From: Octopus sinensis
Taxonomy: Eukaryota
DNA: 64,000 nt
Direction: 5' to 3'
Assembly: GCF_006345805.1 (NCBI RefSeq)
Contig: NW_021832997.1
Coordinates: forward strand, 1-64,000
Shown one piece after another: positions 1 through 64,000 of the stretch; position 1 is the first letter of the stretch; every line of letters begins with the position of its first letter. Both the position numbers and the translations under genes were made by a program. Below the pieces are notes generated by a model that worked only from the letters and a program-made list of their open reading frames with translations, ran no database searches and was not told the origin of the DNA.

Positions 1-46
1 ACGAACCGCGAGTCCGCTGCCCTAACCACTGGGCCATTGCGCCTCC
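1..46 (-). mobile_element. 5' end of tRNA-derived SINE family A, cut by window edge
   Basis: Reverse complement matches the family A head GGAGGCGCAATGGCCCAGTGGTTAGGGCAGC also seen at 3708, 4208, 4809 and 54138. Confidence 0.85.
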
Positions 47-59
47 ACTGGAGCAGCTG

Positions 60-104
60 TTGCTGCAGCAGCTGATGATGATGGTGGTGGTGGTTGTGGT
101 GATG

Positions 105-135
<31 letters not shown>

Positions 136-414
136 GGCTGGTGGTGGTGGTGGGCATGTTGATGGTGATGAGAAAAATGATGATGATGATGAAGACCATC
201 ATCATCATCATGGTGACGATGGTGGTGGTGATAGCGGCGTCGGTGAGTGACGATGTAGTTGGGTAGATGGAGAGAGAACGGCGAAGGGAGAGGAAGAGCT
301 GGGGAGAGAGAGAGAGAGGGGGAGGGGGAGAGAGGGAGAGAGAGACAGAGAGAGAAAGAGAGAGACATAGAGAGACAGAGAGAGAGACAGAGAGAGACAG
401 AGAGAGAGAGAGAC

Positions 415-447
<33 letters not shown>

Positions 448-480
448 AAGGCAGACAGACAGAAAGAATGGAAGATAAAA
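60..480. repeat. Compound microsatellite (GAT/GGT)n, (GA)n, (GACA)n
   Basis: Visible directly; explains the low-complexity ORFs here. Confidence 0.95.
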
Positions 481-965
481 GAGAGAAAATGAAAGAAGAA
501 GGGGAAGGCTGGAGAGGGGTTAGGTCGAGGTGGGGGGGTCGGCAGTAACCGTCCCCACCCCCCGCTCTCCACCAACACTCAAACCCCCCGACCCCATCCT
601 TACCGGGCTCCCAACAACACGGAATTTAATTAAGGACACAGAAAGCACCGTCGACGTCAGCTTGTTTGCAAGCTGGGCCCCCTTTTTTTATGTTTTGCTT
701 TGTTTTTGTAGGAATAGCTAAACACCCTTCCAACACCGCCGCCGCCGCCACGTCAACCTGCAGGCCTACCCCCCCCCGCTCCTCCACTCCGCCAGCTATC
801 ACCACGCCGAGTAAGGGGGGGGACCCCTACCTCCACTCTACTGCATTACCCCAAAACCCTTTGTCAGAAATCTTCGTTTACAACGAACTTAATTAGGGTG
901 GACCATATCAAAGACACCCGTAATGTAAAATGACTGAGACAAGAAGAGTGTGTGCACATGCGCAC

Positions 966-1036
<71 letters not shown>

Positions 1037-1068
1037 GAGAGAGAGAGAGAGAAAGAAAGACAGACAAG

Positions 1069-1765
1069 GGCAGGAGTGGCTGTGTGGTAAGTAGCTTACT
1101 TACAAATCACATGGTTCCGGGTTCAGTCCCACTGCGTGGCACCTTGGGCAAGTGTCTTCTACTATAGCCTTGGGCCGACCAAAGCCTTGTGAATGGATTT
1201 GGTAGACGGAAACTGAAAGAAGCCTGTCGTATGTATATATGTATATATATATATAGAGAGAGAGATCGGGAGCAGGAGTAGCTGTGTGGTAAGTAGCTTG
1301 CTTACCAACCACATGGTTCCGGGTTCAGTCCCACTGCGTGCCAACTTGGGCAAGTGTCTTCTACTATAGCCTCGGGCCGACCAAAGTCTTCTGAGTGGAT
1401 TTGGTAGACGGAAACTGAAAGAAGCCCGTCGTATATATGTATATATATAATATAGAAGAGAGAGAGAGATCGGGAGAAGGAGTGGCTGTGTGGTAAGTAG
1501 CTTGCTTCCGAACCACATGGTTTCGGGTTCAGTCCCACTGCGTGGCACCTTGGGCAAGTGTGTTCTACCATAGCCTCTGGCCGACCAAAGCCTTGTGAGT
1601 GGATTTGGTAGACGGAAACCGAAGGAATCCCATCGTGTATATGTATATATGTGGGTGTGTTTATCTGTCCCACCGCCATCACTTGACAACCGATGCTGGT
1701 GTGTTTATGTTCCCGCAACTTAGCAGTTTGGCAAAAAGAGAATGATAGAATAAGCACCAGGCTTC
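1069..1765 (+). mobile_element. SINE family B (tRNA head, CORE-like ACCTTGGGCAAGTG box, internal microsatellite): three tandem heads and one tail
   Basis: GGAGTGGCTGTGTGGTAAGTAGCTTG...GGAAACTGAAAGAAGCC repeated three times with (TA)n(GA)n-ATCGGGA linkers. Confidence 0.85.
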
Positions 1766-1802
1766 CATGAATAACTTCTCCTATATCTTAACCCCGCGGA
1801 AA

Positions 1803-2310
1803 TTACTGTGTGTTTATGTGTGTACGTGTGTGTGTGTGCTTGTGTATGAGTGTGCGTCCATATGTGTACGCATATACATGTGTGTGCGTCTGTATGCATA
1901 TACGTGTGTGTGTACACATATACATGTGTGTGCGTGTGTGTGTATGAATATAGATGTGTGTGCGTGTGTGTGTATATGAATATGCATATAAGTGTGTGTG
2001 TGTGTGTCTGCACATACATGTGTGTGTGTGTACACATATACATGTGTGTGTGTGTATGAATATACATGTGTGTGCGTGTGTGCGTGTATGAATATACATA
2101 TAAGTGTGTGTATGTGTGCATATACATGTGTGTGTGTACACATATACATGTGTGTGCGTGTGCATATGAATATACATGTGTGTGCGTGTGTGTGTGTATG
2201 CATATACATATGTGTGTGTGTGTCTCTGCATATACATGTGTGTGTGTACACATATACATGTGTGTGCGTGTGTGTGTATGCATATACATGTGTGTGAGTG
2301 TGTGTGTGTC
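1803..2310. repeat. Higher-order (TG)/(TA)-derived minisatellite
   Basis: Recurring sub-units such as TGTGTATGAATATACATG and TGTGTACACATATACATG. Confidence 0.9.
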
Positions 2311-2571
2311 CAGACAGAACAATAGGCCACAGCGATGCCTGAACATCACCAACCTGGAACCTATTATAACATAACTTTAAAGAATGCGCTAGAAACGGGT
2401 ATGTATATTTATAATAAATATATACCCGTTTAGTATATAAACACACCTGCGTAGTATAGGGTTGCGTATAAACACGCCGGAGATATATGATATACGGGTA
2501 TTAACGGAAGGGAGAGGTATTGAACGAACCGCTTCAAAGCCATGGTGTAAACAAATAAATACACCTGCCGG

Positions 2572-2619
<48 letters not shown>

Positions 2620-3035
2620 GCAACAAGGATATCCAGAAGTAATGCAGTACGATCGTTTCATGCAACTCCATTTTAACTGAAAAATGCAATCATTTCATTA
2701 CATCAATTTAAAATGTAGAGCAATCTTCAGCTGCACACAGAGATATAGAATTTATACTAATGTGTCCTTCTAATTCTCAACCATTTTTCAACCTTTGATT
2801 ACTCATGGACCCCTATATGATTTTTATTAATTCTGGTGCCTATTGTGCATTTTGTTTAAAAACTAGTTTTCTAGAAACTCCTTTCAAAATTCCTTTTTGT
2901 TTTTCACACATTCCCTCGTGTAGGTTGAACTATGTAAAATGTGGTTCTCAACCATTAAAAAAAAATTTATGAACCCCTTTGATTACCATTTTATTTTAGT
3001 GGACGCCTATAGCCATTTGATGTTGAAAAAACTAG

Positions 3036-3415
3036 TCTTTATATATAAAAATGAAGTTGTGTGGTGTCTGTCTCCTACGATTTAGATTCCTAACTACTCC
3101 CACATTTTGCGGTGCAGTTTAACCAAAACCGGGTATCTTATAGTCGTGATTCATATCGAGCCCTTCTGGGTGTTAGCGCGCGTCTACGATTTAAAAAAAA
3201 ATTACCATCATTTTTTTCCATTTTAATGCATTTTTTCGCTATTATATAAGGGAAGTAACTCTCTAAAAATGTCTACGATTTAAAAAAAAAATTACCATCA
3301 TTTTTTCCCACTTTTAATGCATTTTTTTGCTAATATATAAGGGAAGTAACTCTCTAAAAATGCTTATATAGTTATTTCCCTTACAAACCCGAGCAACGCC
3401 GGGTGATACTGCTAG
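3036..3415 (+). mobile_element. Non-autonomous Helitron-like element
   Basis: 5' TC-TTTATATATAAA; 3' hairpin CCCGAGCAACGCCGGG then GATACTG-CTAG; same 3' end at 38983, 40986, 20727 and (degenerate) 28460. Confidence 0.8.
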
Positions 3416-3707
3416 TTTTCTATAAACGTCTTTCAAAATTCTTGTTTTTCACACATTCCCTTGTTTAGGTTGAACTATGTAAGACATCAGCGAAAGAAAC
3501 CCAGCTGTTTCTTGCAATACTTCCAATACACACACCTAAAGCAAAATTTTTTCAAGGCCCCTAAAAATACTACCGCGGATCCCCAATTTAGTAATATGTT
3601 GTGTGGACCCCCAAAAATCTTATTTGGACCCTCAGGGGCCATATGGACTCCACTCGAGAACCACTGAACTACATCCTCATACTTGCAAGTTGTAGCGTCG
3701 GTTATGT

Positions 3708-4809
3708 GGAGGCGCAATGGCCCAGCGGTTAGGGCAGCAGACACGCGGTCGGATGATCGCGGTTTCGATTCCCAGACCGGGCGTTGTGAGTATTTATTGA
3801 GCAAAAACACCCTAAAGCTCCACGAGGCTCTGGCAGGGGCTGGTGGCGAACCCTGCCATACTCTTTCGCCACAACTTTCTCTCAGGCTTTCTTCCTGTTT
3901 CTGTTGTACCTGTATTTCGAAGGGGTCAGTCATGTCACACTCTGTGTCACCCTGAATCTCCCCAAGAACCACGTTAAGGGTACGCGTGTCTGTGGAGTCC
4001 TCAGCCACTGTGGAGTGCTCAGCCACGTTAATTTCACGAGCAGGCTGTTCCGTTGATTCGGATCAACTGCGACCCTCGTCGTCGTAACCGACGGAGTACC
4101 ACGATAATATATATATATATATAAATGGCGGTGCCCCAGCATGGCCACAGCTCATTAGCTGAAACTGGAAAAATCAAAATCATATATATATGTGTGTGTG
4201 TGTGTGTGGAGGCGCAATGGCCCAGTGGTTAGGGCAGCAGACTCGCGGTCGTAGGATCGCGGTTTCGATTCCCAGACCGGGCGTTGTGAGTGTTTATTGA
4301 GCGAAAACACCTAAAAGCTCCACGAGCAGGCTGTTCCGTTGATCGGATCAATTGGAACCCTCGTCGTCGTAACCGACGGAGTGTCAGTGTCGCTTGTACT
4401 TAATAACTAAGTAGTAGTAGTAGTAGTATTAGTATTGGATGGAAGCACTCCGTCGGTTACGACGACGAGGGTTCCGGTTGATCCGAATCAACGGAACAGC
4501 TTGCTCGTGAAATTAACGTGTAAGTGGCTGAGCACTCCACAGACACGTGCACCCTTAACGTAGTTCTCGGGGATATTCAGCGTGACACAGAGAGTGACAA
4601 GGCCGGCCCCTTTGAAATACAGGAAGTAAGAGTGAGAGAAAGTTGTGGTGAAAGAGTACAGCAGGGATCACCACCATCCCCTGCCGGAGCCTCGTGGAGC
4701 TTTTAGGTGTTTTCGCTCAATAAACACTCACAACGCCCGGTCTGGGAATCGAAACCGCGATCCTATGACCGTGAGTCCGCTGCCCTAACCACTGGGCCAT
4801 TGCGCCTCC
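3708..4809. mobile_element. Three SINE family A copies (3708-4097 +, 4208-4383 + internally deleted, 4441-4809 -)
   Basis: Shared A/B-box head and 3' stem-loop tail CCCTCGTCGTCGTAACCGACGGAGT. Confidence 0.9.
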
Positions 4810-5267
4810 ACAGTATTAGTATTAGTAGTGGTACGACCCTATTTATCAACGCTGCTGGCGACGGTGGTGTTATCTAATGCCGACATCATATATAATGTTT
4901 TATATTAGCCAGATAATTACCGTGTAATGGCTGTCATTATAGAAAGATATACATTACAGAGAGAAAGAGAGAGGGGAGAGATTAAGGGGTCTCGCCGGGG
5001 TAAGAAGAAGCGATGACGGGATTGGGGTAGCGGAAGGGGATTTAGTAGACGGTGGCGCGTGGACGGGGGGATGAGGGGATTGCCAAGTAATTAGGAAGGT
5101 AATTTAGTGATGGCATTGCTAATAGTGCTAATTAGACGATACGATATGGAAATGGTGGTTGGTGACAGCTCTAAGTGGTTGAGTGGTAAGACGTTTGTTT
5201 GCCAACCACAAGGTCCCAGGTTCGGTGGCACCTGGGCAAGTTTCTTTTATCCCTCAGATCGACCAAC

Positions 5268-5323
<56 letters not shown>

Positions 5324-5328
5324 TATAT

Positions 5329-5410
<82 letters not shown>

Positions 5411-5412
<2 letters not shown>

Positions 5413-5581
5413 CGTAGGAGTGGCTGTGTGGTAAGTAGCTTGTCTACCAACCACATGATTCCGGGTTCAGTCCCATTGCGTGGCATCTTGGGCAAGTGTC
5501 TTCTACTATAGCCCCGGGCCGACCAAAGCCTTGTGAGTGGATTTGATAGACGGAAACTGAAAGAAGCCCGGCGTATATATG

Positions 5582-5614
<33 letters not shown>

Positions 5615-5830
5615 TTGTGTGTCTGTGTTTGTCACCCTAACATCGCTTGACAACCCATGCTGGTGTGTTTACGTCCTCGTAACCTAGGAGTTTGGCAAAA
5701 GAGACCGATAGAATAAGTACTGGGCTTACAAAGAATAAGTCCTAGGGGTCGATTTGCTCGACTAAAAAAAGGCGGTGCTCCAGCATGGCCACATTCAAAC
5801 GACTTGAAACAAGTAAAAGAGTAAAAGAGA
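5411..5830 (+). mobile_element. SINE family B, full length
   Basis: Head, internal (TA)(TG) tract, tail ending GAAACAAGTAAAAGAGT. Confidence 0.9.
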
Positions 5831-6250
5831 GTAAAAAAGAAAATAAGAATCAGGCTTAACAAAAAACAAAAAAAGAATTAAGCCCTGGGGTCGATTTGTT
5901 CGACTAAAAAAACCCCTTCAAGGCGGTGCCCCAGTTTGGCCGCAGTCTAGAGAACCCCCGAGACCGAAAAAGGCGTGGATGATCCGATGCTTCGTACAGC
6001 ACGGAACGAATAAAGGACAGATTAACACTAATCCTTCTCGTCTACTGTTAATAAACCATAACCCATAATGATAGTGATTAGTAGTGTTTAGGCTAATCCC
6101 AGATCGCTAATCCTTAATCCAAATATCGGTTTCCTTAAAAGCGCTCTTGAGTTTCCCTATAACGGAAAAGGTTAAAAGGAAGCTACGTGCTGCGTTCGGA
6201 ATTGCTAGAAATAGCAGCTAAATCTCTCTCAATCATACTCTACTGTCTAA

Positions 6251-6471
6251 GGCGAGCTGGCAGAATCGTTAGCACGTCGGGCGAAATGCTCAGCGGTATT
6301 TCGGCTGCCGTTACGTTGTGAGTTCAAATTGCACCGAGGTCGACTTTGCCTTTCATCATTTCGGGGTCGATAAATTAAGTACCAGTTACGCACTGGGGTC
6401 GATGTAATATCTATGTCTGTCCATGTTTGTCCCCTCTGTGTTTAGCCCCTTGTGGGTAATAAAGAAATAGG
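6251..6471 (+). mobile_element. SINE family C (GAGCTGGCAGAA...GAGGTCGACTTTGCCTTTCATC...AAAGAAATAGG)
   Basis: Many copies in the window (about 14075-14760, 32895-33075, 61175-61500, 63270-63432). The central GGTCGAC...TTTCATCC domain recalls Meta/MESC-type SINE domains (from memory, unverified). Confidence 0.8.
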
Positions 6472-7051
6472 TATGTATGTATGTATGCATGTGTGTATGT
6501 ATGCATGCATGCATTATGCATGCATGGATGTATATATGTGTGCATGCATCTATGTATATATGTATGTATGTATGTATATATATATATATATGTATGTATT
6601 ATATATGTATGTATGTATTATGTATGTATATATATATATATATGTATGTATTATATATGTTTGTATGTATATATATATGTATGTATTATGTATGTATTTA
6701 TGTATATATATATACATAAATGTATGTATTATGTATGTATGAGCCAAGGAGGGAGACCTCTACATGGTAGCTTGACCTGGTAGGAATAACAGCCAAATTT
6801 CCCTCAAATCAAACCCTACTCTCTTATGTAAATATATATGTATGTATGTATGTATGTATGAGCTAATGAATGAGACGTCGACATGGTAGATTGACCTGGT
6901 AGAAATAGCAGCCAAATCTCCCTCAAATCACATCCTACTGTCATTTATATATGTATGAGGAGCCAAGGAGGAGACACTCCCACATGTATGTATGTACGTA
7001 CATACATACATACATACATATATATACATACATATATACACACACACACAT

Positions 7052-7091
<40 letters not shown>

Positions 7092-7115
7092 ACATACATA
7101 CATACATACATACAT
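6470..7115. repeat. (TATG)n/(TACA)n microsatellites with 2-3 copies of a ~115-bp dispersed repeat (GAAATAGCAGCCAAATCTCCCTCAAATC)
   Basis: Motif recurs near 6203, 6784, 6902, 9481 and 17986. Confidence 0.75.
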
Positions 7116-7169
7116 GTAGTGCCACTTAAAGGTTTGTATATACATTATACGTTATACACACCGTAAGTT

Positions 7170-8465
7170 TCAAGTGGTGGTGGTGGTCGTGGCAGAGTTG
7201 TCCGTAGTAGCAGTGGTTGACCTTGAAGCTGTCGTCTGGTTCCTTCCAAATTCTTTCCGTGTGTCGTCGGCGTCCATGCTCGCAGCTGCACCTGTGTTGC
7301 TCCTCCCCTTCTTTCCCTCCCTCGTGAAGCAGTGGGGGAAGGGGAAGGTAGGGAATCAACGTCGTGAGCGTTGTCAAGGAGACCACCGTTCTTCTCGAAG
7401 AACGACTTCATGGCTTTGAAGTCGCCAAAGCAGAAAATGGCGAGGAAAGCCGAAGACGAATTTACAAAATGGGGAAACACGCCACACAAAGGCAGGTTTC
7501 CCGTGCAAAGGATTCGCAGAACCGAATGTATTTATTGGTTGTGGCGCAATAGACGTCATTGATTGGTTGAAATTGCAGAAAACAATAAATATCTTAGAAA
7601 CTCTAGAATTTTCCCAATAAAGCCAAGAGAAAAAATGTCTTATTTTGACAAATTCTACCAGAGAAGAACGGTGGTCTCCTTGACAACGCTTCACAGGTGC
7701 AGGTGTGAGCCTGGACGCCGACACACGGACAATTGGCGGTGGCGGCGGTGGTGGTGGTGGTGATGGTGGTGGTGATAGTGGCGGCGGTGGTGGTGCTGGT
7801 GCTGGTGATAGTGGTTGTGGTGGTGATGGCGGTTGTGATGGTGATGGTGGCGGCGGTGGTGGTGGTGGTGGTGCTGGTGATAGTGGTTGTGGTGGTGGTG
7901 GTGATAGTGGTTATGGTGGTGATGGTGGTGGTGGTGGTGGTTGTGATGGTGGTGGTGGCGGTGGTGGTTGTGGTGGTGATGGTGGTCGTAGTCGTGGTGT
8001 TGGTGGTGATGGTGGTGGTGGTGGTGATAGTGGTTGCGGTGGTGATGGTGGTGGTGGTTGTGGTGCCGGCGGTGGTGGTCGTCGTGGTGATGATGGTGCT
8101 GATGGTATGGAGATGGTGGCGGCGGCGTTGGTGGTGGTGATGGTGGCGGCTGTGGTCGTGGCAGAGTTGTCCGTAGTAGTCGTTTGACCTTGAAGCTGTT
8201 GTCGGCGTCCATGCTCGCAGCTGCACCTGTGTCGCTCCTCCCCTTCTTTCCCTCCCTCGTGAAGCAGTGGGGAAGGGGAGGGTAGAAGGGAAATCAACGT
8301 CGTAAGCGTTGCCAAGGAGACCACCGTTCTTCTCGAAGAACGACTTCATGGCTTTGAAGTCGCCAAAGCAGAAAATGGCTGGGAAAGCCGAAGACGAATT
8401 TACAAAATGGGGAAACACGCCACACAAAGGCAGGTTTCCCGTGCAAAGAATTTGCACAACCGAAT
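7170..8465. repeat. Direct repeat of a ~330-bp unit (7170-7525, 8150-8465) flanking an inverted fragment and a (GGT)n expansion
   Basis: Near-identical core CAAGGAGACCACCGTTCTTCTCGAAGAACGAC...CCCGTGCAAAG; inverted deleted copy at about 7667-7729. Confidence 0.85.
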
Positions 8466-8600
8466 GGATTTTGTATTTATTAGTTGTTGCACAACTTTTA
8501 CATAAAAAATATTATCCAAACACAAACTTTTGAAGGCAATAAAAAGGCAAACTTACTCAGAGTCGATGTGACTATCGTCCGTCCATAAGATAGATAGATA

Positions 8601-8633
<33 letters not shown>

Positions 8634-8766
8634 CGATAGAGAGAGAGAGATAGAGCGATAGAGAGAGAGAGCGATAGAGAGAGAGAGAGCGAGCGATAGA
8701 GAGGGAGAGAGAGAGCGATAGAGAGAGATAGATAGATAGAGATAGAGATAGAGATAGAGAGAGAGA

Positions 8767-8900
8767 GACAGCAGTTGTTCGACATAAGCCCACAGATCGG
8801 AAATGGTTGGACACCGCACGAGTGCGTGCAGAACGGTTTCGTCGCTCTGACCGCATCTCGGGCAGGTCGGCCCCGTGTTTCTCGAGCCGTGTCTGTAGAG
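8767..8900 (-). mobile_element. Tx1/L1-clade LINE ORF2 fragment (zinc-knuckle region)
   Basis: LYRHGSRNTGPTCPRCGQSDETVLHALVRCP, matching the copies at 12.7 kb and 48.15 kb. Confidence 0.85.
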
Positions 8901-8903
8901 CAC

Positions 8904-8936
<33 letters not shown>

Positions 8937-8960
8937 ATTATATATATATATATATATATA

Positions 8961-9301
8961 TGGTTGCGGGTTCAGTTCCACTGCGTGGCATCTTGGGCAA
9001 GTGTCTGCTGCTATAGCCCCGGGCCGACCAATGCCTTGTGAGAGGATTTGGTAGACGGAAACTGAAAGAAGCCTGTCGTATATGTATATATATATATGTG
9101 TGTGTGTGTGTGTTTGTCCCCCTAGCATTGCTTGACAACCGATGTGGTGTGTTTACGTCCCCGTCACTTAGCGGTTCGGCAAAAGAGACCGATAGAATAA
9201 GTACTGGGCTTACAAAGAATAAGTCCCGGGGTCGATTTGCTCGACTAAAGGCGGTGCTCCAGCATGGCCGCAGTCAAATGACTGAAACAAGTAAAAGAGA
9301 G
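8961..9301 (+). mobile_element. SINE family B, 5'-truncated
   Basis: Family B body and tail. Confidence 0.85.
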
Positions 9302-9430
9302 TATATATATATATATATATACATATATAATAACAAAGGGTAAAATTAATTAATTGAGAAGTAATCAATAATTTCACCAAGTAGAATTCGGGATGAAAAA
9401 AGGACCATTTCACGGTAAACTTAAGTAATA

Positions 9431-9711
9431 CTTAATAATTAGGGTTCAGCAAAGATTTGCTTCACCACATACCGAAGTTTAGAAATAGCAGCCAAAAAAT
9501 CTTAGCTATTTCTTCTACTTTAAAAAGGGATGACCAGATATTGATTGATTTTCGTTGCTTTACTCTCTGCGTGTGTGAATTATTTTCAAGTATTTTGGTT
9601 TCTCTAGGAGTCCCTTTTTAATGTAGAAGAAATAGCTAAGATTTTTTTGGGCTGCCATTTCTAAACTTCGGTATGTGGTAAAGCAAATCTTTGCTGAACC
9701 CTTATTAATAA

Positions 9712-9712
<1 letters not shown>
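9431..9712. mobile_element. MITE with ~100-bp terminal inverted repeats, flanked by TA
   Basis: 9431-9530 is the reverse complement of 9611-9712 with few mismatches; TA on both sides; 80-bp spacer. Confidence 0.85.
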
Positions 9713-9754
<42 letters not shown>

Positions 9755-9756
9755 AT

Positions 9757-10154
9757 ACTCTTTACTCTTCTCTTTTACTTGTTTCAGTCATTTGACTGCG
9801 GCCATGCTGGAGCACCGCCTTTAGTCGAGCAAATCGACCCCGGGACTTATTCTTTGTAAGCCCAGTACTTATTCTATCGGTCTCTTTTGCCGAACCGCTA
9901 AGTGACGGGGACGTAAACACACCAGCATCGGTTGTCAAGCAATGCTAGGGGGACAAACACACAGACACACATATATATATATATACATATATACGACAGG
10001 CTTCTTTCAGTTTCCGTCTACCAAATCCACTCACAAGGCTTTGGTTGGCCCGGGGCTATAGTAGAAGACACTTGCCCAAGTTGCCACACAGCGGGACTGA
10101 ACCCGGAACCATGTGGTTGGTAAGCAAGCTACTTACCACACAGCCACTCCTGCC
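9757..10154 (-). mobile_element. SINE family B, full length
   Basis: Reverse complement of the family B head and tail. Confidence 0.9.
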
Positions 10155-11832
10155 TATATATATATATATATATATATATATGGTGGATGGGATATACACG
10201 GCCATCTTAAGGCACGCGTATATTTCTTCAATTACATCTCCGGTGTTGCTGCTGGGAGTCAGCTCATCCGGCGCAGACTCGATCCTATGTACGTGTTTCT
10301 ACATTGATGTTGATGCTGTTATACCTATTGTGCTCACTTTTGCTACACGCGTTGTTGCTGTTCCCCCCTCTTCCTTCTTCTCCTCCACCCCTTCTCCATC
10401 TTTTCCTCCTCCTCCTCCCCCTTCTCCTTCTTCTTCTTGCTGCCATTTCTTGATAAATGGCAGACATTCCAAAGAAGAGAATGGCTTTGTCTTCGACTGC
10501 TTTTAAGAAATGTGGAGGCGGGGTGGAGGTCGTGGTGGTGGTAATGGTGGTGGGGGTGGTCGTGATGGCGGTGGTAATGGTAGTGGTGGTGGTGGTGATG
10601 GTAATGGTGGTGGTGGTGGTGGCGGTTGTGGTTGTGGTGGTGGTGGTAGTAGTAGTAGTGGTTGTGGTGGTGGTGCGTGTGTGTGTGGGGGAGGAGAGGA
10701 TAGTGATGGTGGTGGCGGCGGCGATGGTGGTGGTCGTCGTGGTAGTAGCGACAATATCGTTATTGTGCGGCGCGGAAGGTTTTGGTGATGGTAGTGGTGG
10801 TGGTGGTCGCGGTAGTAACGGCAATATCATTGTTGTTGGTGGTGGTGGCGGCAATATTTTGCTGCTAGTGTCTGAGTTGCTGTTATTTATTGCCACAGTT
10901 GTTGCTGCTGTTACTCTTTAACCCTAGGTAGGTCCTTTCCTGATCCTTTACTGTCATGATTAAACTCGATCCGGCCGTGACCTTTTGTTTAAATGTGAAC
11001 TGCAAACTACATTGTCGCTCCTGTTCTAACACAGCTGAGTGAGCATTGAAGGATATCTCAGCTGCTATTTCTAGCAATATTCATATTACATGCTGACGGT
11101 AACTGACGGCAGTGGTAGCGGAGTAAGAGGAGAAAGGGATGGTGGTGGTGGTGACAGTGGAGGCGGCAGCGGCGGTCCGGTGGCGAAGGCGGAAACTGCG
11201 ATCGAATTGATGGTTCTGCTGACGATGGTGACAGTGTTAGTGTCTTGTAGTGATGATAATGATGATAGTGGTGATGGAGGTGGTGATGTTGGTGTTGGCG
11301 GTGGTGGAATTAGCATATTTATTTGTTTCAACCAACTCTCGCTCTCTCCACCCCCGCCATATATTCTGCCTTTCTTCTGTGGCAGGAAGAACATCCGGTC
11401 ATTAAACACACCGCTGGCTTGTGTATATATGAGTGCATATATAATATATATATATATATATATATAGATATAGATATATATATATACATATACATATATA
11501 TATATATATATATGTGTGTATATATATATATATATATGTGTGTGTATGTGTAAACAAACACACACACTCACAATATATACTCAAACGTGTTTACATGTGT
11601 GTGAATATATTCCGTCAGAGACAGTGCATATCTACCTATTTTTTAAATCTTTGTTTTCCTATCTCTATGTATCTCACTCACTCCCTGCCTATCTATCCAG
11701 CCTAATCTATCTATCTATCTGTCCATCTATCTATCCTAATCTATCTATCTATCCATCCGTCTATCTATCCATCTATCTGTCTGTCTGTCTATCTATCTAT
11801 ATATCTGTTTATCTATCTATCTATCTATCTAT

Positions 11833-13384
11833 CGGGAAAAGTCAGTGGGCTTGCGGCTCGGCACCTGGAGAAGCAAGCCCATGCCGTCCAACAGTGTCTC
11901 CATCGTGGGACGCTGGACGGACGGACCGGTTAAATTGCTCGGGGTCTGGTTCGGTCCGGACCTCCAAATGGAGAAGAACTGGGGCGAGATAACGACTAGG
12001 GTGGCTACTCTCACCCAGAAGTGGACTGAGAGAAAGCTATCCCTAAAAGGTCGGGCGGAGGTGGCGAACGCGTACATCGCATCCGTCATCGAGTATCGTC
12101 TGACCGTCGTGCCTTGTCCCGACCCTACCATCACCAAACTGGAACGCATACTCTTCCGCTTCTTGTGGAAGGGAAACGTTCCGATGTTAGGCGATCATTT
12201 GCTTGCTGCCAACACCCGCTAAATGGAGGGCTGGGCATGCCGTGGTTGATGATGCGCAGACATGCGCTGAGACTGCGACATCTCCGGCGCTTCATAGACA
12301 ACGGTGGACAGGGGTTCGCCTTTGTGCGGCGCGCTTTCCCGCAGCTCGTCTCTTGGACGAACTACAGTCATGGATCAAGCAGAGACCGAGGCTAGGCGAA
12401 TGGCACCGCGAGTGTCGCGTTGCTCTCAAGCAACTCTGCCGTCCGGGATCGAACTTGTGCGACTCCATCACAACAAAGGCATTCTATAGAGGATTAGTGG
12501 AGGGGAGGTGCGACGACGAACTCGGGCAGAGTCTGGGCGTCGACGAGGAACACCTGACCCGCCTGTTCAGGACAACTTTCGGGCCGGGACCTATGAACAA
12601 TCACCAAAGATCCCTGGCCTGGCAGTGCTATCGAGAAGCATTACCTGTTCGGGATAAGCTCTACAGACACACTGGACCGACTTGCCCGAGATGCGGTCAG
12701 AGCGACGAAACCGTTCTGCACGCACTCGTGCAATGTCCAACCATTTCCGACCTGTGGGCTTATGCCGAACGGCTGCTGTCACGTGTGGGACGAATCCGCC
12801 GAGTCTATCGTGAGAATTGCTCCGCCCCCTTCCCTCAACCGGGAAGGCAAGGCAGTTTTCATCGTACTGGTGGCCATGGTGAAAGAATGTGTGTGGTGGA
12901 CTCGAGCGAAAGGATTAGAGACAAACACTTACCTCTCTGGCCAATCGCTCATCAACTTTTTCAAGTACCACTTGAAAAGGAAGGTGAGAATGGAGAGGGA
13001 AGTTTTGTCTCGCGAAAGATTAAAAAAAACGATGGGTGAATGTTGCAAAGATGGTGCGTGCTAGTAACGAAACCATTTTGAGCATGATCCTGTAGATCGT
13101 AAAAAAGAAAGAAAGAGAGCATTTTTGATCTCATGTGTTTATTTCCTCCCTGACTGGGGTTCCCGTGGTCTTTTCTGTAGGCTTTTCTTCCCACGGATGA
13201 ACCCAATCTTGTTATATCAATGTTTACATCATTATTTCTGTGATACACGATTTTCTTTTTTTTCCTCCTCTCGATCCCTTTTGATCGCAATCTTACATTT
13301 TTTTTTTCCACCCTCGAAAAGAAAAGCTCTGCATTTGTATTTGTCCCCTCTGTATTCAGCCCTGTGTGGCTAATAAAAGAAAGT
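11833..13384 (+). mobile_element. 5'-truncated Tx1/L1-clade LINE (ORF2 C-terminus with frameshifts, 3' UTR, AATAAA) inside a (TATC)n tract
   Basis: VKLLGVWFG, KLSLKGR, FRFLWKG, GGLGMP and CPRCGQSDETVLHALVQCP motifs typical of Tx1/L1 RT thumb and zf-RVT regions. Confidence 0.9.
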
Positions 13385-14971
13385 TATCTATATATCTGTC
13401 TATCTATCTATCTATCTGTCTATCTATCTGTTTATCTACCTGTCTGTGTGTGTGTCTTCTAGGATCTCGGGCATCTCTCCCCTGCTCTTTTATATCTAGT
13501 CCTTACGTTGTGTTTCCTCAACGCCTTGCAGGAGGAGAATGAAGTCCCGACCTGTTACCATTCTTGTGGCCAGTATAGAATATATTTTACCAGAACCGGT
13601 AGAGCATTGAATGGAATTGCCTTGTGTCAATTGTAATTATGATCCCCCTTTTTTTTATGTTCTGCTTTCAAACCCCAACCAAGGTGGACTTTGTCCTGTT
13701 TTTTTTCCCTTTTAATTCTTTATATTTTCTTTTATGTGGAATCGGTGGAACGTTGGAGAAAAATGCCATGTGGTATTTCTTCCGGCTGTTTCCATTCTGG
13801 TTTCACATCCCACCGAAGTCAACTTTGTCTTTCATCCCCTCCAGGGTCCTCAAAATAAAGTACCAGTCGAATACAGGGTTCGAAATAATCAACTGTGGCC
13901 CCTGCCACCCACTAATCGCTGGCCTTATGCCAAAATTTCAGGGTCAATAAACTATCTGTGAAATATTAGGGTCACTTGACTAAACATAACTTCACTCATA
14001 CTCAACCTGAGTGACACTGCCCTGTTCATCACTCATTTCCCTTCACTCATCTGCCAGTTGACTCTCACACTCCTGCAAACCTATTTCTTTACTACCCACA
14101 AGGGGCTAAACACAGAGAGGACAAACAAGGACAGACAAAGGGATTAAGCCGATTACATCGACCCCAGTGCGTAACTGGTACTTATTTAATCGACCCCGAA
14201 AGGATGAAAGGCAAAGTCGACCTCGGAGGAATTTGAACTCAGAACGTAGCGGCAGACGAAATAGATATTTCTTTACTACCTACAAGGGGCTAAATACAAA
14301 GGTGACAAATAAGGACAGACTGAGGGATTAAGTCGATTACATCGACTCCAGTGCGTTACTGGTACTTATTTAATCGACCTCGGCGGAATTTGAACCCAGA
14401 ACGTAGCACCAGACGAAATACTGCTAAGCATTTCGCCCAGCGTGCTAACGTTTCTGCCAGCTTGCCGCCTTAATTCTTTCTCAATATTCAAAGAGCTGGG
14501 GTCAATGTAATCCCTTTTCTGCTCTAGGTACAATGCCTGCAGAAACGTTAGCACGCCGGGCGAAATGCTTAGCGGTATTACGTCTGCGTTACGTTGTGAG
14601 TTCAAATTCCGCCGAGGTCGACTTTGCCTTTCATCCTTTCGGGGTCGATAAATTAAGTACCAGTTACGCACTGGGGTCGATGTAATCGACTTAATACCTA
14701 TGTCTGTCTTTGTTTGTCCCCTCTGTGTTTAGCCCCTTGTGGGTAATAAAGAAATAGGTACAATGCCTGAAATTTCGGGGTAGGAGGCCATTCGGGTACT
14801 ACTAGTGAAGACTGGACCTGGTGCGCACAGTCGCACGTAAGTAGCCGATCCTACAACGACTTGCGCGTATTCAAATGAGTTGATTTTACAGAATAAAATA
14901 AAAGAAAGTAAATAAAGTATTGTCCTCTTTTTGTTTAGCTTCTTGTGGGCAATAAAGGAATATATATTAAA

Positions 14972-15488
14972 CAGGAGTGGCTGTGTGGTAAGTAGCTTGC
15001 TTACCAACCACATGGTTCCGGGTTCATTCCCACTGCGTGGCATCTTGGGCAAGTGTCTTCTACTATAGCCCTGGGCCGACCATAGCCTTGTGAGTGGATT
15101 TGGTAGACGGAAACTGAAAGAAGCCTGTCGTATATATATATATATATGTATGCAGGAGTGGCTGTGTGGTAAGTAGCTTGCTTACCAACCACATGGTTCC
15201 GGGTTCAGTCCCACTGCGTGGCATCTTGGGCAAGTGTCTTCTACTATAGCCCTGGGCCGACCATAGCCTTGTGAGTGGATTTGGTAGACGGAAACTGAAA
15301 GAAGCCTGCTGCATGTGTGACGCAGGCATGGCTGTATGGTAAGAAGGCTGTCGTGTGTGTGGTGCAGGCGTGACTGTATGGCAAAGAAGCTTGCCTCCCA
15401 ACCACATGGTTCTGGGTTCAGTCCCATTGCATGGCATCAAAATCTTGTGAATGGATTTGGTAGATGGAAACTCAAAGAAGCCCGTCGT
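14972..15488 (+). mobile_element. Tandem SINE family B heads (two near-identical, one degenerate)
   Basis: Direct repeat of the head-to-GAAGCC segment. Confidence 0.85.
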
Positions 15489-16039
15489 ATATCTGTATTA
15501 TTTTTGTCGTCCCCCCACCCCCACAAAAAAGTTCGTTTCTCGTTGTGTTCAATGTTTTTTTTTTATGTCTTGTACCCATACATGCATGTATATGTACATA
15601 TTTACGTAGGTATGTATGTATTTATTTATATTATATATGTGTGGTTTTTAGGGGAGTCTGGATGCAAAAGCATTTTGCTTTGAATAGAAGCGAAAGCAAA
15701 ACTGGGTTGAAGAAAAAAAACCCATTTTGAGAGAAAAAGTTCTAGGATGTTGTGGGAATAATGGTAGAATGTCTCTTATGTCTAATTCCACGGGCAGCCT
15801 TCAATTTTTCTTCTTTTTTTTTTTAAACTTAAATATGTCATTTTTTACACAATTTTTCAGTGTTGTAAGCTGGCCCGGTCGTTTAGCGCGTCGGACGGAA
15901 TGCTTAGTTGTATTTCGTCCGCCGTGACGTCCTGCGGAGGTTCGCTTCCCCGGGACGTCTTTGCGGTCGGAGTACTTCTGAGCATTTTCGTTTGGTGCGC
16001 TAAACTGGCAGGCTCGTCGCCTTTTCGATCCCCTTTTGC

Positions 16040-16170
16040 ATTTGACCTAGTTTAGCTGACCCAGCTTATCGACCCCTAAATCGATAATGACTAAGAGGAA
16101 GTGACGTCAGGGACAGTGCCGGAAACTGAAACAAACATCTATTGGAAGGAAGTCTGTTCTTCGCAGAACT
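16040..16170 (+). promoter_or_regulatory. Candidate promoter P1 (mirror copy about 32160-32290, minus strand)
   Basis: CpG-richer island with perfect CRE TGACGTCA (16102-16109), ETS-like GGAAGT and CCGGAA, ATCGATAA; preserved in the inverted copy (CRE 32219-32226). Confidence 0.45.
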
Positions 16171-16248
16171 TCGTGTTTGGTACACCCTCATGGAACTTTA
16201 CCTTTTAATTATGTTTTTAAGTAGAAGTCTGTCTTGTATTGATGTCAG

Positions 16249-16362
16249 GTGGCAGAGACGGAGCCAGAGAGTTTAACAAATAGTGAAGAAAGGAAAATAT
16301 ATATTTGGTTGTCAATGGGCAACCTGTGGCCTGACGAGGACTCCCAAACGAAAAGTTACGAG
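16249..16362 (+). other. Candidate 114-nt exon downstream of P1 (probably 5' UTR; frame open: VAETEPESLTNSEERKIYIWLSMGNLWPDEDSQTKSYE)
   Basis: Acceptor TGTCAG| and donor GAG|GTAAGG; the mirror copy at about 31969-32079 has frame-breaking indels. Confidence 0.35.
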
Positions 16363-16429
16363 GTAAGGCCATTACGTTTTATTGCGCATACATACACACA
16401 TATATATAATAATTATATTAATGAAATTG

Positions 16430-16740
16430 TTGTATACAGTGCTCAGGTGCCCCACAACTTGTCAAAAGTGCGTATAAAGCATCTGCAGTAATGTAGAAAT
16501 GTCTGGGGAGTAAACAGTGTACGAGTCAGATAGATGCTTGCTTGTGTATGGAGGGGAGGAGAAGATCAGGTGTAGTGTTGGCGAATCTCAGGAAATTTTC
16601 AAGGATGCAGTGCTCCAACAACTGATGCCGGCAGTTTGTTCCATGCTTCAGCAACTCTAAGCGTGAAAAAATGTTTCCTAACGTCATGGAAGGAGCTGTG
16701 CTGTTTTATGACTTTGTAAACATGTCCACGGGTGTGGACA
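16430..16740 (-). mobile_element. CR1/L2-type LINE 3' end (mirror copy about 31600-31900, +)
   Basis: RKHFFTLRVAEAWNKLPASVV, the canonical CR1-group C-terminal motif. Confidence 0.8.
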
Positions 16741-16759
16741 TATGTGTGTGTGTCTATAC

Positions 16760-16938
16760 CAGTGCTTTTCAAACTTTTTGCTGGAGCGGAACCCCAAGGA
16801 AACATTCCACTGGCTCGAGGAACCCCTGTGCAATAATTCAATAGTCTTATGCACACATATCTGCACGGGAGACTTAAAAATTACCGCCGATTTTAGCAGT
16901 TTTGTAACTCCCTGCGGAACCTTGGTTGAAAACCACTA
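16760..16938. mobile_element. hAT-type MITE (related copies 25914-26068, 31378-31578, 41415-41562)
   Basis: CAGTG(G/C)TTTTCAA...TTGAAAACCACTG termini; near 8-bp target duplication ATATAGAG/ATATAGGA at the 25.9 kb copy. Confidence 0.75.
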
Positions 16939-17280
16939 GTATATATACATATACACTAATAAGGTTTATTTATATGAATATGTGGAGGTGTATGTATAAA
17001 TAGCTTTAGATATAAATATCTAATTATTCCAGTTTATCATTGGGGTGTTACTTCATTTTCTTCTTAGCAATAATCTCTATTCATTCTAAACACTAATTGA
17101 AGCACCCATAAGGAACCTACACGTGTGTCTGGATATTTATAACTACCTGTACGTGTATATCTTGGTGGATTAAAATTTATCTAAACATTAACACGACATG
17201 TTTGTCCCATAAGAGCCAGAATAACACCCATTGTAACTTTAATAAACTCATGGTTTTTAGGTTAAAATTTTACAACTTAA

Positions 17281-17870
17281 TCTCTCTCTATATATAAAGC
17301 TGAAGTTGTCCGTGTATGGCAGCCTTCAACTAACACTATCTCCTCCGAGACCCTGTGGGGCAAGTTGACCAAAATTGAGAGTATGATAGAAGAAGGCTTG
17401 CTCTTCATTCCGTAGAAGATAAAATTCAAATCAGACCATGTTAACACCAAAAACTATTTACGTCAAAAAGGTGCTTTTTGGCAATCTTTCGTCTCTAGTA
17501 GACCTTTCCGTAAAAAAATTTTTTTATACATATGGGCTTGCGGGAACTTTTGAAGTAATGAGAGCGAAAGAGACTAAGAGAAAGCGATTGTATGAGGAGG
17601 GAAGTTCTTTTGAAGTTACCGTGCATGGCAAGCATTGATGTACATGTGTGTTTGATGGGGTGTGGGAGACAGACAGTATGTTGTGTAAGTGAAGTGCTTC
17701 TGTTAGTGTGTGTGAAGAGACAGAGTAATGTGTGAAAGAAAGAGATAACTGAAATTTTTTACTCGGTGTATGTGTATATGTATCTATCTATGTGTGTATG
17801 TATGTATATTACTTCAAAAGTTTAATTGCTCATGTATATTTGTGTAAGTACTGTATATGAATGTGTATAC
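17281..17870 (+). mobile_element. Helitron-like element, 5' portion (mirror copy about 30250-31062, -)
   Basis: TCTCTCTCTATATATAAAG 5' end; internal CAAGTTGACCAAAATTGAGAG block shared with the other Helitron pieces. Confidence 0.65.
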
Positions 17871-18644
17871 ACAAAAATAGATACAGCCACATAAACACAT
17901 ACATAGGATCTTTTCGGTTTGAACAGCAGTTTTTTAAATAATTTCCACTTTTAAACTTCGTCCGCTAAGTGGTCACTGGACGTGCTAGAAATAGCAGCCG
18001 AATATCTCGAATTACCATATTTTAACGTATATAAGGAACCCCCAAATTTTGGGAAAAAGGTTCTGTAAGAGATTATAATACTAAGATCATTTCGGTTTGA
18101 CCGGCAGTTTTTTTTAACATAATTTCCTCGTAACTAAACACTTTTAAACTTCGTATTCTGGTAGAATGTGTTTATAAAACATCTTTTTCTCTTGGCTTTA
18201 TTGAGAAAATTCTATAGTTTGTAAGATATTTGCTGGGTTTTTTTCTCAATTTCAACCAATCAATGGCGTCTATTGAGGTGAATTCAATTTCTATACATAT
18301 TATACAAGCACACATATATATAAACTACAATCTGAAAACAAAATCAAGAAATGCATACACACATAATATTGTCATAGCAACCGTTACACAAATATCTCTC
18401 TCTTTTACTTGTTTCATTCATTTGACTGCGGCCATGCTGGAGCACCGCCTTTAGTCGAACAAATCGACCCCCAGGACTTATTCTATCGGTCTCATTTGCC
18501 GAACCGCTAAAGTGACGGGGACGCAAACACGCCAGCATCGGTTGTCAAGCAATGCTAGGGGGACAAACACACATACATATATATATACATATATACAACA
18601 GGTTTCTTTCAGTTTCCGTCTACCAAATCCACTCACGAGGCATT

Positions 18645-18900
18645 GGTGACGTTGATATCATTGGCTGATGGAAAAGCGGTAGTGACGTCAGGCGACCAGT
18701 GACCGAGCCTGCGCCTGTAAAACATTCTTTTCTTCGGCGGTCGGAAACCTTCGGGGTTCGATCCCAGTCTCCCGTACCCACCGAGGGACCTGATATTTTT
18801 CTGTTTGTCTGAATAAGGAACAAGTTGTCCTTTCTCTTCTCTGTCGATGTCCTGACAAAGCCAGGAGGCATTTTTCTAGGTGAGGCCATAACATTATTAT
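18645..18900 (+). promoter_or_regulatory. Candidate promoter P2 and first exon (mirror copy about 29975-30190, minus strand, pointing at ZNF-B)
   Basis: ATTGG (CCAAT box), perfect CRE TGACGTCA at 18683-18690 (mirror 30146-30153), CpG-rich, candidate donor CTAG|GTGAGG. Confidence 0.45.
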
Positions 18901-20726
18901 TCATCTCTTCCCAACGCAAGTTCTTTGGCGAGGAATAGAACATGTCCCGGGGCGATCCTTCGGTATAGGTACCGGAAAGTGGCTTTGTTTACATTTCTGA
19001 AGATAACAGAAACCCTTTTCTCCCAACCCTAACCCCTTATATACTCTTTTACTTGTTTCGGTCATTTTGACTGCGGCCATGCTGGAGCACCGCCTTTAAT
19101 CGAGCAACTCGACCCCGGGACTTATTCTTTGTAAGCCCAGTACTTATTCCATCGATCTCTTTTTTCCGAACCGCTAAGTAACGGAGACATAAACACACCA
19201 GCATCGGTTGTCAAGCAATGCTAGAGGGACAAACACACACACGCATATATACGATAGGCTTCTTTCAGTTTCCGTCTACCAAATCCACTCACAAGGCTTT
19301 GGTCGGCCCGGGGCTATAGTAGAAGACACTCGCCCAAGGTGCCACGCAGTGGGACTGAACCCGGAACCATGTGGTTGGTTAGCAAGCTACTTACCACACA
19401 GCCACTCCTGCGCCTATATATATATATATATATAAAAAAAAAGCACTTTCTTGAAATGTATTCGGTACTTATTACCGAAGTCACGCCCGTCTTCCATTTG
19501 TTCGGTTATGCTGGGGCACCATCTTCGAGAAGTTGAAAAAATTGACCCTTGTACTTCTTTTTTTAAAGCCTAGTATTTATTCTATCGCTCTCTTTGCTGA
19601 ACTGCTAATCTTCAGGGACGTAAACACACCAACACCGGTGGACAAGCGATAGTAAGACACACACATGTATATACGACAAGCTGAATCAAGTAGAAGATAC
19701 ACTGAACATCACTTCTATTCATTCAGCTACACGTATTTTTAAGAGTCCATCCTTGCCCCTCCTTTACAAAATACGAAGGATGTGGTGTAGTCAGTAAATA
19801 TGGAGACTTTTTTGAAGTTGTACTAAGTAATTTTGGCACAAGGCCAGCAATTTCGGGGGGTGGGAGCTAGTTGATTAAACTGACCCCTCCCCCTTCTGTT
19901 TTAAGATGAAATACCGCTAAGCATTTCGCCCGGCGTTCTAATGTTTCTGCCAGTCCGCCGCCTTTGATATATAGATACCAGGTGAGAATGCAATCGATAA
20001 GGCCGTTTTTGTCCTGCTTTTCTTCCGTCAACCTGTACATAACAGCACCTTCCATTTTTTGTACTGCTTAAAGGCACGTTTCTTTCCTTCCAAGCTTACT
20101 GTTTAAACCATGTTTGTGTTCTCCCAGTCAACAGCCTTATCATTACTGCTACTTTAAACTCTTCGGTTGCATATTTGTGTGAATAAAATCGTTTGGAACA
20201 GAAAAAAAAAGTCTATCTTTATTTCTTCTTTTGCTGGTGTCTCAAATTTAGGTTAAATCATTGTTTCTCAAAGGGGGAGGCCTGTTGGACAAGTTGTTTT
20301 GAGAAAATTTGGTTTAAAAGTTTGACAACTCGGCACTGTCCATTGGACGGAGGGGGGCGTTTTGCTCGTATATATATATATGTTATAATTTAGAAGAAAC
20401 AGTAAGAAGTTGTCATAGTATTCGGAGTTTCAAATGTCAAAGCTAAGAGATATGATGCATTCTTGAATACTATAACAACCTTTCCCTGTTTGTTCTAAAT
20501 TATAACATATATAAATATTCCTCTATTTATTGTTGTTACTTTTTAATATATATATATATATAGAGAGAGAGAGGTGTGCATTCAAAGCAAATTTACAAAA
20601 CCAGTATGCTTCAACAATAATGACTTTTATTCCTACCTCGGTTCATCTGATTGTATATATATCTATCGTTACTGTGCAGTTTCTTCTTACTTCCCCTGAC
20701 ATTTCCACGTGTAGTTTCTATATATA

Positions 20727-21080
20727 CTAGCAGTATCGCCCGGCGTTCCTCGGGTTTGTTTTGGAACTTTTGAAAAGTAAAAAGTTTGCATTATGTAGCT
20801 TGTTATTCTCTTTAGGTGAACATTTTTCTGGTTGAAATACACCGAAAAATGGTGACACAGCAGTAAAAAAAAATAGGGATTTTCATAGACAAAAAAAGCA
20901 CCTTTTTGATGTTAACATGGTCCGATTTGAATTTTTGCCTTCTTCTATCATACTCTCAATTTTGGTCAACTTGCGCCACAGGGTGTATATTGTTGTATTT
21001 CGGAATGGTCATTTTGCCTATGAAAACACACGCACTATATATTTGGTGTTACTTTGCTTCAATGTTATTTATTTTTTACA
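20727..21080 (-). mobile_element. Helitron-like 3' portion (inverted partner about 28150-28460; third copy about 34640-34790)
   Basis: CTAG-CAGTATCGCCCGGCGTT.CTCGGG terminus. Confidence 0.75.
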
Positions 21081-21304
21081 TCGACTGGCCTCCGTGCTAT
21101 GGGCACGTAACAAACACCATCGGAGCGTGGCCGTCTGCCAGCCTCATAAACTAACCCACTACACTCTCGGAGTGGTTGGCGTTAGGAAGGGCATCCAGCT
21201 GTAGAAACACTGCCAGATCTGACTGGCCTGGTGCAGCCTTCGGGCTCCCCAGTTGAACCGTCCAACCCATGCTAGCATGGAAAGCGGACGTTAAATGATG
21301 ATGA
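21081..21304 (+). mobile_element. SINE family D with RTE-like (ATG)n tail (also about 33913-34060, 42410-42705, 44670-45140)
   Basis: CACTACACTCTCGGAGTGGTTGGCGTTAGGAAGGGCATCCAGCTGTAGAAAC...GGAAAGCGGACGTTAAATGATGATG. Confidence 0.8.
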
Positions 21305-22380
21305 TTAATCTTATTTCGGCCAGAGTTCTTTCGTCACACTCCTGTGACCGCATCGGTGGTCCTTTGTTTTCTTATTTGTGTCTCTCCTTACTAACGTCAG
21401 CCATTTTGTATGTCTTCATTTGCGCATGCTTATATCTCTCGTTCATGTGTTTACATCCGTATGTATAACAACAATAATAGTAATAATAAATCAAAAAAAA
21501 AAAAATTAAATATTTGTTTATATTGTAACCAGTTTGTGGGGATCCTCTACCATCATATGTTGTAGTGGGTGCTAGTGTTCCTATTCAGGTTAGGTTTGTC
21601 TTCTATTATGTGTGTAGCGTCTGATTGATTCGGCATGTTGGTACAGAATAGATGAGCGTTTACCCACTCTTCTTGCCGTTTCCCCTACGTATGTCGTTGT
21701 CTTATTACTGCATCGTCCCTCTATACAGCTTATACTATAGACTACATTTCTGGCTTTACAGTTTGTTTGTGGGCTAAATCTACATATAGTACAGTACTTA
21801 TCCGTACAGGGGGTTCTACCAATTATAGATTTGCTTGGCTTTTCAACAACCTTAATCCTTAGCTTAAGTTTGTCCAGGGTCCTTCTAAAGCGGTATGCCA
21901 GTTCGCCTCCAGGGGTGGTGTCAACGAACATGTCACTCTAGTATTTATGGCGAGCATACCGAGAGGTGGCCTTCCCTATTTTCTTTTTTTGTCCTATCTA
22001 TAGTGTTCCATGACTTGTACCTATAGAGTGGGCAAATTCCATTCCTATCATTACATGATATATTATCAAATTTCTTTATGGCTGTAACCTGAGAACTGCA
22101 TGCAGTGAATGAAATATTGTATGTGTCTCTCTAGGCTTGCACATGCGTGACACAGAGTTCGGTGTCTAGTACTCTATTGTGGCGATAATACTCTGGTGGA
22201 TGGAGTTAGCTATTTGCTCTCCATATTATTAGTTTCTATTTCAAAAGTACTCTTTTGTGGGGGTGCCTTTACCACTATTTTGATATCATCAACATAGCGA
22301 TAGTAGATGTTCACTTTCTTTACCTGATGGTCATTTGTGGGGGGGTCCGTATGGCTCTGGTCCATCCGCGCCATATATAT
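21305..22380 (-). mobile_element. Penelope-like element remnant (GIY-YIG and RT fragments, internally deleted)
   Basis: RNVVYSISC...YVGETAR (GIY-YIG) at 21590-21931 and YRYVDDI (RT) near 22.3 kb. Confidence 0.85.
21318..21362 (-). ncRNA. Degenerate minimal type-I hammerhead motif in the Penelope-like terminal repeat (also 34807-34851 -, partial 28087-28124 +)
   Basis: GGACCA-C(C/T)GATGC-G-GTCACA GGAG TGTGAC-GAAA-GAAC-TC^TGGCC; stems I and II pair; core differs at A9 (and U4 in two copies). Confidence 0.55.
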
Positions 22381-24842
22381 ATATATTTGCTGATCCCAGT
22401 AGACTGATGGGAGGAATGCTTGCAACATTCCAGACTCTGCTAAATTTACACTAAGGGAATATTAACCAAGGTGGACATAGCAAATGTAAATACAACAACA
22501 AAATATTTCCTCTTTTATTTATTTCAAAATCATTCAATCTGTCACATAGCATGTTTCAGTGGACAATGATGCTGTCAGTCTGCAATATCTTCTCCTCCTT
22601 CACTAGAGAAATGGAACAGTGGCAGAGATGAATTTCGATGGTAGTTATTTGTAGAAATGACTTGTGGGAGGTGTTAGAGAAATAAATCCAAAGACCAAGT
22701 ATTCAGCAGTGAATCAAAGGCTAATTAACTAATATTATATAATAATCATGGCAGGGGATGAGATGATTACATCAACCCCAGTTCTTGACTGGTACTTAAT
22801 TCATTGAACTTAAAGATGGACGAATTGACACTTAACATTTTTATCTGGTTCCAATCTTAGTGATAATAATCCTTTCTAATATAGGCACAAGGCCTGGAAT
22901 TTGTGGAGGGGAGGGTAGTTGATCCCTGTTCTTGGCTGGTACCTAATTTATCTTATCAGGATGAAAGGCAATATTGACCGTTAAGGATAAGAAGAAATGC
23001 CATTTAGCATTCACCTGGCACGCTAATGATTCCGCCACCTTAATAGTAACCCTTTTTAATATAGGTACAGGGCCTGAAATTTGGGGAGGGAGAGTTGATT
23101 AAATCAACCCTAGTGTTTCATTAGTACTTAATTTGGTGGTATTGGAACATAGCAACGGATGGAATACCACTAAGCATTTTATCTGTTAGCTTGTCGCTTT
23201 ATTGATGATAACAACTTATAAGGAATATTTTGTAAAGAGAATTAAGGACAAACAATCATTATAGGATGATGTGCTGTGTGTGTCTTTGAAGATAAGTGTA
23301 AGTACCTTTCATTAACAACCCAGCCCTGTACTACAAATGTCTTGTCTTCAAAAGTTCCGAGTATAAAATCTTCCACTAAACCTTAGTCACAATTTATGTT
23401 CCTAACACTAGCTGAAATTCTTTGTTATATTTAAAATTGGTTGAAAGATACAGTAGAGGAACAATTCTTAACACCACCTCTGGCTCAGTAGTACATATCT
23501 CTTGTTTTGATTTAAAATCATGGAAACTTTAAAGTGTGAATGTATTAGGCTGTCAAGAAAGGTCCTGTGGAAATTTTGACTTTATTTATCATTTTAAAAC
23601 CCCGTTTTCCACTCTTTTCGAATAGTGAGGCCGTTTTTTTTCTGGAACACAATGTGGTCAAAAGGCAATTTTACACAATTTTCTTATTCCAGTTCTAGCT
23701 TGGCCAAGGAACAGCTCGTAATGTCAATGCTGCGTTTGGCCCAGTTTCCACCACACGAATTGATTAACAACCAAAACGCTGTTTTGAAGTGTTGTCTTCC
23801 CTTCTTTTATGTAACAAGAATGACCGGATTGTGACAGTCAGCTCAGTGGTTGGATGCTGACGAAGCTCCACGGCACTTCCCGAAGCCAAAGTCGCCCCAA
23901 CAGAAGGTCATGGGTCTCATGGATCACAGCTTTTTGGATCCAGGGGGAGAGGTACTGTCAGCAAATGGATGAATTGCATAAGAAACTCTGACAACAACAG
24001 CCAGCATTGGTCAATAGAAAGGGACCATGGCTACACTGTTTATTTCTAAAGTTTTGTGTGCATCTGAATTTAAAGGTTCAAAATCACATGAACTTTCTTG
24101 ACAACCTAGTGTGTGTGTATGTATTGGTTTACAAGATTCTTTTTGTGTATTGAAGCGTATTTTATGGTCTGGCAAGTGTCTTCTACTATAGCCTTGTGAG
24201 TGGATTTGGTAGACAGAAGCCTGTTGTGTGTATATATGTTTACGTCCCGGTAACTTAGCACTTTGGCAAATGAGACCAATAGAATAAGTCCTGGGGTCGA
24301 CTAAACACGGTGCTCCAACATGGTCAAAGAGATTTAGCTATTTGGAATTTTTATATATGTGTGTGGTTATTAATTATGTTCCTCTACTTTCGCTTGCATT
24401 ACCTCCATTCAGATTATTAGGCGGAATATAGCTCAGTTGGAGCACTAAAACTCCTGTCTGTATTTTATAATAATATATATGGATACTTATATACAGACTC
24501 GTGCACAATTAAGCTAGCAGTACCGAGTCGTAAAACATATCTGTAATACAATAATGATGTTGTTCTTACCTGTTATATGGGATTGTAAATATGTTTGCAA
24601 ATTTTTTTTATTTTAATAAATGTTGCTACAACTTATAGATGATTTTTTTTTTTTTTATGACTTCATTGCTGACTAAACAAATACAGACTTAGAAAATGTA
24701 TGGTTTACCTTTTAAAACACCTGCTGCTGTCTACCTTGTAACAAGGATCATACTTACTGGGTGTGCCTCTGACACAATATATATTGTTATAAAATGTAAT
24801 ACATACACACACTGGACATCACTGCAGATGGCCAAGCGGTAT

Positions 24843-25784
24843 TTAGTAAACAAGAGATGTATTTTTAATTTTACCAGGATTTACATCTCTGGTCATCCAA
24901 ATTTGAAATTCATGTTCCTCCTCGACTTTAAAATCCGCAGAAGTGCCTGGCTGCGTTCTTTCTGCATGAGTGTAATGACAACGCGCCTCTTCGTCACCCT
25001 CCTCGCTGTCAACATCCCGACGGTCATGAAACTCCTCCCCGTTGCATTTAGACGTAACCTTTCCTCGGCTGTCATTGATGTCCGCATCTTGGGTGAAGGG
25101 CTTTCGTCTTGTGTCTGTTGCATTAAAACCTGGCACTTGTACGACAGCAGTTGTTGCGTTCCGTCTGTGCAGTAAATTTGTCAGGAACAGTGCTGAATGC
25201 TTGAAAGAATATGGCGAAGGGATCTTTAAACAGTTCTGCTTTTTACCTGAGAATTGCTGCCCCTGTTTTCTTTCATGTTCACTTCTTATCAAATGCGATT
25301 GGTTCATTTTATTTGATACAGTTTCTCTCATTTTTGTTGTAGTTATTGCTGCTGTTGTTCTCGTCGAAGTCAACAAACTTTCGTCAGGTTCCAGAGGGTC
25401 GCGGCTCGGAAGATTTGAATTTGTTAAGACGATCACAAAAGCTTCCATATTATCTTCAGAAAGTTTTACAGCATCCTTCACAAGAGAAAGAATTACGTTT
25501 GGCAATTCTGCCTATTCATCTTCGGGAAATTGTTTCTTACTAAGGAATTTGTCAGCAGAGATTCTTTGGTAGATCTGTTGCTAGGCATAAAGTTTCTGTG
25601 TAGGATCCAAAGCTTGGTGGAGATTAGGGACGGCAATGATTGATGCAGTACCATATAGGGATGGAAAAGCGTTATTGTTGTTAGTGGAATAAGTCCAGCC
25701 GATGCAATTTGAGGAGCTTTTGTCTCTGTCAGCGAACCCGCCAATGTAGTCGATGGTTTTAGGAGATGCAATGGTGTCGCTTGT
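24843..25784 (-). pseudogene. Decayed partial paralog of the terminal exon at 39168-40259
   Basis: Same acceptor (TTAATTACAG|) and homologous peptide, broken by many short deletions; upstream exons absent from this copy. Confidence 0.8.
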
Positions 25785-27779
25785 CTGTAATTAAATAAAA
25801 AGGAATAAAACAATTTTATTGATATGAAAAGATAATGTTGATGAAATTATTGTATCCAGTGCTCAGGTGCGTATAGAACATATGTAGAGAGGGAGAAACA
25901 AGCATATATAGAGCAGTGCTTTTCAAACTTATTGCGTGAGCGGAACCCCTGTGCAATAATTTAATAGTCTTATGCACAGCTGAATTATAAATTACTGCCG
26001 ATTTTAGCAGTGTTGTAACTTCTTGCGGAACCTTAGGGCTCTGCAGGACCCTGGTTGAAGACCCACTGATATAGGAAAAGAAGGTCAATACAGTAAAGTT
26101 TATAGCACCACTGCACAGAGCTGCGGTCAGTAGTATAGTGAAAGCATGTGATAAAGATAAGACTACTGAATGATGAGGTAACTTGAATGTAGAGCCTAAA
26201 AACAGAAACAATTCCCATTATAGTAAGAACATTAGGTGTGATAAAAAGAACTTCAGACAAATACATAACAGAAACTAGCACTGCCCACATCCTACGCAAA
26301 ACACTTTCAATACAATGAGCATCACTCAGTAGTAAGGTGAAAGCATGCTAATAAGACTACTGAATAATAGTTTTAGATAAGGTGGGTGAGGTTACTATGT
26401 CAGACAATGATTAGCATCATTTCTTCCAATTTTACATTCAGAGTTCAAATTCTACCGAGGTCGTCTTTGCCCTTCTCTCAGAATTGCTGGACTTGTACCA
26501 TAATTTGAAACCGGTAATTTTTTTTGGGGAAAGTCGGTTATGTTGACCCTAGAACAAGGAAAGGAAACTCAAACTTATCCAAAATGCCAACAGTTCTGTC
26601 TGTTTGCTGATGAAAATAATAATCTATTTCTTTATTACACACGGGGGACAGGCAAAGAAATTAAGTTGATTACATCGACCCCAGTATGTATCTGGTACTT
26701 ATTTAATTGACCCATGAAAGGCAAAGTCGACCTCTGCGGAATTTGATGACTGGCATCTGTGCTTGTGGAGTGCGATCGTTACTAGTATCACCTTGCTAGC
26801 AGGTGGCACATAAAAGCGCCCACTACATTCTCAGAGTGGTGGGCATCCAGCTGTAGAAACGACAGGGTCTAGTCAATTACATCAACCCCAGTGTTTCACT
26901 GGTATTTATTTTCATCAACTCTGTAAGGATAAAAAGCAAAGTCAACCTCAGCAGTATCTGAACTTGCTGCCTTAATAATAATAATTAATTCGTTTATTGG
27001 CTACAAGGGCTTATTTAAGATTACATTAAGACGATGATATTATTATAATCCTTTCTACTCTAGGTACAAGGCCTGGATTTTATGGTGAGTGGGACAGTCA
27101 ATAACATCAACCCCAGCACACAACTGGTACTTAATTTATGAAGGGCAAAGATGGCAGAAATTGGACATAAAGGCAGACGAAATACCACAAACCATTTCGC
27201 CTGGTGTGTTAACGATTCTGCCAGCTTGCTGCTATAATAGTAATTTCTACTCTAAGCACAAGGCCCTGAAAATTTTAGGGGATAATTCGACCCCACTGGT
27301 ACTTAATTTATCACCCCCGAAGTGATGAAGGCCATAAAAAAAAACCTGCCAAAACAACAGTGGAACTTGGGGCAGTTCTCTGACTTGCCAGCTCCTGTTA
27401 AGTGTATATATAGGAGTGGTAGGTAGCTTGTTTACCAACCGCATGGCACATTGGGCAAGTGTCTTCTACTATAGCCTTGTGAGTGGATTTGCTAGATGGA
27501 AACTGAAAGAAGCCCGTCGCATATATATACATATGCGTTTCTCCTCCTAGCATTGCTTGGCAACCGATGCATTTATGTCCCCGTCACTTGGCAAAAGGGA
27601 CCGATACAGTAAGTACCGGACTTACAAAGAATGAGTTCGAAGATGGTGCTGCTCCAGCATGGCCGCAGTCAAATGACTGGTAAGAGTATATAGGTTTTGG
27701 GTAAGTATTACTAAACGTATATGATGTTAGTTCTTTGTAAATGTTCATAGGAGAGCGGGCAAATGAGTATTGGAGGCAA

Positions 27780-28125
27780 CAGCTCATCGATTCTGTATCA
27801 ACACGGGGGATCAGTCAACAACATAGAAATTAAAATATTCTCCACACATAATAGAAGATGAACCTAGCCTGAATAGGAAACTGCAATGGAACACTAGCAC
27901 CCACCACAACATATGATGGTAGAGGATCCCCACAAACTGGTTACGATATAAACAAATATATAATTTTTTTGATTTATTATTATACATACGGATGTAAACA
28001 CACGAACTAGAGATATAAGCATGCGCAAATGAAGACATACAAAATGGCTGACGGTTAGTAAGGAGAGACACAAATAAGAAAACAAAGGACCACTGATGCG
28101 GTCACAGGAGTGTGACGAAAGAACC
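27780..28125 (+). mobile_element. Penelope-like 3' fragment, inverted third copy
   Basis: Reverse complement of about 21320-21590 and 34810-35220. Confidence 0.8.
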
Positions 28126-28692
28126 AAATATATAGTGCGTATGTTTTTATTGGCAAAATGACCATTCCGAAATATAGCAATATATACCCTGTGGCACAAG
28201 TTGGCCAAAATTGAGAGTATGGTAGAAGGCTTGCTCTACCTTCCATAGGAGAAAAGATTGATATCGGACCATGTTAACATCAAAAAGGTGCTTTTTTTTT
28301 TTCTATTAAAAATTCCCATTTTTTAACTGCTGTGTCGCCATTTCTCAGTGTATTTCAACCAGAAAACTGTTCACTTAAAGAAATAATAAGCTACATGAGG
28401 CAAAATTTTTAATTTTCAAAAATTCTAAAGGGTAGAAACAAACCCGAGCAATACTACTAGTATATACAGAGAATAGGAACTACATGTGGAAATGTAAGGG
28501 GAAGAAAATGCACAGTAACGATAGATATATACAATTAGATGACGTTCGATTTTTAAAGAAAAAAAACCTGTCTCTAGAAGTGCTGTTCACAAAAAGTACG
28601 TCAGTAATTATCTAGACTTACTATGAAATATCAAAGCTTTCATAGATATTCATTGTTATACAAAGTGTTTCATCCAATGACTTCCGATATCG

Positions 28693-29135
28693 TTATTCTC
28701 CTGTATGATTGGATATGTGTGCAGCCAATTGTGCTTTTTGAGAGAACGATTTACCACAGATGTCACACTGATAGGGCTTCTCTCCTGTATGAATACGTTT
28801 GTGCCTAGATAAGGTACCTCCATCGGAGAAAGATTTTCCACAGGCATCGCAATCATATGGTTTCTCTCCTGTATGAATACGCTTGTGTCGGGTCAAGGTG
28901 CCTCCGTCGGAGAACGATTTGCCGCAGATGTCACAGTGATATTGTTTCTCTCCTGAGTGAGTGTGTTTGACCAAGGAATTGCTCCGAGAGAAGAATTTAG
29001 CACAAATGTTACATCGATACGGCTTTTCACCTGTATGGAGGTGTTTGTGACTGTAAACAGAGAATGATTTACTACAGATCTCACAGTGATACGTGTAGCT
29101 GAATGAATAGAAATAATGTTCAGTGTGTCTCCTAC
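28693..29135 (-). pseudogene. C2H2 zinc-finger gene ZNF-B, five fingers (two damaged by deletions), stop directly after TGE
   Basis: CxxC...HxxxH fingers with TGEKP linkers; fingers 1 and 2 shortened; 5' end abuts a SINE fragment. Confidence 0.85.
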
Positions 29136-29431
29136 TTGATTCAGCCCGTCGTATATACATGTGTGTGTCTTACTATCGCTTGTCAACCGGTGTTGGTGTG
29201 TTTACGTCACTGAGGCTTAGCAGTTCAGCAAAGAGAGCGATAGAATAAATACTAGGCTTTAAAAAAAAGAAGTAAAAGGATCAATTTATTCAACTTAAAA
29301 CTTCACCAAGATGGTGGACCAGCATGACCGCAATCTAATACCCGTAACAAATAAAAGATGGGCGTGACTTCGGTATAGGTACCGGATACATTTCAAGAAA
29401 GTGTTTTTTTTTTTTTTTTAAATACATATTT

Positions 29432-29780
29432 AGGCGCAGGAGTGGCTGTGTGGTAAGTAGCTTGTTTACCAATCACATGGTTCCGGGTTCAGTCCCACTG
29501 CGTGGCACCTTGGGCAGGTGTCTTCTACCAAGGCCCTGTGAGTGGATTTGGTAGACGGAAACTGAAAGAAGCCCGTCGTATATGTGTGTTTGTCCCTCTG
29601 GCATTGCTTGACAACCGATGCTGGTGTGTGTACGTCCCCGTAACTTAGCGGTTCGGAAAAAAGAGATCGATGGAATAAGTACTGGGCTTACAAAGAATAA
29701 GTCCCGGGGTCGAGTTGCTCGATTAAAAGCGGTGCTCCAGCATGGCCGCAGTTAAATGACTGAAACAAGTAAAAGAGTAT
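29432..29780 (+). mobile_element. SINE family B (mirror copy 19044-19394, -)
   Basis: Family B head and tail at the equivalent position in both inverted arms. Confidence 0.85.
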
Positions 29781-32700
29781 ATAAGGGGTTGGGGTGGGAG
29801 AAAAGGGTTTCTGTTATCTTCAGAAATGTAAACAAAGCCACTTTCCGGTACCTATACCGAAGGATCGCCAATAGAGGAATTATTAAATGCGAATTTCATG
29901 CTTTGGAGTGTAGGATCTTTATAAAATGGGGAAAAAGGAAAGAAACCGGGACAGGTTCTTGAATAACAATGCGATGGCCTCACCTAGTAAAAATGCCTCC
30001 TGGCTGTGTCAGGACATCAACAGAGGAGAAGAAGAGAAAGGACAACTTGTTCCTTATTGAAAAAATCAGGTCCCTCGGTGGGTACGGGAGGCTAGGATCG
30101 AACCCCGAAGGAAAGAATGGTTTTTCAGGCGCAGGCTCGGTCGCCTGACGTCACTACCGCTTTTCCATTTCAGCCAATGATATCAAAGTCAGATATCTGT
30201 GTAAACGGTTGCTATGACAATATTGTGTGTGTTGATGTGCATGCATTTCTTGATTTGGCAACGTTTCGTTTGTAGTGGCACACGCTTCCGTAAAATACTT
30301 ATATTTTTTTACATGTGGCTTTGCGGGAATATTTGAAGTAATGAGAGCGAAAGAGACTAAGAGGAAGCGATTTTATGACGAGGGAATTTCTTTTTGAAGT
30401 CCCCGTCTGTGTGTTTGATGGGGTGTGGGAGACAGACAGTATGTTGTGTAAGTGAAGTGCTTCTGTTAGTGTGTGCGAAGAGACAGAGAGAGATAACTGG
30501 AATTTTTTACTCGGTGTATGTGTGTGGCCGATTCATTTTTTACGGAAATCGACGGAGGAATTCTACGGAAACGTGTGCTACTACAAACGAAACATTGCCC
30601 TTGATTTTGTTTTCAGTTTGTATATATATATGCTTGTATGTATAGAAATTGAATTCACCTCAATAGACGTCATTGATTGGTTGAAATTGAAGAAGAAAAA
30701 CCCAACAAATATCTTACAAACTCTAGAATTTTCTCAATAAAGCCAAGAGAAAAAGATGTTTTATTTTGACACATTCTACCACTCTTTAAGTGAACATTTT
30801 TCTGGTTAATGTACACCGAAAAATGACGACACAGCAGGCAAAAAATAGGGATTTTCAAAGGAAAAAAACCCCACCTTTTTGATGTAAATAGTTTTTGGTG
30901 TTAACATGGTCCGATTTGAATTTTTTCTTCTACGGAAGGAAGAGCAAGCCTTCTTCTATCATACTCTCAATTTTGGTCAACTTGCCCCACAGGGTCTCGG
31001 AGGAGATAGTGTTAGTTGAAGGCTGCCATACACAGACAACTTCAGCTTTATATATAGAGAGAGATTAAGTTGTAAAATTTTAACCTAAAAACCATGAGTT
31101 TATTAAAGTTACAATGGGTGTTATTCTGGCTCTTATGGGACAGACATGTCGTGTTGATGTTTAGATAAATTTTAATCCACCAAGATATACACGTACAGGT
31201 AGTTATAAATATCCAGACACACGTGTAGGTTCCTTATGGGTGCTTCAATTAGTATTTAGAATGAATGAATAGAGATTATTGCTATGAAGTAACACCCCAA
31301 TGATAAACTGGTATAATTGGATATTTATACATACACCTCCACATATAAATAAACTTTATTAGTGTATATATATATACCAGTGGTTTTCAACCAGGGTTCC
31401 GCCAGTACAGTCCAGGGGTTCCGCAAGAAGTTACAAAACTGCTAAAATCGACAGTAATTTTTAATTCTCCTGAGCAGATATGTGTGCATAAGACTATTAA
31501 ATTATTGCACAGGGGTTCCTCGAGCCAGTGGAATGTTTCCTTGGGGTTCCGCTCCAGCAAAAAGTTTGAAAAGCACTGGTATAGACACACACGCATATGT
31601 CCACACCCGTGGACATGTTTACAAAGTCAGAAAACAGCACAGCTCCTTCCATGACTTTCGCAAACATTTTTTCACGCTAAGACTTGCTGAAGCATGGAAC
31701 AATCTGCCGGCATCAGTTGTCGGAGCACTGCATCCTTCAAAACTTCCTGAGATTCGCCAACACTACACCTGATTTTCTCCTCCCCTCCATACACAAGCAA
31801 GCATCTATCTGACTCGTACACTGTTTACTTCCCAGACATTTCTACATTACTGCAGATGCTTTATACGAACTTTCGACAAGTTGTGGGGCACCTGAGCACT
31901 GTATACAATAATTTCATTAATATTATATATATGGGTATGTATGCGCAATAAAACGTAATGGCCTTACCTCGTAACTTTCTGTTGGGAGTCCTCGTCAGGT
32001 TGCCCATTGACAACCAAATATACATATATATTTTCCTTTCTTCACTATTTGTTAAACTCTCTGGCTCCGTCTCTGCCACCTGACATCAATACAAGACAGA
32101 CTTCTACTTAAAAACATAATTAAAAGGTAAAGTTCCATGAGGGTGTACCAAACACGAAGTTCTGCGAGCAACAGACTTCCTTCCAATAAATGTTTGTTTC
32201 AGTTTCCGGCACTGTCCCTGACGTCACTTCCTCTTAGTCATTATCGATTTGGGGGTCGATAAGCTGGGTCAGCTAAACTAGGTCAAATGCAAAAGGGGAT
32301 CGAAAAGGCGACGAGCTTGCCAATTAGCGCGCCAAACGAAAATGCTCAGAAGTACTCCGACCGCAAAGACGTCCCGGGGAAGCGAACCTCCGCAGGACGT
32401 CACGGCGGACGAAATACAACTAAGCATTCCGTCCGACGCGCTAAACGACCGGGCCAGCTTGCCGCCACTGAAAAATTGTGTAAAAAATGACATATTTAAG
32501 TTTAAAAAAAAAAGAAGAAAAATTGAAGGCTGTCCGTGGAACTAGACATAAGAAATATTCTACCATTATCGTCACAACATTCTTTAACTTTTTCTCTCAA
32601 AATGGGTTTTTTTTCTTCAACCCAGTTTTGCTTTCGCTTCTATTTAAAGCAAAATGCTTCGGCATCCAGACTCCCCTAAAATCCACACATATATAATATA

Positions 32701-33130
32701 AATGTATACATACCCACGTAAATATGTACATATATGTGTACAAGGCATCAAAAAAACGTTGGACCCAACGAGAAACGAACTTTTGGGGTGGGACAACAAA
32801 AAATACAGATATACATATACGACGGGCTTCTTTGAGTTTCCATCTACCAAATTACATTGTCCCCAGCCCTTTGAATATTTCAAATAATTAAGGCTGCGAG
32901 CTGGCAGAAACGTTAGCATGCCGGGCGAAATGCTTAACAGTATTTCGTCTGGTGCTACGTTCAAATTCCGCCGAGGTCGATTTTGCCTTTCATCGTTTTG
33001 GGGTCGATGTAATCGACTTAATCCGTTTATCTGTCCCCTCTGTGTTTAGCCCCTTGTGGGTAGTAAAGAAATAGGTTTGCAGGAGTGTGAGAGTCAATTG
33101 GCAGATGAGTGAGTGATGAACAGGGCAGAG

Positions 33131-33869
33131 TCACTCAGGTTGAGTATGAGTGAAGTTATGTTTAGTCAAGTGTGCTCTTTGAGAGAACGATTTGCCACAG
33201 GTATGACAAACATAGGGTTTTTCTCCTGTGTGAACACGTTGGTGAGTAGTTAACTGATCGTGGAGAGAGAAAGATGTGTCACAGTGGTATGGCTTCTCAC
33301 CTGTATAAATACGTATGTGAATGGTCAAGCTACCTGTCTGAGTGAAGGACTTGCCACAGATGTCACAACGATATTGTTTCTCTCCAGCATGAATGTGTTT
33401 GTGCTTCGTCAGAGCGCTTCCATTCGAGAATGATTTTGCACAGGTAGGGTTTCTCGTCGCTGTGAATTCGGCTGTGGGTCGTCAGGTTGCCACTCCGCGA
33501 AAAAGATTTTCCACAGATGTCACAGTCGTACGGCCTCTCTCCTGTATGAATGCGCCTGTGAGCCGATAAGTTACCGCTTAGAGTGAACGACTTACCACAG
33601 ATGTCACAGTGATAGGGCTTCTCTCCTGTATGAATACGTTTGTGATTATTTTGAAAGAACGAAGTACCACAAATATCACAGCGATATGGTTTCTCTCCTG
33701 TATGAGTACGTTTGTGAATAGAGAGGCTATCTTTGCGAGAAAATGTCTTTTTGCAAACATCACAAGGATATGCTGTTTTCCTTATATCTTTCGGCATCTC
33801 GTCAACAAAATTAATCATTTTAAGCTCTGATTTACATTTAATATTGTCCTCACACAATTCACTTTCCAT
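33131..33869 (-). pseudogene. C2H2 zinc-finger gene ZNF-A, eight fingers, frameshift near 33443
   Basis: MESELCEDNIKCKSELKMINFVDEMPK then TGEKP-linked fingers; fingers 2 and 7 deleted internally, finger 5 frameshifted, finger 6 His to Tyr; ends HLTKHNFTHTQPE*. Confidence 0.9.
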
Positions 33870-34794
33870 CAGTTTCCGTCTCTCACCGAAATATAAAGAT
33901 GCTTTTCTATTTCTCGGAGTGGTCGGCGTTAGGAAGGTATCCAGCTGTAGAAACTCTGCCAGATCAAGATTGGAACCTGGTGCAGCCATCAGGTTCGCCA
34001 GCCCTCGGTTGAATCGTCCAACCCAAGCTAGCATGGAAAGCGGACATTAAACGATGATGATTCCTAAGTGATTCTGTGTTATTTTCATCAACTGTGATCT
34101 TCGTCAATATCCGAAGATACTGCAAGCTCCATCGTTATCCAAGTTTCATGAGAACGCGATATCATCTTCAGCGCATTCAAGACAGTGAAGTAGAGAAGTT
34201 TTACTACGTAATGCCAGTTAAATGAAATATTCCATTGCAATTTACCAAAGATTAATACAAACAGGGTAAAATTTGTTCTGTGTACAATTTTCCTTTAGAC
34301 TTGGTAAATGGTCGATGGATCCAGAGTAAAAATGTCCTTTAATGCCAAGCCATCTGGAATATTCTGAAATAGCAGAGAAACGGTGTAAACTAGAGAGGAT
34401 ACTTAAAATGTTGTGTGTGTATCTTTTGATTCTGTCATTGAAAAGTGTGCATTTTATGAAGAAAGACAAGAACGGTTACCAAGGAAATTCAAGTTTGCCT
34501 TTCGATTTGGTATTAAGGTTATGTCATACAACCTCGTGTAATCTCCATATTTCCAGACTACACATGTATCTTCCGTTTTGGAATTTGGCTTACAAGATTC
34601 TTTATAATATAAAGTTTATATGAATTCGTGTGTTGAAGCATATTATTGGAAGGAAGAGCAAGCCTTCTTCTATCATACTCTGAATTTTGGTCAACTTGTG
34701 CCGCAGGGTATATATTTCGGAATGGTCATTTTGCCAATAGAAACACACGCACTATATATTTGGTGTTACTTTGCTTCAGTGTTATTTTTTACAT

Positions 34795-36170
34795 TAATCT
34801 TATTTCGGCCAGAGTTCTTTCGTCACACTCCTGTGACCGCATCGGTGGTCCTTTGTTTTCTTATTTGTGTCTCTCCTTACTAACCGTCAGCCATTTTGTA
34901 TTTCTATTGTATGTCTTCATTTGCGCATGCTTATATCTCTCGTTCGTGTGTTTACATCCGTATGTATAACAACAATACTAGTAATAATAATAAATCAAAA
35001 AAAAAAAAATTATATATTTGTCTATATTGTAACCAGTTTGTGGGGATCCTCTACCATCATATGTTGTGGTGGGTGCTAGTGTTCCATTGCAGTTTCCTAT
35101 TCAGGCTAGGTTCATCTTCTATTATGTGTGTAGCTTCTGTAATTTGTCTGATTGTTGCATCTGTTCTATGTGTGGAGAATATTTTAATTTCTATGTTGTT
35201 GACTGATCCCCCGTGTTGGTACAGAATCGATGAGCTTTTACCTTCCTTGAGTTGTCTCCAATGTTCATTTACCCGCTCTCCTATGCTTCTTGCCTGGCTT
35301 TTCAACAACCTTAATCCTTAGCTTAAGTTTGTCTAGGGTCCTTCTAAAGCGGTATGCCAGTTCACCTCCAGGGGTGGTGTCAACGAACATGACACTCTGG
35401 TATTTATGGCGATCATATCAAGAGGTGGCCTCCCCTATTTTCTTTTTTTGTCCTTTCTATAGTGTTCCATGACTTGTACCTATAGAGTGGGCAAATCCCA
35501 TTCCTATCATTACATGATATATTATCAAATTTCTTTATGGCTGTAACCTGAGAACTGCATGCGGTGAATGAAATAATGTATGTGTCTCTTTAATTCTGTA
35601 AGCTCGCATATGCGTGACACATTTCTCATTATTCTGACGAGGTCTGCCATAAAAATATTGAATTTGGCTGAGTTCCGGTGGATCAAGTATTTTGAGGCCA
35701 TAGTATGAATAAAGGATCTAGGTTTTATTATTCACAATTTCTAGCCAGAGTTCAGTGTCTAGTACTGGTAGTCTATTGTGACCTTAATACTCTGGTGGAT
35801 GGAGTTAGCTATTTGCTGGAATGCTCTCCATAGTATTAGTTTCTATTATTATATCAACAGTACTCTCTTGTGGGGGTGCCTTTACCACTATGTTGATATC
35901 ATCAACATAGCGAGAGTACATGTTTACAAGTATGGAGTTCTGTGTTAGGCGTTCTTTAAGCCTTCTGTCCCACCATACCATGAAAAGGTTGGCCACATCA
36001 CCAGCGATACTAACGCCGATGGCTGCCCCCTCGTCCTGGGCATATATTTTATTGTTAAACTTAAACGTGTGGCCTTTTAGGGTAACTCTTATACTAGCTC
36101 CTAATGCATGTGCGATCATTTTCTTTACCTGATGGACATTTGCGGGGCTCTGGTCCATCCGCGCCATATA
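34795..36170 (-). mobile_element. Penelope-like element remnant, most complete copy
   Basis: YAQDEGAAIGVSIAGDVANLFM...YSRYVDDINIVV (RT motifs) at 35805-36167, GIY-YIG-region remnants, 3' terminal repeat. Confidence 0.85.
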
Positions 36171-38639
36171 TATTTGCTAATCCTAGAAGATTGATGCGAA
36201 GAAGTGAATAAATTATCCGCAAGTCAAAGATGTGTCCTTAATGCTTGCAACAATCCAGACTCTGCTAAATTCACACTAAGGGAATATTAACCAAGGTGGA
36301 CATAGCAAATGTAAATACAACAACAAAATATTTCCTCTTTTATTTTTTTGTTTTATTCATTTCAAAATCATTCAATCTGTCACAGTGGACAATGATGCTG
36401 TCAGTCTGCAATATCTTCTCCTCCACACTCAGGCACTAAAGAAACGGAACAGGGGCTGATGTGGCAGAGATGAATTTCAATGGCTTGTGAGAGGTCGTAT
36501 TGATGGCAGGGGTGGAGTGGGGGGAGAACTGAGAGATATTGTTGACAGGGAGGTGTTAGAGAAATAGATCCAAAGACCTAGTCTTCAGCAGTGAATCAAA
36601 GGCTAATTAACTAATAATAATTATGGCAGGGGAATTGCTGATTACATCAACTCTGATACTTAATTTATTGACCTCGATGGGATTTGAACTCAGGTGTCAT
36701 TTTGCCTGGTGTGATAATGTTTCCCGACTTAATGATAATAATCCTTTCTAATATAGGCACAAGGCCTGGAATTTGTGGAGGGGAGTGGATTGCGCCGACC
36801 CTAGTGTTTTATTACTACTTAATTTATTGCAGAACATAGCAACAGATGGAACACTAGGAAGCATTTTGTCTGCTAGCTCGCCGCTTTATTGACGATAATA
36901 GCAACTTGTAATGTTTTGTAAAGATAAATAAAGGACAAACAATCATTATAGGATGGTGTGAGGTAGAAAATGTGCTGTGTGTGTATAAAGTCATGTACAA
37001 GTCTATGCACCCTTTCATTACCAGCCTGGATCTGCAGTACAAATGTCTTGTTTTGAATTAAAATCTTCCACTAAGCTTTAGTCACAATTTCTGTTCCTAA
37101 CACTAGCTGAAATTCTTTGTTATATTTAAAATTAATTGAAAGAAACACAGTGCATCTTAGAAGGTTTAAGATATATATTAGAAAAATAATTCTTAACCCT
37201 TTTGATACCACCTCTGGCTCAGTAGTACAAGTGTCTTGTTTTGAATTAACATCATAGATACATGGAAATTTTAAAATGTGTGTGATTGTATATATGCAAT
37301 GTGTGTGAATGTATTAGGCTGTCAAGAAAGTTCTTGTGGAATTTTTGACTTTATTTATCATTTTAAAACCCGTTTTCCATTCTATCTAATCGTGTTACTC
37401 TTTTCGAATAACGAGGCCGTTTTTTTCCGGAATGTTGTGGACAAAAAGCAAATTTGCACAATTTTCTTATTCCAGTTCTAGCTTGGCCAAGAAGCTGCTG
37501 AGAACAGCTCGCGATATCAACGATGCGTTTGGCCCAGTTTCCACCACACAAATTGATTAACAACCAAAACAAAATGCTGTTTTGAAGTGTTGTCTTCCCT
37601 TCTTTTATGTAACAAGAACGACCGGATTGTGACAGTCAGCTCAGTGGTTGGATGCTGACGAAGCTCCACGGCACTTCCCGAAGCCAAAGTCGCCCCAAAA
37701 GAAGGCCATGTGTTACTGTTTGGTGGTCTCATGGATCCAGGTGGAGAGGTACTGTCAGCAAATGGATGAATTGCATAGGAAACTCTGACAACAACAGCCA
37801 GCATTGGTCAATAGAAAGGGACCATGGCTACACTGTTTATTTCTAAAGTTTTGTGTGCATCTGAATTTAAAGGTTCAAAATCACATGAACTTTCTTGACA
37901 ACGTAGTGTGTGTGTATTTGGTTTGCAAGATTCTTTTTGTGTGTTGAAGCGTATTTTATGGTCCGGCAAGTGTCTTCTACTATAGCCTTGAGTGTGGATT
38001 TGGTAGACAGAAACAGTAAGAAGCCTGTTGTGTGTGTGTATATGTTTACATCCCGGCAAAAGAGACCGATAGAATAAGTCCTGGGGTCGACTAAACGCGG
38101 TGCCACAGTCAAATGATTGAGAAGATTTAGCTATTTATGATGAAGAAGAATGTGTGGTTATTAAGCTGAAAATACCTCACTTGGAGCACTAAAACTCCTG
38201 ACTGTATTTTATTTGCAAATGTTGGTAATCTCAAAGTAAATCCGTGTATTTTATAATAATATATATATATAGGTACACACATACATATATATATATATGT
38301 TCATATACAGACATAATTTATATAAGTACAATTTGTGCGCAATTAAGCTAGCAGCACCGAGTCGAACAAACCTATCCGTAATACAATGATGATGATGTTC
38401 TTACCTGTTATATAGGAATGTAAGTATTTTTGTTAGTGTGTTCTGAATACTTTTATTTTAATAAATGTTGCTTACTACAAGCTATGGATGATTTTTTTTT
38501 TATGACTTCATTGCTTAGAAAATGTATGGTGTACCTTTTAAAACACCTGCTGTCTACCTTATAACAAGGATCATACTTACTGGGAATGCCTCTGAATACA
38601 TCTCTCCCTTAGAGGGTTTAAACACCTCTGACATATATA

Positions 38640-38983
38640 TCTCTCTCTATATAAACGGCAGTGTGTCTGTTAGGTTGTACCCTCACCCTGACCACGGCTT
38701 TCAACCGATTCTGATGAAACTTGGCACACACATAGCCCAATGTCATAATTCAAAACTAACGCAGCGAAAATTTTGAAAAGTTCCCCCAGTTCTGAAAAAA
38801 ATTGATAAATTCGACATGGGGTCGAGAATCAGAAACACAAACCACAGATGGTCTAGGGAACGCAACTCGACCTTTTTAACTATCAAAAAAAAATTTACCA
38901 TCATTTTTTCCCCTATAACTCTCTAAAAATGCTTTATAGTTATTTCCCTTACAAACCCGAGCAACGCCGGGCGATACTGCTAG
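38640..38983 (+). mobile_element. Non-autonomous Helitron inserted at A|T
   Basis: TC...TATATAAAC start, hairpin and CTAG end; the paralogous site near 24780 is empty. Confidence 0.85.
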
Positions 38984-39167
38984 TATTATTATGAAATGTA
39001 ATACATATACACACAGGTTATCCCTGCAGATGACAGCATGTGGCCAAGCAGTGTTTACTCAACAAGAGATGTATTTTTAATTTTACCAGGATTTATATCT
39101 CTGGTCAACCCATTTTGCATACTTGCTCCAAATTTGAAATTCTTCCCTGCCTTGTTCCTCCTCGACT

Positions 39168-40259
39168 TTAAAATCCGCAGAAGTGCCTGGCTGCGCTCTT
39201 TCTGTATGAGAGTGATGATAACGTTCTCCTTCGGCGCCTCTTCATCACCCTCCTCGCTGTCAACATCCCGACGGTCGTGAAGCTCTTCCCCGTTGCATTT
39301 AGACGTAACCTTTTCTCGGCTGTCATTGATGTCCGTGTCTTGGGTGGACAGCTTCCTTTTGAACGCTTTCGTCCTGTGTTTGTTTGGATTCTTTGTTGCA
39401 TTAAAACCTGGCACTTGTACGACAGCACCTGCAGTTGTTGCGTTCCGTTTGTCAGGAAGAGTGCCGAATGCTTGAAAGAATATGGCGAAGGGATCTTTAA
39501 ACAGTTCTGCTTTTTACCTGAGAATTGCTGCCCCTGTTTTCTTTCATGTTCGCTTCTTATCAAATACGATTGGTTCATTTTATTTGATACAGTTTCTCTC
39601 ATCATTTTTGTTGTAGGTATTGCTGCTGTTGTTGTTCTCGTCGAAGTCAACAAACTTTGGTCGGCTTCCAGAGAGTCGCGGCACTTTACTGGGTGGTATG
39701 GAACTAAAGGCTCGGAAGATTTGAATTTATTAACGAATTGCGAAAAACCCCAGAATGAAAACTGGTCCGGCGCTGTTGAAACGATCACAAAAGCTTCCAT
39801 ATCGTCTTCAGAAAATTTTACAGCGTCTTTCACAAAAGAAAGAATTTTGTTCGCTTTCTCTGAGCGACCTTCGTTTGACAATTCTGTCTGTTCAACTTTT
39901 GAAATAACAGGAAATTGTTTATTGTTAAGGAATTTGTCAGCAGAGAGAAGAGATTCTTTGGTAGATCCGTTGCCAGGCATAAAGTTTCTGTGGTTCTGTG
40001 TAAGGTCCAAAGCTTGGTCCTCGACCTGGTGGAATTGGTTGAGATTAGGGACGGCAATGATTGATGCAGTACCATACAGAGATGGAAAAGCATGATTATT
40101 ATTGTTGTTAGTGGAATAAGTCCAGCCGATGCAATTTGGGGAATTTTTATCATCGTAGCTTTTGTCTCTGTCAGCAAACCCGCCAGTGTGGTCGATGGTT
40201 TTGGAAGATGCAATGGTGTCGCACTGGGATGGCTTGTCATTCTTTCTCGTTGTGCTTGT
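39168..40259 (-). CDS. Terminal coding exon (363 aa plus stop) of an uncharacterised, possibly DNA-binding protein
   Basis: Polypyrimidine-TTAATTACAG| acceptor, phase 0, no stop for 1089 nt (TSTTRKND...EDQALDLT...FVIVSTAPDQFSFWG...); same acceptor in the paralog; phase matches the upstream exon. Confidence 0.7.
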   Translation of the reverse strand, partial: TSTTRKNDKPSQCDTIASSKTIDHTGGFADRDKSYDDKNSPNCIGWTYSTNNNNNHAFPSLYGTASIIAVPNLNQFHQVEDQALDLTQNHRNFMPGNGSTKESLLSADKFLNNKQFPVISKVEQTELSNEGRSEKANKILSFVKDAVKFSEDDMEAFVIVSTAPDQFSFWGFSQFVNKFKSSEPLVPYHPVKCRDSLEADQSLLTSTRTTTAAIPTTKMMRETVSNKMNQSYLIRSEHERKQGQQFSGKKQNCLKIPSPYSFKHSALFLTNGTQQLQVLSYKCQVLMQQRIQTNTGRKRSKGSCPPKTRTSMTAEKRLRLNATGKSFTTVGMLTARRVMKRRRRRTLSSLSYRKSAARHFCGF

Positions 40260-40374
40260 CTGTAATTAAGGAAAAAGGAATAAAACAATTTTACTGATAT
40301 GAAAAAAAATAATGATGATGAAATTGTGTTCAGGTGCGTATAAAACTTATGTAGAGAGACAGATATGTTAGTTA

Positions 40375-40818
40375 GTTAATTTGGCTCAAAAGCAAATAGC
40401 AAGGCCATGTAGGGGGACATGGAGTTAAGTACAGGGTGGTGTTCAGGCCACTTGAGGTCAAAGGAGACTTTGAACAAAGCGGCATCTTCACTATCTCGCC
40501 CGGCAGCTTATTCCACGGATCCGCAACCCGGACGGAGAAAGCCCCTCTCCTTCGATTGAGATGAAATCGTCGCAGATAGAGCTTTTCGGAATGACCCCGC
40601 AGCCGACGCTCTGGAGCAGGAGTGAAGAACAGCTCTTTCGAGAGGTTACACTTTCCGCTTATGATGTTGTGAGCAAGAATGAGATCACCACAGCGTCGTC
40701 GTTTTTCTAGAGAATAAAGGTCGAGCGTCTTCAGCCTTTCTTCATAAGACAAATTCTTGAGACCAAGAACCATGCGGGTAGCCAGCTTCTGGACTCTTTC
40801 GAGATGCTGTATGTCTTT
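40375..40818 (-). mobile_element. CR1-type LINE 3' fragment (intronic)
   Basis: LERVQKLATRMV..LSYEERLKTLDLYSLEKRR.GDLI...RGHSEKL...FSVRVADPWNKLP. Confidence 0.9.
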
Positions 40819-40985
40819 GAGGATATATGTATATAGAGAAGGAAAGGGAGACAAAAAGATATATGTATATAGAAAGAGCAACATAAAATGAAGTGTTTTG
40901 CTCAAGAACACAATGTGTTGCCCAGGAATCGAAACCACGATCATGAGTTCAACACCCTAACCCCGTGCCTCCACTTATATATATA

Positions 40986-41351
40986 CTAGCAGTATCGCCC
41001 GGCGTTGCTCAGGTTTGTAAGGGAAATAACTATAAAGCGTTTTTAGAGAGCTATAGCCAAAAAAATGGAAAAAACTGATGGTAAATTTTTTTGAGAGTAA
41101 AAAAAGGTGGAGTTGCGTCCCCTAGACAGTTTGCGGTTTGTGTTTCTGATTCTCGACCCCATGTCGAATTTATCGATTTTTTTCAGAACTGGGGGAACTT
41201 TTCAAAATTTTCGCTGCGTTAGTTTTGAATTATGACATTGGGCTATGTGTGTGTCAAGTTTCATCAGAATCGGTTGAAAGCCGTGGTCAGGGTGAGAGTA
41301 CAAGCAAACAGACACACAGACAAACTGCCGTTTATATATAGAGAGAAGAGA
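40986..41351 (-). mobile_element. Non-autonomous Helitron, same family as 38640-38983
   Basis: Reverse complement of the 38.6-39.0 kb element with both termini. Confidence 0.85.
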
Positions 41352-44205
41352 TAATAAGGATGAAAAATTTAATGTTAATTTTATTAATATCAATTTAGAA
41401 CCAGTGGTCTAGCACAGTGCTTTTCAAACTTTTTGCTAGAGCGGAGCCCCTGTGCAATAGTCTTATCTGCACAGGAGAATTAAAAATTACTGACGATTTT
41501 AGCAATTTTGTAACTTCTTGTGGAACCCTAACGTTCCGCAGAACCCTGGTTGAAAACCACTGATATAGAGAAAGGAAGAGAAGGTCAATACAGTAAAATT
41601 TATAGCACACAGAGCTGGGGGTCAGTAGTGTAGTGAAAGCATGTGATAAAGATAAGACTACTGAATGATGATGTAACTCGAATGTAGAGCCTAAAAACAG
41701 AAACAATTCCCATTATAGTAAGAACATTAGGTGTGATAACAAAGAACTTCTGACAAATACGTGACAGAAACTAGCACTGCCCACATCCTACGCAAAACAC
41801 TTTCAATACAGTAACCAAAAGAACATCACAGAGCTGCGCTCGGTAGTTAAGTCAAAGCAAGCTATAAAACTATTGAATAATAATAATAGTTTTAAATAAG
41901 GTGGTGAGCTGACAGAGTCGTTACTATGTCAGACAAAATGCTTAGCGTCATTTCTTCCAATTTTACATTCAGAGTTCAAATTCTACCGAGGTCGTCTTTG
42001 CCGTTCATCCTTTTGGAATCGACAAATTAAGGGCCAGTGAAATACTGGGGGGGAGGGGGGTTGTAATCAACTTTGCCCTTCTCCCAGAGTTGCTGGCCTT
42101 GTGCCATAATTTGAAACTGATGATAGTTTCAAAGTTTGAAACAAGGCCAACAAGTTTTAGGGGAGCGTCGGTTATGTTGACCCTAGAACAAGGAAAGGAA
42201 ACTCAAACTTATCCAAAATGTCAACAGTTCTGTCTGTTTGCTGCCTTGATGATGAGAATAATAATTTATTTCTTTATTACCCACAGGGGACATACAAAGA
42301 AATTAAGTTGATTACATCGACTCCAGTCTGTAACTGGTACTTATTTAATTGACCCACGAAGGGATGAAAGGCAAAGTCGACCTCTGCGGGATTTGAAATC
42401 AAATTCAATGGGTGGCATCTGTGCTAGTGGAGCGCTGAGAGCACCATCCGAGCGTGATCGTTGCCAGAGCAACAAACTGGCTTCCGTGCTGGTGGCAAGT
42501 AAAAAGCACCATTCAAGCGTGATCGTTGCCAGTACCACCTGACTGGCCCTCATGCCAGTGGCACGTAAAAGCACCCACTACACTCTCAGAGTGGTTGGCA
42601 TTAGGAAGGGCATCCAGGTGTAGAAAGTCTGCCAGATCAGATTGGAGCCTGGTTCGCCAGACCTCAGTCAAATCTTCCAGCATGGAAAGCGGACGTTGAT
42701 GATAATGATTATAATTTGTTTATTGGCCACGAGGGGTTACATTAAAACAATAATTATAATCTTTTCTACTCTAGGTACAAGGCCTGGATTTTGTGGGGAG
42801 TGAGACAGCCAATCACTTCGACCACAATACTCAACTGGAACTTAATTTATGTAAGGGGCAAAGGTGAACTCAGAACATAAAGGCAGACGAAATACCACCA
42901 AGCATTTCGCCAGGTGTGCTAACGATTCTGCCATAATAGTAATTTCTACTCTAGGTACAAGGCCCTGAAAATTTTTGGGGAAAGGGTATGGTCGAATACA
43001 TTGAGACCAGTGCTTGTTTCGACCCTGAAAGGCAAAGCTGACCTTGGCGGAATTTGAACTCAGAATACTGCTAACCAGTTTACCTGGCATGCTAATGATT
43101 CTGCCAGCTTGCTTGCCTATAATGGTTTCAAATTTTGGCACAAGGGCAGCTATTTTGGGGAAGGGGATAAGTCGATTACTTCAACCCCAGTGTTTCACTG
43201 GTGCTTAATTTATCACCCCCTCGAAAGGATGATAGCCATAAAAAAAAAACATGCCAAAACAACAGCAGAACTTGGGGTAGTTCTCTGGCTTGCCAGCTCT
43301 TGTTAAGTGTATATATAGGAGTGGTAAGTAGCTTGTTTACCAACAACATGGTTCCAGGTTCAGTCCCACTGCGTGGCACCTTGGGCAAGTGTCTTCTACT
43401 ATAGCCTCGGGCCGACCAAAGCCTTGTGAGTGGATTTGGTAGACGGAGACTGAAAGAAGCCCGTCGTATGTGTGTTTATGTCCCCATTACTTAGTGGTTC
43501 GGCAAAAGAGACCGATAGAATAAGTACCAGACTTACAAAGAATAAGTCCTGGGGTCGAGTTGCTCGATTAAAGGCGGTACTCCAGCATGACTGAAACAAG
43601 TAAAAGAGTTTATAGGATTTGGGTAAGTATTTCTTTAAATATAAGAAAGAATTTAGTAAAATAACTTAGTTATCATTAAGCTAGTGTTAGGAACATAAAT
43701 TGTGACTAAGGTTTGGTGGAAGATTTTAATTCAAAACTTATGCAAACAAGACATTTGTAGCCAGATCCGGTTTCAGCCAGGTTGGTATCAAAAAGATGAA
43801 AGGTAACGTGAAACTCTAAGTAACAGTTTTTGTAATGTCTTTGCAGCTTTTTAATAAAATATATCTGTAAAGTGTGTCTTTGTGTTTATACCACTTGACA
43901 ACTGATGTTAGTGTCTTTACATCCCTATAACTTAGTAGTTCGGCAAAAGTGACTGATAGAATAGGCGTTTAAGAAACCATAAGCCCTGGGGTAGATTTTA
44001 TTCAACTAAAAACCATTGAAGGTGGTGCTCCAGCATGGCCACCGACTAATGACTGAAACGAGTAATAGATTACTACACGTGACCCTCCCTTAAGGTAACA
44101 GAGTTCGATTTGAGGGAGACGTGGCTGTGATTTCTAGAGGTCTGAGCGAATTGGACATACTGAAAGTTGGAGTTTTCTTGATTGTGTAATTTAAGTGTGA
44201 CTTAC

Positions 44206-44381
44206 CTTGACCCTGTTGACGAGGTTCTTTTGGGGCGGGACCCAATTGACATTTGGGGGTACGTGCCTTCCCGTCACGTCGACCTCCCAGTTGCCAATGT
44301 TGTGGAGGTACATCCGCATGTTGACACGGAACGAACAACGATGGCCACTTTTCGCTCGTTTCTCATCTTTCTTCAGGCAAT
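44206..44381 (-). CDS. Internal coding exon, 176 nt: (N)CLKKDEKRAKSGHRCSFRVNMRMYLHNIGNWEVDVTGRHVPPNVNWVPPQKNLVNRVK
   Basis: Strong acceptor TTTCTCTTTTCCACAG| and consensus donor AAG|GTAAGT; phase 1 in, phase 0 out; open, complex peptide. Confidence 0.8.
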
Positions 44382-46304
44382 CTGTGGAAAAGAGAAAAAC
44401 AGAAATGAATAGAAATATACAAGAAGGGCAGGTCTGGTTGTATATTTATATACATCCAGATCATAGTGGTGCAGTCTCCTGGCTTACCAGCCCTCGGTTG
44501 AACCGTCCAACCTATGCCAGCATGGAAAGCAAACATTAAACTATGAGGATCGACGAGATGAGATCTTTTGCTCAAGAACATAAGACACTGCCTGGTCCAT
44601 GATTTTGCGATCATGTGGATGTACACATGTTACAAGTATACATGTATGGCCGTTTGCCAGCCCTGTCTGGCACATAATAAGGACTCATGGAGTGGTTGGC
44701 GTTAGGAAGGGCATCCAGCCGTAGAAACATTGCCTGATCAGACTGGGCCTGGTGCAGCCTTCTGGCCTCCCAGACCCCAGTTGAACCGTCCAACCCATGC
44801 CAGCATGGAAAGCGGACATTAAACGACGATGATGATGATGTGTGTGTGTGTATACATATATATGTGGCACGTAAAAAGCACCATCCGAAGCCAGTGCCGC
44901 CTCGACTGGCTTCCATAAAATGCACCAATCCGACTGTGGCCGTTGCCAGCCTCGCCTGGCACCAGTGCAGGTGGCACGTAAAAAGCACCCACTACACTCA
45001 CGGAGTGGTTGGCGTTAGGAAGGGCATCCAGCTGTAGAAACACTGCCAGATCAGACTGGGCCTGGTGCAGCCTTCTGGCCTCCCAGACCCCAGTTGAACC
45101 GTCCAACCCATGCCAGCATGGGAAGCAAACATTACATGATGATCCAGCCAGCAAACGGTAACAGGTATGCTGAGGTAGACCTCACAGGTACTGATACCAT
45201 GCGAAAATCACTCAGATCACTCTGCAAAAAAAGGTTCATCTTAGAAAAGGTGTTCAGCCTTAAAAGCTATGCCAAAGCAGACCTTACCAGTGCTGCTGCC
45301 ACATAAAAAGACCCAGTCGGCGCAGGAGTGGCTGTGTGGTAAGTAGCTTGTTTACCAACCACATGGTTCTGGGCAGGTCTGGTGAGGCGGTTGTATATCT
45401 ATATACATCCAGATCATATTGGCACGTGGTCGAACTGTCCAACCCATGCCAGAATGGAAAGCAAACATTAACCATTTTGTTACCATATTTCTGCTGAGAT
45501 GCTCTGTGTTTCTTTCAATTATAACAAAGAATTTAGTAAAATAACTTAGTTATCATTAAGTTAGTGTTAGGAACATAAATTGTGACTAAGGTTTTAATTC
45601 AAAACTTATGAAAACAAGACATTTGTACTCAGAGGTGGTTTCAGTCGGGTTGGTATCAAAAGGGTTAAACAACGACAATAATGATGATCCAGCCTGCCAA
45701 TGGTAACAGGCAGACCACATGGGTACAGACACCATGCAAAAAGCACCCAGATCGCTCTGCAAAAAAAAGGGTTCATCTTAGAAAAGGTGTTCAGCCTTAA
45801 AAGCTATGCCAAACAGACCTCACCAGTGCTGGTTCCACATAAAAAGCACCCAGTCCTCTCTGTAAAAGTGCCAGCATTAGGAAGGGCATCCAGCTGTAAA
45901 AGCCCTAAAGTAGACCTCTTTGGTGCTGGTACCATGTAAGAAGTAACCAGTCCACTCTGGATGGCATTAGGAAGGGTATCCAGTTATAGAAGCCATGCCA
46001 AAGCAGACCTCTCTGGTGCCATGTAAAAAAGCACCCAGTCCACTTTGTAATGTGGGCACCCAGCCCTAAAAAAAGAGCTGGCAAGAGAACTGCCCCAAAT
46101 TCCCCTGTTGTTTTGGCATGTTTTTTCTTTTTTTATGGCTGGGTGCCCTTCCTGATATTTCTGCTTGAGCACCTCCATGCTGAATCTGTCTGATACGTAA
46201 TGGAAAATAGGCCTCAGTTTCAAAACATTGATGTCAAGGTCTGAAAGGAATTATTATCATTTCTGTTGATTACTCGAAAAAAGCCAATAGGAAATAACAC
46301 TTAC

Positions 46305-46356
46305 TAAACAAAACTTTAAAATTTGTTACAGTGGTAGCGGTGACAGGCGCAAACAT
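46305..46356 (-). CDS. Upstream coding exon part: MFAPVTATTVTNFKVLF (exon probably starts at 46468)
   Basis: Donor TTTA|GTAAGT is phase 1, matching the 44381 acceptor; ATG in AAAACAATG context; acceptor TTTATTTCTGTAG| at 46468. Confidence 0.6.
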
Positions 46357-46789
46357 TGTTTTTGCCTTTGATTTAATCTACAAAACCACTTTCCCCACAT
46401 CCTTGTGTCTGGAATTTCCGTCCAGGAAGAAATATACGAACAGGGAACGACCTGCATAAATTCCCTTACTACAGAAATAAAGTTAATTAAAAGCCTAAAT
46501 ATCTGATGCGTATTATAATTATTATTATTTTTCACTTTAGCACTTTCATCATGAGACCAAATAACATTGGGTTTTCTAAAAATATTTACTGTTATAAACC
46601 CAAACTCGAATATAAAAGTTTAAAAGGTTTTAAGCAACTAAAAATACAGCAAGATACAATACGAACAAAGATTGCTAAATTGTAAGCAAAACCAAACTTC
46701 AACGCAATAACATTTTTATGCAACGAGTTGCTACATTCTAGACTAATTAAAATCAACATGAGGAATATTTAAAGGAGAATTCATCTACG

Positions 46790-47040
46790 AAGCAATTGCC
46801 CCAGCTCCCCTTCGGGGTTCGCAAAGGCCATGTGGTGGACAACGAAAAACCTGGCTGATCTGGAACCCAACCTAGGCCTACCCATGTCTACGGCGTTCGC
46901 CGCTGGAATAAGGAGTGGTTGGAGACCACACGGTCGTTGGCCTTAAATCGCCAGGCCTGGTCGGCGTTTGTGAGAGATGCAGCATTGAGGATGAATGAAG
47001 CCAGCTCAACCCACCCCGGGTGGATGCTGTCTCAAAACAA
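46790..47040 (+). mobile_element. RTE-clade LINE 3' fragment
   Basis: RRWNKEWLETTRSLALNRQAWSAFVRDAA...STHPG resembles RTE/BovB C-termini. Confidence 0.65.
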
Positions 47041-47157
47041 GAACTAAAATCAACTCTGAACATGTCGTGCCGCAAACAGATCAGAACTCCACAAAGTGAC
47101 ACTGCAGGCATAGAACAGCAATCAAAATCATGTAAGCAAAACAAAATTCACAACAAC

Positions 47158-47910
47158 GTAGTCCTAGGTACACTATGTATGAATAAAAGACGGGATGGTC
47201 ACAACTGGAACATGTTTTAAATCATAGGTCTGCTGGATCAGGACTGACCTGGGGCTAAACAACAAGGGAGGCACATTAGATAATGTAGTCCTAGATACAC
47301 TATGTATGAATAAAAGACAGGATGGTCACAGTTGGAACATCCTTTAAATTATAGCTCTGCTGGATCTAAGCTGACCAGGGGCTAAACAACAATAAGGGAG
47401 AACACGTTAGATAATGTAGTCCTAGATGCACTATGCCTGAATAAAAAACAGGATGGTCACAATTGGAACATCCTTTAAATTATAGCTCTGCTGGATCAGG
47501 ACTGACCTGGGGCTAAACAACAAGGGAGGCACATTAGATAATGTAGTCCTAGGTACACTATGTATGAATAAAAGACAGGATGGTCACAGTTGGAACATCC
47601 TTTAAATTATAGCTCTGCTGGATCTAAGCTGACCAGGGGCTAAACAACAATAAGGGAGAACACGTTAGATAATGTAGTCCTAGATGCACTATGCCTGAAT
47701 AAAAAACAGGATGGTCACAGTTGGAACATCTCTGATCATAGGTCTGTCTGGATCAGGACTGACCTGGGGCTAAACAACAAGGGAGGCACATTAGATAATG
47801 TAGCCCTAGATACACTGTGCCTGAATAAAAGACGGGATGGTCACAACTGGAACATGTTTTAAATCATGGCTCTGCTGGATCTAAGCTGACCAGGGGATAA
47901 ACATCAACAA
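47158..47910 (+). repeat. Six-unit tandem array alternating 127- and 131-bp units (258-bp dimer)
   Basis: Units start GTAG(T/C)CCTAG at 47158, 47285, 47416, 47543, 47674, 47800; A and B endings alternate. Confidence 0.9.
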
Positions 47911-47920
47911 AGGGGGTCGA

Positions 47921-48946
47921 CCTTGAGTGACTTCAACACAACCAAAGCATTCTATAGGGGATTAGTGGAGGGGAGGTACGACGACGATCTCGGGGCAAAC
48001 CTGGGCGTCGACGAGGAATACCTGACCCGCCTGTTTCAAACGACTTTCGGCCCGGGACCTATGGACAACTTCCAGAGATCCCTGGCCTGGCGGTGCTACC
48101 GAGAAGCGCTACCCGTTCGGGATAAGCTCTATAGGCATGGCTCGAGAAACACGGGGCCGACCTGCCCGAGATGCGGGCAGAGCGACGAAACCGCTCTGCA
48201 CGCAATCGTGCAGTGTCCAGCAATTTCCCACCTGTGGGCTTATGTCGAACGACTGCTGTCACGTGTGGGACGTATCGGTTTATCAGCCGAGTCTATCGTT
48301 AATATCGTCACGCCTCCTTCCTTCAAACGGGAAGGAAGAGCTATTTTTATCATACTTGTGGCTATGGCGAAAGAATGTATCTGGTGGACGCGCCTGAAAG
48401 GATTAGAGACAAACACTTTCCTCTCTGGTCAATCTCTCATCAACTTCTTCAAGTATCACTTGAGGAGGAAAGTGAGAGTAGAGAGGCAAGTTTTGTCTAG
48501 CGAATGTTTTAAAAAAAGATGGGTGAATGTAGCAAGGATGGCACGTATGAATGACGAAGCCACCTTGACTATGATTCTATGAACCATAAAATTAATACAG
48601 AGAGTTGCTTATTTGCAAAAAAAAAAAGAAATATAACATGTGACTTCATTGACCGAGGTTACCGTGGTCTTTTCCGTAGGCTTTTCTTTCCACGAGTAAA
48701 CCTCACCTGTCCTCCCCTTTACACTTCATATTGACATTTCTGTGATAACGATCCCTACTGATCAATTTTTTTCCTCTCCCCCTTTTTTTTAACCCACCCC
48801 CTTTTTTTGTCCTCTTTCTCTCCTTTTACGATCCCTTTTGATCGAAACTCCCCCCTCATTTTTTTTTTTCCTTTAACCTTCAAAAGAAAAGCTCTACCTT
48901 GTAATTTGTTCTATCTGTGTGCAGCCCTGTGTGGCTAATAAAGAAA
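47921..48946 (+). mobile_element. 5'-truncated Tx1/L1-clade LINE, ORF2 C-terminus open for 219 aa, 3' UTR and AATAAA
   Basis: Homologous to 12.5-13.4 kb; CPRCGQSDETALHAIVQCP. Confidence 0.9.
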
Positions 48947-49014
48947 CATATCTATCTATCTCTATGTTATCTTATCTACCAACCAATCTCATATATATAT
49001 ATAATATATATATA

Positions 49015-49047
<33 letters not shown>

Positions 49048-49579
49048 CGTATGTGTGTGGGTGTGTGCGTACGTGTATATATATATGTGTGTGTTTGTGT
49101 GAGTGTGTGTGTATACATATGTGCGTATAAGTATGTCTAGATGAAGACAATAACATCGCCCCCACCCTCTGCTCCCCACAAGAACGGTAATGGCATTCTG
49201 AAGACTGGAGAACAGTAAAAACAGCGGCACAGGATGGGGGAGCGGATGGAGGGCGCGGGGGTGTTACAGAAGGGTGGGGGGGAGCGGATGGAGGGCGCGG
49301 GGGTGTTACAGAAGGGGGGGAGCCGTGGTAGACGTGGGGTGGCGACTATGTGGAGGGTGAGGGGTGAATCCATTTAAAGAACACATGTATGAGTGGTGCT
49401 CTGACGTTTGAAACCTAATTATATACACTTCGAGACATATATACACACGTATATACATACATACATACATACTTGTATGTATAAACATTCGCTGGCGCAC
49501 GCGCACTTATACACACACACACATATACAGACGTATATACATGCTGACGTATCTAGACGCATGTATGTATGCATGTATA

Positions 49580-49786
49580 CTCTCTTTTACTTGTTTCAGT
49601 CATTTGACTGCGGCCATGCTGGAGCACCGCCTTTTAGTCGAGCAAATCTACCCCGGGACTTATTCTTTGTAAGCCCAGTACTTATTCTATCGGTCTCTTT
49701 TGTCGAACCGCTAAGTAATGGGGACATAAACACACCAGCATCGGTTTTCAATCAATGCTAGGGGGACAAACACAGACACACACACA

Positions 49787-49837
<51 letters not shown>

Positions 49838-50016
49838 TATATATATACATATATACGACAGGCTTCTTTCAGTTTCCGTCTACCAAATCCACTCACAAGG
49901 CTTTGGTCGGCCCGAGGCTATAGCAGAAGACACTTGCCCAAGATGCCACGCAGTGGGACTGAACTCGGAACCGTGTGGTTTGTAAACAAGCTACTTACCA
50001 CACAGCCACTCCTGCG

Positions 50017-50066
<50 letters not shown>

Positions 50067-50278
50067 ATATAATAATATATATATATATATAATATATATA
50101 TATATACATATATACGACAGGCTTCTTTCAGTTTCCGTCTACCAAATCCACTCACAAAGCTTTGGTCGACCCGAGGCAATAGCAGAAGACACTTGCCCAA
50201 GGTGCCACGCAGTGGTACTGAACCCGGAACCATGTGGTTTGTAAACAAGCTACTTACCACACAGCCACTCCTGCACCT
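49580..50278 (-). mobile_element. SINE family B with duplicated head
   Basis: Tail at 49580 then two heads separated by (TA)n. Confidence 0.85.
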
Positions 50279-50546
50279 ATATACACACATATATATATAT
50301 ATATATGTATGTATATATATGTATTTATACACACACACAAAAGGGGGGCTGCAAAGTTCCTTGCTTTAAGGGTGTCGCGAAAGGCCTGGTTGGAGGCTCA
50401 ACCTTCTGAGTTCGTTTAGAAGGTTTACAAAAACTGAAGGACCGCTTGTGTGTGTGAATCTGAGAGGAGAATATGTTGAATAAAATCATAACTGATCCTC
50501 CTCTATTTTCTTTTACCCAAAGCGAAGAACTTTTCAGCATCCACTC

Positions 50547-50583
<37 letters not shown>

Positions 50584-50584
<1 letters not shown>

Positions 50585-50798
50585 TTAATCCAAACATGAA
50601 AACACAAAGAGAAAACACAGCAACGCGAGGACGTGGAACAAATATAGTATTATTGGACGCTCAGGAAAGAAGGGAAGAAGGAGGGTTTAACGTTTCAAGC
50701 GGAGCTCTTCGTCGGAAACATAGGAGAAGGAAAGATCCAGAGAAGGGAAGACAGAGGGAAAAAATCGCCAACGGTACACACGAGGTCACATTTTGAAA

Positions 50799-50833
<35 letters not shown>

Positions 50834-51060
50834 CATACATATGATTAAAAATGTGACCGCGTGTGTATCGTTGGCGATTTTTTTTCCCTCTGTCTTCCCT
50901 TCTCTGGATCTTTCCTTCTCCTATGTTTCCGACGAAGAGCTCCGCTCGAAACGTTAAACCCTCCTTCTTCCCTTCTTTCCTGAGCGTCCAATAATACTAT
51001 ATTTGTTCTACGTCCTCGCGTTGTTGTGTTTTCTCTTTGTGTTTTCATGTTTGGATTAAC

Positions 51061-51061
<1 letters not shown>
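50584..51061. mobile_element. Head-to-head inverted pair of a ~210-bp Penelope-type terminal-repeat element in (TA)n
   Basis: 50584-50792 is the reverse complement of 50847-51061; each carries a hammerhead-like motif. Confidence 0.75.
50925..50959 (+). ncRNA. Minimal type-I hammerhead-like motif (second copy 50685-50719, -)
   Basis: GTTT-CCGACGA-A-GAGC TCC GCTC-GAA-ACGT-T^AAAC: stem I GTTT/AAAC, stem II GAGC/GCTC, palindromic stem III ACGT; U4 is C. Confidence 0.6.
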
Positions 51062-51139
<78 letters not shown>

Positions 51140-51510
51140 ATAAATATACACACCTACGGCATATATACACAAACATACATACACACACCCAGCGGACCTC
51201 GCTACTACCACCACAATGCCTATCGTCATCTTACATTCACTGTATATATACACACAGCAGTAAGTGGATCCTATGCGTGTATATAAAATTTATAAACAAA
51301 ATTTTATCTTAACTCTTCAGCCCGCGCCTGACACACGGCGAATGGGAGCTTCAATTAATGGCGGATCGGAGATGAAATTAAAGGCGGGGTTGCCTGTGAA
51401 AAGTTTTAGCCGTTGTCAGAATATTGTGTAACGGAAAACAAACATATTCAAAGAATATTTGTACATAAGTTTCATACTTCCTTTTTCTTCCAAAATTTTC
51501 GTTGCTTTTG

Positions 51511-51673
51511 CGCTGGAGTGGCTGTGTGGTAAGTAGTTTGCTTACCAACCACATGGTTCCGGGTTCATTCCCACTGCGTGGCATCTTGGGCAAGTGTCTT
51601 CTGCTATAGCCCCGGGCTGACCAATGCCTTGTGAGTGGATTTGGTAGACGGAAACTGAAAGAAGCCTGTCGTA

Positions 51674-51714
<41 letters not shown>

Positions 51715-52418
51715 TATATAATATATATATATATATGTATGTGTGTGTATGTGTTTGTGTCTGTTTGTCTCCTTAGCATTGCTTGACAACCGATGCTGGT
51801 GTGTTTACGTCCCCGTGGCACCTTGGGCAAGTGTCTTCTATTATTGGATTTGGTAGACGGAAACTGAAAGAAGCCCTTCGTATATATGTATATATATATA
51901 TGTGTGTGTGTCTGTGTTTGTACCCCTAGCATTGCTTGACAACCGATGCTGGTGTGTTTACGTCCCCGTCACTTAGCGGTTCGGCAAATGAGACCGATAG
52001 AATAAGTACTGGGCTTACAAAAGAATAAGTCACGGGGTCGATTTGTTCGACTAAAGGCGGTGCTCCAGCATGGCCGCAGTCAAATGACTGAAACAAGTAA
52101 AAGAGTAGAGAGAGAACACAAACATATTCAAAGAATATTTCTACATAAGCTTCGTACTTCCTTTTTCTTCCAAAATTTTCGTTGCTTTTGAATGTTGATG
52201 AATGTCGATTCTCGTCCAGTGACAAGGATGCAAAAGCAACGAAAATTTTGGAAGAAGAAATATAAATGAATGGAAATCAAACCGGTGAGTGTGTCTGATA
52301 ATAAGGCATTAACACAATATGACTCTCCCCAGACAAAACAAAATTTGCTACAATACGCGAGTTCACATAAAGAATCCTGCAAACCAGATATATATACCAA
52401 TACTGCTTATATTAATTT

Positions 52419-52490
<72 letters not shown>

Positions 52491-53228
52491 TCTTTTACTC
52501 GTTTGCTTGTTTCAGTCATTTTTTACTGTGGCCATGCTGGAGCATCGCATTTAGTCGAGCAAATCGACTCCAGGACTTATTCTTTGTAAGCCCAGTACTT
52601 ATTCTATCGGTCTCTTTTGCCGAACCGCTAGGTTACGGGGGACATAAACGCACCAGCATCGGTTGTCAAGCGATGTTGAGGGTGTGTGACAATCAGACAC
52701 ACCAACATATACTCACATATACACATATATACGACGGGCTTCTTTCAGTTTCCGTCTACCAAATCCACTGACAAGGCATTGGTCAGCCCGAAGCTATAGT
52801 AGACGACACTTGCCCAAGGTGCCACGCAGTGGGACTGAACCCGGAACCTATTATATATATATATACATATATACTCTTTTACTTGTTTCAGTCATTTGAC
52901 TGTGGCCATGCTGGAGCACTGCCTTTAATCGAGCAACTCGACCCCGGGACTTATTCTTTGTAAGCCCAGTACTTATTCTATCGGTCTCTTTTGCCGAACC
53001 GCTAGGTTACGGGGGACATAAACGCACCAGCATTGGTTGTCAAGCAATGCTAGGGGGACAAACACAGACACACAAACACACACACTCATATATATATATA
53101 TACATATATACGACAGGCTTCTTTCAGTTTCCGTCTACCAAATCCACTCACAAGGCTTTGGTCGGCCCGGGGCTATAGCAGAAGACCATTACCCAAGGTG
53201 CCACGCAGTGGGACTGAACCCGGAACCA
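51511..53228. mobile_element. Cluster of SINE family B copies (51511-52117 +, about 52490-52850 -, about 52870-53228 -)
   Basis: Family B heads and tails, some nested or truncated. Confidence 0.85.
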
Positions 53229-54137
53229 TTTTCATATATGACAGAAAATAATTTTTGTCTCTTTTTATGGAAACAGAAGGGTTTATAGGTCTGCAGAAAA
53301 GAAATGCTTCAATATGAATGAGACGAAGATAAAGGAACATTGATCGTAGAACAGAAATGAAATTCGAGTCAACAACTTCATATATAATGGTTGTATACTG
53401 TCAATCTAACAAGAACGTGACAGTAGGGGGTACACCACCGTTATATAGCCCTAGGAGGCATCGAACGCCTCCTGACAGCTTCGGCACATTTTATCCTGTG
53501 TCCTTATATACACATACGAAGGGGAGACAAACACCCCCAACTGCCGGAACTGCATCTAGGGACACCGTGTTTCAGGATCATTGTCCTTCATCGGCCTAGA
53601 GTAGCAGACACCGGTCAGCTGGCGATATCTGTCTGGACTTCGTATCTGTATATATCTATAGTCAGTGAAGTCTATTCACTGATTATCAAAATAAGAAATA
53701 TTGAGTTTCTAAATCTCTCGTAGAGAGGTGTACGGTGGTGGAGCAATATAATGGTTGTATACTGTCAATCTAACAAGAACGTGACAGTAGGGGGTACACC
53801 ACCGTTTGAGGTGTTATATATAAAGTTGTTGACACGAATTTGATGTTTGTTCTATGATTAACGTCCCTTTATATATGGAGGAGACTCCCTTCGGTAACTT
53901 AGAAAGTTACCCCCCGAGGCACAGAGAAAAATAGTTATAGAAAAACTTATCTTAAACTCAGAAATATTAGATTTCTAAATATCTCATAGAGATATGTACG
54001 GTGGTGGGGCGATAGAATGGTTGTATACTGTGAACTTAACGTGACAGTAAGGGAATTACACCACCGCTGTTTAGCCCTAGGAAGCTAGACGCTTCCTGAT
54101 GGCTTCGACACATTTCCTCTGTCCTTATATATTTACA

Positions 54138-55343
54138 GGAGGCGCAATGGCCCAGTGGTTAGGGCAGCGGGCTCGCGGTCGGAGGATCGCGGTTTCGATT
54201 CCCAGACCGGGCGTTGTGTGTGTTTATTGAGCGAAAACACCTAAAAGCTCCACGAGGCTCCGGCAGGGGATGGTGGTGATCCCTGCTGTACTCTTTCACC
54301 ACAACTTTCTCTCACTCTTACTTCCTGTTTCTGTTGTACCTGTATTTCAAAGGGCCGGCCTTGTCACTCTCTGTGTCACGCTGAATATCCCCGAGAACTA
54401 CGTTTAGGGTACACGTGTCTGTGGAGTGCTCAGCCACTTACACGTTAATTTCACGAACGGGCTGTTCCGTTGATTCGGATCAACCGGAACCCTCGTCGTC
54501 GTAACCGACGGAGTGCTTCCATTTCAAAGGGCCGGCCTTGTCACTCTGAATATCCCCGAGAACTACGTTAAGGGTACACGTGTCTGTGGAGTGCTCAGCC
54601 ACTTACACGTTAATTTCACGAGCAGGCTGTTCCGTTGATTCGGATCAACGGAACCCTCGTCGTCGAACCGACGGAGTGCTTCCATTTCAAAGGGCCGGCC
54701 TTGTCACTCTGAATATCCCCGAGAACTACGTTAAGGGTACACGTGTCTGCGGAGTGCTCAGCCACTTACACGTTAATTTCACGAGCAGGCTGTTCCGTTG
54801 ATTCGGATCAACCGGAACCCTCGTCGTCGTAACCGACGGAGTGCTTCCATTTCAAAGGGCCGGCCTTGTCACTCTGAATATCCCCGAGAACTACGTTAAG
54901 GGTACACGTGTCTGTGGAGTGCTCAGCCACTTACACGTTAATTTCACGAGCAGGCTGTTCCGTTGATTCGGATCAACCGGAACCCTCGTCGTCGTAACCG
55001 ACGGAGTGCTTCCATTTCAAAGGGCCGGCCTTGTCACTCTGAATATCCCCGAGAACTACGTTAAGGGTACACGTGTCTGCGGAGTGCTCAGCCACTTACA
55101 CGTTAATTTCACGAGCAGGCTGTTCCGTTGATACGGATCAACCGGAACCCTCGTCGTCGTAACCGACGGAGTGCTTCCATTTCAAAGGGCCGGCCTTGTC
55201 ACTCTGAATATCCCCGAGAACTACGTTAAGGGTACACGTGTCTGCGGAGTGCTCAGCCACTTACACGTTAATTTCACGAGCAGGCTGTTCCGTTGATTCG
55301 GATCAACCGGAACCCTCGTCGTCGTAACCGACGGAGTGCTTCC
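54138..55343 (+). mobile_element. SINE family A with five extra tandem copies of its 165-bp 3' half
   Basis: Units start ATTTCAAAGGGCC at 54521, 54684, 54849, 55014, 55179; whole structure flanked by ATATATTTAC (54127-54136, 55345-55354). Confidence 0.92.
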
Positions 55344-55789
55344 CATATATTTACGAAAGGGAGACAAACCCAGCAGCCAGGTCTGCATCTAGAGACACGC
55401 ATGTTTCAGGGTCTTCTCTATATTTCTAAACACTATTTAAATCTATTTATCTTACCACTCTCACCATTTGACAAGTATTTACTATATTTTCTCTCTACTC
55501 AATATCAAACCTGGGTCCCAAACCGTTAATTCGTTAACCATTGGTTAAACGTAGTTAATATTTTCGTGAAGGGTTTAATTTTCAAGTTAACTTTGGAAAT
55601 CATTATCGGACTAATTAACTTCCGTTAACTCAAGTCAACTTGAGTTAACTTCCGTTAACTGAAGAACGGTGACGTGAAACTCTTGAGTTCGAGTTTGTAT
55701 AGATTCTTTCGGTTTCAATAAAGAGTATTTTACTCTATCTTCGGTATTCGAGCACTAATTTTACCAACTTGTTTTGCATTTGTGTGCTT

Positions 55790-55800
55790 ATTTATGTGTA

Positions 55801-55831
<31 letters not shown>

Positions 55832-55884
55832 AAAGATAGATAAATAGATACATATACAGATGGAGAGATAGATAGATAGACGGG

Positions 55885-55921
<37 letters not shown>

Positions 55922-56824
55922 TAGATAGACAGATAGATAAATAGATAGATGGATGGACAGACAGACACACAGACATATCCTCACGCGCACACACTTACAC
56001 AGACTAACATGTACACGCACACACACCGCAACCACTAATCTGTCCTCCTCTCTCTGCACCCTACCCCGAACACACACCCACCTCCCACGCACTGTGAAAC
56101 CCCTCCTCCTTCTCCACTCCAACTCTCCGTCTCACACGTCGCGACCGCCCTGTACCACCACGCATCAATACTACGACGGCCAGCATCATCACCACTACCA
56201 CCACCACCACCAGCACCACTACCACCACCAGCACCACCACCACTACCTCCACTACAATCATCACCACTACCACCCCACCACCACCACCACTACAACCACC
56301 AGCGCCACCACCACCACCACCACCACAACTACCACAACTACCACCACCAGCGCCACCACCACCGCTACCACCACCACCTCCACTACAATCATCACCACCA
56401 CCAGCACCAGCACCACTACAACCACCAGCGCCACCACCACCACCACCACAACTACCACCACCAGCTCCACCACCACCACCATCACCACCACCTCCACCAT
56501 CACCACCACCACCACCTTTCTGTCATGTTAAATCAGTTCGTTCTGTGTTAACTAGAAAAGAACAGGGATCATTATCGCTCCCGCTGCTGTTGGCTTCTTC
56601 TGGGTCCCACGGTGGGAGAAGAAAGAAGACAGTAGAGAGGGGGCGGCGGACCGCCGGCTCCCTCGCGCTCGCTTATCCCCTACCACACCCCACTATTTTC
56701 TGCGTCACTTTATACACACCCTTTATATACACCCCTTCGCGTTCACACACCTTTTACATTCAACACTTTCAGACACGCCACCCCTCACATCCACCCACAT
56801 GCTCCCTCTCCATCACTCTCACAC

Positions 56825-56862
<38 letters not shown>

Positions 56863-57142
56863 ATATATAATATATATATGTATGTATATATATATATATA
56901 TATATATATGACAACGAGGGTGACTGTATATATATATATATAATATAATATACATATATAGAAAGAGAGAGACCCCCCACACACACACACACGTACAGGT
57001 TTATATATATATATACATATATACGTACATATACATACATATATATATACATACATACATATATACATACATACATACATATATACATACATACATACAT
57101 ATATATACATACATACATATACATATATACATACATACATAT

Positions 57143-57173
<31 letters not shown>

Positions 57174-57174
57174 C

Positions 57175-57221
<47 letters not shown>

Positions 57222-57296
57222 CATATATATATATATATACATACATATATATATATACATACATACATATACATACATACATACATATACAAACGG

Positions 57297-57340
<44 letters not shown>

Positions 57341-57560
57341 TGTATATGTATATATGTACATATACAGACGGATATATATAGAGAGAGATAGATCTATATG
57401 TGTGTGTGTGTATATATAATATATATATATATATATATGCATATATACAGAGATATGTATATGCCTATATATTGAGACACAAAAATACACTCTCATACAT
57501 ACATACAGATATATTTATATACACACATATGTACACCCACACACACACACATATATATAT
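55790..57560. repeat. Compound microsatellites (TG)n, (GATA)n, (CAC)n, (TA)n, (TACA)n around a short CpG-rich unique stretch
   Basis: Visible directly. Confidence 0.9.
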
Positions 57561-58005
57561 AAACGTTCTCGTCTGCTTTGTCCTACAGTTGTCTCAGCCC
57601 CCGCCATCGTCGCTCTCCCACATCTCCGCCATTTTGTGTTAATATTTTCACCAACTTTAACCAACGAACTTTCTTCCACATCACTTCTTGACGCATCTGT
57701 TGTTGTTCCTTGTATCCATTGTGCCGAATTGTGGCGGCGGCGGTGGTGGTGGTGGTAGTTGTGCTGGCGGTGGTATGTTGGTGATGGTAGCAATGGTAGT
57801 GGTGGTGGTGATTGTGGTAGTTGTAATGGTGGCGGTGGCAGTTGGGGTGGTGGTGGTGGTAGTTGTGGTGTTGGTGGTACAGTGGTTGGGGTTGGCGAGA
57901 GTTCCCTGTTGGTGATGCTGTAGTCTTATCCCGGTATCCCATATCATCATCTGGAAAAGATTTTCTAACTAGAAAGGGTGTGGCCTGGTCAGCCTGTAAT
58001 GACAT

Positions 58006-58722
58006 ACATAAGATCTAGTCATCAAATCTAAGTAGAGACTTCAAACTTAAAATCTTCAAAGCCACAGTCGAACCAATTCTACTATATGGCTCAGAAACCT
58101 GGACGTTATCAAAGAAGCTTGAGAGGCGGTTGGATGGAACCTACACTCGCCTCCTTATGAGAGCTCAAAATCTCTCGTGGAAGCACCATCCAACCAAAAT
58201 GCAAATATATGGGAAACTACCACCTGTGTCATCTCTTGTGAAAGGTGGAAGAGTCCAGTTTGCTGAACATTGTTGTAGAGCTGAAAAAGAGGTAATCTCT
58301 ACTCTTCTCCTCTGGAAGCCATCTACTCGCAATACCAGAGGGCGCACACTCTTTGAGAGGTGATTGGATGGAACCTACACTCGCCTCCTTATGAGAGCTC
58401 AAAATCTCTCGTGGAGGCGCCATCCAACCAAAATGCAAATATATGGGAAATTACAACCTGTGTCATCTCTTGTGAAAGGTAGGAGAGTCCAGTTTGCTGG
58501 ACATTGTTGTAGAGCTGAAAAAGAGGTAATTTCTACTCTTCTCCTCTGGAAGCCATCTACTCGCAATACCAGAGGGCGAACACTCTCCTACCCTGATGTA
58601 ATCTCCAGGGATACAGGCATCCAGCAACAGACCTCCGTAATGCCATGATGGACCGTGAAGTCCGGCGTAGCATGGTAAATTCCATTGTCTCGACCACGGT
58701 CGAACAATGATGATGATGATGA
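58006..58722 (+). mobile_element. RTE-clade LINE 3' fragment with an internal 234-bp tandem duplication and (TGA)n tail
   Basis: KIFKATVEPILLYGSETWTL...LDGTYTRLLMRAQNLSW...RRVQFAGHC; duplicated ORFs at 58130 and 58364. Confidence 0.88.
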
Positions 58723-58737
58723 TCCCGGTAACGTTAT

Positions 58738-59250
58738 GTCCTAATCTTGACAATATATAACGTGTTGTCCTAATCTTGACAATATATAACGTGGTGTCCT
58801 AATCTTGACAATATATAACGTGGTGTCCTAATCTTGACAATATATAACGTGTTGTCCTAATCTTGACAATATATAACGTGTTGTCCTAATCTTGACAATA
58901 TATAACGCGTTGTCCTAATCTTGACAATATATAACGCGGTGTCCTAATCTTGACAATATATAACGCGGTGTCCTAATCTTGACAATATATAACGTGGTAT
59001 CCTAATCTTGACAATATATAACGTGGTGTCCTAATCTTGACAATATATAACGTGGTATCCTAATCTTGACAATATATAACGCGGTGTCCTAATCTTGACA
59101 ATATATAACGTGGTATCCTAATCTTGACAATATATAACGTGGTGTCCTAATCTTGACAATATATAACGTGGGATCCTAATCTTGACAATATATAACGCGG
59201 TGTCCTAATCTTGACAATATATAATGCGGTGTCCTAATCTTGACAATATA
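58738..59250. repeat. 29-bp minisatellite, 18 copies (last partial)
   Basis: GTCCTAATCTTGACAATATATAACG(T/C)G(G/T)T; variation almost confined to a few junction positions. Confidence 0.95.
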
Positions 59251-59401
59251 CAAAGGTGGAGCACTTGCAGAAAAACGCACAGCTTGGAACCGCTCGAATA
59301 CTCCGGATGGTGTTCGAAAAAATAAGGGGTGTCACCTTAGTTCACTGGTAGTGAACAGCTGACACCGTAGTACATGTCCAGCGTTAGAAGCTGTGCAAAG
59401 G
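59231..59401 (+). mobile_element. 3' end of an R4/Dong-type (RLE) LINE followed by (AAT)n
   Basis: TKVEHLQKNAQLGTARILRMVF resembles the LQK..LLGT..ILR.VL C-terminus of R4/Dong elements; ends in a (TAA)n tract. Confidence 0.7.
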
Positions 59402-60244
59402 CAATAATAATAATAATAATAATAATAATTAATTCTTTTATTGGCCACAAGGGTTGACAAAAATTAATTATAACAAAAAGGGACAAAACAGGACGAAAGG
59501 TTACAAAGTGTTTTAATGATGATAATAATCCTTTCTACTGGAGGCCTGAAATTTAGGGAGAGGAGACTAGTCGATGACATCAACCCCAGTTTTTTACTGG
59601 TACTTAATTTATTGACCCCCAAGAGGATGAAGGGCAAAGTCGGCTTGGTGGAATTCGACTTTGCCTTTCGATAATAATAATAATAATAATAATAGCCCTT
59701 TCTACAGGAAGCACACGGCCCCAAATTTGGGGGAAGTGATTAAGTCGATTGCATAGACCCCAGTGCGTGACTGGTACTTATTTCATCAACCCCTAAAGGA
59801 TGAAAGGCAAAGTTGACCTCTGTCTCTTTGTGTATCTATCTACCTACCTACCTACATACCGACCTACCTACCTGTCTGTCAGCCTGTCTGTTTGTCTGTC
59901 AGCCTGTCTATCACACTCTCTTTCTATCTATTTATCTAACTGTGTGTTGTGTGTGCGGGTATGTTGTGTGTGTGTACGTGTATGTATGTTTGTCTATCTA
60001 TAAACAAACACACACACATGTATATAAAAACGTGCATATGTCTGTGTGTGTGAGTGAATGTGTGTATATGAGTGTGTGTATATGTGTATACGTGCGCCGA
60101 AGTATGTATTTTGTTTTTGATGAGCAACTCCATTAGCGAAAGCGCAGATTCTTTGCTAATATGCTTCAAATATGTAAACGCCAATTACACACCCATACAT
60201 ACAAACACATACCTACACACACACATATATAGCAGTACATGCCG

Positions 60245-60287
<43 letters not shown>

Positions 60288-60399
60288 GTCTATACATTAC
60301 GGTATGTATGTAAAAAGAATATACACGCATTTTAGCGTTGCAAACGAGAGGCTTTCATACTCCACCCTAATAAGAATTAAATATACACTCAGTCGTTAA

Positions 60400-60634
60400 T
60401 ATCGCTCCTTCCTCACACATACACACACACAGACATACACCTACACACACACACGCACACACACTCTCATCGCTCCACAGACACATACATACACACACAT
60501 ATACATACATACAAATATACAAGTATATATATATATATATATAAATATATACATATATGTATATCTATATATATATATATATACACATATATATATATGC
60601 ATATATACATATATATGTGGGTGTATATATATAT

Positions 60635-60679
<45 letters not shown>

Positions 60680-62226
60680 TATATACTCACACTCATATAT
60701 ACATATATATATATATATTTATACACGCAGACGTACATTGTACGCACACCATTAAGCGAGTACAATAGCTGTGTGTTTATGAGGTGGAAAGCTCTCTTTA
60801 TAAACATCGTCGAAATGTGTGGGTAATGACGCGGGTTCGATACCCATCGTAACTTTCACTCACCTCAGTAAACCCGCTAATGTGCACCTCGTTTGGTTCG
60901 GGGCAACATGGGAGATTGCCGTCTTGATGCGTGTGTGTGTATATGCATACATACATACATATACATACATGCATACATATATACATCATACATAATACTT
61001 ACATACATATATACATACATACATAAATACATACATACATATATACATACATACATAAATACATACATACATACATACATACATACATACATACATACAT
61101 ACATACATGCATCCATGCATCCATACATGCATACATACATGCATACATGCATACACGCATACATACATAGGCGACAAGCTGGCAGAAACGTTAGCACGAC
61201 GGGCTAAATGCTTAGCGGTATTTCGTCTGCCGCTGCGTTCTGGGTTCAAATTCCGCCGAGGTCGACTTTGCCTTTCATCCTTTCGGTGTCGATTAAATAA
61301 GTACCAGTTACGCACTGAAGTAGATATAATCGACTTAATCCGTATGTTTGTCCTTGTTTGTCCCCTCTATGTTTAGCCCCTTGTGGGTAGTAAAGAAATA
61401 GGTATTTCGTCTGCTGCTACATTCTGAGTTCAAATTCCGCTGAGGTCGACTTTGCCTTTCAACCTTTCGGGGTCGATAAATTAAGTAACAGTTGCGTACT
61501 GGGGTCGATTTAATCGACTGACCCCCTCCCCAAAACTTTCGGGCCTTGTGTCAAGAGTAGAAAAGAATGTTTAATATATCTAATATGCGTGACCCCGTAG
61601 CTATGGTGTTGTACTTACGATCTAGCGATTGGGGGGTTCGATTCCCAGACCGGCTGTGCATCGTGTTCTTGAGCAAAACACTTCATTTCACGTTGCTCCA
61701 CTCCACTTCACTGTACGTGAGTAACCCTAGCCTTCCGATCAAGAGGAATGTTGGCCTGCTTGCCTTTCCAACGGGGTGGCCATCATTCGAAAGCTTTTGA
61801 GCCATCGATTTATCTTTCTATCTACATATCTCGTCTGTCTGTCTGTCTAACTACCTACATACCTATCCATCCATCCATCTATCTATTTATCTATCTACCT
61901 ACCTATCTATCAATCTATCTATTTATCTATCCATCCATCCATACCTATCTATCCATCTACATGTCTATCTATCCATCTATCTACATACATACATCCATCC
62001 ATCTATCTACCTATCTATCCATCTATCTATCTACCTACATACCTATCTATCCATCTATCTCTCTGTCTGTCTATCTATATCTATCTACCTATCTCTCTGC
62101 GTGTCTATCTATCTATCAGTCTACCTGTATGTATCTGTCTGTCTATCTATGCATTTACTTGTCTATATATCTATCCATCCATTTGTCTATCTTGCCGTGT
62201 ATCTATCTCTCTACAGACAGACGAAC

Positions 62227-62281
<55 letters not shown>

Positions 62282-62290
62282 GATACAGAG
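60400..62290. repeat. Microsatellite blocks (TA)n, (TACA)n, (TATC)n, (GATA)n with SINE family C copies and a further tRNA-head SINE near 61590-61790
   Basis: Visible directly; GGTTCGATTCCCAGACC B-box and GTGTTCTTGAGCAAAACAC box near 61640-61680. Confidence 0.8.
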
Positions 62291-62621
62291 AAAGAGAGGC
62301 TGGTAGACAGATCCAGATCGACAGACATAGAACCAAATTGCAAAAAAAAACCGTAGTGTAGAGAGACAGGTGTGCTTTTGTGTGCAATACAATCGGTGAA
62401 GGTGACGGTTGTGATTTTAGGGTGTGGCCTATACCATGTGTGGGGGGTGTAGGGGTTCGTATGTCTGTCTGTCTGTGTGTCTATGCATTTATCACAAGAA
62501 AACCAGCTGCACAAACTGTAATATATATATGTTTGTGTGTGTGTGTATGAAGGAGAGACTATTCTATTGTGTCAACGCTGTGAATATTAAATGCCTAATT
62601 AGGAATAATAATAATAGTAGC

Positions 62622-62674
<53 letters not shown>

Positions 62675-62690
62675 TATTATTATTATTATT

Positions 62691-63246
62691 GAGTGAGAGA
62701 GCAGTGCATGCCATCAAAGTGACACTGGGGTAAAATATACGAAGCCCAATATACCCATCATGACTACCCGTCTGATAAGGGTACACCAGGCACATGCATC
62801 ACAACCATATGTGCGCGACATGGTGATCTCATATCAAGATAAACAGCACATGAGCTTGCAGGTGGGGCCCAGTTAGAATTTTTCTTCTGGTCGAGTAACC
62901 CATCCTACTCAAAAGAGCCCTGAATAAGGGTTGTTTAAGGATGTTGAAAGAACCACCCATGTTTCCAGAGGTGAATTATTCAAACCCCAAAGAATCCCTC
63001 TCAACACATGGCTATGATGCTCCCCCACTACCTCTGCTCGTGATCAAAGATGCACATATCGTCAGCCACTAAGGGACATGCTCAACTGGTTAAGTTCAAA
63101 CAACTGACAAGCAAATCTGTGGTATTGAGCAGAGTATTTGCTGTAGCCCATCTTTTATACCAACACAAAACAATGTAAATGATAACACTTCCAATCAGTT
63201 CAGATCAGAAGCCATGAGAGCCAGGGCCTGGTACTGCATCAGGGCA
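62691..63246 (-). mobile_element. ~555-bp non-coding element embedded in (AAT/ATT)n, probably a non-autonomous retroelement
   Basis: Complex sequence bounded on both sides by TAA-type repeats; no ORF. Confidence 0.5.
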
Positions 63247-64000
63247 TTTATTATTATTATTATTATCGAGGTGGCGGCGGGCTGGGAGACGCGTTAGCAC
63301 GCCGGGCGAAATGCTTAGCGGTATTTTATCTGCCGTTACGTTCTGAGTTCAAATTCCGCCGAGGTCGACTTTGCCTTTCATCCCTTCGGAATCGATAAAA
63401 TAAGTACCAGTTACGCACTGGGGTCGATGTAATGTAATGGACCCAACTCATCCCCCAAAATGACTGCCAGCGTGGCAAAATTTGAAACCACTATTACATG
63501 TACCTATTTTTTAATTTTTGTATATATTTATTATTATTTTTTTGCAAAAAAACAATGTAATTTTCTTTTTTTCCCCTCCTCAATTATAAAAAAATTTTCT
63601 TTTCACCTTACAATTCTTGAAAAGTCGCATTGCGACGAAAACCGGTTAGAGTTAATATTAAAAACATTTTCCATACACCCATTTTCATTCTGCCTTTTTA
63701 TAATTTTTCCTTGCCTATATATATATATATATATATATAGCCTTCACCTTCGAAACGCAGAGTAGGTGAAATCATGGCGACTGAAGAAGGGTTTTTTCCT
63801 TGTGTTATTTGTCCTGTACTCTATTGTTTCGTTGTTTAAGAAAAATGTCCAGTTCCTTGGTTTTGTGTTTATGTTTTCGTTTCTCATTGAGTTCGACGTT
63901 TTTTTGGTGTCCTGTACCCATATATGCGTGTATATATACATGTAGAGGTAGGTACATATATGTATGTATATATGCATATGTTTTATTTATTGATTTATAT

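What the first reader, a model, noticed from the sequence alone, without database searches (positions are those of the whole stretch)
39168..46356. Unannotated three-exon gene with a Cys/His module and a MADS-like segment
Consensus splice sites with matching phases (1, then 0) join 52+176+1092 nt into an intact 439-aa ORF that the ORF track misses. The N-terminus KVLFNC-x13-CSFRV...WEVDVTGRH resembles WRKY/GCM1/FLYWCH-type zinc-binding DNA-binding folds. EDQALDLT recalls the PxDLS CtBP-binding motif. KILSFVKDAVKFSEDDMEAFVIVSTAPDQFSFWGFSQFVNKF follows the helix-strand-strand pattern of type-I MADS/NRF1 domains. A candidate novel transcription regulator beside a ZNF cluster; the domain calls are by-eye inference.
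Basis: partly seen in the sequence, partly recalled or inferred. Interest (0 to 1): 0.72.

Follow-up and report, generated by a model that had tools for sequence, protein, structure and literature searches.

The report
Truncated octopus copy of transposon-derived gene
The proposed gene is real in part, but it is a young duplicate that has lost its first exon and suffered a frameshift, copied from an uncharacterised octopus gene whose zinc-binding DNA-binding module probably came from a Mutator-like transposon.

Summary
The three segments join mechanically into a 439-aa ORF. Only exons 2 and 3 are supported by homology.

The window is colinear at about 96% identity with the Octopus vulgaris locus of CAI9744330.1 (paralog B). 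Paralog B is a young segmental duplicate of a full-length gene (paralog A: O. vulgaris CAI9744276, O. sinensis LOC115226066, O. bimaculoides LOC106884181).

- **Lost exon.** The duplication began inside intron 1, so B lacks the 132-aa first exon.
It has no homolog support and is no better than chance: 5 of 12 upstream GTAAGT donors give ATG-open phase-1 exons.
- **Constraint.** The B lineage evolves under relaxed constraint.

Exon 2 encodes only the C-terminal half of a conserved Cys/His domain. That domain has no Pfam model. It occurs in many invertebrate proteins and at the N-terminus of MULE/SWIM-like transposase relatives. A confident AlphaFold model of a homolog resembles only WRKY domains (TM 0.5-0.6, E-values not significant).

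So the WRKY/GCM1-type guess is plausible for the family, but the module is incomplete here. The MADS/NRF1 and CtBP-motif ideas remain unproven. The most likely reading is a decaying or truncated paralog.

The parts
44206..44381 (-). Exon 2, real and phase 1 at its 5' end. It encodes DCLKKDEKRAKSGHRCSFRVNMRMYLHNIGNWEVDVTGRHVPPNVNWVPP..., which is the C-terminal part of the Cys/His domain: the fifth Cys, the H-x-C, the last two beta strands and the final His.
   Evidence: 100% identical to O. vulgaris paralog B and 98.9-99.4% to paralog A. tblastn to P0001, P0003 and P0091. Strands predicted at pLDDT above 90.
39055..40259 (-). Exon 3 in its conserved extent, ending at TAA 39057-39055. It carries the cephalopod-specific tail with invariant islands: ALDLTQN; KDAVK.S.D.M..FVIVS....FS.WG...F..KF.SS.PL; LKIPS.YS; and, after the frameshift, ERSQALLRIL.SR.
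   Evidence: tblastn in two frames, 91-96% identity to P0001 and P0091. Invariant columns.
39447..39453 (-). Site of a 13-bp deletion between ACAAA direct repeats. It shifts the frame.
   Evidence: DNA alignments with L001, L002, L003, L004 and window copy 2.
39168..39446 (-).
   Evidence: The same shifted frame is open for 93 codons in intact copies.
46305..46356 (-). It is not supported and lies inside a conserved intronic block.
46156..46590 (-). Single-copy block of the ancestral intron 1, conserved with O. bimaculoides at 80-86%, similar to the coding exons (86-90%). Possibly a regulatory element or a non-coding exon.
55511..55541 (-). Alternative first coding exon used by the O. vulgaris model CAI9744330.1 (MVNELTVWDP plus G, donor CAG|GTTTGA, phase 1). 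It is identical in the window, and its use is unverified.
47158..47918 (.). A 127/258-bp tandem array. Homology between paralog A (intron 1) and the window ends at 47918, which is the 5' edge of the duplicated segment.
40372..40944 (-). ORF inside intron 2 that reads like the C-terminal end of a LINE ORF2. This is by-eye inference; there is no Pfam hit.
24849..25778 (-). Second, degraded copy of exon 3, with stop codons and deletions. It retains the 13 bases that the main copy has lost.
33143..34034 (-). C2H2 zinc-finger exon 5 kb downstream. In O. vulgaris paralog A, one annotated isoform (P0002) splices the gene's last exon onto the corresponding ZNF exon.

Best explanation
The locus is paralog B of an octopus-lineage gene.

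**The full-length gene (paralog A).** It has three coding exons. Exon 1 plus exon 2 encode a domain of about 180 aa. The domain has a small helix/three-strand unit, then a strand ending in Cys, then a Cys-rich knuckle (C-x5-C-x3-C-x5-C-x3-C), then H-x-C, two strands and a final His. I infer that it binds two zinc ions and that it binds DNA. Its origin is most likely the N-terminal DNA-binding module of Mutator-like (MULE) transposases, that is, a WRKY-GCM1-type fold carrying a zinc-binding insert. Exon 3 encodes a mostly disordered, cephalopod-specific tail with short conserved motifs and a C-terminal helix. These are plausibly partner-binding sites.

**How paralog B arose.** A segmental duplication of more than 25 kb copied the gene from the middle of intron 1 onward, together with the neighbouring C2H2 zinc-finger exons. 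It happened after the split from O. bimaculoides and before the O. vulgaris/window-species split. Paralog B therefore never had exon 1.

**What the window adds.** In the window's lineage a 13-bp slippage deletion frameshifts exon 3 and removes the conserved C-terminal helix.

**What is shown and what is inferred.** Shown: the homology, the duplication boundary, the deletion, the relaxed constraint and the domain distribution. Inferred: zinc and DNA binding, transposon origin, and loss of function. If the locus is transcribed, it can only make a protein with half a zinc module. It is most likely a decaying pseudogene.
For: **Orthology and paralogy.**
- The window is colinear with L003 (the O. 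vulgaris locus of P0091) over the whole 64 kb at about 96%.
- It is colinear with paralog A locus L001 only from window 47918 downward.
- Exon 1 of A has no match in the window.
- dS between A and B is 0.06-0.09, against 0.33 to O. bimaculoides.

**Frameshift.** The 13-bp deletion is absent from every other copy examined.

**Constraint.**
- Substitutions on B lineages are 18 non-synonymous to 9 synonymous, against 5 to 13 on A lineages (Fisher p = 0.016).
- The window lineage shows 8 to 3, plus two in-frame deletions. This is indistinguishable from neutral evolution.

**Domain family.**
- phmmer found 58 hits centred on residues 99-190 of P0001.
- The Cys, Gly and His columns are conserved.
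- No Pfam model matches in any of 50 members.
- P0048 and P0051 carry the domain N-terminally, followed by weak MULE and ZSWIM RNaseH-like hits and visible SWIM motifs. Close relatives occur in Gigaspora.

**Structure.**
- The AlphaFold model of the Pomacea homolog has domain pLDDT of about 74-96.
- Its only Foldseek hits with TM above 0.3 (target-normalised 0.49-0.61; every other listed hit 0.26 or lower) are WRKY domains 7z0r, 9m0k and 7p8k, with probability 0.21-0.63.
- The architecture fits the WRKY-GCM1/MULE framework of Babu et al. 2006 (PMC1702500).

**Expression of a full-length relative.** A complete 616-aa relative is encoded on an intron-less RNA-seq contig.
Against: - The ORF of paralog B is intact in O. 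vulgaris (P0091), and dN/dS between A and B is 0.23-0.36. B may therefore have been, or may still be, functional there.
- The counts for neutrality on the window lineage are small (11 substitutions).
- The 13-bp deletion could be an assembly error. No reads were available.
- Exon 1 could lie more than 16 kb upstream, beyond the window.
- Foldseek E-values to WRKY domains are 0.7-2.4, which is not significant. The canonical C-terminal HxH or HxC ligand pair is absent.
- No sequence-profile link to WRKY, FAR1, FLYWCH or GCM was found.
- No expression data for this locus could be examined.
Confidence: 0.68

Rival explanations
1. The locus is an intact functional gene like O. vulgaris CAI9744330.1 (477 aa), with its first exon at 55541-55511. 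On this view the 13-bp deletion is an assembly artefact or a polymorphism.
For: The substitute first exon and its donor are identical in the window. The conserved frame downstream of the deletion is still open and 93% identical to the orthologs. The ORF of B is intact in O. vulgaris.
Against: A 13-bp loss between direct repeats is a typical real slippage event, not a homopolymer error. B lineages show relaxed constraint. Even if the frame were intact, the protein would lack the first two-thirds of the zinc domain (about residues 10-132 of roughly 10-170). The 10-aa first exon has no homolog support.
Confidence: 0.15
2. A new first exon (46356-46305) arose in paralog B, and the 439-aa protein, including its new basic tail, is a neofunctionalised regulator.
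For: The ATG-to-donor ORF exists only in B copies. It was created by loss of a 28-nt segment and is kept in both the window and O. vulgaris B. It has a perfect GTAAGT donor and lies in a block conserved across octopus species.
Against: Five comparable ATG-open phase-1 exons occur by chance upstream. No protein in 5.8 billion carries this N-terminus. The open shifted frame pre-exists in copies that do not use it. The window-lineage dN/dS is about neutral.
Confidence: 0.07
3. The exons serve as the 5' module of a chimeric C2H2 zinc-finger transcript. Exon 3 would use its internal donor at 39089/39088 (CCTG|GTAAAA) to join the ZNF exon downstream, as in O. vulgaris isoform P0002.
For: P0002 joins ...DVNPG to a C2H2 array. 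The donor is conserved in the window. A ZNF exon lies 5 kb downstream on the same strand.
Against: P0002 is a single predicted model without visible evidence. In the window the frameshift places this donor out of frame. The O. vulgaris B locus annotates the ZNF as a separate gene.
Confidence: 0.1

Closest known systems
O. vulgaris CAI9744330.1 (ortholog, paralog B), and paralog A proteins CAI9744276.1, O. sinensis LOC115226066 and O. bimaculoides LOC106884181
   Same: Exons 2 and 3, the splice junction, the motifs and the genomic neighbourhood. Protein identity is 93-96% to B, 91-95% to A and 80-92% to O. bimaculoides.
   Different: The window copy carries a 13-bp frameshift. B copies lack the 132-aa first exon. 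All of these proteins are uncharacterised predictions.
WRKY-GCM1 superfamily DNA-binding domains of MULE transposases and their domesticated derivatives (FAR1/FHY3, FLYWCH, GCM1, classical WRKY; Babu et al. 2006)
   Same: A beta-sheet zinc module with a Cys after one strand and a Cys before the next. The insert between them chelates metal, as in GCM1. The final His follows the last strand. Distant members carry the domain N-terminally in MULE/SWIM-like proteins. WRKY domains are the best structural neighbours.
   Different: No sequence-profile match to any of these families. Only one C-terminal His is present instead of HxH or HxC. There is an extra N-terminal helix/three-strand unit. Fold similarity is below significance. 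The window encodes only the last two strands.
NRF1/EWG and MADS (SRF-type) DNA-binding domains
   Same: A predicted helix followed by two strands around KILSFVKDAVK...FVIVS...FSFWG. NRF1 (8k4l) and SRF (1k6o) appear among the weak Foldseek hits.
   Different: E-values are 5.7-8.6, probability is below 0.1 and rmsd is 7-8 A, on a model with pLDDT of about 50. There is no Pfam SRF-TF or Nrf1_DNA-bind hit. The helix region is acidic or neutral, not basic. The region is found only in cephalopods.
PxDLS CtBP-binding motif
   Same: An invariant A-L-D-L-T-Q-N island in a disordered region, with a D-L core.
   Different: Ala replaces the defining Pro, and Thr replaces Ser. Binding has not been tested.

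Membership tests
WRKY-GCM1 superfamily | Four-stranded antiparallel beta-sheet core | tested here: inconclusive
   AlphaFold models show strands at the expected places, with pLDDT above 90 for the last two. In Foldseek only WRKY domains reach target-normalised TM of 0.49-0.61 and probability up to 0.63, but E is 0.7-2.4.
WRKY-GCM1 superfamily | Two Cys bracketing the strand 2-3 loop, plus an HxH or HxC pair after strand 4 | tested here: not met
   A Cys after the L.C strand, an H-x-C before the next strand and a G-x-H after the last strand are conserved. No second C-terminal ligand (HxH or HxC) is present. The ligand set is non-canonical.
WRKY-GCM1 superfamily | An insert between the two core Cys, zinc-binding in GCM1 and basic in the FAR1/MULE type | tested here: met
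   An insert of about 30 residues with four nearly invariant Cys (C-x5-C-x3-C-x5-C-x3-C).
WRKY-GCM1 superfamily | Association with a MULE transposase core and a SWIM finger in some members | tested here: inconclusive
   P0048 and P0051 carry the domain N-terminally, then show sub-threshold MULE hits (E 1e-3 to 3.5e-3) and ZSWIM1-3 RNaseH-like hits (3e-4 to 1e-2), plus visible CxC...CxH motifs. Gigaspora relatives exist.
WRKY-GCM1 superfamily | Sequence-profile match to WRKY, FAR1, FLYWCH or GCM models | tested here: not met
   No such Pfam hit at E up to 10 in the model, the orthologs or 50 family members.
WRKY-GCM1 superfamily (the window's gene itself) | A complete domain encoded at the locus | tested here: not met
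   Exon 2 supplies only the fifth Cys, the H-x-C, two strands and the last His. The exon that encodes the remainder has no match in the window.
MADS (SRF-TF) / NRF1 DNA-binding domain | Match to Pfam SRF-TF or Nrf1_DNA-bind, or to solved MADS or NRF1 chains | tested here: not met
   No hit at E up to 10 in Pfam or in PDB profile searches.
MADS (SRF-TF) / NRF1 DNA-binding domain | A basic helix followed by a two-stranded sheet | tested here: inconclusive
   H321-337, E343-347, E354-358 and H360-365 are predicted at pLDDT of about 50. NRF1 8k4l scores E 5.7 and SRF 1k6o scores E 8.6. The helix region is not basic, as the sequence shows directly.
CtBP-binding PxDLS motif | A P-x-D-L-S core in a disordered region, conserved in orthologs | tested here: not met
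   The sequence is A-L-D-L-T. It is invariant in 11 cephalopod sequences and lies in a low-pLDDT region. The defining Pro is absent, and binding cannot be tested with these tools.
Octopus LOC115226066/LOC106884181 gene family | Three coding exons with shared junctions and a full-length ORF | tested here: not met
   Exons 2 and 3 and their junction are present. Exon 1 is absent and the ORF is frameshifted. The locus is a truncated member.

The most novel reading that the evidence does not exclude
The Cys/His module defines an undescribed branch of WRKY-GCM1-like, MULE-derived DNA-binding domains that animals have recruited repeatedly. In many invertebrate phyla it is joined to the gephyrin G domain. 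In octopuses, duplicates embedded in the C2H2 zinc-finger cluster would act as truncated regulators, or as 5' modules spliced onto ZNF arrays. That would make them an octopus counterpart of the KRAB/SCAN-type accessory exons. On this reading the window's copy is a young, still transcribed variant, not a dead gene.
Probability: 0.1. Interest if true: 0.6.

Novelty: new variant of a known kind. Interest (0 to 1): 0.33.

Why it matters
The locus by itself is a minor annotation point: a truncated, probably decaying duplicate. It is useful mainly as a dated example of segmental duplication and gene decay inside the octopus zinc-finger cluster.

The more useful by-product is the domain. It is conserved, probably binds zinc, has no Pfam model and links three kinds of protein:
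- MULE-like transposase relatives, including fungal ones;
- stand-alone invertebrate proteins;
- a recurrent fusion with the gephyrin G domain in molluscs, brachiopods, echinoderms and hemichordates.

If it is confirmed as a WRKY-GCM1-type DNA binder, it would add a new transposon-derived transcription-factor family in animals. It would also raise the question of what a DNA-binding module does on a molybdenum-cofactor and synaptic scaffold gene.

Tried and rejected
- **PDB sequence and profile searches.** Alignments A2 and A4 gave no hit at E up to 10.
- **Foldseek on the full-length P0001 model.** Nothing scored below E 0.7, because the model is mostly low-confidence.
- **hhalign against a classical WRKY sequence.** No similarity.
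- **Search for the ancestral first exon.** tblastn with word size 2 and E up to 50 found nothing in the window.
I first thought it overlapped a repeat. This was rejected, because the block is single-copy.
- **Selection on the shifted tail.** The long open shifted frame is not evidence for selection, because it is open in intact copies too.
- **Literature.** Searches for the LOC identifiers, for gephyrin plus MULE and for gephyrin plus WRKY-GCM1 found nothing relevant. Transposon-derived TF surveys list Pfam-recognisable families only.
Full report
**1. Observation**

On the minus strand the three segments (46356-46305, 44381-44206, 40259-39168) have the stated lengths of 52, 176 and 1092 nt. 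They have consensus GT/AG boundaries and compatible phases, and they translate into a 439-aa ORF. The description is therefore mechanically correct.

**2. Homologs**

A word-indexed search with the model found three octopus proteins:
- P0001, O. vulgaris hypothetical protein, 591 aa;
- P0002, an O. vulgaris isoform fused to a C2H2 array;
- P0003, O. bimaculoides LOC106884181, 621 aa.

The 90%-identity cluster of P0001 also holds O. sinensis LOC115226066 (P0089, P0090) and a second O. vulgaris protein, P0091 (CAI9744330.1, 477 aa).

A 616-aa relative with about 43% identity is encoded on an intron-less RNA-seq contig. At least one full-length family member is therefore transcribed.

**3. Which copy is in the window**

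The genomic locus of P0091 (L003) is colinear with the entire window at about 96% identity. That is the same level as O. sinensis against O. vulgaris at the other locus. The window is therefore the ortholog of this second copy ("paralog B") in O. sinensis or an equally close species.

The full-length gene ("paralog A": L001 in O. vulgaris, L004 in O. sinensis) lies about 1.6 Mb away on the same O. vulgaris chromosome. It aligns with the window only from window 47918 downward:
- The alignment runs from a 127/258-bp tandem array inside A's intron 1, through exon 2, intron 2 and exon 3.
- It continues through the downstream C2H2 exons and a degraded extra copy of exon 3.

A's 132-aa first exon has no match anywhere in the window, even at E 50. 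dS between A and B is 0.06-0.09, against 0.33 to O. bimaculoides. The duplication is therefore younger than that split. B was 5'-truncated from birth.

**4.

- In O. vulgaris paralog A the ATG is destroyed.
- In O. sinensis paralog A an extra 28 nt makes the ORF end at TAA before the donor.
- In O. bimaculoides a 1.3-kb insertion splits the segment.
- The ORF through the donor exists only in B copies.
- The O. vulgaris annotation of B instead uses a 31-nt exon (MVNELTVWDP plus G). This exon is identical in the window at 55541-55511.
- Upstream of exon 2, five of the twelve GTAAGT donors can be read as ATG-open phase-1 first exons. The match is therefore no better than chance.

One point remains unexplained. 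The block 46156-46590 around this exon is single-copy and is conserved with O. bimaculoides at 80-86%, close to the 86-90% of the coding exons. It may be a regulatory element or a non-coding exon.

**5. The 3' end**

Compared with O. vulgaris A and B, O. sinensis A, O. bimaculoides and the window's own degraded copy, the window lacks 13 bases between two ACAAA repeats.
- Downstream the conserved frame is a different one. It stays open, is 93% identical to orthologs and ends at TAA 39057-39055.
- The same shifted frame is open for 93 codons in intact copies, so its length says nothing about function.

**6. Constraint**

Parsimony counts on exon 3 were as follows.

| Lineage | Non-synonymous | Synonymous |
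|---|---|---|
| B stem | 5 | 2 |
| O. vulgaris B | 5 | 4 |
| Window lineage | 8 | 3 |
| A stem | 3 | 8 |
| A tips (pairwise Ovul_A vs Osin_A) | 2 | 5 |

- The window lineage also carries 6-nt and 3-nt in-frame deletions and the frameshift.
- B against A gives Fisher p = 0.016.
- A departs strongly from neutrality (p = 8e-6). B does not (p = 0.12), and neither does the window lineage alone (p = 0.45).
- The counts are small, but all point to relaxed constraint on B.

**7. What the protein family is**

An exhaustive phmmer search with P0001 gave 58 hits, nearly all to residues 99-190, and some also to residues 12-60.

The consensus reads: VK.EEL..FL......F....i.RKGR..v.....V..G.nGfLsD ... v..E.L.C.G.gNC.R.CGG.G.C...C....r...GH.C.F.V.l.m....G.W.V...G.H.pP...W.PP.

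The domain occurs in:
- other cephalopod genes;
- Pomacea, Argonauta and Branchiostoma;
- proteins with an upstream gephyrin G domain, in molluscs, Lingula, echinoderms and hemichordates; in Diadema it lies between the G and E domains;
- a fusion to PUS3 in Biomphalaria;
- the N-terminus of 700-1050-aa proteins that show sub-threshold MULE and ZSWIM RNaseH-like hits and SWIM-like motifs, with close relatives in the fungus Gigaspora.

No Pfam model covers the domain in any of 50 members.

**8. Fold**

- AlphaFold on P0001 was confident only for residues 10-60, 106-114 and 151-169.
- On the Pomacea homolog with 50 aligned sequences the domain reached pLDDT of about 74-96.
- Foldseek of the Pomacea model against the PDB gave no significant E-value.
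- The only hits with target-normalised TM of 0.49-0.61 were WRKY DNA-binding domains (7z0r, 9m0k, 7p8k; probability 0.21-0.63). Every other listed hit had TM of 0.26 or lower.

Several features fit the WRKY-GCM1/MULE framework of Babu et al. 2006:
- a Cys-rich insert between two core Cys, as in GCM1;
- a terminal His;
- the N-terminal position in transposase-like proteins.

Against this, the canonical HxH or HxC pair is missing and no sequence-profile link exists. I rate "works like a WRKY-GCM1-type zinc DNA-binding module" as likely, at about 0.6. Formal membership remains unproven.

**9. What the window encodes of the domain**

The exon 1/exon 2 boundary falls inside the Cys knuckle, at residue 132/133 of P0001. 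Exon 2 supplies only the fifth Cys, the H-x-C, the last two strands and the final His. Without exon 1, the helix/three-strand unit, the strand ending in the first Cys and three knuckle Cys are missing. A stable zinc module is therefore not expected. This last step is inference.

**10. The tail**

Eleven cephalopod sequences share invariant islands: ALDLTQN; K.AVK.S.D.M..FVIVS....FS.WG...F..KF.SS.PL; LKIPS.YS; and ERSQALLRIL.SR.
- The second island is predicted as helix-strand-strand-helix, but only at pLDDT of about 50.
- NRF1 and SRF appear only among noise-level Foldseek hits.
- Neither Pfam nor PDB profile searches link the region to MADS or NRF1.
- The helix region is acidic or neutral, unlike a MADS helix, which is basic.
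- ALDLT lacks the Pro of PxDLS.
- The frameshift removes the ERSQALLRIL helix, which is predicted at pLDDT of about 75.

**11. Verdict**

The finding is a partly correct gene model of a 5'-truncated, frameshifted, young paralog of an annotated but uncharacterised octopus gene. The Cys/His guess points to a real domain family that appears to be undescribed in Pfam and is probably transposon-derived. That family is the more interesting result. The locus itself is most likely decaying.

Noticed in passing
window 46156-46590 (minus strand): This single-copy intronic block is conserved with O. bimaculoides at 80-86%, close to the 86-90% of the coding exons. The rest of the intron aligns only through repeats. 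It could be an enhancer, an alternative promoter or a non-coding exon.
   Followed up: partly
proteins P0012-P0016, P0019, P0020, P0025, P0026, P0030, P0031, P0033, P0037 and P0040 (not in the window): The same Cys/His domain is joined to the gephyrin G domain (PF00994) in molluscs, a brachiopod, echinoderms and a hemichordate. In Diadema it sits between the G and E domains. This is a recurrent architecture with no literature that I could find.
   Followed up: partly
window 24849-25778 (minus strand): A degraded second copy of exon 3, with stop codons and several deletions. It is part of the same duplicated block, since paralog A locus L001 also has a remnant at 31992-32185.
   Followed up: partly
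window 28645-29160 and 33143-34034 (minus strand): C2H2 zinc-finger exons (zf-H2C2_2 E of about 1e-33). O. vulgaris isoform P0002 splices the paralog-A gene onto the corresponding array.
   Followed up: partly
window 47923-48579 (+) and 12203-13036 (+): ORFs with a zf-RVT domain, which are LINE reverse-transcriptase fragments. The first lies immediately beyond the edge of A/B homology at 47918.
   Followed up: no
window 54374-55343: A tandem array of 165 bp with 5.9 copies at 98% identity, just downstream (in gene orientation) of the 31-nt first exon used by the O. vulgaris model.
   Followed up: no
window 15453-17479 (+) and 30724-32852 (-): Both stretches match the same part of paralog-A locus L001 (25954-28177) at 88-92%. 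The window therefore holds an inverted duplicate of about 2 kb.
   Followed up: no
L004 13974-14149 and 15145-15320: In the O. sinensis paralog-A locus, exon 2 occurs twice, and both copies are 99.4% identical to the window's exon 2. This is either a tandem duplication or an assembly artefact.
   Followed up: no
window 40372-40944 (minus strand, intron 2): A 190-aa ORF that reads like the C-terminal end of a LINE ORF2 (...LYSLEKRRRCGDLI...RGHSEKL...WNKLP...). It has no Pfam hit.
   Followed up: no
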